From positions 32,001 to 96,000 of the IMG/VR virus record IMGVR_UViG_3300021185_001174: a stretch of 64,000 nt of DNA. The stretch is one strand, 5' to 3'. The first letter of the stretch is position 1; the number at the start of each line of letters is the position of its first letter. A model generated the notes under the pieces. That model had not been told where the DNA came from. It saw nothing but the letters and a program-made list of their open reading frames with translations, and ran no database searches. The translations under genes and the position numbers were made by a program. This DNA comes from a virus. Shown here piece after piece: positions 1 through 64,000 of the stretch.

Positions 1-397
1 CTCCTTCATAACCATCAGCCCACCAAGTTAAATCTGTATCAGAATCAAGAGTATTCCATGCAACACCTTGGGCAACTTTCATTTGATTACTAGTACCACT
101 TACTTCATCAAAGATTATTTTATTAATGCCGTCACTATCATTAACTTGTACTAAATACATTGATAAGCTTGATGCATTAATATATGAACCACTATCTTTC
201 ATTTCAATTCTATTATTATATCCTATCTGGTCAATACCTAACTGTAAATTATTACCCGACTGCTCGATACTAATAACATTGTCATCGGCATTTGCAATTA
301 GTGGTAATAAAAGACCGGCCAATATAATAATAGGCCAAAACAGTATACTTATCCATATTAAAGCTTTCATTGAGTATTCTTCTATCTTATCTAGCAT
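1..397 (-). CDS. Curlin-like secreted protein, 5' part only (runs off window); not in the ORF track
   Basis: Manual translation from ATG at 397: MLDKIEEYSMKALIWISILFWPIIILAGLLLPLIANADDNVISIEQSGNNLQLGIDQIGYNNRI...; the mature N-terminus closely matches DDNEIMIEQSGDTLTLYIDQIGYGNKI of ORF 1465-2205. Confidence 0.75.
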   Translation of the reverse strand, partial: MLDKIEEYSMKALIWISILFWPIIILAGLLLPLIANADDNVISIEQSGNNLQLGIDQIGYNNRIEMKDSGSYINASSLSMYLVQVNDSDGINKIIFDEVSGTSNQMKVAQGVAWNTLDSDTDLTWWADGYEG

Positions 398-398
398 T

Positions 399-1511
399 TT
401 AATTCACCTGATTTATATATATGAGGATGTCTTCACTATCGTTACCTGTTATTACTCCATTCCATGTTGGTGTAATAGTATCTAGTGTAAAGTTACCACC
501 CGCCGCTAATTTTATTCTTATAATTCCATTTACGTTTCTATATAGTACTAAACTACCATCTTGCAAAAATACATTATATTGGGATTCATCATTAAATCCT
601 CTTGCGGCTCCTTTGATATCAAACTCGCCTAATGTATCGAATAAGTCTTTTGAATCTAAAATATCCAATACGTCAATTAAATATTCAACATCCAATTCAT
701 CTATATCCAATTCAGTAAAATCTAAATCCGTTTCTTCTTCTAGTGCATCTTTCTCTAATTCATCAAACTCTAAAAAGTCTATATCTAAAAAACCTTTATC
801 ATCATTCTGTTCATCTGCCAATTCTTCCTGAATCTGGTCTTTCACTTCCTGTGGGGGTGAAACGATAAACATATTATCAATGGACGCTGGTGTGATTCCA
901 TTTATTTTAACTGGCCTTGTTGGTGCGCTATCTAAAGTACTCACCATTGTTGCTTGATAAACTTCGGTTAGAGTTACTACTCCACCTAAATTTTCTACCT
1001 CTATTTCACCCGATGGGTCACCATTCTCATCAGGTAATAATATAATTAAAGACCTTCCTAACTCATCTACTGTTGTGGTAAAGTCCGTACCTCTTATAGC
1101 AATGGATGCCGTAGGGGTAGATATATCAATATTAGCCTTATTAACCAAACCTAATCTACCCGAAGCAAACCTGGCTGTACCCATTGTGAACTTCATTGTC
1201 ATTTTGGAAAGGGATGGGTCAGCATCATAATATACTTCGTCAATTAAGACTTCGGTGTGTTCTTTTAGAGATAACTGAGCCTTATCTAAAAACTCAATTA
1301 ACATCTTACCCTTACCAGTTTCGGCAACGTCATTTAGTTGCACAGGTATATTATTTAATACCTTTATCTCTTCATTATTTCTTAGTATTTGCCCAACACC
1401 TATGGACTCTACAATACTCCCAATATCATCATCCGCAAAGGAATTTGATACCAGAAGTAATGTACTAAGAATCGCCGTTTGTATCTTGCTGATTAATTTG
1501 TATTGTTGCAT
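399..1511 (-). CDS. FecR-domain exported protein with acidic C-terminal region
   Basis: Signal-peptide-like N-terminus; FecR-type pattern D...TG...M.IEFLD...L.EHTEV.ID and ISTPTASIAIRGTDF. Confidence 0.75.
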   Translation of the reverse strand: MQQYKLISKIQTAILSTLLLVSNSFADDDIGSIVESIGVGQILRNNEEIKVLNNIPVQLNDVAETGKGKMLIEFLDKAQLSLKEHTEVLIDEVYYDADPSLSKMTMKFTMGTARFASGRLGLVNKANIDISTPTASIAIRGTDFTTTVDELGRSLIILLPDENGDPSGEIEVENLGGVVTLTEVYQATMVSTLDSAPTRPVKINGITPASIDNMFIVSPPQEVKDQIQEELADEQNDDKGFLDIDFLEFDELEKDALEEETDLDFTELDIDELDVEYLIDVLDILDSKDLFDTLGEFDIKGAARGFNDESQYNVFLQDGSLVLYRNVNGIIRIKLAAGGNFTLDTITPTWNGVITGNDSEDILIYINQVN

Positions 1512-2205
1512 TGTCTGATGTTATATCTAAATTAATTACTGCATTAGGTGAAACACAAGCAACACCTGCTCCAGTGGCACATGTACCACTAATTTGATTA
1601 ATATCAATATCTGCACTATCGCCAACTAATTCAACGACCATTGATTGAGCTCCATCATTCTGCAATGTATTAATGTTATTACTATCTCCAGTAATATCAA
1701 AAGTCCATGTAGAATCATCTGCTTCAAAGTCTAGGTCGAATATATTAGAGCTACCAATTAAAATTAAATCCGCATCTAATCTTTCAGCACTATATACATA
1801 ACCTTGGTCTAAATCAAATGTATTACTATCTCCAGTAATATCAAAGTTATAATCTGAATCGTCCGAACTACCGACATAGCCGATATTCCAGTCCACCTCG
1901 TTTGAATCTCCCAGTAATGAGAACGTCAAAGAAGATGAATCTAAGTCCAAAGGACCATAAATTAAATTCTGATTTCCGACCATATCAATATCAAATGTTA
2001 ATGATGAACCAACGATAGTCATATCAGAACCAGATGATGAAAAATCATCTAATCCAATTTTGTTACCGTATCCGATTTGGTCAATATATAGAGTTAAAGT
2101 GTCACCACTTTGTTCTATCATAATCTCATTATCATCTGATGCTTGTGCAAAAAGAGAAGGAGTCAACAACAAGCTTAAACTTAAACTAATTAATGTTTTC
2201 TTCAT
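1465..2205 (-). CDS. Curlin (CsgA/CsgB)-like beta-solenoid protein
   Basis: Signal peptide (SLFA-QA); repeated N-x-I-x-I-x-Q-x-G / GDSN units rich in D/N/S/G/I; directly downstream of csgG. Confidence 0.7.
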   Translation of the reverse strand: MKKTLISLSLSLLLTPSLFAQASDDNEIMIEQSGDTLTLYIDQIGYGNKIGLDDFSSSGSDMTIVGSSLTFDIDMVGNQNLIYGPLDLDSSSLTFSLLGDSNEVDWNIGYVGSSDDSDYNFDITGDSNTFDLDQGYVYSAERLDADLILIGSSNIFDLDFEADDSTWTFDITGDSNNINTLQNDGAQSMVVELVGDSADIDINQISGTCATGAGVACVSPNAVINLDITSDNATIQINQQDTNGDS

Positions 2206-3124
2206 TTTTCTTTTCCTCTATTGAGTGCCTTTCGTTTTTCCCATCATGTTGATGAGGATGTCTATGGCCCTCGGTTAAATTCCAGAACTTACGGTCATGA
2301 CCCTGGTATATTAATTCAAGTACTCCTGCCTCTATGGCTGCTCGTACCGCATATGTCACACTCTCATTATTTCCCACTCCGTCCTCGTATTCAATTAGTT
2401 GTGTACCCTGTTCATAGAACCTGAATACATCACCACTTGAACCATAAGAAAGAACCGACTTCTTACTTTGGACGTTTAATAAAACTTCACCAGTTAAGAC
2501 TGAAACTGCTCTAATTGCAACAGTTACTACATCTTTCCTATACATTCTACTATAACCAATACCAAGTGTCCTTGCGCCTCGACCACCTGTTTCAGTATTT
2601 GTATCATAACCAATAATGCCACCTTCAATAATTATTCCAGCGAATAAAAGTGGACCCAATTCCTTTGCAGTGTTTCCTTGGCTCTTGGCCATGTCTTGTC
2701 TGCCGCTACGGATAATCTGTCTTTCTCTTACTAGATTATCAATACCTTGTCTTTCTGCTACTCTAAACCATGTACCGCCACCTGCAGTCTTAAGAGCATC
2801 TATTAACATTTCAGTACCGCCTTGGGTAACTGCAGTAGAGAATGAAGCTATGTTATCTACTGATTTTCTTTGTCCAGTTAAATCTTTAAATGAATAAACT
2901 GCAACAACTGGTCTATCTTTTGCTGGTGGTAAATTTAATAAATCTACAAATGCAGGTAACTTAACAGCTGTAGGATGGTCAACACATATATACTTACGAG
3001 ACTTAAATTGATTCCATAAGTATGGTTCATCATCAGCACATTTCTGTGGGTCTTTCGACCACTGCGGTATAGAAGCACAACCACTTAAAAATAAAATAGA
3101 TATTAATAAAAGTCTAACCATCAT
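2186..3124 (-). CDS. csgG: Curli secretion channel CsgG (lipoprotein)
   Basis: Lipobox LSGC; VAVYSFKDLTGQRK, FSTAVTQGG, WFRVAERQGIDNLVRERQIIR, IIEGGIIGYD are CsgG hallmarks; start refined to MMVRLL. Confidence 0.93.
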   Translation of the reverse strand: MMVRLLLISILFLSGCASIPQWSKDPQKCADDEPYLWNQFKSRKYICVDHPTAVKLPAFVDLLNLPPAKDRPVVAVYSFKDLTGQRKSVDNIASFSTAVTQGGTEMLIDALKTAGGGTWFRVAERQGIDNLVRERQIIRSGRQDMAKSQGNTAKELGPLLFAGIIIEGGIIGYDTNTETGGRGARTLGIGYSRMYRKDVVTVAIRAVSVLTGEVLLNVQSKKSVLSYGSSGDVFRFYEQGTQLIEYEDGVGNNESVTYAVRAAIEAGVLELIYQGHDRKFWNLTEGHRHPHQHDGKNERHSIEEKKNEENIN

Positions 3125-3608
3125 CTGGGTCCTGACTAAAATTACCAGCACCTACTGGTATTTCTATGATAGTTTCGGAACCATCTTCTGTTATAATTGT
3201 CATTCTTATTACTTCTGAACCATCAGCATTAGTAATAACTTCGTATGTTACTGTAGAACCTTCTAATACAAATGAACCAAATCTAACAGAATCATCATTA
3301 CTAAACATTGATTCTACTAGTTGTTTTGCCATCTGTGCATATATTCTACTCTCTAAGTTCCTAATAAACTTGGCCAATACACTATTATCTTCTTCTCTTT
3401 CTGCGGCTCTTCTTGCGGCTTCTAAAGCATCTTCTATTGCTTTCTTTCTAGTATGTTCAATATTATCTATGGTAAGATAATGGTTACCAGTACCAACTCC
3501 ACTAAAGGATGGATTTTTAAACCCAAATTTTATTTCATCTGCCAATACTGGATATGATACTATAAATAATACCATAAGTAAAAGCACAATATTTCTAATC
3601 TTCATCAT
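3114..3608 (-). CDS. csgF: Curli assembly component CsgF-like
   Basis: Signal peptide then EIKFGFKNPSFSG, matching the CsgF N-terminal F-x-F-x-NPxFxG motif; FIRNLESRIYAQ; immediately upstream of csgG. Confidence 0.85.
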   Translation of the reverse strand: MMKIRNIVLLLMVLFIVSYPVLADEIKFGFKNPSFSGVGTGNHYLTIDNIEHTRKKAIEDALEAARRAAEREEDNSVLAKFIRNLESRIYAQMAKQLVESMFSNDDSVRFGSFVLEGSTVTYEVITNADGSEVIRMTIITEDGSETIIEIPVGAGNFSQDPDDG

Positions 3609-3867
3609 TATTTTCTTTCGCCTCATTAATAACTTGTTGTCTAGCTCTATATTCTAAAACTACATCAACTTTTTGTTGTAACCTAATTAAATCTTGGTCC
3701 AACATTCTTGTCTGGTCTATAACTCTTATAAGAGCTATATGCATTTCATCTAACTTTGGTTCTATATGTGTATTAATAAATGACCAAACATAGTAAATAA
3801 AATAACCCATCCCAACTGCCATCACAACAGGGAAACCATATTCAGATATTAACTGAGCAATATCCAT
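3595..3867 (-). CDS. Small membrane protein with one N-terminal TM helix and coiled coil
   Basis: ISEYGFPVVMAVGMGYFIYYVW hydrophobic segment; same layout as 3867-4163. Confidence 0.7.
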   Translation of the reverse strand: MDIAQLISEYGFPVVMAVGMGYFIYYVWSFINTHIEPKLDEMHIALIRVIDQTRMLDQDLIRLQQKVDVVLEYRARQQVINEAKENNDED

Positions 3868-4163
3868 TAGTCTCTCCTAGTATCTAGCTTTCCATCTTCT
3901 ATAAAGTTTTCTGCCCTAGCTATTCTAGTAGTATCTGGTCTTAAATCTAACGCTGACGATACCAATAAATCTATTTTAATCATTTCATTACTCATTGTTC
4001 TACATCTATTCTCCAATGAATTAGCAAATATTGTTAGTGTAGTAATCTTATCTACTATACCTTCCATTATTTGTTTTATTACAATAAAGATAAATACTCC
4101 CATTACAAGAGAGCCTGCAATAGGTGCACCAACGTCCGCAATAAGTTTAAATACGTCTTCCAT
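3867..4163 (-). CDS. Small membrane protein, probable paralog of 3595-3867
   Basis: IADVGAPIAGSLVMGVFIFIVI TM segment; its stop abuts the start of the next gene. Confidence 0.7.
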   Translation of the reverse strand: MEDVFKLIADVGAPIAGSLVMGVFIFIVIKQIMEGIVDKITTLTIFANSLENRCRTMSNEMIKIDLLVSSALDLRPDTTRIARAENFIEDGKLDTRRD

Positions 4164-4168
4164 GTATC

Positions 4169-4176
4169 TATTTATA
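4169..4176 (-). promoter_or_regulatory. T4-type late promoter TATAAATA heading the curli-like operon
   Basis: Exact TATAAATA 5 nt upstream of the ATG at 4163; gp55 is encoded in the window. Confidence 0.8.
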
Positions 4177-4229
4177 AGGCTTAGGCGCCCAGATGCTATA
4201 ATCCCTCCAATTTCTTAGAGGGAAAATGC

Positions 4230-4493
4230 TTAGTGAGTTTGTGCTAGTTTAACAGCCTTTACACCAGTAATACTATTAGCTACTTCAAGAGTTTCTGTAA
4301 TAGCCTTTCGAATATTTACAACTTCTCCAGTATTAACTGTTACTGAGCCTACTGTATTTGAACCTTCTTTAATGGTTACCAACTGTGCAGCGGCATTAGT
4401 GTTAAGGACTCTAACAAGTGAAGCACGTGATACATTAGAAGCAGTATTACTTAGTGCTACTTCTACTGCCTTTACTTTAATTGTCTCGGCCAT
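4230..4493 (-). CDS. Small beta-rich hypothetical protein, possibly virion-associated
   Basis: 87 aa ORF with GGAG RBS, V/T/N/A-rich, in a late region. Confidence 0.6.
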   Translation of the reverse strand: MAETIKVKAVEVALSNTASNVSRASLVRVLNTNAAAQLVTIKEGSNTVGSVTVNTGEVVNIRKAITETLEVANSITGVKAVKLAQTH

Positions 4494-4504
4494 TTTTTCT
4501 CCTA

Positions 4505-4696
4505 TTATGAACTAACTAAATTTAGTTCTTCTAAACTTTTGTGCCAATCTGAGTATCTGAAAAGTCCTTGCTTTTCATGACACCAATACCAGCCCTTACT
4601 TTCTTGTTGCTCTTGTGGAATACTAGATTCTACCCTTAAAGGGCCTCTAGCCTTTTCATAAGTCTTTCGGCTCGTTTCGTTACCTGTTTGTGCCAT
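4505..4696 (-). CDS. Small hypothetical protein (GWYWC motif)
   Basis: Fills the gap after lysozyme; start uncertain, overlaps lysozyme 3' end. Confidence 0.4.
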   Translation of the reverse strand: MAQTGNETSRKTYEKARGPLRVESSIPQEQQESKGWYWCHEKQGLFRYSDWHKSLEELNLVSS

Positions 4697-5103
4697 CTTG
4701 AATCTCTGCCTTCTACAGCAGCCTCCTTCCAATCACCACACTGCAGCGCTGCATTGTGCTTTCTAAATTTACTTAAGCGCGTAAGTCCCATATTAAACAT
4801 CATATTTGCCACTATTTGTTTTACTTCTTCTGGATATCCATCCCATCCTTCATGTAATGTTTTACAGTCAGCGATGACAGTCTGTACATCTTTCTCAAAG
4901 CAATCAACTGTTCGTTCTTCTGATACTGGAGTTCCAACAGGTTGCCCAAACTCTGGGTCTGTTTCGAGGACCAAGTGTCCAATTCCGAAAGTTGGGTAGC
5001 CCAGATGGTCTTTATAAATCTCGTTAACCTTACCTTCATCAAATGTCAATTGCTCCCTTAACTGGTCAATATCAATATCTTTATTTTTTCTTCCGAATAA
5101 CAT
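4636..5103 (-). CDS. e: T4-type lysozyme (endolysin)
   Basis: DEG...IYKDHLGYPTFGIGHL catalytic motif (E-8aa-D-5aa-T); MMFNMG; W...RAERL. Confidence 0.92.
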   Translation of the reverse strand: MLFGRKNKDIDIDQLREQLTFDEGKVNEIYKDHLGYPTFGIGHLVLETDPEFGQPVGTPVSEERTVDCFEKDVQTVIADCKTLHEGWDGYPEEVKQIVANMMFNMGLTRLSKFRKHNAALQCGDWKEAAVEGRDSRWHKQVTKRAERLMKRLEAL

Positions 5104-5206
5104 TTTCTTTCCTTTTCTTTTTGTTATTTATCTTATTATTTATCTCAAACAATAATCTTTCTTTTTCGACAACCTGCCAAAACTTCTTATCTACTTCTTC
5201 AAACAT
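5081..5206 (-). CDS. 41 aa basic ORF ahead of lysozyme (not in track)
   Basis: ATG 5 nt after a late promoter; MFEEVDKKFWQVVEKERLL...; could instead be an untranslated leader. Confidence 0.35.
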   Translation of the reverse strand: MFEEVDKKFWQVVEKERLLFEINNKINNKKKRKENVIRKKK

Positions 5207-5211
5207 ATTTT

Positions 5212-5219
5212 TATTTATA
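5212..5219 (-). promoter_or_regulatory. Late promoter for lysozyme unit
   Basis: Exact TATAAATA. Confidence 0.75.
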
Positions 5220-5226
5220 TCATCCA

Positions 5227-5928
5227 TTATACTATTCCAGTAAATTTAAAGTATTGGTCACCATTAGTTGATGGAGTTCCACTATTACCCATATAGGCAC
5301 TTAGTGGATGTGTAACTCCCAAATTGGCCATATTCCAAAACCAATATGCCTCAGAATAGCCCGTATAGTTACTATTACCAAAGGAGCTTGCAGCTGTTCT
5401 ATTAAATGTGAATGTTGGACTACCACTATCATTTGACTGGTCAGCATAGTACTCTATTGCAGTAAATCCTGAATTTGATAATGAAGTTGTGCCAGTACTT
5501 CCAGTGCGTTTCATATATAAAACGAAGCTATTAGCATTAGTGCTGTTAATCCCAAACCAACCAACTCTGGTACATATTAAATTTGTGCTTGAGCAACTTC
5601 TTCCACCAAATGTAATATTATTGCCTTCAACAATAGTATCATCATCAATAGTACCACCTTGGCCTGAAACTGAAGGATTTGCAGTATATTCTGAAGTATA
5701 AGAAGTAACGTACTGACTAGCAAAAACCACATAATCGGGCTGTACAACCATATCATATAATACTTCTGCACTTTTTCCATAAAAGTCAGCTAATTCGATT
5801 TCACCTGAAGCTACTCCAGCAAGGGTTCTAAAGTTTGCATCATTAAGAGTATATTGTCCTGGGCCGCCTATATCAAGTTCGGTAACGATATCTCCCATCG
5901 CAATCTGGCCTGAAGTTTGTAATGGCAT
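5227..5928 (-). CDS. Virion fibre/receptor-binding-like protein
   Basis: N-terminal MPLQTSGQI...SGEIELADFYGKS module typical of marine phage fibre proteins; S/T/G/N-rich C-domain. Confidence 0.6.
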   Translation of the reverse strand: MPLQTSGQIAMGDIVTELDIGGPGQYTLNDANFRTLAGVASGEIELADFYGKSAEVLYDMVVQPDYVVFASQYVTSYTSEYTANPSVSGQGGTIDDDTIVEGNNITFGGRSCSSTNLICTRVGWFGINSTNANSFVLYMKRTGSTGTTSLSNSGFTAIEYYADQSNDSGSPTFTFNRTAASSFGNSNYTGYSEAYWFWNMANLGVTHPLSAYMGNSGTPSTNGDQYFKFTGIV

Positions 5929-5931
5929 TTA

Positions 5932-6786
5932 TTACGCCTCTTCTCTTGTATAAGCCTTAATATGAGTAAACGCACGAGTAGTTGTATTATATACACAACC
6001 CCAAATCATTAATTTTGGTTTAATACTTGAGTCACTAATATTATAGGGAAATGTGTACGAATTTTCAGTACACCATTCTTGCATTGCATCTGCATCAGCT
6101 AAGAAATATACATCAACATGTTCATTTACATTATTGGACTTATCATGTATTCTAGCATAGAAGTGATAATCACCCATAGGTAAGTTACTTGATACATTAG
6201 TATAAGTAACATCATCTACTCTTAACATTTCTTCAGCAGGAATAACAAACTTAGCCAATACTTCTTCTGTAGTCTTATCAAACTTTAAACCATACCATGG
6301 CATATATTGTTCATAACTTGCACCAAATGTTGTTTTAATTTCATCAGATGGTTCTTCAAAGTTATAAAAGGAAATACTATCATTAGTATAAGGTGGTCTC
6401 CGCGCTGGGTATTCTGCCACTGTGTTTTTAGGATGTGTTGTATATGAAGAAACCTCATTCGGCCAAGTAGCTTGTAATTTAGCAATTATTGCTTGACCTT
6501 GTGTTGTACCTATTGCATAATCTTCTCTTGCTAAACTTCCACCCATATAGGTTTTATCAAGTACGTTTGTTTCATTTACTTCCCTAGTAACATCAATCTG
6601 AGCTTTAATAGAACCAAACTGCTCATGATAAATTTTTAAAACTTTATTTTCTGATGCACTGGTATTTAAAGTAGAATCATTATTTACTTCAGAGGGACTT
6701 TCGATAGTAATATTATCTATTGAAAGTGTAGTAGTATAACCTGATGGTGATTCTAAATTTTCAGTGTGTGTATATGTAAATGCCAT
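5932..6786 (-). CDS. Hypothetical protein between two fibre-like genes
   Basis: 284 aa ORF tightly packed with neighbours. Confidence 0.6.
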   Translation of the reverse strand: MAFTYTHTENLESPSGYTTTLSIDNITIESPSEVNNDSTLNTSASENKVLKIYHEQFGSIKAQIDVTREVNETNVLDKTYMGGSLAREDYAIGTTQGQAIIAKLQATWPNEVSSYTTHPKNTVAEYPARRPPYTNDSISFYNFEEPSDEIKTTFGASYEQYMPWYGLKFDKTTEEVLAKFVIPAEEMLRVDDVTYTNVSSNLPMGDYHFYARIHDKSNNVNEHVDVYFLADADAMQEWCTENSYTFPYNISDSSIKPKLMIWGCVYNTTTRAFTHIKAYTREEA

Positions 6787-8171
6787 TATGATAGTCCTGT
6801 TATTGCTATTGTGTGTGTATCGTTATTACTAGGTGTAGTGTTAATACCAAAGTAATTAGAGTATGATTGATTTGTGTTCCAGGATAAAAATGCTCTAGTG
6901 TAACTACCACCGTCAGTAAAGGATAAAGTTGCACTACTAATTGGTAATGTTAAATCAGGAGTTCCTGAATTATCAGATTGGTCTAAATAAATCTCAACAG
7001 CCGTAAACCCTGTTTTGGTCCATGAAGTTCCGTGGTCAGGACTATGGTCTTCAAGCGATATACTAAAAGCAGAACTTACGGTTGACGAATTAGTACTGGA
7101 AAAATAAGCACTTTTTATCTGTATATCATTTGTATTTCTAGTAAGGCCGCCAAATGTAATAGGACCACTATTTGGAAATGTTGCATCACCTAGTGTATCA
7201 TCTATTCCTGCAAAATTGGTGTCGGTGACCATATAGCCACTATAATAGTAGGTAGTATAACCTGCAGTAAACCCCCAATAATCAGGCAATATAGTAGTAG
7301 TATGGGTAATTATCTGAGGTACAAAAGTCTTACTATAAAAATCAGAAAATTTAATCTCTGCAGGAGGACTGCCTTCTTCTGGGATTCCTGTTACATTACC
7401 TATAACATCACCATTTTTATAATAGTCGGATATAGCAACGTTAAGATTATCAGCACCGGTCATTTCTTCTGCAATACCCGTATTAAGTGTAGTAGTTGTA
7501 GTACCAGATATAATTTCTACATCATAACTAGTACCAGCACTAGGAGTACCTAGGGACGTTATCGCATTATATACAGTTCCAGAACTTCCATGCCATTCCC
7601 ACCAGCTATTTCCAGCTTCGTTTTGGTCATAGGCTAAATCAGTTCTATTTATTGTTACTGCAGTTCCACCATTAGTTGTAATTTTAATCTTTTCAAAAGT
7701 ATTATCACTATTAGTAACACTAGAGCCTGATAGCGCAAAACAAAAAACTCTATTGCTTGCATTGGGCGGAGGTGATGCATCGGGTAAGCCCCAAGTAAGT
7801 ATTTTTATTGTCCTAGAGATTAATCCAGCATCTGAATATGAAGTAGAACCTAGACTTCCGTATGCACTAGTGCTGGTAAATTTTCTAAATTCATTGGCTG
7901 CTAATGGAGCATTCATTGGCCATCTCTGATGAATATAACTACTAGAAAAGTTACTAGCCGCAGAGTTAAATCCATACATATCACCTTTCCAGACTTCGGT
8001 CGCTATATAGCTGCCATCTTCATTTTGTTCTACATTTTGTATCATTGACATTAACGCATCAAGACCAGTTGTCATAGTAGTATCGAGCAACTGTGTCTCT
8101 ACCGTAGTAGAAGGATTAGTATCATTTAATCCTTGTAATTTTATTTCACTTCCTGAGGCTACTAAGGTCAT
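6786..8171 (-). CDS. Virion fibre/receptor-binding-like protein; C-domain paralogous to 5227-5928
   Basis: EIKFSDFYSK module; shared PDY, ITFGG, GFTAxExYxDQSxxSGxP motifs. Confidence 0.6.
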   Translation of the reverse strand: MTLVASGSEIKLQGLNDTNPSTTVETQLLDTTMTTGLDALMSMIQNVEQNEDGSYIATEVWKGDMYGFNSAASNFSSSYIHQRWPMNAPLAANEFRKFTSTSAYGSLGSTSYSDAGLISRTIKILTWGLPDASPPPNASNRVFCFALSGSSVTNSDNTFEKIKITTNGGTAVTINRTDLAYDQNEAGNSWWEWHGSSGTVYNAITSLGTPSAGTSYDVEIISGTTTTTLNTGIAEEMTGADNLNVAISDYYKNGDVIGNVTGIPEEGSPPAEIKFSDFYSKTFVPQIITHTTTILPDYWGFTAGYTTYYYSGYMVTDTNFAGIDDTLGDATFPNSGPITFGGLTRNTNDIQIKSAYFSSTNSSTVSSAFSISLEDHSPDHGTSWTKTGFTAVEIYLDQSDNSGTPDLTLPISSATLSFTDGGSYTRAFLSWNTNQSYSNYFGINTTPSNNDTHTIAITGLS

Positions 8172-8434
8172 TTAATAATCTCCGTAATTAAATCTTCAAA
8201 CTGTTCTATCTTCTCTACTCTATTGGGCCAAAGAATATACTCTTTTTCTGGATTCTTCTTTAAATTGCTTAATAGGGGTAAGATACTATTATATAGTTTG
8301 TTTAATTTATCTTCTAGTTGTTGTACGTTAGCAGATGCTGTTGAAGCTTCAGTCTTTACACTTTGGACTGCTTCTAGTTCGTGTTCATCTACTGCTGTAA
8401 AGCCGAAGTCAAAATCTAATAAATCGTTGCTCAT
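8168..8434 (-). CDS. Conserved hypothetical protein (coiled coil)
   Basis: DFDFGFTAVDE and LKKNPEKEYILWPNR motifs recalled from marine T4-like phages. Confidence 0.65.
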   Translation of the reverse strand: MSNDLLDFDFGFTAVDEHELEAVQSVKTEASTASANVQQLEDKLNKLYNSILPLLSNLKKNPEKEYILWPNRVEKIEQFEDLITEIIK

Positions 8435-8436
8435 AT

Positions 8437-8607
8437 TTAATCCTCTATTAAACTATTTATAAGGTTTTTATCTTCTTTTCTGTGGTTTTGTTTCTTTTTA
8501 TTTGGTATAACCCTGTGGTTAAATGGCAGGTCTGTATCCCATAATACTTTATGGTATCTAGTTTTTATTTTCTTTGGCTTTTGAGGCGTTCGTATTTTCT
8601 TCGCCAT
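8437..8607 (-). CDS. Small basic protein, ArfA (ribosome rescue)-like
   Basis: VLWDTDLPFNHRVIPNKKKQNHRK resembles ArfA [24 protein letters not shown]; start refined using GGAG RBS. Confidence 0.35.
   Translation of the reverse strand: MAKKIRTPQKPKKIKTRYHKVLWDTDLPFNHRVIPNKKKQNHRKEDKNLINSLIED
8454..8461 (-). promoter_or_regulatory. Late promoter for fibre-like gene unit
   Basis: Exact TATAAATA ~20 nt upstream of the ATG at 8434. Confidence 0.7.
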
Positions 8608-8731
8608 CTTCATCTCCATGTTCAACTTTTTTATTTTTCTTACCAAAGATAGCATCATAGTTATCCAGATATTTTTTACTTGTTATCTTTGTTTGTATAC
8701 TGTCACCAGTTACATCATTCTTTGTTACCAA
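8558..8731 (-). CDS. Small hypothetical protein
   Basis: TTG start with GGAG RBS; KNDVTGDSIQTK...NYDAIFGKK motif. Confidence 0.55.
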   Translation of the reverse strand: MVTKNDVTGDSIQTKITSKKYLDNYDAIFGKKNKKVEHGDEDGEENTNASKAKENKN

Positions 8732-8901
8732 TTGTGTACTACTCCTGACATGATAAAGAAGCATGTTATAAAATTAACTAGTACTATTATAGTTCTAATC
8801 AGTGCAATAACATCTGCTTCTTTATTAGATTTACCTTCTTTTTCTCCAAGTGATTTGGCCCAAAGTCTCCAAGCCTTACTTAGTATTCCAAACAATTTCA
8901 A
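8725..8901 (-). CDS. Small membrane protein (not in track)
   Basis: TTG start; WRLWAKSLGEKEGKSNKEADVIALIRTIIVLVNFITCFFIMSGVVHNW, a motif recalled from marine T4-like phages. Confidence 0.7.
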   Translation of the reverse strand: MKLFGILSKAWRLWAKSLGEKEGKSNKEADVIALIRTIIVLVNFITCFFIMSGVVHNW

Positions 8902-9079
8902 TGCCTCGGCTAACTAATTCGTTTTGGCATTTCTGTTTAATCTTAGGCTTACCATTAGAACTATTGATATAATCAAATAATTCTTGCTTAGGGGTTGACT
9001 TCATATAGAAGTTTTCTGTTTTGTTTTTTCCCGTTTTTTTATCTCTTACAGTTTGAGATGGTTTAAATTTTATTGGCAT
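8876..9079 (-). CDS. Small basic hypothetical protein
   Basis: 67 aa ORF, tightly packed. Confidence 0.6.
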   Translation of the reverse strand: MPIKFKPSQTVRDKKTGKNKTENFYMKSTPKQELFDYINSSNGKPKIKQKCQNELVSRGIEIVWNTK

Positions 9080-9660
9080 TATATCTCCCCGACTATGTGT
9101 TTATATATATCTTTCCATTTCCAATACCTTGGAATGTTTCCTTCATAATAAGCATTATGTTCATGAGCCACAAGTATTGATTCAAGTCCGAATCTTTTAC
9201 CTACTTCAGCATTCTCTACTTTATCTTCTACCCAGAAACATTCTGTACCTTGATATTGTTTTAGTACTTCATCTTTATCAGCACCACATCCAAGATAGAT
9301 ATAATCATCAAATAATTCTTTTCCAAAAAGTAATTCTAAATTTTGAGTTCTTAATCTTTGAGCATACTTGTTATCACTTAAAGATGTAATGCAATGAAAT
9401 CTATAACCATGTAACATATTAAGTCTTTTCATGTAATAGACTGCATCTCTTAATGGTGGTAAGAAAGCAATTGCGGCAGACTCATTAAACTCTTCAACAC
9501 ATTTCTTACTAAACTCTCTTGTTAAGTTAAATCTTTTTGCAACATTGTACTCATCATACTTACTGGTAGGATATCCTTTATGGTTCATCCATTGTGTGAA
9601 TGAATATTCCCAGTCGCAGAGAACTCCATCACAATCTACTAAAATTATATTTTCTTTCAT
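9079..9660 (-). CDS. HAD-family 5'(3')-deoxyribonucleotidase-like protein
   Basis: ILVDCDGVL motif I and WVEDKVEN motif; start refined. Confidence 0.8.
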   Translation of the reverse strand: MKENIILVDCDGVLCDWEYSFTQWMNHKGYPTSKYDEYNVAKRFNLTREFSKKCVEEFNESAAIAFLPPLRDAVYYMKRLNMLHGYRFHCITSLSDNKYAQRLRTQNLELLFGKELFDDYIYLGCGADKDEVLKQYQGTECFWVEDKVENAEVGKRFGLESILVAHEHNAYYEGNIPRYWKWKDIYKHIVGEI

Positions 9661-9676
9661 TCTATCTCCTAACATC

Positions 9677-9895
9677 TTAATGAAAGACCCTTTCCTTGCC
9701 ATTAATAACAAGATGGTCTATATGTACGTTACCTCTTGGGTCCATGATTCCATGTTTTACTAACATTTCACATAGTCTATCCCAAGCATCATCTTCTTTA
9801 GATATAGCAAGTTCCACCATTTCTGGTAGTGGTAATGGAAGATAGACTTTACAGCCTTTCTTACTAACTAATCTTCCTACTATTTTATTCTTCAT
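9677..9895 (-). CDS. Hypothetical protein
   Basis: 72 aa ORF directly after an early promoter, GAGA RBS. Confidence 0.6.
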   Translation of the reverse strand: MKNKIVGRLVSKKGCKVYLPLPLPEMVELAISKEDDAWDRLCEMLVKHGIMDPRGNVHIDHLVINGKERVFH

Positions 9896-9917
9896 ATCTA
9901 TCTCTTTTTATACTAAT

Positions 9918-9946
9918 ATTATACTACACTTTCTAGTAAATGTAAA
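9918..9946 (-). promoter_or_regulatory. Sigma70 early promoter
   Basis: TTTACA-17-TATAAT with GTAG before -10. Confidence 0.85.
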
Positions 9947-9960
9947 GTGTTTTTTTAAAT

Positions 9961-10170
9961 TTATTTAAAGTATTTTATTAACATTTCAAGCTTGTCGTGA
10001 TATTCAGCCATTAACCCTAGTTCTTTTTCTAGTGTTTCCATTTGGTCTGAATGTTCACCAACAGATACTTGATTACTTAAGATGATTTCGGCATTCATTT
10101 TATGTTTTTCTGCCTGCGCTTCCATATACTTCATAGAAGTCGCTACCATTTGGTCTCTAAAGTTTTTCAT
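9961..10170 (-). CDS. Conserved hypothetical protein
   Basis: Start refined to MKNFRDQ; VSVGEHSDQMETLEKEL. Confidence 0.65.
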   Translation of the reverse strand: MKNFRDQMVATSMKYMEAQAEKHKMNAEIILSNQVSVGEHSDQMETLEKELGLMAEYHDKLEMLIKYFK

Positions 10171-10171
10171 A

Positions 10172-10864
10172 TTATCTCCCGAATACATTTTCCATGCGTT
10201 TTTCTTTTTGATACTGTTTAATAGTATCCCATAATTTATCAGTCCAGTTATCTCTGTGCTCGATAAAAACTTGTGGGTCCTCATTATCTACTGCAATCAT
10301 AATCACAAGTTGAGTAATTGGCATCCCTGTTCTTTCTTCCCACATGATTGCATACGCTGCACATTGTAAGAAGTAACCAGTAATCCATTCTTTCTTTTTA
10401 GGCTTACGTGATGTTTTATAATCAATGATAGAGTTTACCCCATTCCATACACCAACACAGTCTACTCTACCAGCTAGTTCTAAGTGTTGTGAATATAAAG
10501 GTGCCTCTTGTGAATAAACTTTATCTAGGTTATTATCTAGTATATGTTTTACATCTTGAAAGGATTGGATAATATGAGGCATATAACCTTCGGTATAGTT
10601 CGGGTCATTATCTACATACTTTTCAAGTATTGCGTGGACAGCTGTACCTCTACTTGAGGCAACTCTACTAATCTTGTTTGCCTCTTTTTCACCTACTCGC
10701 GCTCTCCACGCTTGTATTGCCTCTCTACTTAATATAGAAAGAACCGTGGTGACACTAGGGTATTGTTCGCCGTCCGGCGTCTTATATACTCTTCCTTTTC
10801 CTTCGGAAGTGGTCGCTGTTAAATCTTCATAACCTAAATCAATTGGTTCATGTATAAAGCTCAT
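10172..10864 (-). CDS. PD-(D/E)XK exonuclease
   Basis: YPSVTTVL, GTAVH, AGRVDC, IIDYKTS, YFLQCAAYA. Confidence 0.85.
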   Translation of the reverse strand: MSFIHEPIDLGYEDLTATTSEGKGRVYKTPDGEQYPSVTTVLSILSREAIQAWRARVGEKEANKISRVASSRGTAVHAILEKYVDNDPNYTEGYMPHIIQSFQDVKHILDNNLDKVYSQEAPLYSQHLELAGRVDCVGVWNGVNSIIDYKTSRKPKKKEWITGYFLQCAAYAIMWEERTGMPITQLVIMIAVDNEDPQVFIEHRDNWTDKLWDTIKQYQKEKRMENVFGR

Positions 10865-11550
10865 AGTTTCTCCTGGTCTACTAAATCTTTTGTCATTAAG
10901 AAATCACGTACTAGTCCAGACCTAACAATGTCTTCCCATGTAAAATCAATAATATCAAAATACTTCATATGTTTAAGAATGTAAAGAAACTTATCCAAGC
11001 CTTCTTTATCATTAGTGTGTTTAAAATCTGATTGATAATGGTCACCACATACTAGAATTTTAGTATTATTACCAAGTCGTGTTATAACCGAACATAATTC
11101 ATGGTAGTTACAATTCTGTGCTTCATCAATTATAATAATAGCATTGTGAATAGTTAAACCTCTTATATAAGAAGTGGTAAGATATTCAACAGATTTCATT
11201 GTAACTAACTTATCCCATGCCGTAGGGTCTTCAAAGAGTTCGGTTGTAATTGCTTTATAAGGTGCCTTATAAGCTTCTTCTTTCTCTTCTTGTGTCCCTG
11301 GTAAGAATCCCATATCTCTGGTAGGTACTGCTGACCTAACAAATATAATTCTTTCATAGTTAGAACTTTTATCCAATACTTCTTCTAGTGCCAGATAAGA
11401 AGCAATAAATGTCTTACCAGTTCCTGCGGCACCTATTAGTGCTAGATTTTGTCCTGACTTATAAGAATCAAATACATTCTTCTGATTCGCAGTAAGAGGC
11501 TCTCTTGTGTGTAAGTGTTCTAGTCTTAACTTAGCTGGTAGTTTATTCAT
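10861..11550 (-). CDS. phoH: PhoH-like ATPase
   Basis: GAAGTGKT, GFLPGT, IRGLT, IIDEAQN, GDHYQSD, IVRSGLV. Confidence 0.95.
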   Translation of the reverse strand: MNKLPAKLRLEHLHTREPLTANQKNVFDSYKSGQNLALIGAAGTGKTFIASYLALEEVLDKSSNYERIIFVRSAVPTRDMGFLPGTQEEKEEAYKAPYKAITTELFEDPTAWDKLVTMKSVEYLTTSYIRGLTIHNAIIIIDEAQNCNYHELCSVITRLGNNTKILVCGDHYQSDFKHTNDKEGLDKFLYILKHMKYFDIIDFTWEDIVRSGLVRDFLMTKDLVDQEKL

Positions 11551-11795
11551 TTTGTTTTAATGTTCTTATGTAATGATTTAGGAATATTTGATTTAATTTT
11601 ATCTTGCACTTCTTTCCAGCCATCTCCAGCTTTTTGTAATGCACCTTGAGAACCTTTAGATACTATTGCAGGTGCACCTACTTTTTGTTGGAGTTTTGGA
11701 TTTTCTTCCAAGTACTCTTGTAATTTGGCATAACTCATAAAGACTGTCTCCACATCTTCACCAGTTTTCTTATCTATAATATCATACAGCGGCAT
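11547..11795 (-). CDS. FmdB-like small protein lacking the zinc-ribbon cysteines
   Basis: MPLYD start and GWKEVQDKIK motif; upstream of phoH as in T4-like phages. Confidence 0.6.
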   Translation of the reverse strand: MPLYDIIDKKTGEDVETVFMSYAKLQEYLEENPKLQQKVGAPAIVSKGSQGALQKAGDGWKEVQDKIKSNIPKSLHKNIKTK

Positions 11796-12339
11796 AATTA
11801 AACCATGATGGTACTTTGCGTTTAGTCCATTCCATTTTGAATCTTTCTTGTTTAGTTTTATAAAATGCACGATAAGACTTTACTGGGTCTTTGAACATAC
11901 ATTCTGGGTTAGAACCCATGGCCAATTTAAAAGGTGTATAGTCAGCCATTGGTATATTTTTGGGTAACAGACCTAGTTCTAGGCCTAGTAATTGTTCTGT
12001 CTTATGTATCTTACCATACCGATAAGTGTATTCTCTACATAGAGCAATGAAGTGTTGATAATGCCATCTGTAATTAGAAGAGGATTCCCTAGACCAAACA
12101 GTACATGGATGGTTCATATGAACAGCCTTGTACAATAGATTTTCTCTGTGTCCGTCTAGTTTCCAATACTTTACGTTTGTCTTACCTGACTTAGACTTTC
12201 TTGTTTCTATAGAGCCGTCAAGCATTCTGTGCACAGTAGACAGCATCTGTGCTGATTCTACAATCATTTTGACCACGTGTTTATCACATTGGTCTTGGGC
12301 CGCTTTGACTGGGTCTTCGTGTAAAATAAATATATTCAT
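11782..12339 (-). CDS. Pyrimidine-dimer DNA glycosylase-like protein
   Basis: MNIFIL...AAQDQCDKHVVKMIVESAQMLST, HMNHPCTVW, EYTYRYGKIHK. Confidence 0.75.
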   Translation of the reverse strand: MNIFILHEDPVKAAQDQCDKHVVKMIVESAQMLSTVHRMLDGSIETRKSKSGKTNVKYWKLDGHRENLLYKAVHMNHPCTVWSRESSSNYRWHYQHFIALCREYTYRYGKIHKTEQLLGLELGLLPKNIPMADYTPFKLAMGSNPECMFKDPVKSYRAFYKTKQERFKMEWTKRKVPSWFNYAAV

Positions 12340-12377
12340 AATATAACCTGGTTTACTTTTTTCTTTCTTAGAGTAGT

Positions 12378-12406
12378 ATTATACTACATATCCGATAAAA
12401 AGTAAA
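12378..12406 (-). promoter_or_regulatory. Sigma70 early promoter
   Basis: TTTACT-17-TATAAT. Confidence 0.8.
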
Positions 12407-12456
12407 CCCCTTTTTGAAAGTTTTTTCTCAAAGGGGCCACTTCATAAACCTCCTAC

Positions 12457-12615
12457 TTAACTGGCAGCTTGCATAAATCGTATGGTTTCAGTTATATAAT
12501 CTACTTTCTTTTGCATCTTATATGCTAAATCCGATTTACCTTTCTTTAATAATCTCTTCTGATAGTATAATGTCTCTCGTTTATCACGTTTAAGACGTTC
12601 AATTTCTTTACTCAT
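12457..12615 (-). CDS. Small basic hypothetical protein
   Basis: AGGAG RBS before MSKEIERL. Confidence 0.55.
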   Translation of the reverse strand: MSKEIERLKRDKRETLYYQKRLLKKGKSDLAYKMQKKVDYITETIRFMQAAS

Positions 12616-12664
12616 AGATAGCTCCTTTAAATAAGTTGAAATTAAAACCATCATATAGAACACT

Positions 12665-13090
12665 CTACTTTGTTATCAAACCAGGAAATGCATCCTGACA
12701 AAGCTTCTTAGTGATACCAGTATATTTCATCTTCTTATCTTTCGCCAATACTAGCATTTCAGCCTCTGAAGCATGTAAGGACTCCAATAGCTGAATAAAC
12801 ATTGTTTCTCTTTTGATAGGGTTGACTGCGCGTCCAGTTGGGCCGTTAAAGAAAAATTTAAACCTAGTGTATCTTTTCTCTAGCCTAGAAATATTTTTAC
12901 CTGCTGGTGCATCATCTGGCTCGTAAGGCGGTGCGCCTGTTGGTAATAGACAACTAATACTTTCATCATAGTTGATTCTGATTAAGTCCTTCATTGCTGG
13001 ACTTTGATTTTGTCTGAGATAATTAACTCTCTCTTTTTTAGTTTTTAATTTACTTGCCTCAGTAAATATTTCACTTAGTAATCTTTTCAT
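12665..13090 (-). CDS. Conserved T4-like hypothetical protein
   Basis: LPTGAPPY, RETMFIQLLESLH motifs; follows rnh. Confidence 0.75.
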   Translation of the reverse strand: MKRLLSEIFTEASKLKTKKERVNYLRQNQSPAMKDLIRINYDESISCLLPTGAPPYEPDDAPAGKNISRLEKRYTRFKFFFNGPTGRAVNPIKRETMFIQLLESLHASEAEMLVLAKDKKMKYTGITKKLCQDAFPGLITK

Positions 13091-13946
13091 TGTTGTAAAA
13101 TTCCTCCACTACTTCAATCAATAATTTGCATCTTTTCTTAATAAGATAATTTAGAACTTTCATCCTCATAGGAAGTTTTTGTTCATCATAGTTATTTATA
13201 ATACTTTTTTGGATACCTTCTGGTATTTCAGTTAAGTCTATAAGTTTTTTGTTTCTTTGATAGTTACGATATAGTTCCTCAGGCATTAGATGTCTTAGGT
13301 TTTCTGCACCTTGAATCCAATCATCTATTCTAGTCTGACGTAAAGGAGTTTGTTTTGCACCTTCTGTAATAAATGTATCGTCATTAGATAATACGTTTGG
13401 AATACCATCTCCACTATCTCCTCTAAAGATATGATTCCAAAGATAAGTTACTGGGTTTTCATCTAGTACTTGTTTCTTTTGAATAGGAGAGAATTGCTTG
13501 ATGTTCTTATATCTCTGTAATTGGATAAAGTCTTTATCGGATGAAATAATCATAACTGGTTCATGTTGGCCAAACTCTTGGGTATTCATTGCAAGAGTAC
13601 CGATAATATCATCTGCCTCACAGCCTTCCATATGTAATACTTTATAAGGTAAGTTTTCTGCAATCTCTTCTCTTACTAGATTTAATATTCTAAAGATTTC
13701 ATTCCAATCTGTACCAGTATCTTCACTACGGCCCTTTCTACGATTTGCTTTATACTCTGGGAAGTATTCTCTTCGCCAAGTATTCATGCCATCAGCACAG
13801 ATAACCATCTGTCCGTATTCACCCCTATACTTTTTATTATACATTCTAATACTATTCAGTATCATGTGTCTTATCATATCTTCATCATTTAATTTTTGCA
13901 CTATGATATTAGAAAGTGCAATCTGATTGTAATCAAGTAGTATCAT
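13071..13946 (-). CDS. rnh: RNase H / 5'-3' exonuclease
   Basis: WRREYFPEYKANR, EADDIIG, SSDKDFIQL, GDSGDGIPN; start refined to MILLDYNQ. Confidence 0.93.
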   Translation of the reverse strand: MILLDYNQIALSNIIVQKLNDEDMIRHMILNSIRMYNKKYRGEYGQMVICADGMNTWRREYFPEYKANRRKGRSEDTGTDWNEIFRILNLVREEIAENLPYKVLHMEGCEADDIIGTLAMNTQEFGQHEPVMIISSDKDFIQLQRYKNIKQFSPIQKKQVLDENPVTYLWNHIFRGDSGDGIPNVLSNDDTFITEGAKQTPLRQTRIDDWIQGAENLRHLMPEELYRNYQRNKKLIDLTEIPEGIQKSIINNYDEQKLPMRMKVLNYLIKKRCKLLIEVVEEFYNNEKITK

Positions 13947-14304
13947 TATCTGGCTCTTCATCCTTAGGCGTTGTATGTGCCTGTTGTAGTTTTTTAAGTT
14001 TAATATAGAGTTTATCCATATCTTTTTGAATACTATGGGGTAGGTCAATATATCTAAGTAACATGGCATAGACTAGGTTTGCAATAACAAAAGCATCTCT
14101 ACTCTCGCAGTACTGTTCATCACGAATATCAAAACCTTCTAACCAACCTAAGTCCATATCTAAGATTTCATACTCCATCATACTTACCATATGCTGAGAT
14201 ATCTCCATTGATTCACCTATAATGGTTTCAACGACTGTTGGATGTTCTCCATCTTTATTAGTTGTTATCTCTTTTCCTGTCGGAAACTGTATTAATTTTC
14301 CCAT
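13933..14304 (-). CDS. Hypothetical protein
   Basis: 123 aa ORF after an early promoter. Confidence 0.65.
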   Translation of the reverse strand: MGKLIQFPTGKEITTNKDGEHPTVVETIIGESMEISQHMVSMMEYEILDMDLGWLEGFDIRDEQYCESRDAFVIANLVYAMLLRYIDLPHSIQKDMDKLYIKLKKLQQAHTTPKDEEPDNDTT

Positions 14305-14313
14305 AATATGTAT

Positions 14314-14342
14314 ATTATACTACATTTCCTTGTGCTTGTAAA
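14314..14342 (-). promoter_or_regulatory. Sigma70 early promoter
   Basis: TTTACA-17-TATAAT. Confidence 0.85.
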
Positions 14343-14349
14343 GTGTTTT

Positions 14350-14772
14350 TTATAAGTTTTTTACAGCATTTCCGCCTAATCTTATCTGAATAATACCATT
14401 ATAGTAATCATCAGTAAGTAATACATCACGGTCAAACTGTTCTTTAGCCTCTAGGTAAGCGCATTCTCCCTTGGTCTTACATAGATGGATAATCTCTCTA
14501 TTAAAATTATCTTCTCCGTACTTATCTATATCTTCTTGCAGGTGTTTACTGGAACCCCAATACTTTCTCCAATCAGATTCGACCAAGAGTTTCTTACGGC
14601 GTTTTCTTTTCTTTGTTATGGGTAGAGTTTTCTGACTCCAAAAGAACTTCTTTCCAATATATTTCTGGCCTGTTGTCTTGTTCGTTATCAGATAAACAAA
14701 ACCGTACGCGTCTTTGGGATTGAAGTCTTCTGGAGTTAACCATTCTGTGCCTTGATAATGCCATTCGTTCAT
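14350..14772 (-). CDS. GIY-YIG-family protein
   Basis: GFVYLITNKTTGQKYIGKK motif; preceded by late-promoter variant TATAAGTA (14772-14779). Confidence 0.75.
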   Translation of the reverse strand: MNEWHYQGTEWLTPEDFNPKDAYGFVYLITNKTTGQKYIGKKFFWSQKTLPITKKRKRRKKLLVESDWRKYWGSSKHLQEDIDKYGEDNFNREIIHLCKTKGECAYLEAKEQFDRDVLLTDDYYNGIIQIRLGGNAVKNL

Positions 14773-14780
14773 ACTTATAT

Positions 14781-14951
14781 TTAGTAGTTAAAATTTAGTT
14801 CTGCAATCTCTTCAGATTCAGTTGCAGTACCACATATTGGACAATATACCGGTTTAGGTTTTTCTTCTTCTAAGAAATTTATTTGAGTTTTTGCATAACA
14901 CATTTCGCAGTTGTGTGTATACCAATGATTTGGGTCATGAGGACTAGACAT
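14781..14951 (-). CDS. Zinc-ribbon protein (not in track)
   Basis: MSSPHDPNHWYTHNCEMC...YCPICG: two CxxC motifs. Confidence 0.7.
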   Translation of the reverse strand: MSSPHDPNHWYTHNCEMCYAKTQINFLEEEKPKPVYCPICGTATESEEIAELNFNY

Positions 14952-15174
14952 TGTTGGATACCCATTCTTTTAGTTCCTGAAATCCTCCGATATTATCTTC
15001 TTGGATTCGAATCTGTGGAAAGGTTCTTGCATCAGGAAAAGTTTGAAATAAGTCGTCCCTATTAAACTCTTTCCCTAGTGATTTATATACATAATTTAAT
15101 TTGTGTTCTGTTACTAAGTTTACTGCCATTACACAGTACGGGCAATTATCTTTACCCCATATTTCTATATTCAA
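14944..15174 (-). CDS. nrdC: Glutaredoxin
   Basis: CPYC active site, TFPQI; TTG start with GGAG RBS; next to nrdAB. Confidence 0.9.
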   Translation of the reverse strand: MNIEIWGKDNCPYCVMAVNLVTEHKLNYVYKSLGKEFNRDDLFQTFPDARTFPQIRIQEDNIGGFQELKEWVSNNV

Positions 15175-15365
15175 TTTACTACTCCATTGATTATCCAAAA
15201 TGATAACAACATAAACCCAAACACTGCAACCTGTATGATTGCGGCCCAGAATATTTGCTTCATCGGATGTACTTCCGTTAATTTTTCTATAATGTCTTCA
15301 CTTGGTGAAAGATTTACCACCTGTAATACTTTTTCAGGTTTTGTAAACCATGGTATATGTATCAT
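15171..15365 (-). CDS. Small membrane protein
   Basis: C-terminal TM segment IFWAAIIQVAVFGFMLLSFWII. Confidence 0.6.
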   Translation of the reverse strand: MIHIPWFTKPEKVLQVVNLSPSEDIIEKLTEVHPMKQIFWAAIIQVAVFGFMLLSFWIINGVVN

Positions 15366-16435
15366 AAACTCATTCCTGATAATGTTGACGAGTCAACATC
15401 TTGTTTTACCCCACCAGTTACATAAGAAGTTATTTCAGTTTCTTGTGGTGCCACTTGGACATTACCACCACCAATCCATTTCTCTGTCCATGGTAAAGGA
15501 TTCATTTTACTTACTGTATAAGGACATGGCAAACTTAGAGCCCTCATCCTTTTACAACCTATCCATTCTATATAGTCTTTTAGAATACTTGTGTTAAGAC
15601 CAATCATAGAACCATCTTTAAAGAGATAATCAGCCCACTGCTTTTCTTGTTCTATAACAGATTCAAATAATCTAACTGCATCAGGTTCCATTTCTTTTGC
15701 AATCTTTGCAAAGTCTTTATCTTCTTTTACTAGATTTTTTAACATAACTGTAGTAGACGCGAGGTGGACATTTTCATCACGTGCAATAAATTTAATAATC
15801 TTTGCATTACCTTCCATCTTTTTAAGTTCGGCGAATGCCCAACTACAAGCAAATGATACATAGAACCTAATACCCTCTAAAGCATTGGCACTTAACATAG
15901 CCATATATAGGGAACGCTTATGGTCCATCTTATTAGTTGGGCCATGGTTTGCATCTATTAAGTCATCATAGTATCGTGCGATGTCTTTACCACAATCAAG
16001 TATTTCTTTTACATCTAAGAGACCATCAAATATAATAGAAGGATTACTATAGATGTTTCTAATAATATGAGTATAGCTTCTGCTGTGGATAGTCTCAAAG
16101 AAAGACCAGGTTTCAATCCAGTTTTCAACTTCTGGTAACGAAGCGATAGGTAAGAAAGCCATATTAGGAGCTCTACCCTGAACAGAATCAAGTAGAATTT
16201 GCCTTTTAAGGTTAGATGTGAAAATATGTTGTTCATGTTCAGTAAGTCCTTCAAAGTCTTTTTTATCTTTTGAAATATCTACCTCTTCGGGTCTCCAAAA
16301 GAATCCAAGTTGTTTTTCTGTAATCTTATCTAGTTGTGGATATTTTAATATATCAAATCTTTGGACATCCACTGCCTCATCCAAAAACATATTTTTATCC
16401 ATATGGGATTTTCTATTCTTCTTCAATACTGCCAT
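15362..16435 (-). CDS. nrdB: Ribonucleotide reductase class Ia beta subunit
   Basis: FFWRPEEV, LDSVQGR, ETIHSRSY, LEGIRFYVSF, ARDENVH, VAPQETEI. Confidence 0.97.
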   Translation of the reverse strand: MAVLKKNRKSHMDKNMFLDEAVDVQRFDILKYPQLDKITEKQLGFFWRPEEVDISKDKKDFEGLTEHEQHIFTSNLKRQILLDSVQGRAPNMAFLPIASLPEVENWIETWSFFETIHSRSYTHIIRNIYSNPSIIFDGLLDVKEILDCGKDIARYYDDLIDANHGPTNKMDHKRSLYMAMLSANALEGIRFYVSFACSWAFAELKKMEGNAKIIKFIARDENVHLASTTVMLKNLVKEDKDFAKIAKEMEPDAVRLFESVIEQEKQWADYLFKDGSMIGLNTSILKDYIEWIGCKRMRALSLPCPYTVSKMNPLPWTEKWIGGGNVQVAPQETEITSYVTGGVKQDVDSSTLSGMSL

Positions 16436-16586
16436 TCACTTTTCCTTTTTTTCTAAATCTTTTATTATAACCTTTTTTAATACTCTTAGTAACACCCGGC
16501 TTTGATAAATAACAATAAAAATTACGAGCACTAGTTAGAGCATCCCATTCAGCCCCACCCTTTAAGGGGATTCTTTCTTTCTTCAT
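16413..16586 (-). CDS. 57 aa basic protein between nrdA and nrdB (not in track)
   Basis: MKKERIPLKGGAEWDALTSARNFYCYLSKPGVTKSIKKGYNKRFRKKGKVNGSIEEE; ATGA overlap with nrdA stop. Confidence 0.7.
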   Translation of the reverse strand: MKKERIPLKGGAEWDALTSARNFYCYLSKPGVTKSIKKGYNKRFRKKGKVNGSIEEE

Positions 16587-18883
16587 ATCTTACAACTATC
16601 GCAATCATCTTCATCAATGATTGTCTGTTCTAATTCTGGCAGTTCTTCTTTCATTTCTCCAGACCCATCATAAGTATTAAAGTAATATAGTTGTTTTAAT
16701 CCATACTTATACGCTGTTACTAAATCTTGCAACATGACTGACATAGGTATTTTATTATCCTCATAATGTTCTGGGTTGTAAGAAGTATTAACACTAATAC
16801 CCTGGTCAACATACTTCTGTAAGATAGCACATATCTTAAGATAACCATCTGGAGATTTCTGGTCCCATAGTAGGTCATATTTATTTCTAAGATAATGATA
16901 ACCAGGTACTACTTGGGCCAGAACCCCATCTTTACTTTGTTTGTACGATACTAAAGCACGAGGTGGTTCAATACCATTCGTACTATTAGAGATTTGTGCA
17001 GATGTTTCAGCCGGCATTAATGCCATGAGAGTACTATTCCGAATACCCGTGGTTTTGAGTTGAGTTCTCAGCTCGTCCCAAGGTAGTCTTTCTTTATGCT
17101 CTATTAAATTATCTACTGCACTCTTATATGTATAATTAGGAGTATCTCCAAATGCGTATTTTGTCTGATTATTTAAAGGTATTTTACCTTTTTCTTTGGC
17201 TAAATTAGCAGATGCCTTAATAAGATAGTAACTCCATGCCTCTGCATATTCATCTACTACTTCAAATGCACCTTCATCATACTTAAGACCACGTTTGGCT
17301 AAGAAGTATGCCAGATTAATAATACCAATACCTAATGGTCTTCGGTTCATAGTAGAGATTTCTGCGGCCGGAATAGGATAGTCTTGGTAATCTAATAGCT
17401 CATCTAAGGCCCTTACAGATAAATCACACCACTTCTCAAATTCTTTTGGGTCACTAATTAAACCCCAATTAATTGCTGATAGAGTACAAAGAGAAATTTC
17501 TCCCTCTTTATCATTAATATCATTAAGTGGTTTAGTCGGTAGATTAATTTCACAACAAAGATTAGATTGTTTAATAGGTGCCTCTTCTGCAATAAAAGAA
17601 CCATGGTCATTTGCATGGTCAACATTCATTACATATATTCTACCAGTATCTTTTCTTTCTGTAAGTAATTTTTGGAATACTTCTAGTGCTGGTATTGTTT
17701 TCTTGCGAATAGAATATGCTCTTTCATACTTCTCATAAAGTTCTTTAAATTTATCTTGGTCATCAAAAAATGCTTCGTATAACCCTGGTACTTCATTAGG
17801 GTCGAATAGCGTGATGTTCCCACCTGATAGTAGTCTTTCATACATTAACTTGTTAAGTTGGAATGCATAGTCCATATGACGGACTCTATTCTCTTCAGTA
17901 CCTTTATTATTCTTTAATACTACTAGGTCTTCAAATTCATAATGCCATATAGGTAGATAAACTGTAGCCGCTCCACCTCTAACTCCACCTTGACTACAAG
18001 ACTTAACTGCAGACTGAAAGTATTTTAGAAATGGGATGAGACCAGTATGAACTACCGAACCATCACCAACTCTGGCACCTTCTGCTCGTATCTGTCCTGC
18101 ATTAATTCCAATACCAGCCTTTTTACTAATATATTTTACTATGGATGATGCAGTAGAATTGATACTATCAAGATTATCATCAGATTCGATAAGCACACAA
18201 CTTGAAAACTGACGGGTCGTTGTACGAACTCCAGCCATGATAGGCGTAGGTAATGAAATATAGAATAGAGAAATTGCATCATAATAATCCTTAACAAACT
18301 TTAATCGGGTTTCTTGTGGGTAATTACTAAAGAGTGTTGCCGATACCATCATATATAACATCTGAGGTGTCTCGTAATGTTCTTTAGTCTTTCTGTCTTG
18401 TACTAGATACTTACCTCTAAATTGTTCCATACCTGCGTATGTAAAGGTATCATCACGTTCATGTTTAATATAAGAACCCAATTCATCTAGCTCTTCTTCA
18501 GTATATTTTACTAATATACCAGCATCATAAACACCACTTGATACATTATGTGCAATTAGTTGTTTAAGTGGCCATGGAGTATATTCTCCGTAGACTTCTT
18601 TTCTTAATTTATATGAAATTAACCTAGCTGCAACGAACTGGTAATTAGGGGTGTGTTCAGATATGAGTTCTGCAGCAGACTTAATAAGTAACTCATGTAT
18701 ATCATATGCTGGAATTTTGTCATAGAGCTGAATGTTTGATTTCAGTTCTATCTCCGACATTGATACACCAGATATACCATCTGTTGCCCATTCTAGTACT
18801 TTATGTACTTTCTCTAAATCGAATTCTTGGCTGTCGCCATTTCTCTTTGTAACCTTAATGGTCATATTATTTGTGCCTATCAT
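16583..18883 (-). CDS. nrdA: Ribonucleotide reductase class Ia alpha subunit
   Basis: ATP cone, QFSSCVLI, QSNLCCEI, MPAETS, C-terminal CDSCKI. Confidence 0.98.
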   Translation of the reverse strand: MIGTNNMTIKVTKRNGDSQEFDLEKVHKVLEWATDGISGVSMSEIELKSNIQLYDKIPAYDIHELLIKSAAELISEHTPNYQFVAARLISYKLRKEVYGEYTPWPLKQLIAHNVSSGVYDAGILVKYTEEELDELGSYIKHERDDTFTYAGMEQFRGKYLVQDRKTKEHYETPQMLYMMVSATLFSNYPQETRLKFVKDYYDAISLFYISLPTPIMAGVRTTTRQFSSCVLIESDDNLDSINSTASSIVKYISKKAGIGINAGQIRAEGARVGDGSVVHTGLIPFLKYFQSAVKSCSQGGVRGGAATVYLPIWHYEFEDLVVLKNNKGTEENRVRHMDYAFQLNKLMYERLLSGGNITLFDPNEVPGLYEAFFDDQDKFKELYEKYERAYSIRKKTIPALEVFQKLLTERKDTGRIYVMNVDHANDHGSFIAEEAPIKQSNLCCEINLPTKPLNDINDKEGEISLCTLSAINWGLISDPKEFEKWCDLSVRALDELLDYQDYPIPAAEISTMNRRPLGIGIINLAYFLAKRGLKYDEGAFEVVDEYAEAWSYYLIKASANLAKEKGKIPLNNQTKYAFGDTPNYTYKSAVDNLIEHKERLPWDELRTQLKTTGIRNSTLMALMPAETSAQISNSTNGIEPPRALVSYKQSKDGVLAQVVPGYHYLRNKYDLLWDQKSPDGYLKICAILQKYVDQGISVNTSYNPEHYEDNKIPMSVMLQDLVTAYKYGLKQLYYFNTYDGSGEMKEELPELEQTIIDEDDCDSCKI

Positions 18884-18909
18884 TATGTTTCTCGGTTTTA
18901 ATAGTATAT

Positions 18910-18938
18910 ATTATACTACACTTTACGTGCAATGTAAA
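18910..18938 (-). promoter_or_regulatory. Sigma70 early promoter for nrdAB
   Basis: TTTACA-17-TATAAT. Confidence 0.85.
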
Positions 18939-18951
18939 CAATTAATTACTA

Positions 18952-19326
18952 TTATTTTTTATTTTTTGAGAGATGTTTTACTATTTCTTTAGAATGTATT
19001 TCGGTAAGAGTTAATAAATCCTCTTCAATACCTTCTATTCTATCCATCAGCTCAGGGTATACATCAAACTCATGTAGTTCTTTACATGGGTGTGAATTGG
19101 CCTCAAGGGCATCTAATCTCTCTGCTACGAGAGGGAATTGTTTACGAAATTTTGAATCCTTTTTAATTAGTTCTAGTTCGTATTTTTTGGCGAAGTACTC
19201 CATGTATCTATCAACTTGTGCTTGGAACCAGATACCAACTTTAGTATCTTGAAACCATTTATAGAATGAACTACCAATAATTGATGATAGAATGGACTTT
19301 AAGCTGAGTATGATTAACCAGTGCAT
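18952..19326 (-). CDS. Hypothetical protein with hydrophobic N-terminus
   Basis: 124 aa; last gene of the spanin/lipase unit. Confidence 0.65.
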   Translation of the reverse strand: MHWLIILSLKSILSSIIGSSFYKWFQDTKVGIWFQAQVDRYMEYFAKKYELELIKKDSKFRKQFPLVAERLDALEANSHPCKELHEFDVYPELMDRIEGIEEDLLTLTEIHSKEIVKHLSKNKK

Positions 19327-19328
19327 AA

Positions 19329-20087
19329 CTACACCTTTTTCTTACTTAGCTTTTTAATCGCATGTACATAGTTAGGCATTCCGTGGTCTACAACTCCATC
19401 AAAGAATTTAAATCTTTTCCATGAGTTAAATATACCATAGAAGAAATCGGACCAAGTAGACTTAGGTGCGTGCTCACCATGTCTATCAAAGTAAATCATT
19501 TCGCCGTGGTGTCTGAATCCTAGCCATGCTGGTGGGATTCTACATACTATATCATTATTATTCATAAATCTATAGTGGTCACATTTTATATTCTTAATAA
19601 ATCTTTTACCACCCACTCTTGGTGAACCGAATGTGAAGAGTTCTTGAGGTTTATATCTAGTAGAACTAATTGTTGCCATAGCAGCACCTAGTGAATGTCC
19701 TGTAAAGTATACATCTTTTCTTACTTTTAGTTGGTCATTATGTTCTAGTTCTTTTACTATGTCCATCCATAAATCATCTACTTCTTGTTGGAACCCACCA
19801 TGTACTTTACCACCTGCCATCGCAGAATTCTTAAATACTTTTAAGTCTGCCATAACATCATTGAGTTTACTTGGTTCAGTTCCTCTAAATGCAAACCATA
19901 AATCGTTTCTATCTTTAGCGATAAGTACTTCAGCACCATCCTTAGATATTAACTTAACCCATGCAAAGCCAAGTTTCTTAGCTGCAGTGATTGCTGGTTT
20001 TTCGTTCATATATGCAATTGCGGATAACTTTGCGGCTATTACTGCCCTATCCCATTTACTCCCTTCTTTCATTCTAGTCGTTGCCAT
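19329..20087 (-). CDS. Class 3 lipase (alpha/beta hydrolase)
   Basis: AFRGTE, VHGGF, FTGHSLGAAMA nucleophile elbow, FTFGSPRVG, NNNDIVCRIP, DHGM; start refined. Confidence 0.92.
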   Translation of the reverse strand: MATTRMKEGSKWDRAVIAAKLSAIAYMNEKPAITAAKKLGFAWVKLISKDGAEVLIAKDRNDLWFAFRGTEPSKLNDVMADLKVFKNSAMAGGKVHGGFQQEVDDLWMDIVKELEHNDQLKVRKDVYFTGHSLGAAMATISSTRYKPQELFTFGSPRVGGKRFIKNIKCDHYRFMNNNDIVCRIPPAWLGFRHHGEMIYFDRHGEHAPKSTWSDFFYGIFNSWKRFKFFDGVVDHGMPNYVHAIKKLSKKKV

Positions 20088-20577
20088 TTTCATTCTCCAC
20101 TTTAATTTCAACTGCTCCAGCATCTTCATCATTTATCGTTACATTCCTATAGTAAACTATCACCTCACCGAGCTGATTAATATATCTTTTAATTTCCTGA
20201 GTATTATAAGCCATTAACTCATAATCATCAGCTGTCATTGCAAAGAATACTATATCTCCGCCATGTTTCTTTTTAATATCATCTATAAACCTATCGAGAT
20301 ATGTATACCCCTCTGGATATAAATCTTCTCTACCTAATTTGCAATCTGTTTCTTTAGTTTCTGGATTCTTTAAACAGTTTTCAATAATTCTAGTATCTGA
20401 TACCACATACCATTTAGGTTCTTTTAAGTCTATTGCTCTAGGCATTACAGGCTGAACAATATCTATCTTAATAGGTTTAGTTATAATTTCTACTTCGCGA
20501 GGAGGCTTCTGGAGAAGCGCACATCCACTAGTTAGTATTGAGAGCGCTAATGCGCTGACTATCAGCTTCAATTGCAT
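20074..20577 (-). CDS. Outer-membrane spanin (Rz1-like lipoprotein)
   Basis: Lipobox LTSGC, proline-rich segment, overlaps the upstream i-spanin candidate. Confidence 0.7.
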   Translation of the reverse strand: MQLKLIVSALALSILTSGCALLQKPPREVEIITKPIKIDIVQPVMPRAIDLKEPKWYVVSDTRIIENCLKNPETKETDCKLGREDLYPEGYTYLDRFIDDIKKKHGGDIVFFAMTADDYELMAYNTQEIKRYINQLGEVIVYYRNVTINDEDAGAVEIKVENENGND

Positions 20578-20923
20578 CGAATGCCTCCTTCGTTCTAATA
20601 TTGGCCCTAGTCTCTATAAGACCAGGTTTTGCACTTGCTAACTTTGATAAGTTATGGCGTCTGAATATATCTAAGTATTCAGCCATCTGTGCTTCTATTT
20701 GTTGATTTTCTGTTTGTAACCCAGAAAGGGCTTTAGTTGTGGTCGCAAGATTATTCTGAATTGCCCGAATGGCGTCTCTCTGTTCTTGGTCTCTTAGGTC
20801 TTGAGCAACAATTATTTTTGTTTGTTCCTCAATCTTGTTCTTCATAGGAACTACTGATAGGTTATAATATAAGGTACATGATAATCCCATAGCAAAAATA
20901 ATTCCCAACCAAATCTTTGTCAT
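20528..20923 (-). CDS. Inner-membrane spanin (Rz-like)
   Basis: N-terminal TM helix followed by a long coiled coil; overlapped by the lipoprotein gene. Confidence 0.7.
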   Translation of the reverse strand: MTKIWLGIIFAMGLSCTLYYNLSVVPMKNKIEEQTKIIVAQDLRDQEQRDAIRAIQNNLATTTKALSGLQTENQQIEAQMAEYLDIFRRHNLSKLASAKPGLIETRANIRTKEAFDAIEADSQRISALNTN

Positions 20924-20937
20924 AATAATCTCTCTTT

Positions 20938-21183
20938 CTACTTAGTCTCTATTGTTTTTAAATGTAACTTCTGAGCCTGTAGTTCTTTCTTAGCTTCATT
21001 AGCCTTTTTACGAGCTAACATTCTTTCTACGAATTTTCTACCTTCTTTAGTTCGGCCATCGTATACTCTTTTCTTATGTTTCTTATGTTGAGCTGGAGTC
21101 ATAGCATCTGAGGGCATTGAAACTCCTCCACCTGCTACTGAATTAGCTGCTGCATCTTCCCATATATCTTTAAAACTTTTCAT
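20938..21183 (-). CDS. Small basic protein, candidate internal head protein
   Basis: N-terminus MKSFKDIWED; YDGRTKEGRKF motif. Confidence 0.6.
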   Translation of the reverse strand: MKSFKDIWEDAAANSVAGGGVSMPSDAMTPAQHKKHKKRVYDGRTKEGRKFVERMLARKKANEAKKELQAQKLHLKTIETK

Positions 21184-21758
21184 CTTTTTATATTCCTGTT
21201 ACTTATATATATCTTCTGTGCAGTTTGAACATGATGCACTTCATATATATTTTGGTTAAAGAATGAACCAACTGGTTCTAAAAACTCATCAACCTTTACT
21301 TTAGTTTTTGACCGTGCAATAATTTCACCCGTAATAGGTGATGCAATGTCTTCTGATAATATATAAACACCTGGTCTCAATTTATTATCTTCTTGAAACC
21401 AAGTTGACTCTTCTAAGATATCATCTTCAAAGTCGCCAATTACTTTAGTAAGAACCTTCTTAATTGATTCTTCTGACATACCAGTTTCTTCTTTAATAAG
21501 AAAGAGAGCTGCGGCATAACTGGCTAGTTTACTTTTACCAAATGGTAACTTACCTAATACTCTCTTAATATTAAATACTAATCTATGGAAAACTGTATAT
21601 GAACTTTTTTCTTCTGGAGTTGTAGCCTTCTTTAACTTCTTACCATTTTCATCTACTAACCCCATTTCAAAGGCTTTAGACTTTTCCCACGGCGTAGTTA
21701 GCAGCCTTAAGAACCTAAAGGCATATACTAAATCACCAGCTCTGGATAAAACTCCCAT
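21180..21758 (-). CDS. Conserved T4-like hypothetical protein
   Basis: YAFRFLRLLTTPW, FHRLVFNIKR, LASYAAALFLIKE. Confidence 0.75.
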   Translation of the reverse strand: MGVLSRAGDLVYAFRFLRLLTTPWEKSKAFEMGLVDENGKKLKKATTPEEKSSYTVFHRLVFNIKRVLGKLPFGKSKLASYAAALFLIKEETGMSEESIKKVLTKVIGDFEDDILEESTWFQEDNKLRPGVYILSEDIASPITGEIIARSKTKVKVDEFLEPVGSFFNQNIYEVHHVQTAQKIYISNRNIKR

Positions 21759-22130
21759 TTAAATTTCCCTTAACTTCTTTATAATAAATGGGTCCATTGG
21801 AATATTAACCCATTCATCTTCTTTTAAATAATTTAAAAATACTAAAAATGGTTTAAGATAGGGATAGTGTATCTCCTCTACCTTAAACTCAATCATTTTA
21901 TTCGCATTCTGTATACCAAATACATTATATAAGACTATTAAATGATTTAAGATTAACCTTTCTTGTAGGTCATCGTGCATCTCATATCTACTTAACAGTC
22001 TTTTAATATATTTAAATCTATTTAAGTCCTCTTCAAATTCTTCTACTTCAATACATTCTGGATTGTCATAGTTATTCATTGCAAAGAGCTTAAAATTCTT
22101 ATTCGTCAATGTATCAAATATTTTCATCAT
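21759..22130 (-). CDS. Conserved T4-like hypothetical protein
   Basis: YDNPEC...EFEEDLNRFKYIKRLL...ERLILNHLIVLYNVFG. Confidence 0.75.
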   Translation of the reverse strand: MMKIFDTLTNKNFKLFAMNNYDNPECIEVEEFEEDLNRFKYIKRLLSRYEMHDDLQERLILNHLIVLYNVFGIQNANKMIEFKVEEIHYPYLKPFLVFLNYLKEDEWVNIPMDPFIIKKLREI

Positions 22131-22162
22131 ATATTATATATACTTCCAAAAAAGGCCAGTAG

Positions 22163-23248
22163 TTACTTATTCAAAGTTGGTCCGTATACCTTAGCCTTAT
22201 ATTTTTTAACAATCTTTTGTACATTTCTATCAGCAAGAAACTTAGTTAAAGAAGCTTCATCGCCGTAAAATTCTAAAGACGCTGGAGCAGAAGAACCACC
22301 ATCAAAGCTAGTTACATGCATTTTTTTAATTTTACCAATTAGTTTATCCATCTGATCCATTTCGGCTTTAGTAAATCCAAAATCATCATTAAACTTATTA
22401 GAACTATTACCTTTAACTACTTCAATAGATGCTCTAGCTTCGAAGCCTCTACGATTTCTATCTTTATAGTTTTTCATGTCTCTAACATCTTCTTGGACAT
22501 CTTCATTCTTTGCTTTATAGTTCTTGTCTACATAGTTAAAGAATTCTTTTCTTTTTTCTTTATCTAATTCAGCAGGTGATTCTGCACCAAACTTCTTAAG
22601 TGCTTTGGCAAAGAACTCTTTATACTTCTCTTCTTCAGAAAGTTCTGGCTTGGATTCTTTAACTTCCATAATTTTACTAGCTTTAGAACCTAGTAGATTT
22701 TTTAAATCATATCTTAAATCGGAAATAGGGTCTTTACCATAAGTACTCTTAGTTGCAGTCTTTGTACTATACTGTGACATTGCCTTTGGATTCCAATCAT
22801 CTACTGCGGCAAAAAGACTATTTAAAAGTTCAGTGTAATCCTTTTCTTTATTAGTACCCTTAAATTGTTTTTCCATTTTTTCTAGTTCTGCTAAAGCTTT
22901 TTCCCATGAACTTTTACTCTTAACAGAATTTTTATTAATAATGGCTTCTTTAACTACTGTGCCATCCATATCTTTTTCACCAGACGTTTTAACTTTATGC
23001 AAAGCTTTAAAATCTTTCTCACCTTTTGCTCTAGGCTCTTCAGGCGATTCATTCTTTGGTTTATCGTGAGTATAACCCTTATCTGATAGTTCTTTATGGT
23101 CTTTCTCAGTTTTAGCTACTTTCTTCTCACCAGTTTCGGGATGAAACATATCGTGAGGATATTTAGCCTCTTCTTTTTTTATTCTACCCTCTACTACGTC
23201 CATCACAGTCGCAGCAATGTCTAGGGTTGCTTGGTCATTAATTTTCAT
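22163..23248 (-). CDS. Modular charged protein, candidate internal head polyprotein
   Basis: K/E-rich modules (e.g. YKEFFAKALKKFGAESPAEL) separated by x-x-E-E/A type sites. Confidence 0.55.
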   Translation of the reverse strand: MKINDQATLDIAATVMDVVEGRIKKEEAKYPHDMFHPETGEKKVAKTEKDHKELSDKGYTHDKPKNESPEEPRAKGEKDFKALHKVKTSGEKDMDGTVVKEAIINKNSVKSKSSWEKALAELEKMEKQFKGTNKEKDYTELLNSLFAAVDDWNPKAMSQYSTKTATKSTYGKDPISDLRYDLKNLLGSKASKIMEVKESKPELSEEEKYKEFFAKALKKFGAESPAELDKEKRKEFFNYVDKNYKAKNEDVQEDVRDMKNYKDRNRRGFEARASIEVVKGNSSNKFNDDFGFTKAEMDQMDKLIGKIKKMHVTSFDGGSSAPASLEFYGDEASLTKFLADRNVQKIVKKYKAKVYGPTLNK

Positions 23249-23257
23249 ATTATTCTC

Positions 23258-23557
23258 CTAAGTTATGAAAAGCATTCCTGTAATCCCTGTGGCTGCTGCC
23301 GCTATGATTATCCAGAATAATTTATTAATTATCGTTACGGTTGATGCATTGTCTCTTACCAATGTATCTAGTTTATCTACTCTATTTATAAGAGATAGAA
23401 TCTGTTCACCTTGTTGTTTACCGAATTCGGTCAACGTAATGATTTTTTCTTCTGCCCGAGCGAGGGCTATAATTGCGTCCGACATCTGATCAATCTTGGT
23501 TTCGATTCTATCCAGTCGTGCGGCTTGTTCTGCTCTTTGTTCAGCTGCTGTCGCCAT
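23258..23557 (-). CDS. Coiled-coil protein with C-terminal TM helix (holin/XhlA-like topology)
   Basis: RLDRIETKIDQMSDAII...LFWIIIAAAATGITGMLFI. Confidence 0.55.
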   Translation of the reverse strand: MATAAEQRAEQAARLDRIETKIDQMSDAIIALARAEEKIITLTEFGKQQGEQILSLINRVDKLDTLVRDNASTVTIINKLFWIIIAAAATGITGMLFIT

Positions 23558-23822
23558 GTTTATAAACCCTGCATTTTAGGGGAGTAGCCCCTTTAATTAA
23601 CCTATGGTATTCTTCTTTCTTAATATCAAATACCATTCCTTTTTTAAGGAGCCAAGGTAGACATTTCTGTAACTGAATCTGCCAACCTTCTCCTTCTAGT
23701 ATCTCTATTTCTCTATCTTCCATATCACGATGCCAAACATACTCAGCATCATCTATAGAGGGGTCGAATGTTCTAACCTCTCCATCTTCCCAGTACGGTT
23801 TACCAAAAGTAATTTCCACCAC
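23541..23822 (-). CDS. Cupin-like conserved hypothetical protein
   Basis: VWHRDMEDR...YHRLIKG pattern. Confidence 0.6.
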   Translation of the reverse strand: MVEITFGKPYWEDGEVRTFDPSIDDAEYVWHRDMEDREIEILEGEGWQIQLQKCLPWLLKKGMVFDIKKEEYHRLIKGATPLKCRVYKHGDSS

Positions 23823-24189
23823 CTGATAGTCCTAAGTCTTTTGCATAACGCGGTAATCGACAAGCCCAATACCCAGACGACATCTTATCTGTCTTAGTAT
23901 CACAATTATGGCGGGCTGCAAAGGAAGCAGCTGCCCCCTTATCGTTAATCTTACTAGTGAGGCCGCCCTTGGCATCACCAAATTCTATCTTCTTTACGTT
24001 TCCTGTTTTAGGATTTTTAACGTAAACAACGTATTTCTTTTTACCACTAGACCTTTTAGGTGAGTTAAGTTCTACATCTCTACCCTGGTAATCTGCTTCT
24101 GATAGCTCAATCATTGGTTGCTCTAACGGCACCTGTTGACCTTCATAAAGTCCGAATCTCTCTTCTATGTGTTCTAAGAAACTATGCAT
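23800..24189 (-). CDS. Conserved hypothetical protein, candidate internal head protein
   Basis: N-terminus MHSFLEHIEE; KKYVVYVKNPKTGNVKKIEFGD, SFAARHNC, GYWACR. Confidence 0.65.
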   Translation of the reverse strand: MHSFLEHIEERFGLYEGQQVPLEQPMIELSEADYQGRDVELNSPKRSSGKKKYVVYVKNPKTGNVKKIEFGDAKGGLTSKINDKGAAASFAARHNCDTKTDKMSSGYWACRLPRYAKDLGLSGGGNYFW

Positions 24190-24638
24190 TATACACCCAA
24201 GCCTTTTATTAGTCTTATTACTTTACTTAGTAACATTTTAACAGCTGTGTAATATGCAAATCCATGACCCCATAATATATGAAAGGTATGGTTCTTTTCT
24301 ATTTCTGATTTAGGTCCGAACTTCTTAGTCCAGTTATCTACATATTCACCTTTATATCTTAGTACTGCATGTGATACTTTCCACTTACTAGGTCCAACTA
24401 GACAGATACCAGCCTGATGTGTTATTAACATCCACCACATCTTAAGGTGACTCTTTCCACATAGTCTATAAAGAATTGATAAAGAATAATCTTCGCAATC
24501 CCCTACTAATTTACCTTCTGCATCTTCTGAATAAATAACTTTCCATGCATCTGCAAAGCCATATTGTTCTCTATCGTATCTATATTTCCACTTAGAATTA
24601 AATGATTGTACTATTCCATCTCTTTCCAATTTTGTCAT
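24189..24638 (-). CDS. Transglutaminase-like cysteine protease
   Basis: GDCEDY (Cys), HAVL (His), YVDNW (Asp) triad pattern; start refined to MTKLER. Confidence 0.75.
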   Translation of the reverse strand: MTKLERDGIVQSFNSKWKYRYDREQYGFADAWKVIYSEDAEGKLVGDCEDYSLSILYRLCGKSHLKMWWMLITHQAGICLVGPSKWKVSHAVLRYKGEYVDNWTKKFGPKSEIEKNHTFHILWGHGFAYYTAVKMLLSKVIRLIKGLGV

Positions 24639-25309
24639 TTTCGACCCCCCTGACTCTTTATCCACTTTTGAGCTATTTTATTCTCTGGTGTTTTCTTAGC
24701 CCACTGTTGTATATCCTTATAAGCTTCTAAAGTAGATGTGTTAATATCTGCATCTGTTGAGTTATCTATTACTGTCATTCGGTTACGAAAAAGCCCTTGG
24801 AATTTACCAATGTTTTTCTGTACTGATTTCCACATCTTCTCAACTTCTGGCTCTTTTAACTGTCTTGGTCTATTCTTATTTCTTTGTTGTGCAGTCTCTA
24901 AATCTGTATTAACAAATATCATGTGTACTGCATAACCTATATCTCTTAACTGGTCCACACTTGCTTTAATTTTGGCATAGTCTTTACCAGTACCATCTAT
25001 TACAACACCTAACCTACCTTTTAAAGCAATCTCTAATTGTTTGCCTGTAAGTTTCTTTGCCTTATCTCTAAGAGCCTGGCCCTGGGCAGAATATATATCA
25101 TCTGGCTCCATAGTAAGTCCTGCTTTAGTAAGTGCATTTTCATAGTTTGTATCAGAGTTTATAAGTTTAAACCCTAAAGATAATAAAGAAGTCTTACCAA
25201 CTATAAATGATTTACCTGAACCAGGCCCACCGGCAAGGAATACTGCCTTAAATATAGATGGGTCATTTACACCTTCATCAATTTTAAAATGTTCTTTAAA
25301 CCTTATCAT
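24635..25309 (-). CDS. Zeta-toxin/PNK-like P-loop kinase
   Basis: FLAGGPGSGKS, INSD, VIDGTG, VNTDLETAQQRN; N-terminus MIRFKEHFKIDEG. Confidence 0.8.
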   Translation of the reverse strand: MIRFKEHFKIDEGVNDPSIFKAVFLAGGPGSGKSFIVGKTSLLSLGFKLINSDTNYENALTKAGLTMEPDDIYSAQGQALRDKAKKLTGKQLEIALKGRLGVVIDGTGKDYAKIKASVDQLRDIGYAVHMIFVNTDLETAQQRNKNRPRQLKEPEVEKMWKSVQKNIGKFQGLFRNRMTVIDNSTDADINTSTLEAYKDIQQWAKKTPENKIAQKWIKSQGGRK

Positions 25310-25659
25310 TTCTTTAAATCGTACCTAAATGATTTATTTTTATCCTGGCCACTCTTAGTAATACCATACCCAGCAATCTTAGCTAGTTGTTGAAGTACTG
25401 GCCAATTCTTTTCGGATTTCTTACTTCTATTATTCTTCAGCATGTCATTTTCTATTTTATTAAATAAAGTTTTAATCATATCCAAGTCATGCATGACCAA
25501 TGGTGCTTCTTCTAAGTCTTCACTTCGAGCTCTTCTGAAGTCTTGTTTAGTAGGCGCACCTTTTGAACCTGCCTTCCTCATTGGTCGGCCTTCTTTTCTT
25601 TTATTATGGATATTGGCCCAGAGACCATTTCCTTCCATGAAATCCTTAAAGTCGCTCAT
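25306..25659 (-). CDS. Basic modular protein, candidate internal head protein
   Basis: MSDFKDFMEG; GLWANIHNKRK...KGAPT module. Confidence 0.6.
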   Translation of the reverse strand: MSDFKDFMEGNGLWANIHNKRKEGRPMRKAGSKGAPTKQDFRRARSEDLEEAPLVMHDLDMIKTLFNKIENDMLKNNRSKKSEKNWPVLQQLAKIAGYGITKSGQDKNKSFRYDLKK

Positions 25660-26999
25660 TTCTTTAATAGTCCCTTTGCTTTAATTCTATCATGGTATGT
25701 AAACTGATAGTTCTTGCCATTCTTAGTATCTTTAACAATGTAAGTTGTTGGTGTCATCTTAGTAACTTTACCCATATACTTGGCACCATCAGCACGATAG
25801 TAATCTACTTCTGTACCAACTTTAATTGACTTCTTAGTTTCTGCGCCCATTCCGTGTTTTGCAAGAACTCTATAATTTTCTAGGAAGTTACTTACTATTT
25901 CTTTTCCCTTTGCTCTTGTTAGATAATGAGTATCTTCTTTCATATTTTCCTTTTCCCTTTCGTGTTTCTTTTTAAGAGTTTCTACTTCTTTGGCTTGTTT
26001 TAATGCAAGTTGTGCTTTCTCTTCTGGTCCAGGAGCTTCTTCCATGAATGACTTAATGTGCTTGATATCAATTTTCATCTTCTTAGATATCCATTGAGCT
26101 GACTTACCAGAATCAATATAACCTTGAAGTTCTTTTACTTTACCTTCTTCAACATTTTCAACATACCCTTTATCACCAGGCTTTTTATTATGATTAAAAA
26201 CTTTCTTACCAAGTGGTGTAAGGTTACCCTTTTTATCATACATTTGGTTTACAAGTTTCTTTTCTGATGATGATAAACTTTGTTCTTTAATTCTGCCTTT
26301 GACTATATCTTCTAAGTCACGAGATAACCAATCAAAAAACTCATCGGGGTCATCACTTTTAATTTCATTGTTGTTCAATGCCCATTGAGTTAGGTCATCT
26401 TCCGCTTTCTTACCAGCAGAAGACATGAATGATAAATCACCAGTTTTGTATGCTTTTGTAAGTTCTCTTTTATGTTTTCTGAAGAGGTCTTTCATCTTTG
26501 CTTCTGATATAACTTCTTCTTTAATCATCTTATCAACAGTCATGCCGCTTTTAAATTTACCACCTGACATTGCTTTAGGATACATTTTAGCAATTAAGTC
26601 ATTATAACCTACGAGTATGTTTAATATGTCAGATTGGATTTCTTTTGTTGAAATGCCTTTAATTACTTTCTTAACTGCACCGAGGTTGCCTTGAGCAAGT
26701 GCACGAGATACTGCCTGATAGTCTTTCTGGTCTTGACCTGTTTCTTTCTTGGCAAGTCTTGCTACATTCTTAGTGGCTAGAGTTAGGTCTTGATTATAAT
26801 CTTCATTAACTGATTCATTAGCCTGTTTTAATGCATCTGCAACAATAGGGTCATCCGCAAGACCTCTTTTCATCGCCTCAATCTTTTTATAGGCTCCGGT
26901 CATGTTACCACCCATATCGATTGCAATTTTAACTGCCGCCGCTACCAGAGAAGCTGGATATTTACTTCTATACTTCTCTCTTAATTGTTTAAATTTCAT
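25656..26999 (-). CDS. Modular charged protein, candidate internal head polyprotein
   Basis: MKFKQLRE; several (V/I/L/F/M)-x-E junctions between modules. Confidence 0.55.
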   Translation of the reverse strand: MKFKQLREKYRSKYPASLVAAAVKIAIDMGGNMTGAYKKIEAMKRGLADDPIVADALKQANESVNEDYNQDLTLATKNVARLAKKETGQDQKDYQAVSRALAQGNLGAVKKVIKGISTKEIQSDILNILVGYNDLIAKMYPKAMSGGKFKSGMTVDKMIKEEVISEAKMKDLFRKHKRELTKAYKTGDLSFMSSAGKKAEDDLTQWALNNNEIKSDDPDEFFDWLSRDLEDIVKGRIKEQSLSSSEKKLVNQMYDKKGNLTPLGKKVFNHNKKPGDKGYVENVEEGKVKELQGYIDSGKSAQWISKKMKIDIKHIKSFMEEAPGPEEKAQLALKQAKEVETLKKKHEREKENMKEDTHYLTRAKGKEIVSNFLENYRVLAKHGMGAETKKSIKVGTEVDYYRADGAKYMGKVTKMTPTTYIVKDTKNGKNYQFTYHDRIKAKGLLKK

Positions 27000-27013
27000 T
27001 TGTTAGTTTCCTC

Positions 27014-28276
27014 TTATTTTACTTTAGCGGCTAAGTCTTTATCTGCCTTACCCCATGTTCCTGATGATTTGGTTACAAAAGAATTGACTCTTGCTAACCC
27101 CCATTGTGTTGGATTAGTTCCTGGCCTATGGCCTGTTCTCCAAGCCGCAAATCCTCTATCAAATACTTTTCTTAATATGGCTAATGGCATACCTGACTTA
27201 TCTGCTTTCTTTTTAAGAGCATCATCAGCCTTACCTTCATTAACTACATAATCTTCAAAACTTAAATGTTTGGCCATTTCTCCGTACATATCTTTATATT
27301 TCTTAGTATGTTTTGATGGCTTTGTTTTTGCTCTTGCATCTCCAGGAGCTGGTTTATATGCGGCTGGATTATTATCATCCTTTTCAGCACCCTTCTTAAA
27401 GTGGGCTTTTCTTTTGGCTGATGTTGACTTTGCAAGACCAGAGTAATAGTTAGTACCCTCAGCTTGTTCTACTTGTTCCAACCAGACTTTCTTATTACCC
27501 TTAGGGAAAGCTACTGTAAGATAATTCGCACCTTTAGTGATAATCTTACCCTTCTCTTGATTTTCTTTTAGTCTAACTGTATCACCAACATTAAACAAGT
27601 CACCTAAAATAAACTGTTCTCTTGTTTCTGATACAGTCGGTAGTTCTATATGAGACCTAAAGCTTTTCTCTTCTTTAAGGCCCATCCCTTTTCTCACTGC
27701 ATTAAATAACTCAGCTGAACCAGTATAACCACTTGGAAGACCACTAGAAAATGTTTGTAAATCCCCTTCTGCGGCCGCTGCTCTCATTTTAGAGGCTGAC
27801 ATTCCTGTTACACCTTCTGCATCTGGGTCTCTTTGCCCTGCAGAGAGTACTTTAATAGTTCCTTCAAATTGATAGAAGCCATGTCTTGCCTGAACACCAT
27901 TATATTTGTTTAGTAAGATTTCAAATTCTTTTACTCTATCTGAACCTGCAACCATTGACATCTTAGTAAAACCTTGGTCATATAACTTAGTTGCGATTTC
28001 AATTATAGTACGCACGTCGCCGTCTGCCATGATACTTCTGGCATGTCTAGGAAACATTTTTCTTAGGAACTTAATCTTGTCTTTAAATTTAAGAGGATTC
28101 TTTTTAGGGTCTTGGGATTGTGATGCGTATATTCTATATGCACCTCCACGTGATACCTTTTTAAGAGTTTCAAAAAGTTTTTCGTGGCCTGTAGTCGGCG
28201 GATTAAATCTACCAAATACTACGGTTATTTCTTTTGATGCTTCGACTATATAGTCGCTAAAGTTTTTGACTTTCAT
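27014..28276 (-). CDS. HIGH-family nucleotidyltransferase (cytidyltransferase/NMNAT-like) with C-terminal basic modules
   Basis: VFGRFNPPTTGHEKL, VAGSDRV, MSASKMR; C-terminal AAWRTGHRPG module. Confidence 0.8.
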   Translation of the reverse strand: MKVKNFSDYIVEASKEITVVFGRFNPPTTGHEKLFETLKKVSRGGAYRIYASQSQDPKKNPLKFKDKIKFLRKMFPRHARSIMADGDVRTIIEIATKLYDQGFTKMSMVAGSDRVKEFEILLNKYNGVQARHGFYQFEGTIKVLSAGQRDPDAEGVTGMSASKMRAAAAEGDLQTFSSGLPSGYTGSAELFNAVRKGMGLKEEKSFRSHIELPTVSETREQFILGDLFNVGDTVRLKENQEKGKIITKGANYLTVAFPKGNKKVWLEQVEQAEGTNYYSGLAKSTSAKRKAHFKKGAEKDDNNPAAYKPAPGDARAKTKPSKHTKKYKDMYGEMAKHLSFEDYVVNEGKADDALKKKADKSGMPLAILRKVFDRGFAAWRTGHRPGTNPTQWGLARVNSFVTKSSGTWGKADKDLAAKVK

Positions 28277-28293
28277 TTATCCCTGGTTCCCAT

Positions 28294-29538
28294 TTAGTTA
28301 GGACTATCCCAACCTTTAATTATATCTTTACTGAAGTTGTTGTAGGAGAATTCTAACCTATCAACTAACTTAACAGCGCCACCTTCCATTCTATCTATAG
28401 CAACAAAACCTTCTTGGTTGGTTACCTTAAATCCGGATTTAGTCTTGACAAAGGTATTAATTTTATTAAGACTATTAAGTTTATTTATAAGAATTAATTT
28501 ACTATTTACAACAAAATTCTGTAAATCGAAGATTAATTTTAGGTTCTTTATATTACCTTTACTAAAGAATTTAAGTAATGCATCTCGTTTATCTACTTGA
28601 GTCTGTTTACCTTTATCTGAACTTCTTTTATCAATCTCTTTTTGATACCTATTATTAATCCACATTACTAGTCCAGTGGCATGTTTCTTAGTATCTGTAA
28701 TTCTTTGGCCTTCTCTCACCTTGGAATTATTATATACATTTAATAACATATTTAATTCCGAATTGGACTCTAACTCTTTTAATGTAGTAGATGCGATTTG
28801 TTTAAATACTTTACCAGCACCTGAAAGATTTTTATTTAGTTCTTCTGTTTCTGCTTTAGTAAGAGTTGCAGTACCAGAAAGGTCAGGTAATGTTGCATCT
28901 TGCATCCATATATCTTTTGACTTCTTTAACTTAGGTACTATCTCTTTACCAAACTCTGCTCTCATTGTCTCAAACGTTGCTCCACTATACGTTGTATGCC
29001 AAACAATTCCAATCTTAGCTGCTCCAATCTCCTTAGCGAGAGCACTATCAGTAGGTACTGCGTAAGCGATAGTGTTAGGATGAAACACAATATGACTAAC
29101 TCCATTAATCTTCTCCTTTTTAAGGTCTGACTTATCGAACATAAAGTCGCCCTGTATAACCCCTTTGATTCCTATATTCTGTAAAGTATCGAAAGCCATA
29201 ATAAGTTTTTTACTTAAGTCGCCTGATGTATCTGCTTTAATATCTTCATGTGACTTATAGATTTTAGGATTCGCATTGAAGATACCTTTTTTAGCAACAA
29301 AGAATTCTCCTGTCTCTGGGTGTTCTCCAGCAAACACGGCGGGGGCTCCGTCCCATTTCACGGTAACATCCACTGGTGCTTTGGTGTTACCTGAAAGCAT
29401 ATCCCTTAGACTTCTAAGCGCTAGGATTGCTTGGCGAGCCCCCTTGACCCCACCATCTATAATTAGGTCTTCAATGTGGGTCATATGAGTATTCTTTGTT
29501 GCTTCATGCAATGGAGTATAGCTAGTTAATCGTTTCAT
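28294..29538 (-). CDS. Covalent nucleotidyltransferase (RNA/DNA-ligase-like) protein
   Basis: VTVKWDGAPA (KxDG motif I), IQGDF, QEGFVAI (motif IV), VKLVDR (motif V). Confidence 0.65.
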   Translation of the reverse strand: MKRLTSYTPLHEATKNTHMTHIEDLIIDGGVKGARQAILALRSLRDMLSGNTKAPVDVTVKWDGAPAVFAGEHPETGEFFVAKKGIFNANPKIYKSHEDIKADTSGDLSKKLIMAFDTLQNIGIKGVIQGDFMFDKSDLKKEKINGVSHIVFHPNTIAYAVPTDSALAKEIGAAKIGIVWHTTYSGATFETMRAEFGKEIVPKLKKSKDIWMQDATLPDLSGTATLTKAETEELNKNLSGAGKVFKQIASTTLKELESNSELNMLLNVYNNSKVREGQRITDTKKHATGLVMWINNRYQKEIDKRSSDKGKQTQVDKRDALLKFFSKGNIKNLKLIFDLQNFVVNSKLILINKLNSLNKINTFVKTKSGFKVTNQEGFVAIDRMEGGAVKLVDRLEFSYNNFSKDIIKGWDSPN

Positions 29539-30995
29539 TTATATAACCTCTTAAAGTCTTCCGTCATCATTGCATTAAAATTAGGTGCACTTGAAAAGTT
29601 GCCTTTATATCTTAATATAATATTACATACTGCAACTGGGCCAATGAATAAAGTAAACTTTAAATTGGCGGCTCCAGAGCCTGGGTCAAATGCTTGTTTT
29701 GCACCTGGAGTATATTTCATTAATGGTTTGCCTTGAGAAAATAAATCATCTAGTTTACTTGATACTGAATCAATGTCTTTATACTCTCCGCCTTCTACTA
29801 CAACACCTTTCTTAGGGCCGTAATCTCCAACGCCTGTAACTAGTGCAAAATCGAAATTAACTTTTTGTAATTCTTTTAAGTCGGACTTAAATATTAATTG
29901 AACTAGAATATTTGAGAATAAGTCTGACTTGGATAATATTGTTTCACCCATCATTTTAAATAATGTTCTTTTACCTTTTAATACTCTATTAATAAGGTCA
30001 TTGGGAATTCTATTAACATACTTTTTCCAGTTCTTAGTATTTACTGGATTCTTGTTAAGGTCATCAAATAAGTCATCAGACATCATATCAGGATATCTTT
30101 TTCTTAGTCTCTGAGCCAGTTTAATTACATGCACATAAAATCTACCTGCATCTAATTCTACATCTTCTTTTAATTTTTTAAGTTTCGGTTCATTAAGTAG
30201 CTTTGTAAATGATTTATTAATAAGGGTTGGGTCTTCTTCTGTAACCCTTTTCTTTTTCTTTAAAGATACTCCTAGAAATTTATTACCTTTCTTAATAATA
30301 AAGTCAGATGAATTAAAATCTTGCATTCCATATTTTGACATTTGGAATTGTTTTACATCTTTATCCCATGACTGACCAGTAAGATAAACCATATCAGCAT
30401 TACCATATCCTGCGTCAATAATAACATTAGCGGCCGATACTGCCTTACATAAATTTGGATAATCTCCTTCAAGAGAATCCACTTGACTCTGTTTATAACC
30501 TTTAACTTTCTTTAATTGAGCTCTTACCAATTGAATCATTGCATCCATTTCATCAGAATTAGTAATTTTATGTTTTGATGGGAAGAGACATAATGCAGCA
30601 GTCATAAGCTCATGAGGGTCATCACCTAAAGAACTACGGCCACCCATTGGTCTAGCATTTACATAGATTGCTTTATCCATATCTTTATGTTTAAAGTAAT
30701 AATCTTTTTCTGCTCTGGCACCTGATATCTTAATAAGTTCTAAATTTGGTTCTTTTTCAATAATTTCTCTAGCGAGTGTAGAGAATGTTCTTCTGTTCTT
30801 ATCTGGCATTAATTGAGAAATACCAATCTTCTTTGAATTTGATTTACCAGACCTGAGGTCTAATTCAACTTCAGTATCTACAGATGAAATTGCATCATCT
30901 ATGGCCTGTACCAACTTTACTGCATTCAGATTATCGTCAGTAGTTGAAAGAGTATCGAGTTCCTCTGTCATAAAACTGTTTTTAAATCTTATCAT
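29535..30995 (-). CDS. Hypothetical protein with restriction-endonuclease-like motif
   Basis: DPHELMTA ... SSDFIIKKGNKFLGVSLK; N-terminus MIRFKNSFMTEE. Confidence 0.5.
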   Translation of the reverse strand: MIRFKNSFMTEELDTLSTTDDNLNAVKLVQAIDDAISSVDTEVELDLRSGKSNSKKIGISQLMPDKNRRTFSTLAREIIEKEPNLELIKISGARAEKDYYFKHKDMDKAIYVNARPMGGRSSLGDDPHELMTAALCLFPSKHKITNSDEMDAMIQLVRAQLKKVKGYKQSQVDSLEGDYPNLCKAVSAANVIIDAGYGNADMVYLTGQSWDKDVKQFQMSKYGMQDFNSSDFIIKKGNKFLGVSLKKKKRVTEEDPTLINKSFTKLLNEPKLKKLKEDVELDAGRFYVHVIKLAQRLRKRYPDMMSDDLFDDLNKNPVNTKNWKKYVNRIPNDLINRVLKGKRTLFKMMGETILSKSDLFSNILVQLIFKSDLKELQKVNFDFALVTGVGDYGPKKGVVVEGGEYKDIDSVSSKLDDLFSQGKPLMKYTPGAKQAFDPGSGAANLKFTLFIGPVAVCNIILRYKGNFSSAPNFNAMMTEDFKRLYK

Positions 30996-31023
30996 ATTAT
31001 CTCCGTTATTAGTTTATAAAGTT

Positions 31024-31052
31024 AGTATACTACAGAACCATTGGTTTGTAAA
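31024..31052 (-). promoter_or_regulatory. Sigma70 early promoter (variant -10)
   Basis: TTTACA-17-TATACT with the shared GTAG extension. Confidence 0.7.
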
Positions 31053-31065
31053 GTTTTATTATAAC

Positions 31066-31073
31066 TATTTATA
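31066..31073 (-). promoter_or_regulatory. Late promoter heading the internal-protein block
   Basis: Exact TATAAATA in an intergenic gap. Confidence 0.75.
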
Positions 31074-31085
31074 ATATTTGGAGAC

Positions 31086-31253
31086 CTAGTTATTAGAGCT
31101 TCCTGTTGAAATATTACCCTCATCGTCCACTTTAATTACTTTTATTTTAAGAAGTTCCTTTAAAGTGCCCTCACATCCATTCTTTACCCCTAGGTTATAA
31201 GATGTATAACTACATCCCATAAGGCAAAGCATGATTATAATATATTCTAGCAT
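31086..31253 (-). CDS. Small membrane-anchored protein (not in track)
   Basis: MLEYIIIMLCLMGCSYTSYNLG...; 55 aa. Confidence 0.5.
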   Translation of the reverse strand: MLEYIIIMLCLMGCSYTSYNLGVKNGCEGTLKELLKIKVIKVDDEGNISTGSSNN

Positions 31254-31411
31254 TCTACAGCCTCTATTGTTGAGTGATAACCTTTATATTTCATATCTTT
31301 TTGAAAAAGTTTAGCTTCTCTTTCATCTGCAAAAATATATTCTGCAACTACTTTGCCCCCGCCCTTTTCTTGGGCGAGAACTTTCCAACTTGTAATCTTG
31401 ATTGATTCCAT
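31247..31411 (-). CDS. Small hypothetical protein (not in track)
   Basis: MESIKITSWKVLAQEKGGGKVVAEYIF...; 54 aa, start abuts the upstream stop. Confidence 0.55.
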   Translation of the reverse strand: MESIKITSWKVLAQEKGGGKVVAEYIFADEREAKLFQKDMKYKGYHSTIEAVEC

Positions 31412-31638
31412 TACACTAGTTCCAAGAAATCATCAAACATGCCTGGGTTATCAGCAACAACTCTTTTAATGTTTTTCTTAATAGTAGCAACATCATCAGT
31501 GAAACCTGCCTGTTCTGCAGTTTCAATTCTTGTCTTTACTGTATCATAATCAAACTTGAAAGGGTCATCATAGATTGTTGGTCTCCATTGGATAGTAGAG
31601 TCCTTTTCAATTCCTTTATATTTTAATTTACTTTTCAT
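31411..31638 (-). CDS. Hypothetical protein
   Basis: 75 aa, ATGA overlap with ligase. Confidence 0.6.
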   Translation of the reverse strand: MKSKLKYKGIEKDSTIQWRPTIYDDPFKFDYDTVKTRIETAEQAGFTDDVATIKKNIKRVVADNPGMFDDFLELV

Positions 31639-32900
31639 AGTTTTTCTCCTGGGGCAAATCCCCTAAATGTTTTAAATCTTGGGAATCTTAATGAATAAGT
31701 CCCATCTTGGTTTTGTGAAATAGAGTCGGCTCTAATTTCCACCAACTGGCCTAATACAGCATCTTGGTCTTTCCAAATACTATCTCTAATCTTATCAGTT
31801 AAGCCACCACCGACATTGACTTTAATATCAACATCTTCATCGTGTCCTGCACAAACTAGAGCACCTGTTGTTCCTTCGAACTTACCCTGACCTTCTTCAA
31901 TACTTTCTACTGTCAGAGTTACTTCTATAAATGGCTTGATTTTAAACCAAGCATTACTTCTTTTACATTCATATAAACCGTCTATTGGTTTAACCATAAT
32001 TCCTTCATAGCCATTTTCTATGGCTTCTTTATTAATTTGCATGAATACATCATGGTCTTGTTCCAAATTAATAATCTCATAATCTACTGCTTTAATACAA
32101 TCATCAAGACCAAAAAGTACTTCATCCATATTAATCTTTCTATCATAACAGCCGTCTACTGAAACACCTGCATTGAATTCATCTATAGTAATCATATCAA
32201 AGAGAGCGAGATAGGCATCATCTGTCTGTGCACCTTCTTTCCTATGTACTTGTTTCATTAGACTTGTAAAGTTATGACTCATAATCTCGCCATCGAATAC
32301 CATTCCTTCGAACTGTGGCTGACTCAAGGCTTTTTCAATATGAGGGAAGTTAGAATAGACTTTACCATTCCTAGAATAGATAGTGGCCTTTCCCTTAAGT
32401 ACTATGGTTATGGCTCTTACACCATCATACTTGTACTCGATAAGGCAATCACCTTTCATGTGTTTATTGTTTTCACCATTCGTGGCCAACATGCAATGAA
32501 ATCTTGGAATCTCAAATCCAATTTTCTCACCTATCTTATTGATGGTCTTCTCTGATACGCCACATTTTAAATCTTTAAGGAGAATCCTACGATACCAGAA
32601 GTTCCACTCATCCATGGTGGCTTTATCCATTGTTTCTTGTATCTCTTCTTTAGCCGCATTACCTGTCAGACATCTACATTGTAATGATAATGCTAGTTTC
32701 CAAAAATCACTTGTCTCAAGCCCTGGACCATCCTTCTTAGAAATAGGTATCAATTTAACGCCGAATGTGTCAAAGGGATTGAGAGCAAGTTTTACTCCGT
32801 CTTGGAATTCTTTATTATCAATATATTGAGATACAACATCTTCTTTAAATAGCCTTGAGTTATCAGATTCAAGTTTTTCTATTATGTCCCAAGGTTTCAT
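31635..32900 (-). CDS. 30: ATP-dependent DNA ligase (gp30)
   Basis: EYKYDGVRA, FDGEI, YEGIMVK, WFKIKP, VGGGL, SLRFPRF. Confidence 0.95.
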   Translation of the reverse strand: MKPWDIIEKLESDNSRLFKEDVVSQYIDNKEFQDGVKLALNPFDTFGVKLIPISKKDGPGLETSDFWKLALSLQCRCLTGNAAKEEIQETMDKATMDEWNFWYRRILLKDLKCGVSEKTINKIGEKIGFEIPRFHCMLATNGENNKHMKGDCLIEYKYDGVRAITIVLKGKATIYSRNGKVYSNFPHIEKALSQPQFEGMVFDGEIMSHNFTSLMKQVHRKEGAQTDDAYLALFDMITIDEFNAGVSVDGCYDRKINMDEVLFGLDDCIKAVDYEIINLEQDHDVFMQINKEAIENGYEGIMVKPIDGLYECKRSNAWFKIKPFIEVTLTVESIEEGQGKFEGTTGALVCAGHDEDVDIKVNVGGGLTDKIRDSIWKDQDAVLGQLVEIRADSISQNQDGTYSLRFPRFKTFRGFAPGEKL

Positions 32901-33106
32901 GCAGACTCCATATATTTTTCTACTGGTTTTAATTCTATGAACTTGCGTCTCGACTTAGAGAACTGTTTCATAGGTGATTTAAATTGTTTATATTGTTTGG
33001 TTGATGTACTTCTAAAGCCAACTAAGTGTCCGTGTTCGTTTAGAATGTAAGTGTGGTTGAGGGTATTATCTTCCCATTTGGTTATTTCTTTAAAGGCTCT
33101 TAGCAT
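32897..33106 (-). CDS. Hypothetical protein
   Basis: 69 aa ORF in an early unit. Confidence 0.6.
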   Translation of the reverse strand: MLRAFKEITKWEDNTLNHTYILNEHGHLVGFRSTSTKQYKQFKSPMKQFSKSRRKFIELKPVEKYMESA

Positions 33107-33256
33107 TTAAACTCCGTGGGTCATATGTTCGTAATTGTCTGGACATCCTTCTAGTGGAGCACCACAAGCACAAGTTTCTTCTTCCTCTTTGGTTGGTGCA
33201 CCCACGAGAGCCCTTACTTCGGCCTCGGTAGTTGGGAATAGTTCTATCTGTTTCAT
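33107..33256 (-). CDS. Small Cys/His protein (not in track)
   Basis: MKQIELFPTT...CACGAPLEGCPDNYEHMTHGV; AGGAG RBS after promoter. Confidence 0.6.
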   Translation of the reverse strand: MKQIELFPTTEAEVRALVGAPTKEEEETCACGAPLEGCPDNYEHMTHGV

Positions 33257-33280
33257 AATATATCTCCTTTTAATAAGTTA

Positions 33281-33309
33281 ATTATACTACACTTTAGGTA
33301 TAAAGTAAA
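33281..33309 (-). promoter_or_regulatory. Sigma70 early promoter
   Basis: TTTACT-17-TATAAT. Confidence 0.8.
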
Positions 33310-33333
33310 GTGTTTTGTTAAATTATTTTTCAC

Positions 33334-33678
33334 TTATACAGCCCCTGTCCATCTGATTGTATAATCCTCGAAGATATTACCTCTTGCGAAGTTAGTAGCT
33401 GGAGCGGCCCATGATTTAGCCATTAAGATATCTCCTTCTTTAAAACCTTTAGTAGGTTTAGCTACAATGAATGAATGAGTTGAATTACCAGTACTGACTT
33501 TGATATAGTTTCTACCAGCCTTATAAGAAAGACTTTCACAAAAATCATCAAACATTTGGTCTTTAACTTTACTACAACCATCTTTGCATCCATCTTGCCA
33601 TCTGTGATAGTCAGCTTTAATCTTGGTAAGATAATTACCTAGCTCTTGTACGTTTTGTTCGTGGAATTTGTTTTTCAT
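33334..33678 (-). CDS. Conserved early hypothetical protein
   Basis: GRNYIKV...GDILMAKSWAAPATNFARGNI motif. Confidence 0.7.
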   Translation of the reverse strand: MKNKFHEQNVQELGNYLTKIKADYHRWQDGCKDGCSKVKDQMFDDFCESLSYKAGRNYIKVSTGNSTHSFIVAKPTKGFKEGDILMAKSWAAPATNFARGNIFEDYTIRWTGAV

Positions 33679-33715
33679 AATATAGTTTCTCCAATTAATT
33701 ACTTTCTATACTACT

Positions 33716-33744
33716 ATTATACTACGCATAAGAGTGCTTGTAAA
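33716..33744 (-). promoter_or_regulatory. Sigma70 early promoter (TGCGTAG-TATAAT subclass)
   Basis: TTTACA-17-TATAAT. Confidence 0.85.
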
Positions 33745-33763
33745 GTGTTTTGTTAAACTTTTT

Positions 33764-33791
33764 TGTTACAATTGTGTTACATTTTATAACA
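33764..33791. promoter_or_regulatory. Phased TGTWACA direct repeats upstream of -35
   Basis: TGTTACA at 33764 and 33775 (11-bp period), degenerate TATAACA at 33785. Confidence 0.55.
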
Positions 33792-33805
33792 TTTAGTTAT
33801 AAGAA

Positions 33806-33881
33806 TGGTGGAGCTGGAGGGAATCGAACCCCCGACCTTCTGGTTGCAAACCAGACGCTCTCCCTACTGCGCTACAGCCCC
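33806..33881 (-). tRNA. tRNA-Ala(UGC)
   Basis: Cloverleaf GGGGCTG...CAGCTCC-A-CCA, anticodon loop TTTGCAA, G3:U70, TTCGATT T-loop. Confidence 0.97.
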
Positions 33882-33887
33882 ACTCTT

Positions 33888-34544
33888 TTAAACTACATCA
33901 TCAACTGGGAAAATTTTATAGATAATATTACCAATTTCTTTTGCTATATCCATATGCTCTTTTTGAGTACCATTGGCACTTCTTAGTTCTATATAATGAA
34001 TCCAAGAGCGAAGGGTTCCATTAACGTACATACGAGACTTTGTTAATCCCTCAGGTAGTACAGCCCTGGCTTGTTCTTTGGCAATTCCTGCCTCGATAGC
34101 CCAATTATAAGCTTTTTGACATCTTTCTATAATAACTTCTTGATAAGATTCCCATATATAATTAATGGACTCATCAAGGTTTTCAATAGAATTCTGTCTG
34201 TTCTTTTTATCTTGCATTCTCGCTTCTCTTGTAACAAAACTTAAATCTTTTGTTGGGTCAGCATATCGCTGTGAGAATTCTTGGAAGGAGAAAGACCTAT
34301 GGCGAAGTATTTGTCTTGCAATGTCCCTAGTTGTATCTATCTCCATACATACACTTACCATCTCTAATGGGCTCCAGTGTTTGTGCTTAATTAAATACTT
34401 TACTAGTTTCTCTGAAGTTTCTTCATTGCTCTGATTACTAGGATTAGATACCCTAGCGCAGTAAGCGACCATCTGCAAGAGGTCGGGACTTAACTCGACC
34501 TCCGCAGGTGGCTGCGAATATGATATAAGTTTCACGTCAAACAT
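33888..34544 (-). CDS. thyX: Flavin-dependent thymidylate synthase
   Basis: HKHWSPLE, RHRSFSFQEFSQRY, EQARAVLP, NGTLRSWIHY. Confidence 0.96.
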   Translation of the reverse strand: MFDVKLISYSQPPAEVELSPDLLQMVAYCARVSNPSNQSNEETSEKLVKYLIKHKHWSPLEMVSVCMEIDTTRDIARQILRHRSFSFQEFSQRYADPTKDLSFVTREARMQDKKNRQNSIENLDESINYIWESYQEVIIERCQKAYNWAIEAGIAKEQARAVLPEGLTKSRMYVNGTLRSWIHYIELRSANGTQKEHMDIAKEIGNIIYKIFPVDDVV

Positions 34545-34547
34545 ATT

Positions 34548-34727
34548 TTAGTCACTCTTTACCAGTGTATAAATTCCCCATCCAAGGCCTAACCAAGCAA
34601 GTAGCTTAGCAATACCACCGAATAAAATAACTGAACCACATAGTACAATTAGTCCGATACCATCTAATGAGGTTCTTTCTTTTAGTCTATCTAGTGACCA
34701 GTCTTTTAGTTTAAGTAACATATTCAT
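34548..34727 (-). CDS. Small two-TM membrane protein (not in track)
   Basis: KERTSLDGIGLIVLCGSVILFGGIAKLLAWLGLGWGIYTLVKSD. Confidence 0.65.
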   Translation of the reverse strand: MNMLLKLKDWSLDRLKERTSLDGIGLIVLCGSVILFGGIAKLLAWLGLGWGIYTLVKSD

Positions 34728-34736
34728 ATATTTCTC

Positions 34737-36128
34737 CTATATTTTAAATTCAGCAAACGTGTCTTTATTCTCTCTATCACCCCACGTTGCAATTGGTTTA
34801 TCTGGCACAACATCTGTGATAATGTCTTGTTGTGCACTTTCTTCTACATCAAATAATTTCATTCGGCTCCTATCAATACCGACTACAAATCTTTTATATT
34901 TGGTCGGGTCATTATAACGATTTTTCAATTGTTTTACCATGAGTTGGCCTAATTCTTCTAGTTCCTCTGTTGATATAAGAGCAAACATAAGGTCAGCCGT
35001 AGCAGGAAGGCCGAATGATTCTGATGTGTCTTCAAGACCGACATCCGTATTACCAAATCCTGACCTGGTAGTTTGGGTAGCCGATACTATCGGAACATTA
35101 AACTCTACAGCAAGACCACGCAGTTCTTCTGCAATGGCTTTGATGTAAGAGTAACTATTTATACTTCCACCCAGCCCTTTCATACGACTTGATGAACAAA
35201 TATTCAAGTAGTCAATGTATATCATATCTGGGTTAAAGTTCTTTTTCATCTTAAGTTCATTAAGAAGAGCCCTAAAGTGACCTGTATGAGCAGCACCTGT
35301 AGGGTATTCTTTGATAATAAGTTTACCGATAGATGCCTGAGCAATCTTTTGTATCTTACTATCGAAAGTTGATTTGTTAATTCTGGCAAGTTGTTCTATT
35401 GGTAAGTCCATTAGATTAGCATCGATACGTTCAGCAATTCTTTCTTCAGCCATTTCCATGGTGATGTAAAGTACATTCTTGCCTTGTTGTAATACCGATG
35501 CCGCACAATGACACATGAATAGAGACTTACCCACACCTGTTCCTGCCAAAGCAATGTTCAAGGTTTTATTGGGTAAGCCTCCCTTCGTAATCTTATTAAA
35601 GTAATCTAGGTCAAAGGGTGTTCTATCTTCTTTTGTGTTGTAGAAATCAAATCTTTCATCTGAGTTGTCAATGTAATCATGACCAATTGCCTGGTCGAAT
35701 GATACACCGAGAGCATTAGAAAGTATTTCTGGAATAGCACCTTCTGATTGTTCAGCATCTTTGCCATCAATGATACCGATAGAATTCATAATGGCGAGAT
35801 AGACTGCCCTATCCCTACACCACTTTTCGGATTCTTTAATTAGATAATCTGTATCTATTTCTTCATGGACTTGAATAGCCTTTACCAACTGTGATGATGC
35901 ATTGAGCAAATCATCATGAGCACTTGTCTTTCTTAGTTCTAGTTCTAATACACTTGGAGTTGGTAACTTATTATGTTTTCCAACAAAAGCAGTAATTAAA
36001 CTAAATACTGTTCTATGCTCACCCTCAAAGTATTCGGGTTTAATATACGGAATAACTCGTCTACAATAACTCTCGTTATTAAGTAAGTTGCTCAGTATGT
36101 GTGTCGGTAGTTGGTGTTTTATATCCAA
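34737..36128 (-). CDS. 41: Replicative helicase (gp41)
   Basis: AGTGVGKS, ITMEMAEERI, IDYLNI, SATQTTRSG, SESFGLPATAD, KQLKNRY. Confidence 0.96.
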   Translation of the reverse strand: MDIKHQLPTHILSNLLNNESYCRRVIPYIKPEYFEGEHRTVFSLITAFVGKHNKLPTPSVLELELRKTSAHDDLLNASSQLVKAIQVHEEIDTDYLIKESEKWCRDRAVYLAIMNSIGIIDGKDAEQSEGAIPEILSNALGVSFDQAIGHDYIDNSDERFDFYNTKEDRTPFDLDYFNKITKGGLPNKTLNIALAGTGVGKSLFMCHCAASVLQQGKNVLYITMEMAEERIAERIDANLMDLPIEQLARINKSTFDSKIQKIAQASIGKLIIKEYPTGAAHTGHFRALLNELKMKKNFNPDMIYIDYLNICSSSRMKGLGGSINSYSYIKAIAEELRGLAVEFNVPIVSATQTTRSGFGNTDVGLEDTSESFGLPATADLMFALISTEELEELGQLMVKQLKNRYNDPTKYKRFVVGIDRSRMKLFDVEESAQQDIITDVVPDKPIATWGDRENKDTFAEFKI

Positions 36129-36432
36129 TCTGGGCCTCTCTTGTTTCTAGTGACTCTGTTACTATATGTTGTAAAAGAGCACCAAGGTAATCATTAAAAT
36201 CAGGGTCTTTCTGTAAAGTATCTATATCGTGTTCATCTGGGTCTTGAATGTTATAGGTAAATGAAAGTTTTGCCATATCTTTTACAGTATCTTCTTTAAT
36301 AGATACTTTTCCAAATACAAACACAACATCTTTCCATTTACCAGTTTTAATTCTTATCCCATAAAAATCAGATAGTTCACCAGCTTCCTGTTCCACTAAA
36401 GTATAATCTTTATTGGTTATATTATACTCCAT
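36079..36432 (-). CDS. Hypothetical protein at the T4 gp40 position
   Basis: Lies between uvsX and 41; synteny only. Confidence 0.55.
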   Translation of the reverse strand: MEYNITNKDYTLVEQEAGELSDFYGIRIKTGKWKDVVFVFGKVSIKEDTVKDMAKLSFTYNIQDPDEHDIDTLQKDPDFNDYLGALLQHIVTESLETREAQIGYKTPTTDTHTEQLT

Positions 36433-36433
36433 T

Positions 36434-37489
36434 TTACTCTTCCTGTAAAGTGGTTTCTAAATCTATTTCTAATAAAGGCTTATGACCAATTTGATAATAA
36501 GACTTAATGAACTTAGCAAAGTCCGTACCTGTTAAGATAGGGTCCCAGAATTCTTTAGTAAGAGTATCTTTCTGTCTTACTTTAGGCTGTACTATTTCAC
36601 CTGTTGATTGGTCTACTCTAGCATACCAACCCATAGTTGGTTTAACCACATAGTTACCAGCCAAGGCAATTTCTAGTAGGCCTGAATACTGTTCGATTCC
36701 ACCTTCCCATGATACTGATACTGGAATCTTTGATTTCTCTTTTACAAATCTTGACTTCTCTACATTAATAATAAAGTCATAACCTGTAACATCAGAACCA
36801 GTTTTATTTTGTCTACGTCCTAGAATCCAAATGTTATCAGCTGAGTAGTAGATACCCGTACCGCCTGATACGATAGCTTTAGGGAAGAGACCAATCTCTT
36901 GGTAAGTATGATTAACTGCAAGTAGTGGTACATTTTTCATAGTAAGATATGGAGTAACCATTCTGAAAAGTCCTTTCAAAGCCTTAGCCCTGGACATATC
37001 AGCAACACCTTTTTCATTTAAGGCATCTTCTAGTTCTTTCTTAGATGCAAGGTTACCAATAGAATCAATCACAATGATAACTTTATCACCACGTTCGATA
37101 TTATCTAGCTGACCTACTAAATCAAACTTAAGTTGTTCCACATCTGTAATTGGTGTATGTAATACTCTATCAGTATCAATACCAAATGCCTCGAAATATG
37201 ATTGAGGCGAACCAAACTCGGAATCATAGAATAACATTACTGCATCATCGTGTTCCTTCATATAGGCACCAGCCATGAGTAGAGCAAAACTTGTCTTAAA
37301 GTGTTTACTAGGGCCAGCCAATACAGTTAGTCCTGATGTAAGACCACCATCAATATCACCCGATAAGGCGACATTTACCATAGGTACTTCTGTTGGTACC
37401 ATATCTTTTTCTGTAAAGAAAATCGATTTAGATAAGACTGATGTTGTCTTAATCTTCGAATTCTTTTTTAATTTATCCATTACTGACAT
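36434..37489 (-). CDS. uvsX: RecA-like recombinase UvsX
   Basis: AGPSKHFKT, YDSEFG, IDSIGNL, DMSRAK, SGGTGIYYSAD. Confidence 0.96.
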   Translation of the reverse strand: MSVMDKLKKNSKIKTTSVLSKSIFFTEKDMVPTEVPMVNVALSGDIDGGLTSGLTVLAGPSKHFKTSFALLMAGAYMKEHDDAVMLFYDSEFGSPQSYFEAFGIDTDRVLHTPITDVEQLKFDLVGQLDNIERGDKVIIVIDSIGNLASKKELEDALNEKGVADMSRAKALKGLFRMVTPYLTMKNVPLLAVNHTYQEIGLFPKAIVSGGTGIYYSADNIWILGRRQNKTGSDVTGYDFIINVEKSRFVKEKSKIPVSVSWEGGIEQYSGLLEIALAGNYVVKPTMGWYARVDQSTGEIVQPKVRQKDTLTKEFWDPILTGTDFAKFIKSYYQIGHKPLLEIDLETTLQEE

Positions 37490-37749
37490 TATCTTTTTCT
37501 CCTGCCGTGTTGCGTCTGTTCTTGCATACGCTGTTGTTTTCTTGAACGTGCGATGGCTTCGGCCTTCTTACGCTTTCTCTTTGCAGTTGGTTTCTCATAG
37601 AACTCCTTCCTGCGTACATCCTGCAGAGTACCAGCCCTCTCAACTGCTTTTCTAAACTTTCTTAGAGCAACGTCAAACGGCATTGGTTTCTGTGGTCTTT
37701 TATCCTTAGGATTTCTTGGTTTCCTAGGGGTTAAATCTATTGATGGCAT
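37489..37749 (-). CDS. rpsU: Ribosomal protein bS21 with N-terminal extension
   Basis: [41 protein letters not shown]. Confidence 0.92.
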
Positions 37750-37776
37750 ATATTCTCCTGTTTTAATATTAAGTAT

Positions 37777-37805
37777 ATTATACTACAAATCACTTCGATT
37801 GTAAA
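37777..37805 (-). promoter_or_regulatory. Sigma70 early promoter for rpsU-uvsX-41
   Basis: TTTACA-17-TATAAT. Confidence 0.85.
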
Positions 37806-38218
37806 GTGTTTTCTTCAACTCTTTTTCTTAAATTAGATGTTGAAAATCTGTGGTCTCTTTTGTTAAAGTAAAAATCTATATCTCTTTGCTTACATAGTTC
37901 TCTACCAGTAAAGTCTTTATCCCTGTATTCTTCGCCCATTATCTTAACATCTATATGATACATTGCAAGGATATCTAGTAGCTCTTCTTCTGTATTATAT
38001 ACTAAAATTTCATCAACATATTTAATGGCGGCTAGTTGCGCTTGGCGTTCGACAATATTTTGAATGGGTTTGTTTTTCTCTGGTCTATCTACCGATGGGT
38101 CATTTTGTAATGCACATATTAAATAATCACATGCGGTCTTTGCTTCTCTTAACATTGCAACATGACCACTATGTAATAAGTCAAATGTGCTGCATGTAAA
38201 TCCTACTCTTTTCTTCAT
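37790..38218 (-). CDS. Glycerol-3-phosphate cytidylyltransferase (TagD)-like
   Basis: FTCSTFDLLHSGH (HIGH), ERQAQL...YVDEI, GEEY, RDHRFST. Confidence 0.85.
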   Translation of the reverse strand: MKKRVGFTCSTFDLLHSGHVAMLREAKTACDYLICALQNDPSVDRPEKNKPIQNIVERQAQLAAIKYVDEILVYNTEEELLDILAMYHIDVKIMGEEYRDKDFTGRELCKQRDIDFYFNKRDHRFSTSNLRKRVEENTLQSK

Positions 38219-38661
38219 ATTTGTTCCAATTCTATTTTACACTTTTCTAAAAAGGGTCTTCCATAACCCACGTTAGCTTTATAATCTTCTTTATAATATA
38301 CTTTTTTAATACCCGATTGGTGTATTAACTTAGCACAATCTATACAAGGCATGGCAGTACAGAAGATTTCGGCACCCTCTGTAGATTCATTTGACCTTGC
38401 AACTTTAGATATAGCATTTGCCTCTGCGTGGAGGACTTCGGGTTTTGTAGTGAGCTCATATACTGGAGTTCTATTTCCATAATCATGGATATCCTTAGTC
38501 TCACATACATTATCCCAACCAGTAGGCATTCCATTATATCCTATAGATATAATCCTATTATCCTTTACTATAATAGAACCTACTTTTTTTCTTTTGGCAT
38601 GACTTAAAGCCGCAAATGTCTCTGCGACTTCCATGAATGCTTTCTTAAATTTATTTTTCAA
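38215..38661 (-). CDS. cd: dCMP deaminase
   Basis: KVGSIIV, GYNG, HAEANAI, PCIDC; start uncertain (TTG 38661 chosen). Confidence 0.9.
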   Translation of the reverse strand: MKNKFKKAFMEVAETFAALSHAKRKKVGSIIVKDNRIISIGYNGMPTGWDNVCETKDIHDYGNRTPVYELTTKPEVLHAEANAISKVARSNESTEGAEIFCTAMPCIDCAKLIHQSGIKKVYYKEDYKANVGYGRPFLEKCKIELEQI

Positions 38662-39070
38662 CGTAAATAATGCCTTGCTCATTGAGAGCTTTACGGTTTG
38701 CCATATGGTGGTTTTCTGTTTCTTCTTTATTGCCACCATAGTATGGGACAGCATGATTGTTATTAATCATGGTTTGATTAACTGAAGTTTCTAATCCATC
38801 TATAAAGAGTTCACCTAAAATTCTACCGAACTTGCCTTTGTCGTGGGATACTAGTTGGATTTTCTTATCTTTTAAGATACTTTCTAAGAAGTATTTAGAT
38901 TGTTTACCATAAAACTTTTCTTCTAAGTCTCTGGTTCTGGATTCTGGTGTATCAATTGCCATCATTCTAACTCTTTGCTTTCTTAGCATAGTGCTGAAAC
39001 CTAAATCAATATCTACATCGACAGTATCTCCGTCAACTACTCTGGTTATATAAACTCTGTATCTATACAT
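38651..39070 (-). CDS. Thermonuclease (SNase)-like protein
   Basis: RVVDGDTV, RVRMMAIDTPES, GKFGRILG. Confidence 0.85.
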   Translation of the reverse strand: MYRYRVYITRVVDGDTVDVDIDLGFSTMLRKQRVRMMAIDTPESRTRDLEEKFYGKQSKYFLESILKDKKIQLVSHDKGKFGRILGELFIDGLETSVNQTMINNNHAVPYYGGNKEETENHHMANRKALNEQGIIYVEK

Positions 39071-39323
39071 TTAGTACCGCCCTAATGAACGACTCATCAA
39101 TAATAGCACCACCTTTACCTTCTACATCAACTGCCATAGCTTTATCCCATTGTAAGAATACTCTATCACCTTTTGCTACATCTGTAACATTAGGGCCGAC
39201 AGCCAAAACTAGGCCAGGTTTACTACCCTTTGTAATTGCCTCTGTTAATATAATACCACCTGATGTAGTATTTTCTTTTTCTGTTTCAGTAACTAGTACA
39301 TTACTGCCAATCATTTTAATCAT
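39063..39323 (-). CDS. groES: GroES-like co-chaperonin
   Basis: TTSGGIIL mobile loop, VLAVGP, KGDRV. Confidence 0.85.
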   Translation of the reverse strand: MIKMIGSNVLVTETEKENTTSGGIILTEAITKGSKPGLVLAVGPNVTDVAKGDRVFLQWDKAMAVDVEGKGGAIIDESFIRAVLNV

Positions 39324-39332
39324 TTATTTCTC

Positions 39333-39569
39333 CTAATATCTAAATGAACCCATAAATTTGGGTCCTTTGGTTATAAATTCCATACCAGCTTTGGAGCCGA
39401 CATATACTTGATGTTTTGAATTATATCTTAAATACACTTCAATCTTACCTTCGAATAATATTTTACATAGGTCTTTAGGTTTGAAAAAAGATACATCTGC
39501 CTCCATAGTCTTACCATTATCGGTACAGTCTACTTGACATATTGATTCGTATTGTTCATTAATTTCCAT
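39333..39569 (-). CDS. Conserved hypothetical protein
   Basis: 78 aa; YVGSKAGMEF motif; follows a late promoter. Confidence 0.6.
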   Translation of the reverse strand: MEINEQYESICQVDCTDNGKTMEADVSFFKPKDLCKILFEGKIEVYLRYNSKHQVYVGSKAGMEFITKGPKFMGSFRY

Positions 39570-39577
39570 GTGTACTC

Positions 39578-40084
39578 CTATTTATAAAATATATGATTGT
39601 CAATAGTAACAACTTCTGTTAGATATGGTGCCCAGTAAGGTGATACAAAGTCTGCATGATACCATAGAGAGCCACTTGTAATGTCTGGCATTTTTCCAGA
39701 TATAACTAAGTCTGCGATATGTAACGATTCCATCCATGTAGTTGAATCTGTAGGTTCATCCGACTTACCATCGCAGTACCAACTGAACTGACATTTATTT
39801 CTAATAGGAACCATATTACCTTTCCAGTTCTCTCTTAATTTAGCTTGATATACTACATCACATATAGTACTAGGAAACTGTGCATCATTTGACCTATTAA
39901 CTGCCACATTGGCAACTGCAACTCTTCCAGCAAATGGTTGATTGGCTGATTCAAAATAAATGTTTTGAGCTAGACAATATCTTTCTCCGTTTTCATCAGA
40001 AGCAGCAAGTGTTGGTACTAATAGAATTAAACATACTATTGCCGCAATCCATAAACTTATATTTCCGTAGTTGGGTGATTTCAT
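39578..40084 (-). CDS. SleB-family cell wall hydrolase with signal peptide
   Basis: CLAQNIYFES, VAVANV..NR, FPSTICDVVYQ, CQFSWYCDG, LWYHADFVSPYW, IDNHIFYK. Confidence 0.9.
   Translation of the reverse strand: MKSPNYGNISLWIAAIVCLILLVPTLAASDENGERYCLAQNIYFESANQPFAGRVAVANVAVNRSNDAQFPSTICDVVYQAKLRENWKGNMVPIRNKCQFSWYCDGKSDEPTDSTTWMESLHIADLVISGKMPDITSGSLWYHADFVSPYWAPYLTEVVTIDNHIFYK
39579..39586 (-). promoter_or_regulatory. Late promoter
   Basis: Exact TATAAATA overlapping the sleB stop, followed by GGAG and ATG. Confidence 0.7.
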
Positions 40085-40932
40085 AATTTCTCCATTATAT
40101 ATTTTTGTAAAGTATTCTTTGGTTTCCAGCCTAAGTCAATTACCTTTGCTGTCTTAAGTTCTCCATTTAATCTATTACCTGCTTTCTCTGGTAGCATTTC
40201 TGGTTGAACTTTAAGATATGAAACTAAATCTAGTATTGAATGTTGTTCTGGTGAACCAATACCATAGTTATCTCCACTACCTTTAAATGCGGCAAGTATA
40301 ATACCCTCTACAATATCATCAACGTGTGTAAAGTTTCTTACTTGAACACCTGGTGATGTAACAGGTAAAGTGGTTGCACCATCTTTGACCATCTTAAGGA
40401 ACTTACCAACTACTGTTGCGTATTGTCCTTCATTGATTTCATTATCTCCATAGACATTATAGAAGTAAACTATACTGTAATCTAAGCCGAACCATTCTGA
40501 ATAGTTCTTTAGTAATTCAGTATTCTGAGCTTTAGTATATGCGTATGGGGAAGCGGCTGATGTATTAGTGGCAAACTTAGTAGATGAACCAGAATAGATT
40601 ACTTTGGCATCCTGATGTTTGGCAAACTTTAGAACTTCTGGGAAGTGTCTTAGGTTATAATCTATTACTTTATCAAAGTCATTAAACGATTGTTCTACTC
40701 TTGCATATTCGCCAAAGTGAAATATATAATCAAAGGTTTGTTCTTGATGTTGTAATGCACCAAATAAGTCCATCGGAGTACCATAGAGATACCAACATCC
40801 ATCGTGTCTATTTGACATCTGACTTGAGTGTCCGTTATCTATTGATACTACTTGATGACCTTCTGATAATAATCTTTTAATTAGATTAGAACCAATAAAT
40901 CCTTCTCCGCCTGTTACTAGTATTTTGCTCAT
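40081..40932 (-). CDS. NAD-dependent sugar-nucleotide epimerase/dehydratase
   Basis: VTGGEGFIGS, YAYTK (YxxxK), YNVYG, RNFTHVDDIV. Confidence 0.9.
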   Translation of the reverse strand: MSKILVTGGEGFIGSNLIKRLLSEGHQVVSIDNGHSSQMSNRHDGCWYLYGTPMDLFGALQHQEQTFDYIFHFGEYARVEQSFNDFDKVIDYNLRHFPEVLKFAKHQDAKVIYSGSSTKFATNTSAASPYAYTKAQNTELLKNYSEWFGLDYSIVYFYNVYGDNEINEGQYATVVGKFLKMVKDGATTLPVTSPGVQVRNFTHVDDIVEGIILAAFKGSGDNYGIGSPEQHSILDLVSYLKVQPEMLPEKAGNRLNGELKTAKVIDLGWKPKNTLQKYIMEKL

Positions 40933-40956
40933 AGTTTTACCTTGTTTAATAGATAT

Positions 40957-40985
40957 ATTATACTACACTTTTAAGTGAAAGTAAA
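40957..40985 (-). promoter_or_regulatory. Sigma70 early promoter
   Basis: TTTACT-17-TATAAT. Confidence 0.8.
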
Positions 40986-40991
40986 GTCTTT

Positions 40992-42179
40992 TTAATTATT
41001 ATTGTATATATCTCTGGTGTATACTTTTGACTCAATGATATCATCAGACATTCTATTGGTCACGATTATGTCAGATAGCTCGTTGAACTTATCTATGTCA
41101 TTTTCTATAACACAACCTAAAAACTTATCATCTTCAATCATAGGCTCATGAATAATAACTTTGACTCCAGCCTTGGTAAGTCTATCAACAACACCTTGTA
41201 TGGCTGAACACCTATAATTATCTGAACCAGATTTCATGGCTAGTCTATAGATTCCTACTACTGATACATTATCTTTCTGTTGTATCATTCTTGCAATCCA
41301 ATCTTTTCTGTTCTCATTCGCGTATACAATACCTTGGATAATCTTGGTAGGAATATGATGCTTTCTAAAATTGGCAAGTAGTTGTTTTGTATCTTTAGGA
41401 AAACAGTATCCGCCATAACCAAATGATGGGTTACTATAACCTCTACCGATACGTGAATCTCCAGTAACACCTTCTATAATAGAATAGGCGTTCATATTAT
41501 TTGCCTCTGCGTACATATCTAATTCATTAAAAAATGATACTCTCATCGCGAGGTATGTATTGGCAAAGAGTTTAATTGATTCTGCCTCTTTAGTTCCACA
41601 TAGATTAACTGGTGGCGATGGGAAGTTTGGTATAATACATTCATTAATAAGTTTGGCAAACGATTCACCATTGTAACCAATATCACCTACTACAATTCTT
41701 TCTGGTCGTAGACAGTCTCTTAACGCTGTGCCTTCTCTTAAGAATTCTGGAGAGAATATAACTGACTTCGTATACTTCTCTTGCATATCATCAATGAATC
41801 CTACAGGTATAGTTGACTTAACTACTATTGTGGTTGAACTTTTATCCCAGTCAGCATTATATTCTACTGCATCTCTAATACAACCTTCAACAGTATCTGT
41901 GTTAAAGTAGTTTGTTGCTTCATCATAATCAGTTGGTGTTGCGATGACCACCCAGTCAGCATCTGAATATGCAGTCTTCTTATCCATGGTCGCCTTAAGT
42001 GATAACTTGCCTTCAGCTAGTTCATCCGATATATCTTTATCTTCAATGGTTGATACGCCAAGGTTAATTGAAGCTACTCTTAACTTATCAATGTCTAAAA
42101 TTGTTACATCATGTTTCTTGGCAAACATTACTGCGTTAGCCATACCAACGTAACCCGAACCTACTACTGTTATTTTCAT
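40992..42179 (-). CDS. ugd: UDP-glucose 6-dehydrogenase
   Basis: GSGYVG, IATPTDY, KSTIPVG, SPEFLREG, KLFANTYLAMRV, GYGGYCFPKD, LAMKSGSDN. Confidence 0.95.
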   Translation of the reverse strand: MKITVVGSGYVGMANAVMFAKKHDVTILDIDKLRVASINLGVSTIEDKDISDELAEGKLSLKATMDKKTAYSDADWVVIATPTDYDEATNYFNTDTVEGCIRDAVEYNADWDKSSTTIVVKSTIPVGFIDDMQEKYTKSVIFSPEFLREGTALRDCLRPERIVVGDIGYNGESFAKLINECIIPNFPSPPVNLCGTKEAESIKLFANTYLAMRVSFFNELDMYAEANNMNAYSIIEGVTGDSRIGRGYSNPSFGYGGYCFPKDTKQLLANFRKHHIPTKIIQGIVYANENRKDWIARMIQQKDNVSVVGIYRLAMKSGSDNYRCSAIQGVVDRLTKAGVKVIIHEPMIEDDKFLGCVIENDIDKFNELSDIIVTNRMSDDIIESKVYTRDIYNNN

Positions 42180-43102
42180 AAACTATTCCTATGTACAAAT
42201 TCTAAGGCTCTTTCTGCCTCTTTATCTAATGGTCTTTTATTATACCAATTGCCTGTATCTAAATCTAATTCTCTACATAAGTAGGCGATTTCTTTAGAGG
42301 TAATTGGATACTTGTTACTTATAGCGTTACCTGCTAGTGCCACCATAATCTGATACATTTTATGATACCAGCCACTGCCTGTAATCGTTCTATATTCTTG
42401 TTCTAATTTCTTTGGAAAAAACGGACAGTCTTTATAACCAGTCCATGATACCTTAGTATTAGTTAGTGAAGATTTCATGTGAGCCATCATGGCCTCTTGC
42501 ATCTTCTTAGGTAATTTATCAAAGAATGAATTCCCACTTTTTTCTATATACTCATGGCGAGACATAATATCATGGGGAGATATTGGCTCACCTTGTTTAG
42601 TAAAGATAAAGTTATGCGCATTAGCATACTTGCCAGGGATGTAATACATTCTTGATAAATCTTTGGTCTGGATATCACCCATTTCACCAAGTTCTTTGTT
42701 GAGGGCATACCAGAAGTGTTTAATATTGTCTTTGTTAACAAACTCTGTAAGGGGAAAGACAAGTCTAAACTTTGGCAAGTCTTTTGTGGATGAAGCAGTA
42801 GAGTAACAGATATAATGATAATCTTTACATTTCTTGTCCAAGAACTCTTGTAAGTCCTCGGTGCAATCATCTACATCTATGGCACACCAGCCACCCCAAC
42901 CTTGTACATTATCATTCTTTCTTGTAGTACCAGCAGAATAAAAAGCAGGAGACATTAGTTCTGCAGACTTTTTATCTTTTCTGGGTTTCTCGGAAAGTCG
43001 ATATAGTATTGTTTCAAAGTCTTTGAATGTGGGTAAATCTATACTCTTGTTAGTCTGAACATCAAAGAGTGATTCAAATAGTGTGCCTGATACTTTATCC
43101 AT
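42176..43102 (-). CDS. Primase-polymerase-like protein (DNA primase subunit of marine T4-likes)
   Basis: WCAIDVDD, YSTASS...KFRLVFPL, KDLSRMYYIP. Confidence 0.7.
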   Translation of the reverse strand: MDKVSGTLFESLFDVQTNKSIDLPTFKDFETILYRLSEKPRKDKKSAELMSPAFYSAGTTRKNDNVQGWGGWCAIDVDDCTEDLQEFLDKKCKDYHYICYSTASSTKDLPKFRLVFPLTEFVNKDNIKHFWYALNKELGEMGDIQTKDLSRMYYIPGKYANAHNFIFTKQGEPISPHDIMSRHEYIEKSGNSFFDKLPKKMQEAMMAHMKSSLTNTKVSWTGYKDCPFFPKKLEQEYRTITGSGWYHKMYQIMVALAGNAISNKYPITSKEIAYLCRELDLDTGNWYNKRPLDKEAERALEFVHRNSL

Positions 43103-43111
43103 AATAGGTAT

Positions 43112-43140
43112 ATTATACTACATTTTAATCTGATTGTAAA
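43112..43140 (-). promoter_or_regulatory. Sigma70 early promoter
   Basis: TTTACA-17-TATAAT. Confidence 0.85.
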
Positions 43141-44036
43141 GGGGTTTTTAAAATTAATTTTAAATTTTTATAGTCGGTGAAAAATCTTCGTTTGTGTTGT
43201 AACTTCCAACCCTTATGTGAACCTTCTACTAACTCAACAACTCTAAAGTTCTTAGGCCAGACCTTAACAAATCTCTCATAGAGTTTGCGTCTCTTCTCTT
43301 TACTTTCCCAGTGGTTCATATTACCACCTTTTTGAGTCGCAGTACCAGGAGCATCAAATAGGATATGAGAGAAAGAAATTGTACACCACTTGTTTTCTAA
43401 GGCTGTGAGTGTATAATGCCAGTCCTCTACACCTGATAGATTTTCTGGCCAAGTAACATCAGCTTCATTCTTAATGAGAACACAGCTGTATGCGAGTTGG
43501 TTTACTTTAACTGGATATCTTTTACTAAAAGCAAATGCTGGACTTGTAAGGCCTGATATGGCAACATTAGAGAATAGACCAATTGTCTTTTCTACCACGG
43601 CCAAGGCATTGATACCTTTAACCACAACATTCTTATCATTCATTCTGATTCTAAACTTTTTAATATCATCATCCATTTGCCAGTGATATGTATCACCTTG
43701 GGCTTTAGAGTATTCTTTGATAAAGTTTCTGACATATGAAATGCCTCTATCGTTAGCTTCAATATTAACTAATATATCTTTATCGTGATATTTGGAATAC
43801 TCTTCATAATCTTGAGGTTCAACAAACAACTTATATGGTATATTTTCTTCTAATAATGTTTTAGGAGTAAATGCACAATCTGCTCTTCCCTTACTTGGGA
43901 CATATATAGGATGAGATACATCTGTATAATTTTCATGTTCTGATATAAGGTCAGAAACATATGTTACTATATCAAAGTCAGCTTCATCACTAAATAAAGG
44001 ATTGTGCTCTACTATATATTTGTTTAAGTTTGTCAT
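43125..44036 (-). CDS. GT-A glycosyltransferase, TET-associated/GREB1-like (copy 1)
   Basis: IYVPSKGR, FVEPQDYEEY, GISYVRN, WQMDDDI (DxD), VEDW, KGGN. Confidence 0.8.
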   Translation of the reverse strand: MTNLNKYIVEHNPLFSDEADFDIVTYVSDLISEHENYTDVSHPIYVPSKGRADCAFTPKTLLEENIPYKLFVEPQDYEEYSKYHDKDILVNIEANDRGISYVRNFIKEYSKAQGDTYHWQMDDDIKKFRIRMNDKNVVVKGINALAVVEKTIGLFSNVAISGLTSPAFAFSKRYPVKVNQLAYSCVLIKNEADVTWPENLSGVEDWHYTLTALENKWCTISFSHILFDAPGTATQKGGNMNHWESKEKRRKLYERFVKVWPKNFRVVELVEGSHKGWKLQHKRRFFTDYKNLKLILKTPLQSD

Positions 44037-44395
44037 TATTCTACTAGAATATGTCCTTCGTCAATTACTTCGTCAACATCTGGGTTGCCATCAATTTGGT
44101 CTTCATGCATCCATCTAAGAAGCGAGTTCTTACTTTTGTCTGCAGGTGGATACCAAACACCTTTTGTTTTAGGTGTTACTGTTTGGCCAATAAGTTCTGC
44201 AAATGCCAATAGGTCTTCTTCATTACGGAATCTTACCTTAATACATTTCCATGCCTCATTCTGCTTCTGGTCAAACTCTGGCATTGAATCCCACTGATGT
44301 GGTGTCTCTGCCTCTTCTTCTCCTGATAATACAAATAGACTTTCACCTTCGTAATTGATTTGTCTATCTTTGGTTGAATTATTTTTACTTGCCAT
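44036..44395 (-). CDS. Small conserved partner of the glycosyltransferases
   Basis: WDSMPEF...IKVRFRNEEDLLAFAELIGQ...TKGVWYP; sandwiched between the two GT genes. Confidence 0.7.
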   Translation of the reverse strand: MASKNNSTKDRQINYEGESLFVLSGEEEAETPHQWDSMPEFDQKQNEAWKCIKVRFRNEEDLLAFAELIGQTVTPKTKGVWYPPADKSKNSLLRWMHEDQIDGNPDVDEVIDEGHILVE

Positions 44396-45294
44396 TATAC
44401 TGCCTCCTTCTTTAATCTGACTAGTTTAAGACCTTTATTGTCTGTTACCTTAGGTATATTTAGGTCTGGTTTGAGAGTTGGTTTTTCTTTTTGGAATATA
44501 GAGTAATCAATGTGGTGATGCCACCTACCCCACTTCCAAGTAACTTTAACACAATCTGGATGTTGTCGTCTTAATGATTCTGCAAACTCTCTTCTGTTAT
44601 CAAAATCATCATTACCTTTACGATTGCCTTGGTCACCTGTTTGGTCAATGTTATATAACTCTTCCGTATTACCACCTTTCATTGTCATAGTAGTAATCTT
44701 ACCACAATTAAAGTTGTTAAATAGGAAAGTATGATAACCAGCCTTCATAATTCTTAGAGATAAATCTGTATCTTCATTGAATCGGCCTCTCCACGCAAAC
44801 TCTGGATAGATATCATTCGCCAATAAGATACATGAATATACCCTAGTGTTATGATAATATGGAGGTCGCTTGGTAGTCGCAGGTAGGAAATAACTATAGT
44901 TCATACCAGACATTTTAACATTTTCATATCGGTCGGTAAACTCTTCACACGCAGTGAAACAAGTACCATCTGTTACCTTAATCTTAGCATTCTTATGGAG
45001 TCTATACATATGTTGTATATTATCATCAAGAATCCAATGTCTTTCAGCACCAGTAGAACATGCATGTTCCCAAACAAAGTTACGGACTGGTATAGAACCT
45101 AGACCTAGATTAGTAAATGGAGTAACTAGAATATTGGCTGGGTCAATGACTGCCGCATAATCGTTATACTCTTGAGGTTCAATTACTATAGTATAAGGTG
45201 TGCCGTTTGCTTCTAGTGTCTTAACTGTTAGTCTAGTGTCAGCACGACCCTTTGATATAATATAGATTGGATATTTTGGTTGATTACCTGCCAT
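44395..45294 (-). CDS. GT-A glycosyltransferase, TET-associated/GREB1-like (copy 2)
   Basis: IYIISKGR, VIEPQEYNDY, GSIPVRN, WILDDNI, FNEDTDL, KGGN. Confidence 0.8.
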   Translation of the reverse strand: MAGNQPKYPIYIISKGRADTRLTVKTLEANGTPYTIVIEPQEYNDYAAVIDPANILVTPFTNLGLGSIPVRNFVWEHACSTGAERHWILDDNIQHMYRLHKNAKIKVTDGTCFTACEEFTDRYENVKMSGMNYSYFLPATTKRPPYYHNTRVYSCILLANDIYPEFAWRGRFNEDTDLSLRIMKAGYHTFLFNNFNCGKITTMTMKGGNTEELYNIDQTGDQGNRKGNDDFDNRREFAESLRRQHPDCVKVTWKWGRWHHHIDYSIFQKEKPTLKPDLNIPKVTDNKGLKLVRLKKEAV

Positions 45295-45602
45295 TATTCC
45301 TCCTTGATAAAGATACCATCTACCATTTTACCTTTTCGGTCTTTGATATCATTATACGCCACTTCTAAACATCTATCGATAGTGAGATTATTTCTCATAG
45401 CAATATTAATTAATACTACCATACAATCTCCAATATCATCTGCGACATCTTTACCCTTACATACATTATCAGAAAGTTCACCGACTTCCTGAATCAGTTT
45501 ACATACTTGGTCCTTATCTGTGGCTCCATCAATAAGATTTCTGTCTTGATGCCACTGGCCAATTTTCTGGACCAATTCACCTGTTCGAGCACTTGTATTC
45601 AT
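45294..45602 (-). CDS. mazG: MazG-like nucleotide pyrophosphohydrolase
   Basis: KLIQEVGEL, DDIGDCMVVLI, CLEVAYNDIKDRKGKMVDGIFIKE. Confidence 0.88.
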   Translation of the reverse strand: MNTSARTGELVQKIGQWHQDRNLIDGATDKDQVCKLIQEVGELSDNVCKGKDVADDIGDCMVVLINIAMRNNLTIDRCLEVAYNDIKDRKGKMVDGIFIKEE

Positions 45603-45889
45603 TAGACTATGATATCCGTGTTTGGTGTAATTAAAGATGATTTAGGCTTAAGTTGTGCCTGAATCTGTTGTACTAATTCATCTAATGGGTCAGCAATAAA
45701 CAGTACAAACTGCTTGTTGATTTTAAGACCATCTTTAGCATTCTTAGTATATGGCATGAATGGCATAAATGCAATCTTTCCTTCTCCGCCTGGGATTAGG
45801 ACAAAGCCATTTTTAACGATAACAGAGTTATCACTTTCAGTGACATCTCCAATGATTTCTTCTCCTGATGAGATTCTTACTAGTTTCAT
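45602..45889 (-). CDS. Conserved small beta-barrel (Sm-like) hypothetical protein
   Basis: LVRISSGEEII...FMPFMPY. Confidence 0.7.
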   Translation of the reverse strand: MKLVRISSGEEIIGDVTESDNSVIVKNGFVLIPGGEGKIAFMPFMPYTKNAKDGLKINKQFVLFIADPLDELVQQIQAQLKPKSSLITPNTDIIV

Positions 45890-45918
45890 ATTATTTCCTT
45901 AGTGTGTTTATATGTTAT

Positions 45919-45947
45919 ATTATACTATACTTTTAACCAAAAGTAAA
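45919..45947 (-). promoter_or_regulatory. Sigma70 early promoter for the MazG-GT unit
   Basis: TTTACT-17-TATAAT. Confidence 0.8.
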
Positions 45948-45952
45948 GTGTT

Positions 45953-48460
45953 TTATCCAAAAAAGTCCTCTAAACTTGAAGTTTCTTCGGTATTCCATCC
46001 AATCGCCTTGAAGATAGGTTCTATAGGGTCAAGGAATGTTTTTTGAAATTGTGTCTCGTAATCTATATAGGAATCCAATTCAAACTCTTTTGGGAGATAC
46101 TGCATGAAGCCGATTACATTTTCTTTGATAGGATTGGGTGACTTGAGATATATAAATTTAATCTTCTCGCCATTCTTAATTGGCTGATACTTTTTGGTCA
46201 GACTTTTATTCTTTAACATTCTGTTATGGAGTAGAGCGGCACGAACATGCATTGGACAACCCTTCTTGTAAATGGTCTGCATATTTGAATACTCTGTAAC
46301 ATTACTAACGCCACGAGGGAATGCAATATCATGGGCTGGTAATGTTTGGAAGTAATCCTTGAATTGTAAGATAGCCTGTTGATTATCTTTCTCGGAACCC
46401 TTCATAATTACTTTGAACAATTCTTTAAGAGCATCTCGGCAAGGGGCAGGAGTTGAAGATTTAATAGCCTCGATACCCATGATTTTGAGTTTAGGTTCTT
46501 TGTATCGAACACCCTCGTTATCATGCACGTTTAGGATATATCTTTTCTTGGCTGTCCATATGGCACGGTCTGCAATGGCCTCTCTTTTCATAACCATACG
46601 ATTATCGATGCCACCCATATGGTCAAACAGTTCTTGATATGCCTGACTAAGGACTGGTTCTAGTTTTTCACTAGCAACTTTATCAAGAAAGTCAACCGGA
46701 TTGGATGGGTTAACCTGTTCGACCAATGGGCCAAGATTAACATAGAGCGAGTCTGTGTCAATGGCAATGATATAATCGGTATCTGTGTTCATGACTTTAT
46801 TTAGGTATTTATTTAAAGCGACTTCTGCCCAACGGATAGTAAGCTGACCAGATAATGTAATTGCCTCTGCAATACGTTGGTCAAAGAAACGGAAGTACTT
46901 GTTACCCATAGCGCCATAGAGTGAGTTAAGTAGAATTTTAATAGCCATCTGTTGATTTTCTGCCACGGATATTTTACGTTCTATATCATAGAGTTTTTGT
47001 TTATCACCAGGAACTACCTTCTGTAATTCTTTCTGAGCCTCAATCATCTGTTTCTTGATTATGACACGTTCACTATATAAATCATCTACTAGGGTAGGCA
47101 TCATGCCTTTCTTATCACTACTAAAGCATTGACCATTACCGCCTACAGCATGACCATCTCGGTCAAAGGTATACCCATCAAGTATCTTATCGATATTGAT
47201 AGGAAGGACTTGGCCGTTTAAGATAGTTTCGGGCGACATATTATATTGCATAATGATTGACGGATAGAGAGAGTTAAGGTCAAACGATACCACGTGTTCG
47301 TGTAAACCAACTACTGGGTCTTTTACATATCCGCCAGGGTAATTAGTCTTAATCTTATTCTCGGAGAATGGCATTGCAATCTTTCGGTCATTGAGATATC
47401 TGTAAATAATAGTATCCCAGATTGCAGTAACTCCGAACGTGTCCGAATAGTTAACGCCACCTTTATATGCCATAGTCAACATAAGAGTGATAAGGCCCAT
47501 CTTGTCTTCTAGTCTGTCAACCAACTCAACATCTTTGATATTATAATCAATAAACTTTTGGTGGTCATTTTTGTATAGACTATGGAGTGAGCCGTATTCT
47601 TCATATGACAGTTTCTTCTCGCCTAGAATAACGTGAGCAATATGATTAAGAGCATAAGATTCTTGGGCTGTGTAAGTATACTTCTGAAATAGTTCCATGT
47701 AATCTGCATGACCAATACCCTTGATATCAAAGATAGTCTGTTCTCTGTTCATTTTACGAGCAGTTCTTCTGTCTACCATACCCCAAGGAGAAAGCCTTTT
47801 AGGAGCATCATCACCAAGCATTCTGATAATACGATTTACAATGTATGGTATATCAAAGTACATAGTATTCCAGCCAGTAATAACATCAGGACATTGACTA
47901 GGTAGTGACCAGTGATTAATAAAATTATGTAATAGTGTAAGTTCTGATTCACATTTTACATAGACTACGCGGTGTGATTTCATATAAGATTGGTCTGTAT
48001 CGAAATCTCCAAGACCCCACACATAATAAGTATTGTCAATATTGTTCTTCATCGCAATGGATATGATAGGGTGTTCTGCTTGTTCTGGTTCTGGGAAACC
48101 ATCATCGGAAGCAACCTCGATATCAATAGAGGTTACGTTGATTAGGTTACGATTAAATTCTATCTCGCCAGGGAACTGGTCGTTGATAAACTGGGATATG
48201 TATCTGTCATTGCCATAGATTTCTCTACCAGCAGTATGCTTATTGATATCCATCCAGTCTTTAGCCTCACGCATAGAATCGAACTTGATAGGTGCACATG
48301 GATTACCATCGAGCGAAGTCCAATCTCCCTGCGGAGTATTTACGAATAAGGTGGGTTTGTATTTGATGCGCTTTGCAACTTTAGTGCCATTTTCATAGCC
48401 ACGATAAAGTAACATATTCGCATATCGAGTTACATTTGTATAAAAATTCATATAGTCCAA
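45953..48460 (-). CDS. 43: Family B DNA polymerase (gp43)
   Basis: DIEV (ExoI), GWN..YFDIPY, FDLNSLYPS, KILLNSLYG, IDTDS. Confidence 0.98.
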   Translation of the reverse strand: MDYMNFYTNVTRYANMLLYRGYENGTKVAKRIKYKPTLFVNTPQGDWTSLDGNPCAPIKFDSMREAKDWMDINKHTAGREIYGNDRYISQFINDQFPGEIEFNRNLINVTSIDIEVASDDGFPEPEQAEHPIISIAMKNNIDNTYYVWGLGDFDTDQSYMKSHRVVYVKCESELTLLHNFINHWSLPSQCPDVITGWNTMYFDIPYIVNRIIRMLGDDAPKRLSPWGMVDRRTARKMNREQTIFDIKGIGHADYMELFQKYTYTAQESYALNHIAHVILGEKKLSYEEYGSLHSLYKNDHQKFIDYNIKDVELVDRLEDKMGLITLMLTMAYKGGVNYSDTFGVTAIWDTIIYRYLNDRKIAMPFSENKIKTNYPGGYVKDPVVGLHEHVVSFDLNSLYPSIIMQYNMSPETILNGQVLPINIDKILDGYTFDRDGHAVGGNGQCFSSDKKGMMPTLVDDLYSERVIIKKQMIEAQKELQKVVPGDKQKLYDIERKISVAENQQMAIKILLNSLYGAMGNKYFRFFDQRIAEAITLSGQLTIRWAEVALNKYLNKVMNTDTDYIIAIDTDSLYVNLGPLVEQVNPSNPVDFLDKVASEKLEPVLSQAYQELFDHMGGIDNRMVMKREAIADRAIWTAKKRYILNVHDNEGVRYKEPKLKIMGIEAIKSSTPAPCRDALKELFKVIMKGSEKDNQQAILQFKDYFQTLPAHDIAFPRGVSNVTEYSNMQTIYKKGCPMHVRAALLHNRMLKNKSLTKKYQPIKNGEKIKFIYLKSPNPIKENVIGFMQYLPKEFELDSYIDYETQFQKTFLDPIEPIFKAIGWNTEETSSLEDFFG

Positions 48461-48481
48461 TCCATAATTAAATATAGTACT

Positions 48482-48510
48482 ATTATACTACACTTCACGC
48501 ATAATGTAAA
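48482..48510 (-). promoter_or_regulatory. Sigma70 early promoter for gp43
   Basis: TTTACA-17-TATAAT. Confidence 0.85.
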
Positions 48511-48530
48511 GAGGTTTTTTAAAAAAGTTT

Positions 48531-48556
48531 GGGTGATACCCCGAAGGATACCACCC
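48531..48556 (-). terminator. UUCG-capped terminator hairpin
   Basis: GGGTGGTATCC-TTCG-GGGTATCACCC followed by aaacttttt. Confidence 0.8.
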
Positions 48557-48575
48557 TAGTTTTTAGTCAATGACC

Positions 48576-48716
48576 TTAAATCCCTGTCCAGGCTAACCAA
48601 ATAATACTTGGGGCAATCATAAATGATACACCAATATATAAGGCTAGTTCTGCCATTTCTTTAAGGGCCAAAGACAAATCATCATGTTTGTGCATGATGT
48701 TGAGTAAAGTTCTCAT
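48576..48716 (-). CDS. 46 aa membrane peptide after hsp20 (not in track)
   Basis: GGAG RBS; C-terminal TM ALYIGVSFMIAPSIIWLAW. Confidence 0.55.
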   Translation of the reverse strand: MRTLLNIMHKHDDLSLALKEMAELALYIGVSFMIAPSIIWLAWTGI

Positions 48717-48775
48717 TTTGTATCTCCAGTAGAAATTGTTTCAAATATCTACTAGGTTTCGCTGCTCACCGGAAT

Positions 48776-49231
48776 CTATTCTTGAATAAATTCCTTCTTC
48801 TTTGATGCCCCAGCAGACCCTAAGTGAATCTTCCTAGGACGCCTCTCTTCTGGAACTTCAACTCTGGCATTCACCACAAGTATCCCATTCACAAGGTCGG
48901 CACCATCTATAACGACAAACTCGGAAAGACGGAAGTTCTTTTCGAATTTACGGGATGATATACCCTTATGTGCATATTCACGCTCATCATCTTCAGACTT
49001 TACACCTTTCACTAAAAGAATCCCGTCCTTTACTTCTACGGAAATATCTTCTTCCGAGAATCCAGCAACTGCAAGTTCAATGATAAAGTGTTCATCATCT
49101 ACCTTAACAACGTTATGGGGTGGATAGTTATCTTGAGCTCTTCCAGCTGAGTGGATTCTTTCAAGTTCATTTAGTATAGGTTCAAATCCTATGAATAGTG
49201 AACGAGGCACGTTCATTGTATTTCTTACCAT
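48776..49231 (-). CDS. hsp20: Small heat shock protein (IbpA-like)
   Basis: YPPHNVVK, IELAVAGF, HKGISSRKF..FRLSE, GADLVNGIL. Confidence 0.95.
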   Translation of the reverse strand: MVRNTMNVPRSLFIGFEPILNELERIHSAGRAQDNYPPHNVVKVDDEHFIIELAVAGFSEEDISVEVKDGILLVKGVKSEDDEREYAHKGISSRKFEKNFRLSEFVVIDGADLVNGILVVNARVEVPEERRPRKIHLGSAGASKKKEFIQE

Positions 49232-49239
49232 TTTAGTTT

Positions 49240-49290
49240 CCTCCTATGTATAGCAAGGTTAATATGTGGACCCGATTATTCAGCATCCAC
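49240..49290 (-). promoter_or_regulatory. ROSE-like structured 5' UTR of hsp20
   Basis: Hairpin GTGGATGCTGAATAATCGGGTCCAC, then CCUUGCU pairing with SD AGGAGG with a bulged G. Confidence 0.6.
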
Positions 49291-49293
49291 TAT

Positions 49294-49301
49294 TATTTAT
49301 A
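49294..49301 (-). promoter_or_regulatory. Late promoter for hsp20
   Basis: Exact TATAAATA directly before the leader hairpin. Confidence 0.8.
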
Positions 49302-49386
49302 CAGCACAAAATGTTAGTTTAAGATATTTCTCCAAACATTTTGTATTCTGTTTTGTTTCAATAATTCGTGTAACTTATTGAAAAAG

Positions 49387-49827
49387 TTATTTTGCGTTAT
49401 CCTTTGCATTACTATTTCCTATATTGTATTTAGGACATAGTTGCCATTCTACCTTTTCTTTATAAGGAATGACTTTGATTTGTCTTAATGGAGCTACGTC
49501 CTTACTCTGCTCAGGATTTAGGACTGTGATAAGTCCCCAATCAGCAAGTAGAGTAGCTATTGTATTTCTTCTGTGCAAGTCATTTTCTATTAAGTTAGAT
49601 GGTTTACCATCCAATAGAAACAACTCTTTAAAGTGAACAATAAAGTATCTGCCTTGTTTATGTAATATATGACAAGACTGATATAGCTTCTGGTCTTTGC
49701 GAGATGCTACACCGATACGTGTTAATGTTTCTCTAATCTTTAGAAAATCATCTGGTTCGTTGAGTGAGATTTCCAACATATCTGCTGGAGTCCAATTTTT
49801 AACTTCAATATTATTTTCGTTTTCCAC
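49387..49827 (-). CDS. regA: Translational repressor RegA
   Basis: DDFLKIRETLTRIGVAS...LYQSCHILHKQGRYFIVHFKELF.LDG. Confidence 0.96.
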   Translation of the reverse strand: MENENNIEVKNWTPADMLEISLNEPDDFLKIRETLTRIGVASRKDQKLYQSCHILHKQGRYFIVHFKELFLLDGKPSNLIENDLHRRNTIATLLADWGLITVLNPEQSKDVAPLRQIKVIPYKEKVEWQLCPKYNIGNSNAKDNAK

Positions 49828-50191
49828 CTTTATACATCCTTTTTTTCAATGTTTCCAACTGTTCATTATTTAGTAAGGATAGTACGGACTTAGCCTTTTC
49901 ATTACTATATCCATAATATTCTTTGATAATTTCCAAATTAGAAACGGATTCTGGTTTGGCCCATTTGGACCACCTTTTCTGCTTCTTAATTATATTTATA
50001 AAAAAATCATATTGAAGCCGTGCATCCAGGTGATGGTTTACGTTCATTTCATTGGCATATAAAATGCAGTCTCGGAAGTTACCTAAGCCACGATTGACTA
50101 TAAAGGAATTATACTCCTTCTCGGCGATATCATCTATCATTATGCCTTTCTTGTTATTAGTGATATCGTTTATATAATCAAAGGGATTCAT
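49811..50191 (-). CDS. 62: Clamp loader small subunit (gp62)
   Basis: YNSFIVNRGL, YANEMN, KRWSKWAK, IKEYYGYSNEKA. Confidence 0.93.
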   Translation of the reverse strand: MNPFDYINDITNNKKGIMIDDIAEKEYNSFIVNRGLGNFRDCILYANEMNVNHHLDARLQYDFFINIIKKQKRWSKWAKPESVSNLEIIKEYYGYSNEKAKSVLSLLNNEQLETLKKRMYKGGKRK

Positions 50192-50357
50192 CTCGAGCCT
50201 TCTTTAAAAATTGTTTAGCTTGGTCTTCTTTAACAAATGTTTTCTCAAAGATAACCACACTTTTGTCACTATACTTAACAACTCTATACTGCTTTTTAGT
50301 TCCAGCATAGTGTACTTCCACTATCTGCCATTTTGACCATTCATAACTATCTGTCAT
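50178..50357 (-). CDS. Small hypothetical protein (not in track)
   Basis: MTDSYEWSKWQIVEVHYAG...; 59 aa, ATGA overlap with the 44 stop. Confidence 0.55.
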   Translation of the reverse strand: MTDSYEWSKWQIVEVHYAGTKKQYRVVKYSDKSVVIFEKTFVKEDQAKQFLKKARDESL

Positions 50358-51292
50358 TTGAACGATACTCCAGCCATAATTTCAGTACAACATGCAACCA
50401 TATTAATTTCATGGTCAGCAACGAAACTGTTTTTATATTGATAGTCAGCGAGAATAAGGACAAGCTGTGGGATACTTTGTGGTTCCACATACTCATACAT
50501 ATTGTCATATAACTTCCTAAAGAGAGCCGCAGGTTCTTGGTCAATGTTATCTGTAACCCATTGTCGCATCTTCTTAAAGTCTTTAGCTTTGAGTGCGGAC
50601 ATAAGACTACTGATAGACACTTCTGATAAAGAAACAAGGATGCCTGTATCTATGTGATTAGAAACAGAATACCTTTGTAACTCATTGAGAACTCTACGCC
50701 AGTCTGGCAGATATTTCATAATAAGTTCAGCCACTACAGCCTCTTCATATTCAACACCTTCTTGGGTTAAGATAGTACAGCACCTTTCTAGGAACTGCAT
50801 ACATAACTTAGGAGTGTCTTTCTTTGCAATGTTAAATTCTATAACAGAACAGCGAGAGTGTAGTGGGTCAATGATTCTGTTTTTAAAGTTACAGGTCATT
50901 ATGAACCTACAGTTGTTACTGAATTCTTCAATGAATCCACGTAACGCGGGTTGGGTGGATTGGGGATTTAGATAATCTGCCTCATCTAAAATAACCACCT
51001 TGTATCCACCCTGTAATGATACTGTCGAAGCAAAGTGTTTAATCTTTGTTCTAAGTGTATCAATGTTGCCTTCTTCTGAACCATTAATGACTAGATAATC
51101 TAATCCTAGTGATTTACATAAAGCCTTAGCAACAGTTGTCTTACCGATACCCGCAGTACCAGTAAGAAGTAAATTTGGAATCTCGCCAGTATCAACGATT
51201 GTTTGAAATGTTTTCTTAATCGAAGTTGGTAAGATTGTGTCTTGTATTGTTTGTGGTCGGTATTTCTCTACCCATAGAAACTCATTGTTCAT
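50354..51292 (-). CDS. 44: Clamp loader large subunit (gp44)
   Basis: LWVEKYRP, GTAGIGKTT, ILDEAD, LRGFIEEF, LHSRC. Confidence 0.96.
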   Translation of the reverse strand: MNNEFLWVEKYRPQTIQDTILPTSIKKTFQTIVDTGEIPNLLLTGTAGIGKTTVAKALCKSLGLDYLVINGSEEGNIDTLRTKIKHFASTVSLQGGYKVVILDEADYLNPQSTQPALRGFIEEFSNNCRFIMTCNFKNRIIDPLHSRCSVIEFNIAKKDTPKLCMQFLERCCTILTQEGVEYEEAVVAELIMKYLPDWRRVLNELQRYSVSNHIDTGILVSLSEVSISSLMSALKAKDFKKMRQWVTDNIDQEPAALFRKLYDNMYEYVEPQSIPQLVLILADYQYKNSFVADHEINMVACCTEIMAGVSFK

Positions 51293-51549
51293 TGCATAAT
51301 CTCCCAGCCAGTAACAGTATTAACTCTAAAGGAACGCCATGCTCCCTTGTCGATACACCACACAGCGATGTGGTCCGAATCTGGTGAAACACTTTCCAAT
51401 ATAGTACCGACTCCATTCTTACGCAAAATCTCTGGGTTTAGAGATGATTCCATAATTCGAATTTCGTTGGTAATGATTTTCTTAAAAGTGATATTGACTA
51501 TCCCGTTTTGTAAGGCTGAGATAAGAGCCGAAACTTCAGTTTTGTTCAT
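51289..51549 (-). CDS. WYL-like small protein
   Basis: VNITFKK...IRIM..SL, VWCIDKGAWRSFR; start refined to MNKTEV. Confidence 0.7.
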   Translation of the reverse strand: MNKTEVSALISALQNGIVNITFKKIITNEIRIMESSLNPEILRKNGVGTILESVSPDSDHIAVWCIDKGAWRSFRVNTVTGWEIMQ

Positions 51550-51567
51550 AATATAATCCTTGTAATA

Positions 51568-51592
51568 ATAAAAATATGGGGGAGCCACCCCC
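51568..51592 (-). terminator. Terminator-like hairpin
   Basis: GGGGG-TGGCT-CCCCC followed by ATATTTTT. Confidence 0.55.
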
Positions 51593-51611
51593 ACACTCAT
51601 GGCTAGTTCGA

Positions 51612-51881
51612 TTATGCCTCTTCAGCAGTAACCTCTTCAACTGATGGTTCTTCCACAGGAACTTGTCCTTCAGGAACTTCACCATCTTTTGGAGCCGCGG
51701 CATTTAGAAATGCAACAGTTCTATTTCTAAGACCACCTACGGCCTCTAGCTCTGAACCTTCAAAACCACCTCTTTTAGAACAGATATCAATAATCTGTAC
51801 GAAAGTTGCGATGTCTTGTAGGGACAGTTGTGGAGCCTCTTGGCCCTCTGCACCTTGTGGTGCCATTACTTCTTCAGTCAT
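51612..51881 (-). CDS. Conserved acidic small late protein
   Basis: LSLQDIATFVQIIDICSKRGGFEG.EL..VG motif; has its own late promoter. Confidence 0.7.
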   Translation of the reverse strand: MTEEVMAPQGAEGQEAPQLSLQDIATFVQIIDICSKRGGFEGSELEAVGGLRNRTVAFLNAAAPKDGEVPEGQVPVEEPSVEEVTAEEA

Positions 51882-51976
51882 TTTTTTCTCCTTTGCAAAG
51901 TAGACTAATTATGAGAGACCCGCCCAATGCAGCATCTTCTCGTATTATCCTCATAGTATTATGAGAATTCATTAAG

Positions 51977-51984
51977 TATTTATA
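51977..51984 (-). promoter_or_regulatory. Late promoter with ~90 nt structured leader
   Basis: Exact TATAAATA overlapping the gp45 stop. Confidence 0.75.
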
Positions 51985-52657
51985 CACCATAAGTACTTGA
52001 TTTTTCTAAAGCGATAAAATAATTTACAGGTAAATTAGTATTACGCCATTCGGAAATCAACTTAGATGAAATAAATACGTTATAATCGCCATCAACTAAT
52101 TTCAGATTTGAAATGTTCATGACAAAGTTAAAGTTTGAACCAGATGTATTAGCACCTAGGTCAAGTTCATAAGTATTTGCACTAGTATCTTTAGCATCGA
52201 ATACTTTTACAATTACATTTTCACCGCCGACTATAGCCATATCGATATGACCTAGTACGTTAGCAGCCTTCTTAATCTTAGAGATTGTGTCAGCTGTAAA
52301 GTGAACTTCTACATCGGTTGAAGGCATTGTGATATCCTTCTCTGGAGTAGTAAGAATACTGGATGCGGCAAAGAAGTATTTTACCTTATTGGTATCATCT
52401 TTGAACAGTACAGCATTATCTTCAAACTGCAAAGTAGGTGAATCAATAAGACCATGAATTGATAAGAATTCATTAAGGTCGTAGATACCCATTTCAGCAG
52501 GGAAGTCCTCGGTGATATTTGCGATAGCCAAAATGTTCTTGGCCTCGGAAATAGTTTTTAGTTGTTGACCAGGTTTCAGAACCATGTTTGCATTGATAGT
52601 AGCAAAATTGGCGAGAAGAGCCTGGGTTTCATTTGATAGTTGCATTTGCATCTCCAT
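51980..52657 (-). CDS. 45: Sliding clamp (gp45)
   Basis: LLANFATINAN, IYDLNEFLS, VFISSKLIS..., YFIALE; upstream of 44/62. Confidence 0.93.
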   Translation of the reverse strand: MEMQMQLSNETQALLANFATINANMVLKPGQQLKTISEAKNILAIANITEDFPAEMGIYDLNEFLSIHGLIDSPTLQFEDNAVLFKDDTNKVKYFFAASSILTTPEKDITMPSTDVEVHFTADTISKIKKAANVLGHIDMAIVGGENVIVKVFDAKDTSANTYELDLGANTSGSNFNFVMNISNLKLVDGDYNVFISSKLISEWRNTNLPVNYFIALEKSSTYGV

Positions 52658-52673
52658 TTATTTAATAGTTTAT

Positions 52674-52702
52674 ATTATACTACACTTTGGGGTATTTGTA
52701 AA
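52674..52702 (-). promoter_or_regulatory. Sigma70 early promoter
   Basis: TTTACA-17-TATAAT. Confidence 0.85.
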
Positions 52703-52715
52703 CCCCTTTATGTAA

Positions 52716-53009
52716 TTACTTTGCATTATTTCTATCATGCTCATATAAAGCAAGTAATCCATAATGTAGAACCTTCATCAGGTCTTTGCGCCACTCCTGC
52801 GGAGTATCACCCTTCTTGCCATAACGTGCATTATACTTATCTACATTTCCTAAGAAGAATCCTAGGCCATGTCCTCGGTCGATGATAACTTCACTTGACT
52901 GAAGTCCTCCTTGACCATAATGTGCATTATAGGTTGAATCTATGTAATCATGGAGCTCTTCAATAAGAGCCCCTTCATTAAATTTGTAATCTGGTTTAGA
53001 CTGTTTCAT
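52716..53009 (-). CDS. DUF3310-like protein
   Basis: TYNAHY, GFFLGNVDKYNARYGKK, DLMKVLHY; start refined. Confidence 0.75.
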   Translation of the reverse strand: MKQSKPDYKFNEGALIEELHDYIDSTYNAHYGQGGLQSSEVIIDRGHGLGFFLGNVDKYNARYGKKGDTPQEWRKDLMKVLHYGLLALYEHDRNNAK

Positions 53010-54129
53010 ATGTGTCCTCGGTTGTAGTTTCATCTTCGAAGGTAACTCCTGAATCCACTTTAGTGTATAAGTCCAAGAAGGCAGCCTTAGTATCATCATC
53101 AAATCTTGCGATACATAATTCTATGGCTTTCATCTTGTTATCAAAGATAGAAAAAGTTTGAACTATGTGACAGAGCCTTCTGGTTGAAATTACCTCGTCA
53201 ACTCCATCATCATAGAATGTCTTTCTGATAATGTCAGCCCAAGATACTAGTTTAGTCGCGAACTCTACATCTACTTTGCCGAACTTTTCCATATGTTTAG
53301 CAACGATTTTATTCTCCACTGATTGACTTGGGAAAGCCTGGTCTATGGCTACTGTGAATCTCTCCAAGAAAGCATCATCAATGATTGAAGCGGCTGTAAA
53401 TCTGCCATCTTCTGAGCCTTTACCTTTGGTATTGGCTGTTGCAATGACATTGAAACCTGGACTTGGTTCTACTACTTCACCAGTCTTTTTGACTAGTACT
53501 GGTTTTCCTTCTAGGATACCTTGTAGACACATAATCTTGTTAGTCGCTCTATCGACCTCATCCAGAAGAAGAATAGCTCCTCTCTCCATAGCCTTGAGAA
53601 CCGGCCCTTTAGAGAATACTGTTTCTCCATTGATAAGTCTGAATCCACCTAGTAGGTCGTCCTCATCCGTCTCAGGATTAATTTGAACTCTGATGAACTC
53701 TCTACCTAGTTTAGCAGCCGCTTGTTCAACCATGAAAGTCTTACCGTTACCTGATAAACCAGATACATAGACTGGGTAGAACATTTCGGACTTGAGGATT
53801 TTAACCACATCCGAAAAGGCACCCCATGGGACAAAAGTTGGGTCTTTTTTAGCAAAGTTTGATTCTTCATTTACTATTGATTGCATCTTAACCACGTTTG
53901 AGAAACCAGTAATTGGTTCTTTATTAACTGGGACAATCATAGCTGATAAGTCATAAACACCAGGTTTAACTCTTATCTTTGCATCGATTAAGTCCCAAAA
54001 GTCTTTTCTTGAATAACCCAATGAGTCAGCTGTATCACTGATTTGGGCTCTCTTGAACTCTGTCTGGTCTGGGAACCTCTGAGCCAGGGTTTCAAGGATT
54101 ATTTGAGTTGATTTTTTCATTGTATTCAT
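52996..54129 (-). CDS. CobS/MoxR-like AAA+ ATPase
   Basis: GLSGNGKT, TDEDDLLGG, LLLDEVD, ATANTKGKG, AFLERF, STRRL. Confidence 0.9.
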   Translation of the reverse strand: MNTMKKSTQIILETLAQRFPDQTEFKRAQISDTADSLGYSRKDFWDLIDAKIRVKPGVYDLSAMIVPVNKEPITGFSNVVKMQSIVNEESNFAKKDPTFVPWGAFSDVVKILKSEMFYPVYVSGLSGNGKTFMVEQAAAKLGREFIRVQINPETDEDDLLGGFRLINGETVFSKGPVLKAMERGAILLLDEVDRATNKIMCLQGILEGKPVLVKKTGEVVEPSPGFNVIATANTKGKGSEDGRFTAASIIDDAFLERFTVAIDQAFPSQSVENKIVAKHMEKFGKVDVEFATKLVSWADIIRKTFYDDGVDEVISTRRLCHIVQTFSIFDNKMKAIELCIARFDDDTKAAFLDLYTKVDSGVTFEDETTTEDTYETV

Positions 54130-54165
54130 AATATAGTTTACTCCATTTATTTAATTTACTAGTAT

Positions 54166-54194
54166 ATTATACTACGCATTTATGCGAATGTAAA
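54166..54194 (-). promoter_or_regulatory. Sigma70 early promoter (TGCGTAG subclass)
   Basis: TTTACA-17-TATAAT; 30 nt identical to the promoter at 56448. Confidence 0.85.
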
Positions 54195-54240
54195 GTGTTT
54201 TGTTGAAAATAATTCATTTATTTTCATCTTTTTTTGCAAG

Positions 54241-54258
54241 TGTATCAAATATGTTACA
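54241..54258. promoter_or_regulatory. Phased heptamer repeats upstream of -35
   Basis: TGTATCA at 54241 and TGTTACA at 54252 (11-bp period). Confidence 0.45.
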
Positions 54259-54259
54259 C

Positions 54260-56416
54260 TCAAGCCACTGCCCCTCCGAATTTAGTAAGAAGCACCTTGT
54301 TGGTCTTTTTGGACTTAGAGTACTTTTTAAAAGCATTTCTAATCTGAGCATCTGAGGCTTCTGTTTGAACTTCGAAATCCTCTTCTTCGGTATTAAGGTT
54401 TTTACCACCTTTGACCATGTAGTAAGTATCATATCCGAAAACATTTGATACTTCAACACACTTGTTTTTATTATACTCTTTGTTCTTTTCCTTTCTGTAT
54501 TCTTCACTACCTGTTCTAGCTGATTCTGCCCAGTATGCATTATTGATTCTATACTTCCATTCACTATTATCATCGGCCATGAAGAATCCTAGATTGTTAG
54601 TTTTATACTGTTTCTTAATATTGTTAAGTAGGACAGTTGTTAGACCAGTTGCTGAGGTTAATCCAGATGTGATAGACTTACCTTGAACAATTAATCTTAT
54701 TTCATTAGTCTTGTTTCTGTAATCTCTATTACCATGAACTTGGATTCTATTAGCATCTCCATCGGTGAAAGTTAAGAAGTTCATTTTTTCAATGTTGTTC
54801 TTAGCTCTGAATCTTTTAATGATATCATGCATAACAACTAGAGCTTGATTAAGAGGTGTTGAACCCCAGTTCTCTGAATGAGCTTTAGGTATGTCTCTTT
54901 GTTCTGTAGTCCTTAAGTATAAGAACTGAGTCGCCTTTATAAAGTCAGCTTTCTTCATATCTGAAGATACTAGGAGTGGCATTCTTAGGTCATCCATATC
55001 TAGGTCACCTGTTTGATATTGTCTAGCTTGAGACTCTCCGTACCAACCGCCGGACGTGAATGCGTATACTTCATAAGGGATGTTGACTGCCTTACAGAAC
55101 ATAACAGTATGAAGGATTTGGTCCATTACATATTTCATTGACGTTGACATTGACCCAGAATAGTCTACCAACATAACCATGCCGTGTGATTTGGCATTTG
55201 GTAACTTAGTAGCTTTGAGAAAGATATCATCGTTTGTCTTGTAAGACCATAACTTGTTTACGTTGATGTTTCCAGTCTTAGCTTCAGTAGCCCTAGACCA
55301 TTGTGTCGCCGCTTTTTTCATTTCGAATTCTCTAACGGCCGGTTGAACATTCTTTTTAAGTTGTTTCATATATGAAGCGTAACCAGTTGAAATAGTTTCT
55401 CTCCAAGATTGATTACCCCATGAACTATCCTTGTAATTTTCTTCCCATCTTTTTATTTCTGTTTCTCTCTCTTTAGAAAGTTCTTTGAAATCTACTATGG
55501 ATGTTTCGATATTGTCTGCAGAGGTTTGACTGATGATGATAGGCTGATTACCATTTCTATCTGTTTCTATTAGTTCTTTTTCTTTTGACCTATAGATACT
55601 ATCGGTAATAGAAACATCAGAACCAGCTGTGTGTACAGGTTCTTTAGCCGTTACTGTTTCAGTGTCGTCTGACTCTTCACCCTCTTCTGATTCCTCAGAT
55701 GATTGATTACCTGACTTACTTTGAGTTGACTCGTCGTCTGACTCTTCTTTCTCATAATCATCATGTCCTGACGGCATATCTTCTTGATTGTTATTCTCTT
55801 CTGACTCTTGGTTTTCTGAATCTTCTGGTTCAGGTTCTGGCTGTTGAATTAGCTCTGGTGTATTGTCTTGAGTAAACTTTAGAATGTCTTTGACTAACTG
55901 AACAACTTCATCAAATGTTTGAGTAGTTTTAGCTCTAGTTAGGTAAACCATTTCTTCTGAATTGAATGGTACTTCTATAAGTGAACCGAGTTTGGTCTTA
56001 AGATTAATCTTATCAATAAGTTTGACTTGGTCATAATCTACATCGTCAAGTGGTCCGAAGAATTCTCTCTCCAATAACTTCTTGTAACCTTTATTAAAAG
56101 AGTTGACAAGCCCTGGATATCTTGATTGGATTTTTCTCTCAATCCTAGCATCTTCTATCACATTGATATAAGTTCTTGGACATCCTTCTAACTTCTCTGG
56201 ACTATCATGCCAACCTTCATATGGGGTTTCTATTGCATGTCCAACCTCATGACCAATTAGAAGGTCATAAACATCTTTGCCCATATCTTTCCACAATGGA
56301 AGACCTAGGGTTCTGTTCTTGATATCAAACCAGGCTGTATTGAAGTTACCATGTCTAATGGTAATGTTCTCTTTAGCCAAGAGTTTTGGTAGGAGGGATT
56401 TTTCATAATTCATCAT
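54260..56416 (-). CDS. Zincin-motif plus vWA protein (CobT-like partner of the AAA ATPase)
   Basis: HEVGH, NVIEDARIE, acidic linker, VDYSGSMS (MIDAS), STPL, TDGD. Confidence 0.85.
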   Translation of the reverse strand: MMNYEKSLLPKLLAKENITIRHGNFNTAWFDIKNRTLGLPLWKDMGKDVYDLLIGHEVGHAIETPYEGWHDSPEKLEGCPRTYINVIEDARIERKIQSRYPGLVNSFNKGYKKLLEREFFGPLDDVDYDQVKLIDKINLKTKLGSLIEVPFNSEEMVYLTRAKTTQTFDEVVQLVKDILKFTQDNTPELIQQPEPEPEDSENQESEENNNQEDMPSGHDDYEKEESDDESTQSKSGNQSSEESEEGEESDDTETVTAKEPVHTAGSDVSITDSIYRSKEKELIETDRNGNQPIIISQTSADNIETSIVDFKELSKERETEIKRWEENYKDSSWGNQSWRETISTGYASYMKQLKKNVQPAVREFEMKKAATQWSRATEAKTGNINVNKLWSYKTNDDIFLKATKLPNAKSHGMVMLVDYSGSMSTSMKYVMDQILHTVMFCKAVNIPYEVYAFTSGGWYGESQARQYQTGDLDMDDLRMPLLVSSDMKKADFIKATQFLYLRTTEQRDIPKAHSENWGSTPLNQALVVMHDIIKRFRAKNNIEKMNFLTFTDGDANRIQVHGNRDYRNKTNEIRLIVQGKSITSGLTSATGLTTVLLNNIKKQYKTNNLGFFMADDNSEWKYRINNAYWAESARTGSEEYRKEKNKEYNKNKCVEVSNVFGYDTYYMVKGGKNLNTEEEDFEVQTEASDAQIRNAFKKYSKSKKTNKVLLTKFGGAVA

Positions 56417-56447
56417 AATATAGGTTTCTCTTTTAATTTACTAGTAT

Positions 56448-56476
56448 ATTATACTACGCATTATTGAGAATGTAAA
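56448..56476 (-). promoter_or_regulatory. Sigma70 early promoter (TGCGTAG subclass)
   Basis: TTTACA-17-TATAAT. Confidence 0.85.
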
Positions 56477-56512
56477 GTGTTTTTTTCATTTTTTTTAAAG
56501 TTTTTTCTCAAC

Positions 56513-56541
56513 TGTAACATAAATGTAACACATTTGTAACA
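56513..56541. promoter_or_regulatory. Three perfect TGTAACA direct repeats, 11-bp period
   Basis: Copies at 56513, 56524 and 56535. Confidence 0.65.
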
Positions 56542-56547
56542 AAAGCT

Positions 56548-56757
56548 TTAATCAAACTGTAATTCCATCTGACTAGGGCGAGATGTCCTCTTAAATAATA
56601 AACGGCCATCTGGTAATTCAATCAGAGTAAATACATCGCCTTCTTCAAAGGGAACCTTATCCATAGTCAATTGATAATTAGGTTCCAGAGGACTATCTTT
56701 ATCAGTAAACATTAGGCCGTTCTCATTCATCTCAATTAAATAATCTACATATAACAT
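56548..56757 (-). CDS. Small hypothetical protein
   Basis: 69 aa ORF after tRNA-Arg. Confidence 0.55.
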   Translation of the reverse strand: MLYVDYLIEMNENGLMFTDKDSPLEPNYQLTMDKVPFEEGDVFTLIELPDGRLLFKRTSRPSQMELQFD

Positions 56758-56777
56758 TGGTATTTCCTTCTTTTGTT

Positions 56778-56854
56778 TGGCCCGCCCTTCAGGACTTGAA
56801 CCTGAAACCTACAGCTTAGAAGGCTGTTGCTCTATCCAGTTGAGCTAAGAGCGG
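56778..56854 (-). tRNA. tRNA-Arg(UCU)
   Basis: CCGCTCT...AGGGCGG-G-CCA, anticodon loop CTTCTAA, TTCAAGT T-loop. Confidence 0.96.
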
Positions 56855-56879
56855 ATAATTTTCTAATTTCTAAGAGTAT

Positions 56880-56908
56880 ATTATACTAGGCTTTGCACCT
56901 GCTGTAAA
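56880..56908 (-). promoter_or_regulatory. Sigma70 promoter for tRNA-Arg
   Basis: TTTACA-17-TATAAT. Confidence 0.8.
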
Positions 56909-56953
56909 CAACTAATTTCAGTTTTTTTAGATTATTTTGTTATATGTATATAA

Positions 56954-58669
56954 CTAAGCTATCTTAGAGAAGTTTTTATGCTTGAAGAATTCAATCTTTG
57001 ACCTAAACTTATTTTCTAGGATATCGCCTTTGTGAGATATAATAAACACATTGGTTCCATCTTCTAGCGTTGAAAGGATTTTGGTTAGATTATCTACTCC
57101 ATCAACATCTAAGCTACTATCAAAGGTTTCATCTAGGATAAGTAGATTGGTTGCCGCTGAGTTCTTCATCTTAGCTATCTGTCTCCAAGTAAAGAGTAAA
57201 GACAAGTCAATACGTTGCTTTTCGCCTTCAGAGAATGATGCATAGTTAAATGAATCCCTATGTCTTGACCTGATGGTCTCATTGAAGTTCTCATCAAGAT
57301 GGAATGCAACAAAGAAATCAAGTACTTGCAGATACTGGTTAATAAGTCTATTCATGACAGGCAAATATTGCTTTATCACTTTAGTCTTAATACCAGTATC
57401 TTTAAGCATCTCCCCTATAACTTCGTTATAAGTCCTTTCCTCTACATATTCTAGCTTGTTTTCTAAAGCCTTTGATTTGGCCGCTTTGAGGTCTGACAGT
57501 TCTTTCTTAGCATTACCACTATCACCAGTCAGTTTATTTAGGTTTGAAACTTCTTTCTGAACCTTATTAATCTCTTTCTGTAGTAATGATATCTTTTCAT
57601 TATTTGAATTGATTTTACTTTGACGCTGTCTTAGTGTATTAAGATTATTACCTATCTGAATACCTTCTTTCTCTGTAGTATTTACTTCTTTGGCCAGTTT
57701 ACCTAACTCTAGCTGAACATCTGCTGCAGTAGACTTAAGACCAGATAGTTTGGTCTCCTTAATTTCTGCTGTAATCTCTTGTTCACAAGTTGGACAATTG
57801 TCGTTATCTTCATAGAAACGAGCCTCTTTGACCAGTGATTTAATCTTACCATTAAGATTTTTATCTAGTGACTTAACTTCACTCATACGCTCCATGAAGT
57901 GCTTGTGACTGCGTTCTTCATCAGCAAGGAGTGAAGTTAGGTTCTTACCTAGCTTTTGTGACTCTTTAAATGTATCATCAATCTGACTCTTATAGGTTTC
58001 TATTGAATCCCTACTCTTATCTATTTGTTCTTGGTTAAGAGCATCTAAGTCTTTGATATATTTTGATTGTGAATCCACTTTAGTATTAATCAAGTCAATT
58101 CTATGATTAACATCATTTAGATTATCACGCAACTTGGAGTTCTTTTCTTTTAGTAGATTGTTCATCTTGGAGAATATATTAATATCCAATAAGTCTTCAA
58201 TAATACTTCTGCGAGACCAACTAGGCAATTGCATAAATGGAATGAATGAACTTGAACCTAGTACTACCACTTGATGGAAAGATTTATGATTCAGTTTAAG
58301 TATATTTGTTTCTAAGAATTTTTGGTAGTCTCTTGCATTAGATGCTTGATTAATTAGATTACCATTCTGCCAGATTTCAAACTTATTAGGTTTGATACCA
58401 CGAACAATTTTAAACTCTGAATTGCCTACTGCAAATTCTACTTCTACTAGTGTCCCTTTCTTATTGATTGAATTAACTAATTGGCCTTTACCGATATCTC
58501 TATGGGCCTTACCAAATAGTCCAAATGATAATGCATCTAGCAATGTAGATTTACCTGCACCATTTTGGCCAACGATAAGTGTTGATGGTGATTTATCTAA
58601 GCTAATTGTTATCGCATCTGTCCCTGTTGACAGAAAGTTCTGCCATTTACATGATTTAAATTGTATCAT
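56954..58669 (-). CDS. 46: Recombination endonuclease ATPase subunit (gp46, SbcC-like)
   Basis: GQNGAGKS, coiled coil with CPTC hook, FSEGEKQRID, ILDETFD. Confidence 0.96.
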   Translation of the reverse strand: MIQFKSCKWQNFLSTGTDAITISLDKSPSTLIVGQNGAGKSTLLDALSFGLFGKAHRDIGKGQLVNSINKKGTLVEVEFAVGNSEFKIVRGIKPNKFEIWQNGNLINQASNARDYQKFLETNILKLNHKSFHQVVVLGSSSFIPFMQLPSWSRRSIIEDLLDINIFSKMNNLLKEKNSKLRDNLNDVNHRIDLINTKVDSQSKYIKDLDALNQEQIDKSRDSIETYKSQIDDTFKESQKLGKNLTSLLADEERSHKHFMERMSEVKSLDKNLNGKIKSLVKEARFYEDNDNCPTCEQEITAEIKETKLSGLKSTAADVQLELGKLAKEVNTTEKEGIQIGNNLNTLRQRQSKINSNNEKISLLQKEINKVQKEVSNLNKLTGDSGNAKKELSDLKAAKSKALENKLEYVEERTYNEVIGEMLKDTGIKTKVIKQYLPVMNRLINQYLQVLDFFVAFHLDENFNETIRSRHRDSFNYASFSEGEKQRIDLSLLFTWRQIAKMKNSAATNLLILDETFDSSLDVDGVDNLTKILSTLEDGTNVFIISHKGDILENKFRSKIEFFKHKNFSKIA

Positions 58670-59727
58670 ACTACCTCTAAATTCTGAGCCTCTGTATATA
58701 GAGTCCTTAGTTCAAGTTTTAACTTATCTTTTTCCAAGTCAGTCTCAACGGCTTCAACATAAGAATCCAGAAGGGTCGTAGTATCTTCTAGGGATATTTT
58801 CTCGTCCTCGACGCTTTCTCCCAAATACTCTTCAAATGATTCTGCAATTTTCAACTCGTAAGTTTCAATAGATTGTAGTCTATCAACAAACTGGTCAAAC
58901 ATATATAAGTCATTTTTATTTATAACTATTAATTTGATGAACTTTTGTTCAAACTGTTTTACATCTATTTTACTATAGTCAGTTTTGGTATCATCATATA
59001 TGACCTTCTTGAACATAGTAATAGGGTTACGGACTGGAGTAATCTCCCTTGTTTCAGTATCTAAAATATGAAAATATTTAGGGTCATCCACATCAGCCCA
59101 AGTAAATTCCATTTGAGAACCTAGATAGGTAACATTACCCTGGCTTGACCTCGTATGGAAATGACCAGATAATACCATCTCAAACCTAGAGAATACATCA
59201 GCATTCATTCCATGTGGATTGGGTATACCAGCCATCATTTCAAAACCTTTTAGTTCTAAATGAGCACCAAGGATAGGTGCTTTACAATTCATTGCCCATT
59301 TAGTGTATTCTGCATAGTTACCATTGTTAATCCAAGGGATAACTGCAACACCTAAGCCGTCATAATCTAGTACTGTAGGTTTCATAATAATATTAACATT
59401 ACTTGTAAAGTAACCTAGAAGCTCTTTAAGTGAGCATAGTTCATTAGTATTCTTAAAGTATACATCATGGTTACCAGGGATTATATCCATAGTAATGCCC
59501 ATATCTCTCATAGGTTCTAGGAAGTGTTTACGATTGGCATTAAGTGCCTTAAAGTTAACAAACTTGCGATGTTCATAATAATCACCAAGGTGCAAGATGT
59601 TCTTGATGTTATGCTCTTTTAAATAAGGAAAGAATATCTCCTCATAAAATCTTTCTTGATACTTCAGAAAAATATCAGATGAGTTTCTTACCCCACAATG
59701 GGTGTCGTTTAATATTGCTACTTTCAT
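58666..59727 (-). CDS. 47: Recombination endonuclease subunit (gp47, SbcD-like)
   Basis: NDTHCG, LGDYYEHR, PGNHD, GHLEL, SGHFH. Confidence 0.96.
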   Translation of the reverse strand: MKVAILNDTHCGVRNSSDIFLKYQERFYEEIFFPYLKEHNIKNILHLGDYYEHRKFVNFKALNANRKHFLEPMRDMGITMDIIPGNHDVYFKNTNELCSLKELLGYFTSNVNIIMKPTVLDYDGLGVAVIPWINNGNYAEYTKWAMNCKAPILGAHLELKGFEMMAGIPNPHGMNADVFSRFEMVLSGHFHTRSSQGNVTYLGSQMEFTWADVDDPKYFHILDTETREITPVRNPITMFKKVIYDDTKTDYSKIDVKQFEQKFIKLIVINKNDLYMFDQFVDRLQSIETYELKIAESFEEYLGESVEDEKISLEDTTTLLDSYVEAVETDLEKDKLKLELRTLYTEAQNLEVV

Positions 59728-59730
59728 ATA

Positions 59731-60294
59731 TTATAACATAAAGAGTTCTAGTTTCTCTTTAGCCTTCTCCTCTTTTGCGAATTTTTTAACTGCTTTATCT
59801 TTCTCTTTTACTGTAGAAATACGTTGTCTTAGTGTATCAACATAGTTCATAGTTTCGGCTGCTCCTGCATCGTCCATACCCATAGATACAAAATCATCAA
59901 TACCCATCTTTTCAATAAACTTGAATTTAATGTCTTGTTGTTTCTTCTCTTTGGTTATTCTACGGATAAATGCATAGTAACATATCTGAGTAAAGTAAGA
60001 GAATGCATTTGGATTACCAGTTCTTGTTGCTGTCTCTATTCTATAATTTCCTATAGCTCTTAGGCAGTTCTCTACAGCATCCATTACCATTTCTTCTCGG
60101 TAAGTATATCTTACAAAGTTTGGTCTATGAGATAGGCCCTCTGCAATCTTGATAAAACACTTAGCGATATAGTCTGGAACCGTTGGTGCATCGACGCCCT
60201 TTTCTTTATGCATATTACTGTCCTTAACATATTCTACTACAGCTAGTGAGAATTCCTTGTTATTGACATAATGTGGCTTTTGTTTAGGTTTCAT
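59731..60294 (-). CDS. 55: Late sigma factor (gp55)
   Basis: HYVNNKEF, IAEGLSHRPNFVRYTYREEM, NAFSYFTQICYYAFIRRI. Confidence 0.96.
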   Translation of the reverse strand: MKPKQKPHYVNNKEFSLAVVEYVKDSNMHKEKGVDAPTVPDYIAKCFIKIAEGLSHRPNFVRYTYREEMVMDAVENCLRAIGNYRIETATRTGNPNAFSYFTQICYYAFIRRITKEKKQQDIKFKFIEKMGIDDFVSMGMDDAGAAETMNYVDTLRQRISTVKEKDKAVKKFAKEEKAKEKLELFML

Positions 60295-60318
60295 AATTAT
60301 TTCTCCAATAATAGTATT

Positions 60319-60347
60319 ATTATACTACAAAATCGGTTCAATGTAAA
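60319..60347 (-). promoter_or_regulatory. Sigma70 early promoter for 55-47-46
   Basis: TTTACA-17-TATAAT. Confidence 0.85.
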
Positions 60348-60393
60348 GTGTTTTCTTTAAATAAAATTAATTTCATTTTTTTTCATTTTTCCC

Positions 60394-60422
60394 TTTACAA
60401 ATGCCGAAAAGTGTAGTATAAT
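60394..60422 (+). promoter_or_regulatory. Only plus-strand early-type promoter seen; no ORF downstream
   Basis: TTTACA-17-TATAAT with GTGTAG extension, back-to-back with the 55 promoter. Confidence 0.75.
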
Positions 60423-60459
60423 ATATTATCTCCGGGGGAGACAGGGGTATACTATAAAT

Positions 60460-60840
60460 TTAATGTATTGTAGGTTCTTTTTCTTCATCTTCATCATCAT
60501 ATACGGGTTCATATTCATCCCTCTGAAGGAGGGATTCTTTTAGAGATTCAATTCTTTTTAATACTTCATCCGATGAATAGGGTTGTTCCTCATCCATAAT
60601 ATACTTGATGTAAGCTTCTTCAAAGTCCTTAGAGATAGGGACGTGCTGGATGCATCTATTTTTATAGAGTTTGAACATATTTTGTTCTGAGAGTGGAAAC
60701 CAGTGGCTGAATACCAAACGGCCGTACATATCATTACCTATGAGTACAGGCCTTTCAATGATATAATGTCCATCATATCTAGTATTCATTACGGCGATTA
60801 TATCATCACCATTCAATAATTTAAACTGTCTTATTTCCAT
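60460..60840 (-). CDS. Conserved hypothetical protein (Sm-like N-terminus, acidic tail)
   Basis: IRQFKLLNGDDII; late promoter at 60848. Confidence 0.7.
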   Translation of the reverse strand: MEIRQFKLLNGDDIIAVMNTRYDGHYIIERPVLIGNDMYGRLVFSHWFPLSEQNMFKLYKNRCIQHVPISKDFEEAYIKYIMDEEQPYSSDEVLKRIESLKESLLQRDEYEPVYDDEDEEKEPTIH

Positions 60841-60842
60841 AC

Positions 60843-62348
60843 TTATATATTTATATCGTATATTTTATACTTAAATTTCTCTTTAGCATATATCTTAATG
60901 CGCTCTGCCGCATGAACCAAGGTATAGTTCTTCTTAGATTTCCAATGTAAATCATCTGCTATATCATATACAGTAGTCGGTTTACCATCATCGGTCTTTC
61001 TTAATCCTCTTCCGATACTTTGGAGAACCCTAATCTGAGACTTACTTGGTGATGCAAATATAATATTGTGTAGGTTACGAATATTAACCCCAGTAGAAAA
61101 AGTGCCCATAGAGGCGACAATAATCGCGTCACTGGATTTCTCTGTAATCTCTCGTACTTTCTCCCGCGTATCCACGTCGGTCTCTCCTGATACATAAAAT
61201 AATCTCCTAGTGTTTCTTGGTAGTTTATCAAACTTTTCTTGCAGAAGGTTATGTAGAGGTTTTCCGTGTTTGTCGACATATTGGAATAATATGAGTGTGG
61301 CACCGACATTTTTAATTGCAAGATTTGCGATAAAGTTATTTCTAGGACCATATTGTACTATAAAGTCCATCTCTTGTTGATAAGAATTCTTTGATACTTC
61401 TCTGCAAAACTCTTCTTTATACTTTAATAGAAGTATGTTAATATCAAGATCTGCAAGGTCATTATTATCCATCAACTTTCGGGTAGTAGTTACTTTATGA
61501 ACTGGCCCGAATAATCCCTCTAATACTAACTGATGAGTTTGAGTTCCATCTAATGTTCCTGTAGTACCTATTCTAAATTGAGCCTCGGTACATTTTTCTA
61601 ATATCGCAGTGAGAGACTTAGCTTTAAATGCGTGTGCCTCATCACCAATAACCATCCCATATGGCTGGAACCATTCTGCTCTTTCTTTATAGATTGACTG
61701 CCATGTAGTGATTACTACTCTATGTGATATATTATATTTTTCTTTACCAGCATATATCTTATGGCAATTCTCGCCTACATCCCACTCATCCAACTTAGAA
61801 TAGTCTTCAAAGTCTGAATACATTTGTTCAACTAATGAAGTGGTCGGTACTATAAGTAGGACACTATTATCGTAACCATCAAGGAAAGCTCGTATGGCCA
61901 TGTATATAATAAGTGACTTACCACTTGCAGTTGGTGATAGAAGTAATGATTTTTTGTTAGATAGTGCATGATGTAAAGCCTCCAGCTGATAATCTCTAGG
62001 TTTAATTTTATTTCCACCTGCAGTTAAATTTAACATACCTAGTATATGTTCTAAGTCAACAGGTTCAAGTGAATTAGGTAATCCGTAACTAGATGACTGA
62101 ACTTCTATAGTGTATTTTCTAGCATCGGCAAACTCTTGGAGATACTTAAAGAGTCCACAATAAAGTGTTCGCTTTCTCATATCAAGTAATCTAATCTTAC
62201 CATCCCATATTCTATTCTTATATGCCGGCATGAATTTATAACCAGGAACAAAGAAACAGAAGTGCTCTGTTAGTTCCATTAGAATACTTGGGTCAGCATC
62301 TATTTGGAGAAAGCTTTCATTTCTCTTTGTTACTTTAATTTTGTCCAT
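60843..62348 (-). CDS. uvsW: SF2 helicase UvsW
   Basis: PRDYQ, SPTASGKS, GDEAH, GTFSTGVNI, LQSIGRGLR. Confidence 0.96.
   Translation of the reverse strand: MDKIKVTKRNESFLQIDADPSILMELTEHFCFFVPGYKFMPAYKNRIWDGKIRLLDMRKRTLYCGLFKYLQEFADARKYTIEVQSSSYGLPNSLEPVDLEHILGMLNLTAGGNKIKPRDYQLEALHHALSNKKSLLLSPTASGKSLIIYMAIRAFLDGYDNSVLLIVPTTSLVEQMYSDFEDYSKLDEWDVGENCHKIYAGKEKYNISHRVVITTWQSIYKERAEWFQPYGMVIGDEAHAFKAKSLTAILEKCTEAQFRIGTTGTLDGTQTHQLVLEGLFGPVHKVTTTRKLMDNNDLADLDINILLLKYKEEFCREVSKNSYQQEMDFIVQYGPRNNFIANLAIKNVGATLILFQYVDKHGKPLHNLLQEKFDKLPRNTRRLFYVSGETDVDTREKVREITEKSSDAIIVASMGTFSTGVNIRNLHNIIFASPSKSQIRVLQSIGRGLRKTDDGKPTTVYDIADDLHWKSKKNYTLVHAAERIKIYAKEKFKYKIYDINI
60848..60855 (-). promoter_or_regulatory. 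Late promoter
   Basis: Exact TATAAATA 7 nt upstream of ATG. Confidence 0.7.
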
Positions 62349-62497
62349 TTAACCTTTCCAAAAGCCATTGTATAAGAGTATTTATTAGTCCTTAAAACGA
62401 TACCATCAAAGGACTTAACCTTCTCTTTAGTGTTTTCTTCTATCCATTTCTTTAATTGGGTAAGAGAATTCCAAGACTTCTTTTCTATATATTCCAT
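62330..62497 (-). CDS. Small hypothetical protein (not in track)
   Basis: MEYIEKKSWNSLTQLKKWIEE...; 55 aa fills the uvsY-uvsW gap. Confidence 0.5.
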   Translation of the reverse strand: MEYIEKKSWNSLTQLKKWIEENTKEKVKSFDGIVLRTNKYSYTMAFGKVKWTKLK

Positions 62498-62520
62498 TGT
62501 ATACCAGAGTGTATATTCTA

Positions 62521-62979
62521 TTACATACCAGAAGTGAATTTATGCCAATCAATTGCATTTCTAATAGACTGATGTCTCCACTTAATATTTTCCATAATCT
62601 CTTTAAGTGTATCTACCATTTCTTGCTGATAGTGTTGTTTGGCTTGGTGGGCTTGAATGAGAGGGTCTGAATCGTACCATTTATCCATATCTCCCTTTAA
62701 TACTGTAAGACCATTAAGTGGGTCATAAGACCAACCTTTATCGTCCATTTCTTCTTGAGTTAGTTTACCATTATAGTGCATAAACTTCTCTTTCAGCAAG
62801 ACTTTAAAATCCAAGTCTAACTTCTTTAGTTTTAGTTTATTTACAGTATATAGTTCTAAGTACTTCGAATGAAGTTTGGCAGATTCACGAGATGCATTAC
62901 CTAAATCCATCTCATCTATAGTGGAATCTTTCTTCCACATTTCTATTATTTGTTCTAAGCTATTCATAATATTCTCCAA
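62521..62979 (-). CDS. uvsY: Recombination mediator UvsY
   Basis: LHSKYL, RHQSIRNAIDWHKF; upstream of uvsW. Confidence 0.9.
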   Translation of the reverse strand: MENIMNSLEQIIEMWKKDSTIDEMDLGNASRESAKLHSKYLELYTVNKLKLKKLDLDFKVLLKEKFMHYNGKLTQEEMDDKGWSYDPLNGLTVLKGDMDKWYDSDPLIQAHQAKQHYQQEMVDTLKEIMENIKWRHQSIRNAIDWHKFTSGM

Positions 62980-62999
62980 GTATACTTATAGATTAACTT

Positions 63000-63028
63000 A
63001 TTATACTACAAGTTAACCTAAATGTAAA
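63000..63028 (-). promoter_or_regulatory. Sigma70 early promoter for uvsY-uvsW
   Basis: TTTACA-17-TATAAT. Confidence 0.85.
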
Positions 63029-63031
63029 CCA

Positions 63032-63490
63032 TTATTTAAATTCAAAGGTTGAGTAAGCAAATGTTACTGTCGCCTGTAGATATTCTACTTCTGTTCCTTG
63101 TGTGTCGAATGCAAGTTCTGTCATTGCAATAGGGAATACATCCGAAAAATGTATTGTCTTAGTTACATTAGAGTGAGAGTTAAGAACCAATAGTTCTGCA
63201 TCTTCTGACTGGTCTTCTTTACTGTTAACTATACGATGCATCCAATTAAACATTTCTAAGTAATTTTCCATATCTTCTGTAATATTAAATGTAATGGATA
63301 AGTCACCAAAGTTTATTCTATCACCAGTAAATGCAATGTTTGCACCTTTATATGGCATAGGACTTTCTGCAATTGCCATATCAGGTAGAGATACACCAGT
63401 ACAAAAATATTCGGAATTAGAAAATTTGTTCTTGTCTATAGAGAATTGAAACCCTATAGGATTTAAAAAGTTTTTATTAGTAGTTGTCAT
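63032..63490 (-). CDS. 3: Tail tube terminator/completion protein (gp3)
   Basis: NFLNPIGFQF, GDRINFGDL...F..TEDMENYLE..NWM; position between 23 and uvsY. Confidence 0.85.
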   Translation of the reverse strand: MTTTNKNFLNPIGFQFSIDKNKFSNSEYFCTGVSLPDMAIAESPMPYKGANIAFTGDRINFGDLSITFNITEDMENYLEMFNWMHRIVNSKEDQSEDAELLVLNSHSNVTKTIHFSDVFPIAMTELAFDTQGTEVEYLQATVTFAYSTFEFK

Positions 63491-63495
63491 ATATG

Positions 63496-63503
63496 TATTT
63501 ATA
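63496..63503 (-). promoter_or_regulatory. Late promoter for gene 3
   Basis: Exact TATAAATA 5 nt upstream of ATG. Confidence 0.8.
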
Positions 63504-63554
63504 CTCTTTTAAAAGTTAGAATGCGCCATCCTTGGCCAAAGTGCTCCTATAAAC

Positions 63555-63758
63555 TTACTTAGATTCAGTCTCTTCAACACCAGTCTTATCTGCCACAGTT
63601 TTAATTGTACCAGATACTACATCCAAAGTGCCAGTGGTAACACCTGCAACATCAGATGCAACTCCACCAACAATAGTCTTAGTGCCGTCAATTACTGAGT
63701 CAACTGTACTACAACCAGCTAACAAAACTACTGTCATTAATGCAAAAATCTTATGCAT
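63555..63758 (-). CDS. Small lipoprotein (entericidin-like architecture)
   Basis: Lipobox LLAGC followed by a V/G/T-rich amphipathic helix. Confidence 0.75.
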   Translation of the reverse strand: MHKIFALMTVVLLAGCSTVDSVIDGTKTIVGGVASDVAGVTTGTLDVVSGTIKTVADKTGVEETESK

Positions 63759-63850
63759 GATAATCTCCTATCTTGTAATTCCGGGGGTGGTTTCCTATCC
63801 ACTCATGTGCAGTACGTACCACTTGATACGCAGAACATCTTCCATGTAGT

Positions 63851-63858
63851 TATTTATA
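63851..63858 (-). promoter_or_regulatory. Late promoter for the lipoprotein gene
   Basis: Exact TATAAATA after the gp23 terminator. Confidence 0.8.
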
Positions 63859-63892
63859 TCTATTAAATGCTTAGACTTCAGTTTTTCTACGC

Positions 63893-63920
63893 AAAAAAAG
63901 AGAGCCCCGAAGGACTCTCT
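63893..63920 (-). terminator. Rho-independent terminator of gene 23
   Basis: AGAGAGTCC-TTCG-GGGCTCTCT plus T-run. Confidence 0.92.
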
Positions 63921-63941
63921 TAAATACTTTATTACTAAAGA

Positions 63942-64000
63942 TTAGTCAACCATGATGTCGTCTACTCTGAAGATTCTGAAGTATGGGTTAGCTCTGTCAG
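63942..64000 (-). CDS. 23: Major capsid protein, C-terminal fragment
   Basis: DRANPYFRIFRVDDIMVD* resembles the gp23 C-terminus; strong terminator and T4 synteny. Confidence 0.8.
   Translation of the reverse strand, partial: DRANPYFRIFRVDDIMVD

Follow-up and report, generated by a model that had tools for sequence, protein, structure and literature searches.

A probable curli-like (type VIII) secretion cassette of the pelagiphage type in an uncultured marine T4-like myophage

We analysed a 64,000-nucleotide stretch of viral DNA (the window), which opens with a cassette that we read as the published pelagiphage-type type VIII (curli) secretion module, carried by an uncultured marine T4-like myophage and secreting curli-like fibres or a coat; we put the probability of this reading at roughly 55%. 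The cassette consists of eight translationally coupled genes, all encoding envelope proteins. Modules of this kind were described between 2020 and 2022 (PMC7029224, PMC9004378, PMC9599517), and the window therefore holds a further member and no new kind of system.

Results

The minus strand of window positions 1-4176 contains seven overlapping or abutting ORFs, all located where an earlier note had placed a contiguous TM1-TM2-csgF-csgG-curlin A-FecR-curlin B unit. These genes encode two small bitopic membrane proteins, TM1 (3867-4163; 98 aa, with its single TM helix at the N-terminus, followed by a helical tail) and TM2 (3595-3867; 90 aa), followed by CsgF (3114-3626), CsgG (2186-3151, with the likely true start an ATG at 3124), the curlin-like CurA (1465-2205; 246 aa), a periplasmic FecR-domain protein (399-1511) and the curlin-like CurB (1/2-397), of which the N-terminal 132 codons lie within the window and which is open at the window edge. 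From TM1 to the FecR gene the successive overlaps are 1, 32, 38, 20 and 47 nt, and the FecR and CurB genes lie 1 nt apart. The expectation that the unit runs past the window edge proved correct, as the upstream DNA of the record completes CurB (G000:C1:31636-32397, equal to L004:11636-12370/12397, where L004 is G000:C1:20001-37000; 244-253 aa) and adds, after CurB, an eighth gene encoding a 614-aa CHASE2 protein with a class III cyclase domain (G000:C1:29712-31556, or L004:9712-11556). All eight genes are under purifying selection, with omega values of 0.05-0.2.

The order is that of the pelagiphage type, i.e., small protein(s), CsgF, CsgG, curlin, FecR, curlin and adenylate cyclase. A synteny survey beyond the window, proposed in the earlier note as a check, was conducted by tblastn; it recovered the same eight-gene order in Pelagibacter phage HTVC008M and Methylophilales phage Melnitz, the two phages that the note had named as carrying csgF and csgG, and in those IMG/VR contigs long enough to show all genes (33 contigs were fetched). 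The order is present too in phage contigs binned into MAGs; nine seemingly bacterial loci with the full module (L038-L046) are such contigs and are thus uninformative on the host. Gene content and order are the same as in the pelagiphage T8SS module (PMC9599517, PMC7029224; HTVC008M, KC465899; Melnitz, MZ577097), and CsgE, CsgC and CsgD are absent from both. The lack of these three genes, first remarked for the window, extends to the 120.8 kb record (67% complete), in which CsgE and CsgC gave no match at E <= 0.1 and CsgD was likewise absent. CsgE and CsgC are not universal outside Gammaproteobacteria (PMC9599517).

The channel proteins were the most readily assigned. CsgG, an outer-membrane lipoprotein with an L-S-G-C lipobox read in the sequence, matches PF03783 with E 5e-54 (183 bits against a cut-off of 20.8), and E. 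coli CsgG structures match its residues 64-294 (E 4e-46). Its NCBIfam match to HfaB is weak (E 6e-6, versus E 2e-50 to CsgG), so that the Caulobacter holdfast anchor HfaABD, which shares a CsgG-like protein, is only a distant cousin. The constriction residues of E. coli CsgG are Y51, N55 and F56; in the HMMER alignment F56 is kept as F104, while Y51 is replaced by V98 and N55 by S103. HTVC008M and Melnitz CsgG have Leu at the position of the constriction Phe. CsgF has a signal peptide and matches PF10614 (E 1.2e-12; 48.6 bits against 25.8) over profile positions 4-132 of 132, as well as phrog_35372 (E 9e-33), and its mature N-terminus bears an F-x-F-x-N-P-x-F-x-G motif; a phmmer search with the phage CsgF recovered none of the PDB chains of E. 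coli CsgF.

That the phage carries its own curlin-like cargo is supported in silico by paralogy, signal peptides, solenoid models, a CsgA top match and purifying selection. CurA and CurB are paralogous (hhalign 99%), and each has a Sec-type signal peptide. By hmmscan, Curlin_rpt stays below its 20.7-bit cut-off on both proteins (18.7 bits for CurA, about 16.6-19.1 for CurB), but a six-frame scan of the 120.8 kb record gave 23 bits for CurA, above the cut-off, and placed Curlin_rpt at the CurA and CurB genes only. The domain was matched in 18 of 18 CurA homologs (best E 7e-5), and in CurA and CurB it is confined to the first rung. NCBIfam returned weak matches of CurA, to CsgA and CsgB only. 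As for the fold of the repeat proteins, a check that the earlier note had called for, the AF2 models of CurA and CurB (pLDDT 72.7 and 77.5) are beta-solenoids with two 7-9-residue strands per 22-26-residue repeat. The top PDB match of both models is 8c50_A, CsgA from P. korlensis (Z 16.1 for CurA and 14.0 for CurB), and CurB matches the E. coli CsgA fibril with Z 9.2; SufD-type beta-helices nearly equal CsgA in structural score (Z 15.5 vs 16.1). Foldseek against the PDB gave nothing at E <= 1e-3, CsgA ranking first only with the slower all-against-all aligner, and no CsgA was found among PDB sequences with CurA, CurB or their profiles. BLASTP matched CurA, with E 4e-12, to a genuine curlin of Balneolaceae, which itself matches Curlin_rpt with E 8e-20 and is encoded 3.4 kb from a CsgG gene. 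Fold and this one pairwise match together support a probable kinship of CurA and CurB with curlins. A CurA profile search of 1.84 billion representatives yielded 373 clusters; ten longer, more distant ones that were scanned gave at most sub-threshold Curlin_rpt and no useful names.

CurA has about 8-9 rungs, a C-terminal Cys pair that is conserved in CurB as well, and a pI of about 4, the mature protein being strongly acidic (18.6% D+E). Its conservation peaks in the first and last rungs, as expected of a stacking interface, and most rungs have Asp, Ser or Thr in place of the Gln/Asn ladder. Compared with the enterobacterial csgBAC-csgDEFG system, the phage cassette shares the CsgG lipoprotein channel, CsgF, and two paralogous repeat subunits with signal peptides and two-sheet solenoid models. 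In contrast to enterobacterial curli, it has no CsgE, CsgC or CsgD; its subunits have 8-9 longer rungs with few Gln/Asn ladders, are very acidic, contain the Cys pair and lack the Gly-rich N22 leader; its CsgG does not keep Y51 and N55; and an envelope sensor pair is inserted in the operon.

The first member of this pair, the FecR-domain protein, matches PF04773 (E 7e-7; 30 bits against a cut-off of 24) and phrog_37870 (E 1e-59), and has a signal peptide and an acidic C-terminal half, without an anti-sigma or TM part. The second contains CHASE2 (E 2.5e-36) and Guanylate_cyc (PF00211; E 3.8e-19) and is matched by P. aeruginosa CyaB, 3r5g (E 1e-31). In the alignment with CyaB, the metal Asp pair, the ATP-specifying Lys/Asp and the transition-state Asn/Arg are all conserved. 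Of 20 alphaproteobacterial FecR loci, none of which has CsgG, 9 contain a CHASE2 gene no more than 10 kb from the FecR-domain gene; none of seven alphaproteobacterial CsgG loci has FecR or the cyclase. No operon that fuses CsgG with FecR-CHASE2 turned up in 71 bacterial loci with CsgG, drawn mainly from Bacteroidota and Methylococcales, in the seven CsgG loci of Alphaproteobacteria or in their 20 FecR loci; these sets are samples and no proof of absence. FecR-CHASE2 is a sensor pair of bacteria in its own right and occurs in Alphaproteobacteria without CsgG, so that the phage cassette looks like a fusion of two systems; among the sampled genomes, this fusion appears to be phage-only. One cAMP pathway of S. 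meliloti comprises both a CHASE2 cyclase, CyaD1, and a FecR-domain protein, SMc02177 (PMC5498481); it also requires the outer-membrane protein NsrA (PMC7529298). In Burkholderia, biofilm is controlled by a CHASE2 histidine kinase that has a LysM-FecR protein as its neighbour (PMC5192318). The phage pair shares with CyaD1/SMc02177 and with Burkholderia BiofilmReg a secreted FecR-domain protein beside a membrane protein with periplasmic CHASE2 and cytoplasmic output, the output being a class III adenylate cyclase in S. meliloti too; unlike the phage pair, the bacterial ones are unlinked to CsgG (0 of 20 FecR loci).

The small membrane proteins TM1 and TM2 both match phrog_18771 (E 1.8e-22 and 2.6e-25) and are therefore paralogs. 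TM1, which matched no Pfam or NCBIfam family, precedes CsgF in every one of the 34 loci with enough sequence to show it. Neither protein has HisKA or HATPase_c at E <= 0.1 (Pfam) or E <= 0.01 (NCBIfam), and we rejected a histidine kinase identity because no kinase domain is present; the 'histidine kinase' label in PMC9599517 presumably refers, from gene order, to these small upstream genes. TM2 has a weak holin PHROG match (E 1.3e-4), and its nearest named Atlas clusters, which are leads only, are YvrJ (0.88) and Holin_BhlA (0.85). A holin identity for TM1 and TM2 is a weak lead.

In the DNA ahead of the module, a T4-type late promoter motif, TATAAATA, was read directly at 4169..4176 on the minus strand, 5 nt ahead of the TM1 start codon. 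Sixteen of the 17 copies of the motif in the window are on the coding (minus) strand, and 19 of 34 related loci have one within 60 nt upstream of TM1; TATAAATA may work as a promoter. In the sigma-70 and terminator scans, no promoter rose above chance. A short CCCTC/GAGGG hairpin (4203..4221, minus strand), also read directly, lies between an upstream 87-aa gene and the module and was not called by the terminator scan. A lysozyme gene (4636-5103; Phage_lysozyme E 1.4e-7) lies some 470 nt ahead of the module, the 87-aa gene separating the two. Most close relatives have it upstream of the module, while in HTVC008M and Melnitz, whose sequences are distant, lysozyme is unlinked to the module.

Discussion

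According to the reading that we favour, the cassette would be transcribed late, from the T4-type late promoter, and the infected cell's outer membrane would receive a CsgG/CsgF channel by way of the Sec, Lol and Bam machinery of the host. Through this channel CurA and CurB would leave the cell in unfolded form, to assemble by stacking into curli-like fibres or a coat on its surface, and one of the two may serve as nucleator. A second, originally independent unit, made up of the FecR-domain protein and the CHASE2 cyclase, would sense the periplasm and convert an envelope signal into cAMP. Fibre secretion via CsgG is what we infer from gene content and homology. The constriction, which keeps only one of three E. 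coli residues, and the lack of a CsgE match both speak against fibres; so does the C-terminal Cys pair of CurA and CurB, which, if oxidised in the periplasm, could hinder their passage, the channel being about 1 nm wide. Half of the cassette, moreover, would be a signalling unit, formed by the FecR-domain protein and the adenylate cyclase.

Buchholz et al. saw neither clumping nor fibres in Melnitz cultures and read CsgGF as a lysis-timing pore (PMC9004378). In such a device CsgGF would be repurposed as an outer-membrane pore with a gate, or as a valve of the pinholin or secretin type, which the other products would gate or plug, with no fibre made. The late promoter motif immediately upstream, the nearby lysozyme gene of this clade, the holin-like matches of TM2, the altered constriction and the absence of clumping are all in keeping with it; however, CsgG is a lipoprotein of the outer membrane while holins work at the inner one, the holin matches are far too weak to count, lysozyme is not linked in HTVC008M or Melnitz, and the account has no place for two curlin-related solenoids that are conserved, secreted and under purifying selection. 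We consider this account unlikely. The import of nutrients or cofactors into the infected cell through an ungated CsgG pore, raised already in PMC7029224 and PMC9599517, agrees with the missing CsgE, but explains neither CsgF nor the solenoids, FecR and cyclase, and late expression would leave little time for nutrient gain, which makes it very improbable.

Trans-envelope signalling gives the second half of the cassette the leading role: CsgGF and the solenoids would be the input at the outer membrane or surface, the periplasmic FecR-domain protein the relay to the CHASE2 cyclase, and cAMP late in infection would alter lysis timing or the expression of host or phage genes. The co-location of FecR-domain and CHASE2 genes without CsgG in Alphaproteobacteria, the shared cAMP pathway of CyaD1 and SMc02177, the need of that pathway for the outer-membrane protein NsrA, the Burkholderia pair and the position of the FecR gene between two curlin genes with overlapping reading frames are consistent with this. 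The cyclase and the second curlin gene are, however, frequently missing from podophage versions (PMC9599517), so that signalling cannot be the whole function, and we regard this account, too, as unlikely. We give only a slim chance to the related idea that the cassette is mainly a phage-built sensor of contact, superinfection or envelope damage, whose late cAMP pulse would set lysis timing or reprogram the host; if true, it would be a functional analogue of T4 lysis inhibition, derived from a fused secretion and signalling system. The earlier note had also considered that the solenoids are built into virions, as fibres or decoration. Beta-helices are common in tail spikes, several of which are among the structural matches (Z about 10-11), and the promoter is of late type. 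T4-like virions, however, assemble in the cytoplasm, whereas CurA and CurB have cleavable signal peptides; the signal peptides on every product argue against this possibility and led us to reject it as extremely unlikely. The conserved Cys pairs are of the exported-protein kind, and the genes lie between the replication and structural blocks, among secretion genes.

For the fibre-secreting reading, the benefit to the phage is a matter of speculation and already in the literature: aggregation or the fibre-mediated 'sibling capture' proposed by Zaragoza-Solas et al. 2020 (PMC7029224), receptor masking or superinfection exclusion. Wittmers et al. 2022 (PMC9599517) described CsgF, CsgG, CsgA/B, FecR, a second CsgA/B and adenylate cyclase in myo- and podo-pelagiphages, with module transcripts in ocean metatranscriptomes and phage curli cassettes at all 65 GOV2.0 stations. 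Here, CsgG is 44-47% identical to cultured-phage CsgG and the DNA polymerase at most 51% identical to that of any cultured phage, and the cassette thus extends to a lineage of myophages remote from those in culture. Our analysis adds that TM1 and TM2 have no kinase domain, that FecR-CHASE2 is a separate pair and that a late promoter motif precedes the first gene. It sharpens the questions of solenoid export, of the role of the FecR-CHASE2-cAMP half and of the nature of the two small membrane proteins. Such phage cassettes are widespread in the surface ocean and bring a secretion system that SAR11 and OM43, the hosts in the two cultured cases, lack.

Gene content of the module and its source

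On the minus strand of positions 1-4176 we found seven open reading frames that overlap or abut their neighbours, exactly as the earlier note had described for a contiguous gene unit: two small single-transmembrane proteins (TM1 and TM2; 98 and 90 aa), CsgF, CsgG, a curlin-like repeat protein (CurA), a FecR-domain protein and a second curlin-like repeat protein (CurB). Pfam matches lay above the curated cut-offs for CsgG (E 5e-54), CsgF (E 1.2e-12) and FecR (E 7e-7), and Curlin_rpt matched both repeat proteins weakly. TM1 and TM2 are paralogs belonging to one PHROG, and no kinase domain of any sort was found in them. The unit had also been claimed to continue past the window; the preceding DNA (L004; G000:C1:20001-37000) completes CurB (244-253 aa) and adds a gene for a 614-aa protein that combines a TM helix at the N-terminus with a CHASE2 domain (E 2.5e-36), more TM helices and a class III adenylate cyclase domain (E 3.8e-19). 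With this gene, the unit comprises eight genes, not seven. For the cyclase domain the closest match is P. aeruginosa CyaB (E 1e-31), and in this alignment the residues that bind metal and specify ATP are kept. The promoter scan, which overall was not above chance, placed a sigma-70-like site after the cyclase gene.

The record (IMGVR_UViG_3300021185_001174; 120.8 kb, completeness estimate 67%, with the window at bases 32001-96000) is from a T4-like phage and encodes a gp43-type DNA polymerase, a DnaB-like helicase, a ribonucleotide reductase and an SbcC-like nuclease. The polymerase (45953-48460, minus strand) shares no more than 51% identity with that of any cultured phage among the matches listed, the best being Phage C48C1 and cyanomyophages; neither of the cultured phages that carry the module, the Pelagibacter phage HTVC008M and the Methylophilales phage Melnitz, is among the 12 matches listed. 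This level of identity points to a lineage distant from those carriers, and the curli module here thus resides in a myophage lineage distinct from theirs. The window also holds tRNA-Ala(TGC) at 33806-33881 and tRNA-Arg(TCT) at 56778-56854, both on the minus strand.

The pore and its putative curlin-like cargo

CsgG carries a lipobox, and its alignment to the E. coli protein spans residues 64-294. Of the constriction-loop residues it retains the Phe but has Val for Tyr and Ser for Asn; in HTVC008M and Melnitz this Phe is Leu. CsgF matches the entire Pfam profile, including the N-terminal segment. The absence of csgE and csgC noticed earlier holds across the whole 120.8 kb record (67% complete), in which no CsgE or CsgC was found.

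An hhalign comparison pairs CurA with CurB as paralogs (99%, E 7e-18), and their genes are the only Curlin_rpt matches in the whole record. Curlin_rpt matches the first rung in 18/18 CurA homologs (best E 7e-5), and in NCBIfam CurA matched only CsgA and CsgB, both far below cut-off. AlphaFold2 models built from natural alignments are all-beta (pLDDT 72.7 for CurA, 77.5 for CurB), with two strands of 7-9 residues in each 22-26-residue repeat. In an exhaustive structural comparison Pontibacter korlensis CsgA ranked first for both models, at 18% identity in each case and with an rmsd above 9 Å (CurA, Z 16.1 over 202 residues; CurB, Z 14.0 over 187 residues), and generic SufD-type beta-helices came within about 1 Z unit of the CsgA score. 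The CurB model matched the E. coli CsgA fibril with Z 9.2. CsgA was not reached by Foldseek or by sequence profiles of CurA and CurB. By BLASTP, CurA matches a Balneolaceae protein at E 4e-12 (CurB at E 0.005) that itself carries Curlin_rpt (E 8e-20) and is encoded 3.4 kb from a CsgG gene. More distant CurA-like clusters also exist, one of which (P0244) is located on a contig of 399 kb.

Most CurA rungs have Asp, Ser or Thr in place of the Gln/Asn ladder; the pI of both mature proteins is about 4, and a C-terminal Cys pair is conserved in both. The most conserved CurA segments are the first and last rungs, a pattern that would fit head-to-tail stacking without being proof of it. By inspection, both proteins bear Sec-type signal peptides, which disfavours the proposal that the fibres are built into virions. 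The other proposal, that the operon secretes its own curlin-like cargo, stands as far as the components are concerned, with structural support for the curlin assignment; secretion itself is predicted.

The FecR-CHASE2 pair

Among 401 sampled Alphaproteobacteria, FecR-domain matches occurred in 121 genomes. A gene for CHASE2 or a CHASE2-cyclase lay within 10 kb in 9 of 20 loci taken from the best alphaproteobacterial FecR matches, and CsgG in none of these 20. Conversely, neither FecR nor a cyclase was found near CsgG at 7 alphaproteobacterial loci (44-49% identity), nor at 71 CsgG loci from other bacteria. Pairs like that of the phage cassette are known from S. meliloti, where SMc02177, a FecR-domain protein, belongs to a cAMP pathway along with CHASE2 cyclases (PMC5498481), and from Burkholderia, where a biofilm-controlling CHASE2 histidine kinase adjoins a LysM-FecR protein (PMC5192318). 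Because FecR-CHASE2 pairs occur without CsgG, and CsgG loci without FecR or cyclase, the phage cassette looks like a type VIII secretion system fused with an independent FecR-CHASE2 sensor, in agreement with the report that bacterial curli operons include neither FecR nor the cyclase (PMC9599517).

Conservation and expression of the module

The synteny survey gave the same eight-gene order in HTVC008M and Melnitz, whose GenBank records label the repeat proteins 'curlin-associated', in every sufficiently long locus of 33 IMG/VR loci, and in nine phage contigs binned into bacterial MAGs (L038-L046). These MAGs, all species representatives, are labelled Rhodobacteraceae, Rhodobacterales, Sphingobacteriales and Flavobacteriales, and inferring a host from the bins would be unsafe. 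At 121-142 kb, two of the module-bearing binned contigs match a myophage genome in size. Every module gene has a dN/dS of 0.05-0.2 (pairwise, against five relatives, with dS saturated in several comparisons).

An exact copy of TATAAATA, the late promoter consensus of T4, precedes the module's first start codon by 5 nt, and the octamer occurs within 60 nt upstream of TM1 in 19/34 related loci. In the window, 16 of 17 such octamers are on the minus (coding) strand, their total not being enriched over shuffles; this strand bias is consistent with T4-type late promoter use across the window. On these motifs, the module would be expressed late. Directly upstream, at 4230-5103 (minus strand), are genes for a phage lysozyme of 155 aa (Pfam E 1.4e-7) and a protein of 87 aa; the lysozyme is conserved there in most close relatives, but in neither HTVC008M nor Melnitz. 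Two further minus-strand ORFs, neighbours of each other, lie next to the module in a variable region, at 5227-5928 (233 aa) and 6786-8171 (461 aa). Neither has a PHROG match, and some 200 residues at their C-termini form a domain common to both (29% identity, BLASTP E 1e-14); the pair may represent paralogs of a host-recognition or fibre-like type.

Relation to published phage curli clusters

A curli cluster was described in pelagimyophages by Zaragoza-Solas et al. (2020), who put forward 'sibling capture' (PMC7029224). Buchholz et al. (2022) modelled the Melnitz CsgGF, proposed a lysis-timing pore and declared csgA and csgB absent (PMC9004378). Wittmers et al. (2022) explicitly named CsgA/B, FecR and adenylate cyclase as parts of the module in both myo- and podoviruses, detected its transcripts in metatranscriptomes from the ocean, and inferred that it originated in Alphaproteobacteria and passed from myo- to podoviruses (PMC9599517). 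The central idea of secretion with cargo is thus already published. The secretion operon is confirmed as an observation, and its interpretation is partly supported, the components being present and the function predicted. The cassette is a further, divergent member of the published phage curli kind, to which our analysis adds structural support for the curlin assignment, TM1 and TM2 without a kinase domain, the FecR-CHASE2 pair as a separate bacterial unit, the residue state of the constriction loop and a late promoter motif.

Follow-up and report, generated by a model that had tools for sequence, protein, structure and literature searches.

Introduction

The family name TAGT for these glycosyltransferases (GTs) reportedly originates with Iyer et al. 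in 2013. Among the members of Pfam family PF20691 are the T2/T6 beta-glucosyl-HMC-alpha-glucosyltransferase and the DNA GT-A enzymes associated with 5mYOX (PMC13216743; bioRxiv 10.1101/2023.12.21.572611). The characterised TAGT-type DNA GTs all target 5hmC, 5hmU or a sugar thereon (PMC13216743; 10.1101/2023.12.21.572611), and the GT-A enzymes with which phages glycosylate 5hmC are reported to have TarP as their top PDB match (10.1101/2023.12.21.572611). GREB1, a member of the same Pfam family, O-GlcNAcylates a protein, ER-alpha (PMC7968844). In a preprint, Pyle et al. set aside the approximately 65% of GT contigs that lack a base-modifying enzyme nearby, considering their link to DNA less obvious (10.1101/2023.12.21.572611). 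ParB-type partners activate phage DNA dioxygenases (PMC13229309).

The locus described here comes from an uncultured marine T4-like phage represented by a contig of 120,810 bases (CheckV completeness 67%), of which 64,000 nucleotides form the window. It carries two TAGT genes in the slot between gp43 and uvsX. In T6 the order is gp43, imm, gp42, TAGT, uvsX; the T2/T6 enzyme belongs to the same Pfam family, occupies the same slot and offers, in its second-sugar role, a model for the second GT described here (GT2), although its sequence similarity to the window GTs is remote (pairwise E 0.026 and 0.12). The T6 TAGT is coupled to gp42 and depends on the alpha-GT, whereas no gp42 was found in the contig of the window phage; the gt slot of the T-even glucosyl-hmC system is present there and its pair of gp42 and gp56-type dCTPase is not. 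The systems built on 5mYOX/TET resemble the locus in GT-A fold, R..DD(D)..ED motifs and TarP as PDB match, and also in having sequential GTs and neighbouring sugar enzymes (PMC8256090; 10.1101/2023.12.21.572611), but the substrate of their GTs is 5hmC, produced by a C5-methylase together with TET, neither of which was found in the window phage. The arabinosyl-5-hydroxycytosine system of RB69/DLP3 likewise combines a T4-like phage, a multi-GT DNA glycan and dedicated sugar-nucleotide genes (PMC13326640); it differs in using GT-B enzymes, an arabinose-5-phosphate pathway and a 5hodCMP synthase that is a TS homologue, and no TS homologue was found here.

Results

Features of the locus are listed in Table 1. 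The window order is gp43, the cassette, a primase-like gene, Ugd, SDR, a cell-wall hydrolase, cd, a cytidylyltransferase, uvsX and gp41, and the cassette lies here within a T4-like early replication region. The original prediction had placed MazG, a GT, a small protein and a second GT in this order beside the DNA polymerase gene, translationally coupled under one early promoter directly after gp43. The ORFs were found as claimed, all on the minus strand, with TAATG overlaps at four of four junctions (p95/MazG, MazG/GT1, GT1/p119 and p119/GT2) and a consensus match to a sigma-70-like promoter in the gap between gp43 and p95. A promoter-motif scan of the cassette interior detected no TATAAATA and no late promoter. 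Judged from the sequence, the cassette genes are one tightly coupled, putatively early operon behind a sigma-70-like candidate promoter. The second candidate promoter heads the next unit, made up of the primase-like gene and Ugd.

Table 1. Positions in the window of the cassette genes, their neighbours and candidate promoters
Feature	Position	Strand	Basis or remark
gp43 DNA polymerase gene	45953-48460	minus	ORF list
Sigma-70-like promoter candidate TTTACT-17-TATAAT, gp43/p95 gap	45919-45947	minus	consensus only, 10/12 matches
p95, first operon gene	45602-45889	minus	phrog_527, E 1.2e-16
MazG-like all-alpha NTP pyrophosphohydrolase, 102 aa	45294-45602	minus	phrog_1992 and phrog_715; PF03819 below cut-off
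GT1, TAGT-family GT-A glycosyltransferase, 299 aa	44395-45294	minus	PF20691
p119, predicted beta-alpha-beta partner domain of TAGT, 119 aa	44036-44395	minus	homology to TAGT extensions
GT2, divergent TAGT paralogue, 303 aa	43125-44036	minus	PF20691
Sigma-70-like promoter candidate TTTACA-17-TATAAT, overlaps GT2 end	43112-43140	minus	11/12 matches
UDP-glucose 6-dehydrogenase (Ugd), 395 aa	40992-42179	minus	profile searches; neighbour, possible donor supplier
Extended-SDR NDP-sugar epimerase/dehydratase, 283 aa	40081-40932	minus	profile searches; neighbour, link to GTs uncertain

Both GTs exceed the PF20691 gathering cut-off of 27.5 bits (GT1, 148.9 bits, E 2.4e-43; GT2, 86.1 bits, E 4.2e-24) and match phrog_842 in PHROGs, which bears out their assignment to the TAGT type. 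They are paralogues with 34% identity (E 7e-28). In an alignment of 35 homologues 22 columns were invariant, including S14, K15, R17, E39, R71, H86, W87, D90, D91, E174, D175, G207, G208 and N209, and all 22 are kept in GT1 and GT2; the SKGR, EPQ, RN, W..DD, ED and GGN motifs from which two paralogous GT-A enzymes had been predicted are among these columns. A GT-A fold was modelled for a natural partner-fused homologue 55% identical to GT1, with COLGALT1, POMGNT1 and TarP as top Foldseek matches. GT1 is 91-93% identical among close relatives; in the tree it clusters with TAGTs of the cultured phages PTm1, 65 and Kuja, which are fused to their partner. GT2 falls in a separate long-branch clade.

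The 119-aa protein p119 aligns with an N-terminal extension present in the fused TAGTs of PTm1 and phage 65. Its family was found at 33 of the 44 IMG/VR loci retrieved via GT1 in three arrangements: as a stand-alone gene after GT1, fused at the TAGT N-terminus, or as the C-terminal domain in ParB_N proteins whose genes lie immediately upstream of the TAGT. ParB_N (PF02195) is present in 14 of 47 longer family members, the profile of which matches Noc/ParB/Spo0J (E 1e-12). The window gene lies downstream of GT1 and is the counterpart of only the C-terminal domain of the ParB_N relatives; p119 itself has no ParB_N domain, and none was detected elsewhere in the 120 kb contig. The AF2 model of p119 has a core pLDDT of 85-97, with no PDB match by Foldseek or VIA-align; there was no Pfam family assignment (matches to DUF6982 and UPF3 were marginal), and the ESM Atlas matches were viral hypothetical proteins only. 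The original prediction described a conserved protein flanked by the two GTs. It is conserved and does lie between them, but it belongs to GT1, beside which it is retained where GT2 is absent (L013, L014, L016 and L030). A split N-terminus of GT2 was ruled out on the same grounds, and p119 is a conserved putative partner of GT1 that is not shared by both GTs. The window module is a ParB-less, T4-like variant of a ParB-plus-TAGT pairing: it has the dedicated p119-family partner, and this partner has no ParB_N. A functional likeness is seen with the 5mYOX176/ParB176 thymine dioxygenase, which modifies DNA and has a cognate ParB_N-class partner encoded next to it (PMC13229309). Relatives of p119 also carry ParB_N, although the enzyme of the 5mYOX176 system is a dioxygenase rather than a GT and the window partner has lost ParB_N. 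The T6 TAGT (279 aa) differs in lacking a fused p119 domain, and a search for homologues of p119 found none among the T-even records.

Nucleotide identity to two related contigs (L011 and L008) is about 80-95% in the flanks and about 55% exactly across GT2. The GT2 gene is missing from L013-type contigs, and a GT-B gene occupies its slot in L017. On these sequence comparisons GT2 is an optional, swappable and apparently dispensable cassette. Its exchange or loss between near-identical phages is what an arms race with host nucleases would be expected to produce. The first cassette gene, p95, is only 63% identical in L008, compared with 93% for the flanking genes; it has no Pfam or NCBIfam match, and its place in the system is uncertain.

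The MazG-like protein matched phrog_1992 and phrog_715 (E 1e-34 to 7e-38) and scored 18.3 bits against PF03819, under the Pfam cut-off. Homologues occur in 1631 phage records, including phages with ordinary DNA; among close relatives the gene is absent in L014, L016 and L017, and L020, L023-L025 and L028 have a PRA-PH type in its place. No PDB dCTPase matched the protein. It is therefore no marker of hypermodification, and its candidacy as a dCTPase marker was ruled out. Of its proposed membership in a hypermodification cassette, the PHROGs identity and co-transcription stand; it is probably a generic phage NTP pyrophosphatase co-transcribed with the cassette.

Ugd, SDR and a TagD-like cytidylyltransferase lie near the cassette, and a phosphomannomutase gene is nearby in relatives. 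Phage C48C1 keeps Ugd and an epimerase without any TAGT, so the sugar genes play a role of their own, and the argument that Ugd and SDR prove a donor derived from UDP-GlcA is weakened. In the same phage the sub-slot between gp43 and the primase holds a D12 N6-adenine DNA methylase (Dam methylase).

The TAGT profile score, motifs and fold were found without a neighbouring TET/JBP or TS-type hydroxymethylase. PF00303 (TS-like hydroxymethylase) gave no match in the window or the whole 120,810-base contig; the same was true of PF12851 (TET/JBP), searched without a positive control. These results agree with the original prediction, which had noted no dCMP hydroxymethylase or TET/JBP dioxygenase in the window, called the acceptor base unexplained and proposed searching the rest of the genome for hydroxylase and hydroxymethylase genes; none was found in this 67%-complete contig. 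Nor were a C5-methylase or 2OG-Fe oxygenases of families PF13640 and PF13759 found in the 120 kb contig. Since none of the acceptor-making enzyme families searched was found, the known acceptors of the TAGT family would not be produced by known routes. Nucleotide and DNA genes inside the contig include nrdA, nrdB, thyX, cd, ligase and RNase H. ORFs at 5227-9711, 54260-56416 and 59731-60294 are unannotated. PF00303 was absent from all 44 related contigs, 7 of them at least 90% complete, and PF12851 from all 17 related contigs searched, again with no positive control and including the same 7. Among seven cultured genomes searched, a TS-like gene, potentially a hydroxymethylase, was present in six (PTm1, 65, Kuja, POP12, henriette and GD1), with a second, weak TS-like ORF in PTm1; Vibrio phage 1.076.O had no TS-like gene.

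The module also occurs in small phages, where it either separates the portal gene from those for head morphogenesis or immediately precedes terminase, with no sugar-nucleotide genes nearby. Cultured carriers are Aeromonas phages 65, Aeh1 and phiAS5, Tenacibaculum phage PTm1, Vibrio phages Kuja, henriette 12B8 and 1.076.O, and Pectobacterium phage POP12.

Discussion

We favour, with modest confidence, a reading of the cassette as phage DNA glycosylation of the partnered-TAGT kind, with an acceptor that the genes found do not explain. The original prediction relied on a family proposed to glycosylate DNA bases; the family does include the T2/T6 DNA glucosyltransferase, but GREB1 modifies a protein, and we infer the DNA substrate here. 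Points counted for DNA are the family and fold, the link between p119 and ParB_N, the slot shared with T6 and C48C1, the early promoter and the variability of GT2; counted against it are the acceptor enzymes that were not found, the protein target of GREB1, the head and packaging context in small phages, and a window p119 without ParB_N in a contig where none was found. Early transcription would start at the sigma-70-like candidate promoter, and GT1 would be a soluble GT-A initiating enzyme acting together with p119. By analogy with the ParB-activated phage thymine dioxygenases, p119 would probably dimerise or dock on GT1, activating it or aiming it at DNA. GT2 would then be an additional TAGT, extending or varying the glycan with a second or alternative sugar; a second sugar step is plausible, in keeping with the two-step modification suggested earlier.

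Glycosylation of a protein (virion, replication or host), with p119 as an adaptor or even the substrate, is unlikely. It would account for the missing acceptor-base pathway and has precedent in the O-GlcNAcylation of ER-alpha by GREB1 (PMC7968844); the best fold matches belong to enzymes that glycosylate proteins and polyols, and in small phages the module has portal, head-morphogenesis or terminase genes as neighbours. The genes are, however, in an early sigma-70-type unit amid replication genes with no late promoter, T6 and C48C1 carry DNA-modifying genes in the same slot, and partner proteins bear ParB_N, the fold that activates phage DNA dioxygenases (PMC13229309). The last two points also favour DNA over a host cell-envelope glycan or polyol polymer, modified for superinfection exclusion (compare TarP and wall teichoic acid) with sugar nucleotides from Ugd, SDR and the cytidylyltransferase, an explanation we regard as improbable. 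TarP is among the best fold matches, and Ugd, SDR, the TagD-like cytidylyltransferase and, in relatives, phosphomannomutase are close by. The retention of sugar genes in TAGT-less C48C1 cuts both ways, indicating a role of their own and uncoupling them from the GTs, and the small phages have the module without nearby sugar-nucleotide genes.

Ordinary glycosylation of a hydroxymethyl-pyrimidine, with the hydroxymethylase or dioxygenase encoded in the third of the genome that the contig lacks, or too divergent for the Pfam models, seems distinctly unlikely. Against it are the nucleotide-metabolism genes already inside the contig, where thymidylate would come via ThyX and dCMP deaminase, the absence of a TS-like gene from Vibrio phage 1.076.O and the 7 relatives at least 90% complete, and the lack of a C5-methylase to feed TET. 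Its strengths are the 67% completeness (CheckV), the PF12851 searches without a positive control, the TS-like gene in six of seven searched cultured module carriers (with the weak second ORF in PTm1) and the fact that characterised TAGT-type DNA GTs all act on 5hmC, 5hmU or an attached sugar (PMC13216743; 10.1101/2023.12.21.572611).

A broader proposal, which we hold to be doubtful, is that TAGTs partnered with p119 or ParB are widespread virus-specific DNA glycosyltransferases that need no hydroxymethyl-pyrimidine. Sugars would be placed on a canonical base, another DNA position or an acceptor made by a novel enzyme, the partner would target or activate the enzyme, and GT2-type enzymes would build variable glycans. 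If this were true, abundant marine T4-like phages would have a new DNA-modification chemistry; TAGT is known solely as a decorator of 5hmC, 5hmU or sugars thereon, and the searched acceptor-making families are missing here and in 7 near-complete relatives. If DNA is the target, the locus would represent a route to glycosylated DNA whose acceptor the genes found do not explain, with a bearing on restriction and CRISPR evasion, virome sequencing bias and the toolbox of DNA-labelling enzymes, and the GT2 cassette would be a compact case of glycan diversification under host pressure. New here are p119 as the putative partner of GT1, the swappable nature of GT2, the generic character of the MazG-like protein, the independence of Ugd/SDR from TAGT, and the placing of the cassette in the slot that holds gp42 and TAGT in T6 and, in its gp43-primase part, the methylase in C48C1.

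The p308 gene was ruled out as a pathway member, being the primase-like replication gene of this lineage, with a DNA primase annotation in C48C1 and a weak BT4734-like_N match. It has >2900 relatives in the databases; several of these come from marine (Tara) samples, which suggests that the lineage is common.

Source contig and cassette layout

The cassette is real and conserved, and consists of a partnered TAGT-family glycosyltransferase (GT1 with the 119-aa protein p119) plus a swappable second TAGT (GT2). It is distinguished by a ParB-less partner, its location among the early genes of a T4-like phage, and the presence of two TAGTs. The full IMG/VR contig has 120,810 bases and a CheckV completeness of 67%; the window covers bases 32001-96000 (GC about 35%). 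Because gp43 shares no more than 51% identity with that of any cultured phage, with phage C48C1 (Kyanoviridae) and T4-like cyanophages closest, the virus was taken to be an uncultured T4-like myovirus. Relatives of its primase-like gene are present in marine (Tara) metagenomes.

The minus-strand gene order is gp43, p95, a MazG-like gene (102 aa), GT1 (299 aa), p119, GT2 (303 aa), the primase-like gene (308 aa), UDP-glucose 6-dehydrogenase (Ugd), an extended SDR (283 aa), and a SleB-type cell-wall hydrolase. TAATG overlaps were found at all four junctions from p95 to GT2, GGAGG lies just 5' of p119, the sigma-70-like candidate sites coincide exactly with the three intergenic gaps, and the motif scan found no late motif TATAAATA within the cassette. 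The translational coupling and early promoter of the original prediction were thus recovered as sequence features. The head of the operon, p95, is far more variable than its neighbors (63% identity in related locus L008 vs 93% for the flanking genes).

Coordinates of features in the window
Feature	Position	Strand	Remark
ThyX	33888-34544	minus	155 bits
Cytidylyltransferase-like protein	37790-38218	minus	142 aa
dCMP deaminase	38215-38754	minus	
Sigma-70-like candidate site	40985-40957		intergenic gap
Sigma-70-like candidate site	43140-43112		intergenic gap
p95	45602-45889	minus	phrog_527
Sigma-70-like candidate site	45947-45919		intergenic gap
gp43	45953-48460	minus	
MoxR/CbbQ-type AAA+ ATPase	52996-54129	minus	
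718-aa protein	54260-56416	minus	

Glycosyltransferases and partner protein

Both enzymes match Pfam TAGT PF20691 (E = 2.4e-43 for GT1 and 4.2e-24 for GT2) and share 34% identity, as expected of the two paralogous, motif-bearing enzymes first proposed. They look catalytically intact at the sequence level, since both keep all 22 columns invariant among 35 aligned homologues, including SK.R, E39, RN, HW..DD, ED, and GGN. Across GT2, nucleotide identity to contigs that share 90-98% identity in the flanking genes is about 55%, a drop confined exactly to the gene and recovering in the next one. GT2 is missing in another sub-lineage, a GT-B enzyme occupies the slot after p119 in L017, and in L045, a DXD-type glycosyltransferase lies between partner genes and TAGT. 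In the tree, second-position TAGTs form a separate long-branch clade, and GT1 clusters with partner-fused TAGTs of cultured phages, e.g., PTm1, 65, and Kuja. GT2 is therefore an optional, fast-changing add-on, which would suit an enzyme that transfers a second or an alternative sugar and is under diversifying selection.

The small protein between the two enzymes is conserved as predicted, but it is tied to GT1 rather than shared by both: it still follows GT1 where GT2 is missing (L013, L014, L016, and L030). It aligns to the N-terminal extension of longer fused TAGTs from Tenacibaculum phage PTm1 (471 aa) and Aeromonas phage 65 (398 aa). The family comprises 1856 representative clusters (full HMMER search), mostly stand-alone proteins of 85-120 aa, with some tandem repeats, some members N-terminal to a TAGT, and many forming the C-terminus of 200- to 280-aa proteins. 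A family ORF occurs in 33 of the 44 IMG/VR loci retrieved via GT1, immediately downstream of the glycosyltransferase in the clade of this phage and immediately upstream elsewhere. Among the longer upstream partners, ParB_N (PF02195) was detected in 14 of 47 (E ≤ 0.01), the consensus shows ParB motifs, and their profile matches the N-domains of Noc, ParB, and Spo0J (E about 1e-12). Since the near-invariant residues of their alignment belong to the p119 segment, the constant, TAGT-coupled element seems to be p119, with ParB_N as an accessory.

No Pfam family covers p119, and its ESM Atlas matches are viral hypothetical proteins only. Modeled alone, it shows a beta-alpha-beta core at high confidence, for which no PDB fold match was found. 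P0136, a natural p119-TAGT fusion, models as two units of this kind plus a GT-A domain, with COLGALT1, POMGNT1, TarP, and GnT-I as best PDB matches. The closest mechanistic precedent for such a partner is the activation of cognate phage thymine dioxygenases by ParB-type partners (PMC13229309); the consulted passages of PMC13216743 and 10.1101/2023.12.21.572611 describe neither the p119 domain nor its ParB_N fusions.

Substrate and acceptor

The cassette is probably, though far from certainly, a DNA-glycosylation system with an acceptor not explained by the enzymes found in the contig. Contextual support for DNA as the substrate comes mainly from its slot, from promoters of the early type, and from the link to ParB_N. 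T6 has the order gp43, imm, gp42, TAGT, uvsX; in the window, gp43 and the primase-like gene flank the cassette, and uvsX and gp41 come later; and in C48C1, a Dam-type D12-class N6-adenine DNA methylase (9510-10394) sits in exactly this gap. The slot therefore repeatedly hosts DNA-modification genes and acts as a hot spot for their exchange. TAGT is the second glucosyltransferase of T2/T6 and is solitary in 288 of 753 glycosyltransferase-bearing phages (PMC13216743); GT-A phage enzymes glycosylate 5hmC with varied sugars, and about 65% of mined glycosyltransferase contigs are without a neighboring base-modifying enzyme (10.1101/2023.12.21.572611). GREB1, of the same family, glycosylates a protein (PMC7968844), and a protein substrate is the foremost alternative, albeit an unlikely one given the DNA-related context. 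Modification of an envelope glycan is improbable in the same setting.

A classical route, in which hydroxymethyl-pyrimidines made by a hydroxymethylase or dioxygenase missed by the searches are glycosylated, is rather doubtful, less probable than a protein substrate and more probable than an envelope glycan. The lack of such genes, first noted in the window, extends to the whole contig, where PF00303, PF12851, PF00145, PF13640, and PF13759 gave no match (67% complete, several ORFs without annotation, PF12851 without positive control). A TS-like gene was found in none of 44 related contigs, seven of which have a rated completeness of 90% or more, and Tet_JBP in none of 17 searched with the same uncontrolled profile. 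Vibrio phage 1.076.O, a 48-kb siphovirus with a fused TAGT between portal and head-morphogenesis genes, likewise yielded neither (PF12851 again uncontrolled); every other cultured carrier searched has at least one TS-like gene. The contig holds nrdA, nrdB, thyX, dCMP deaminase, ligase, and RNase H. ThyX and dCMP deaminase supply thymidylate, and because no ThyA-type enzyme was found in 120 kb, canonical dTMP synthesis is expected, barring an unusual product of this ThyX.

Kuja (L053, NC_048827.1; Ackermannviridae) carries two tandem TAGTs of 452 and 446 aa (5587-8275), recent duplicates whose N-terminal extensions match fused partners in length; the only TS-like gene of this phage is a few kb away. 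In PTm1 (L006), the td gene seems to be split, and there is a second, weak TS-like ORF (123231-123866; 37 bits, one in-frame TAA), possibly a divergent hydroxymethylase or a pseudogene.

Neighboring genes

The MazG-like protein, originally placed in the cassette, was rejected as part of the system: phages of Staphylococcus, Streptococcus, and Pseudomonas are among the 1631 phage records with homologues, and close relatives either lack the gene or, in some cases, have a PRA-PH type in its place. The 308-aa protein was also rejected, being the primase-like gene of the lineage. Ugd and the SDR are attractive candidates for donor supply, and SDR- and Ugd-like genes of distant similarity (about 25-31% identity) adjoin GT-p119 in L019 and L024; the link is not required, because C48C1 (L058) retains an epimerase and Ugd in this position without any TAGT.

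The 142-aa cytidylyltransferase-like protein, nearest to TagD glycerol-3-phosphate and ethanolamine-phosphate cytidylyltransferases, is 84-89% conserved in relatives, beside sugar genes, and is a possible source of a CDP- or ADP-activated donor. In a related sub-lineage, a eukaryotic-type phosphomannomutase (PF03332) lies in the gp43/cassette interval (L023, L025) or downstream of the cassette (L024). An FkbM-type methyltransferase is upstream of the glycosyltransferase in L019, L026, and L027. Between gp45 and gp46, the MoxR/CbbQ-type ATPase and the 718-aa protein, the latter with no Pfam match, may form a CobS/CobT-like pair, as occurs in marine myoviruses.
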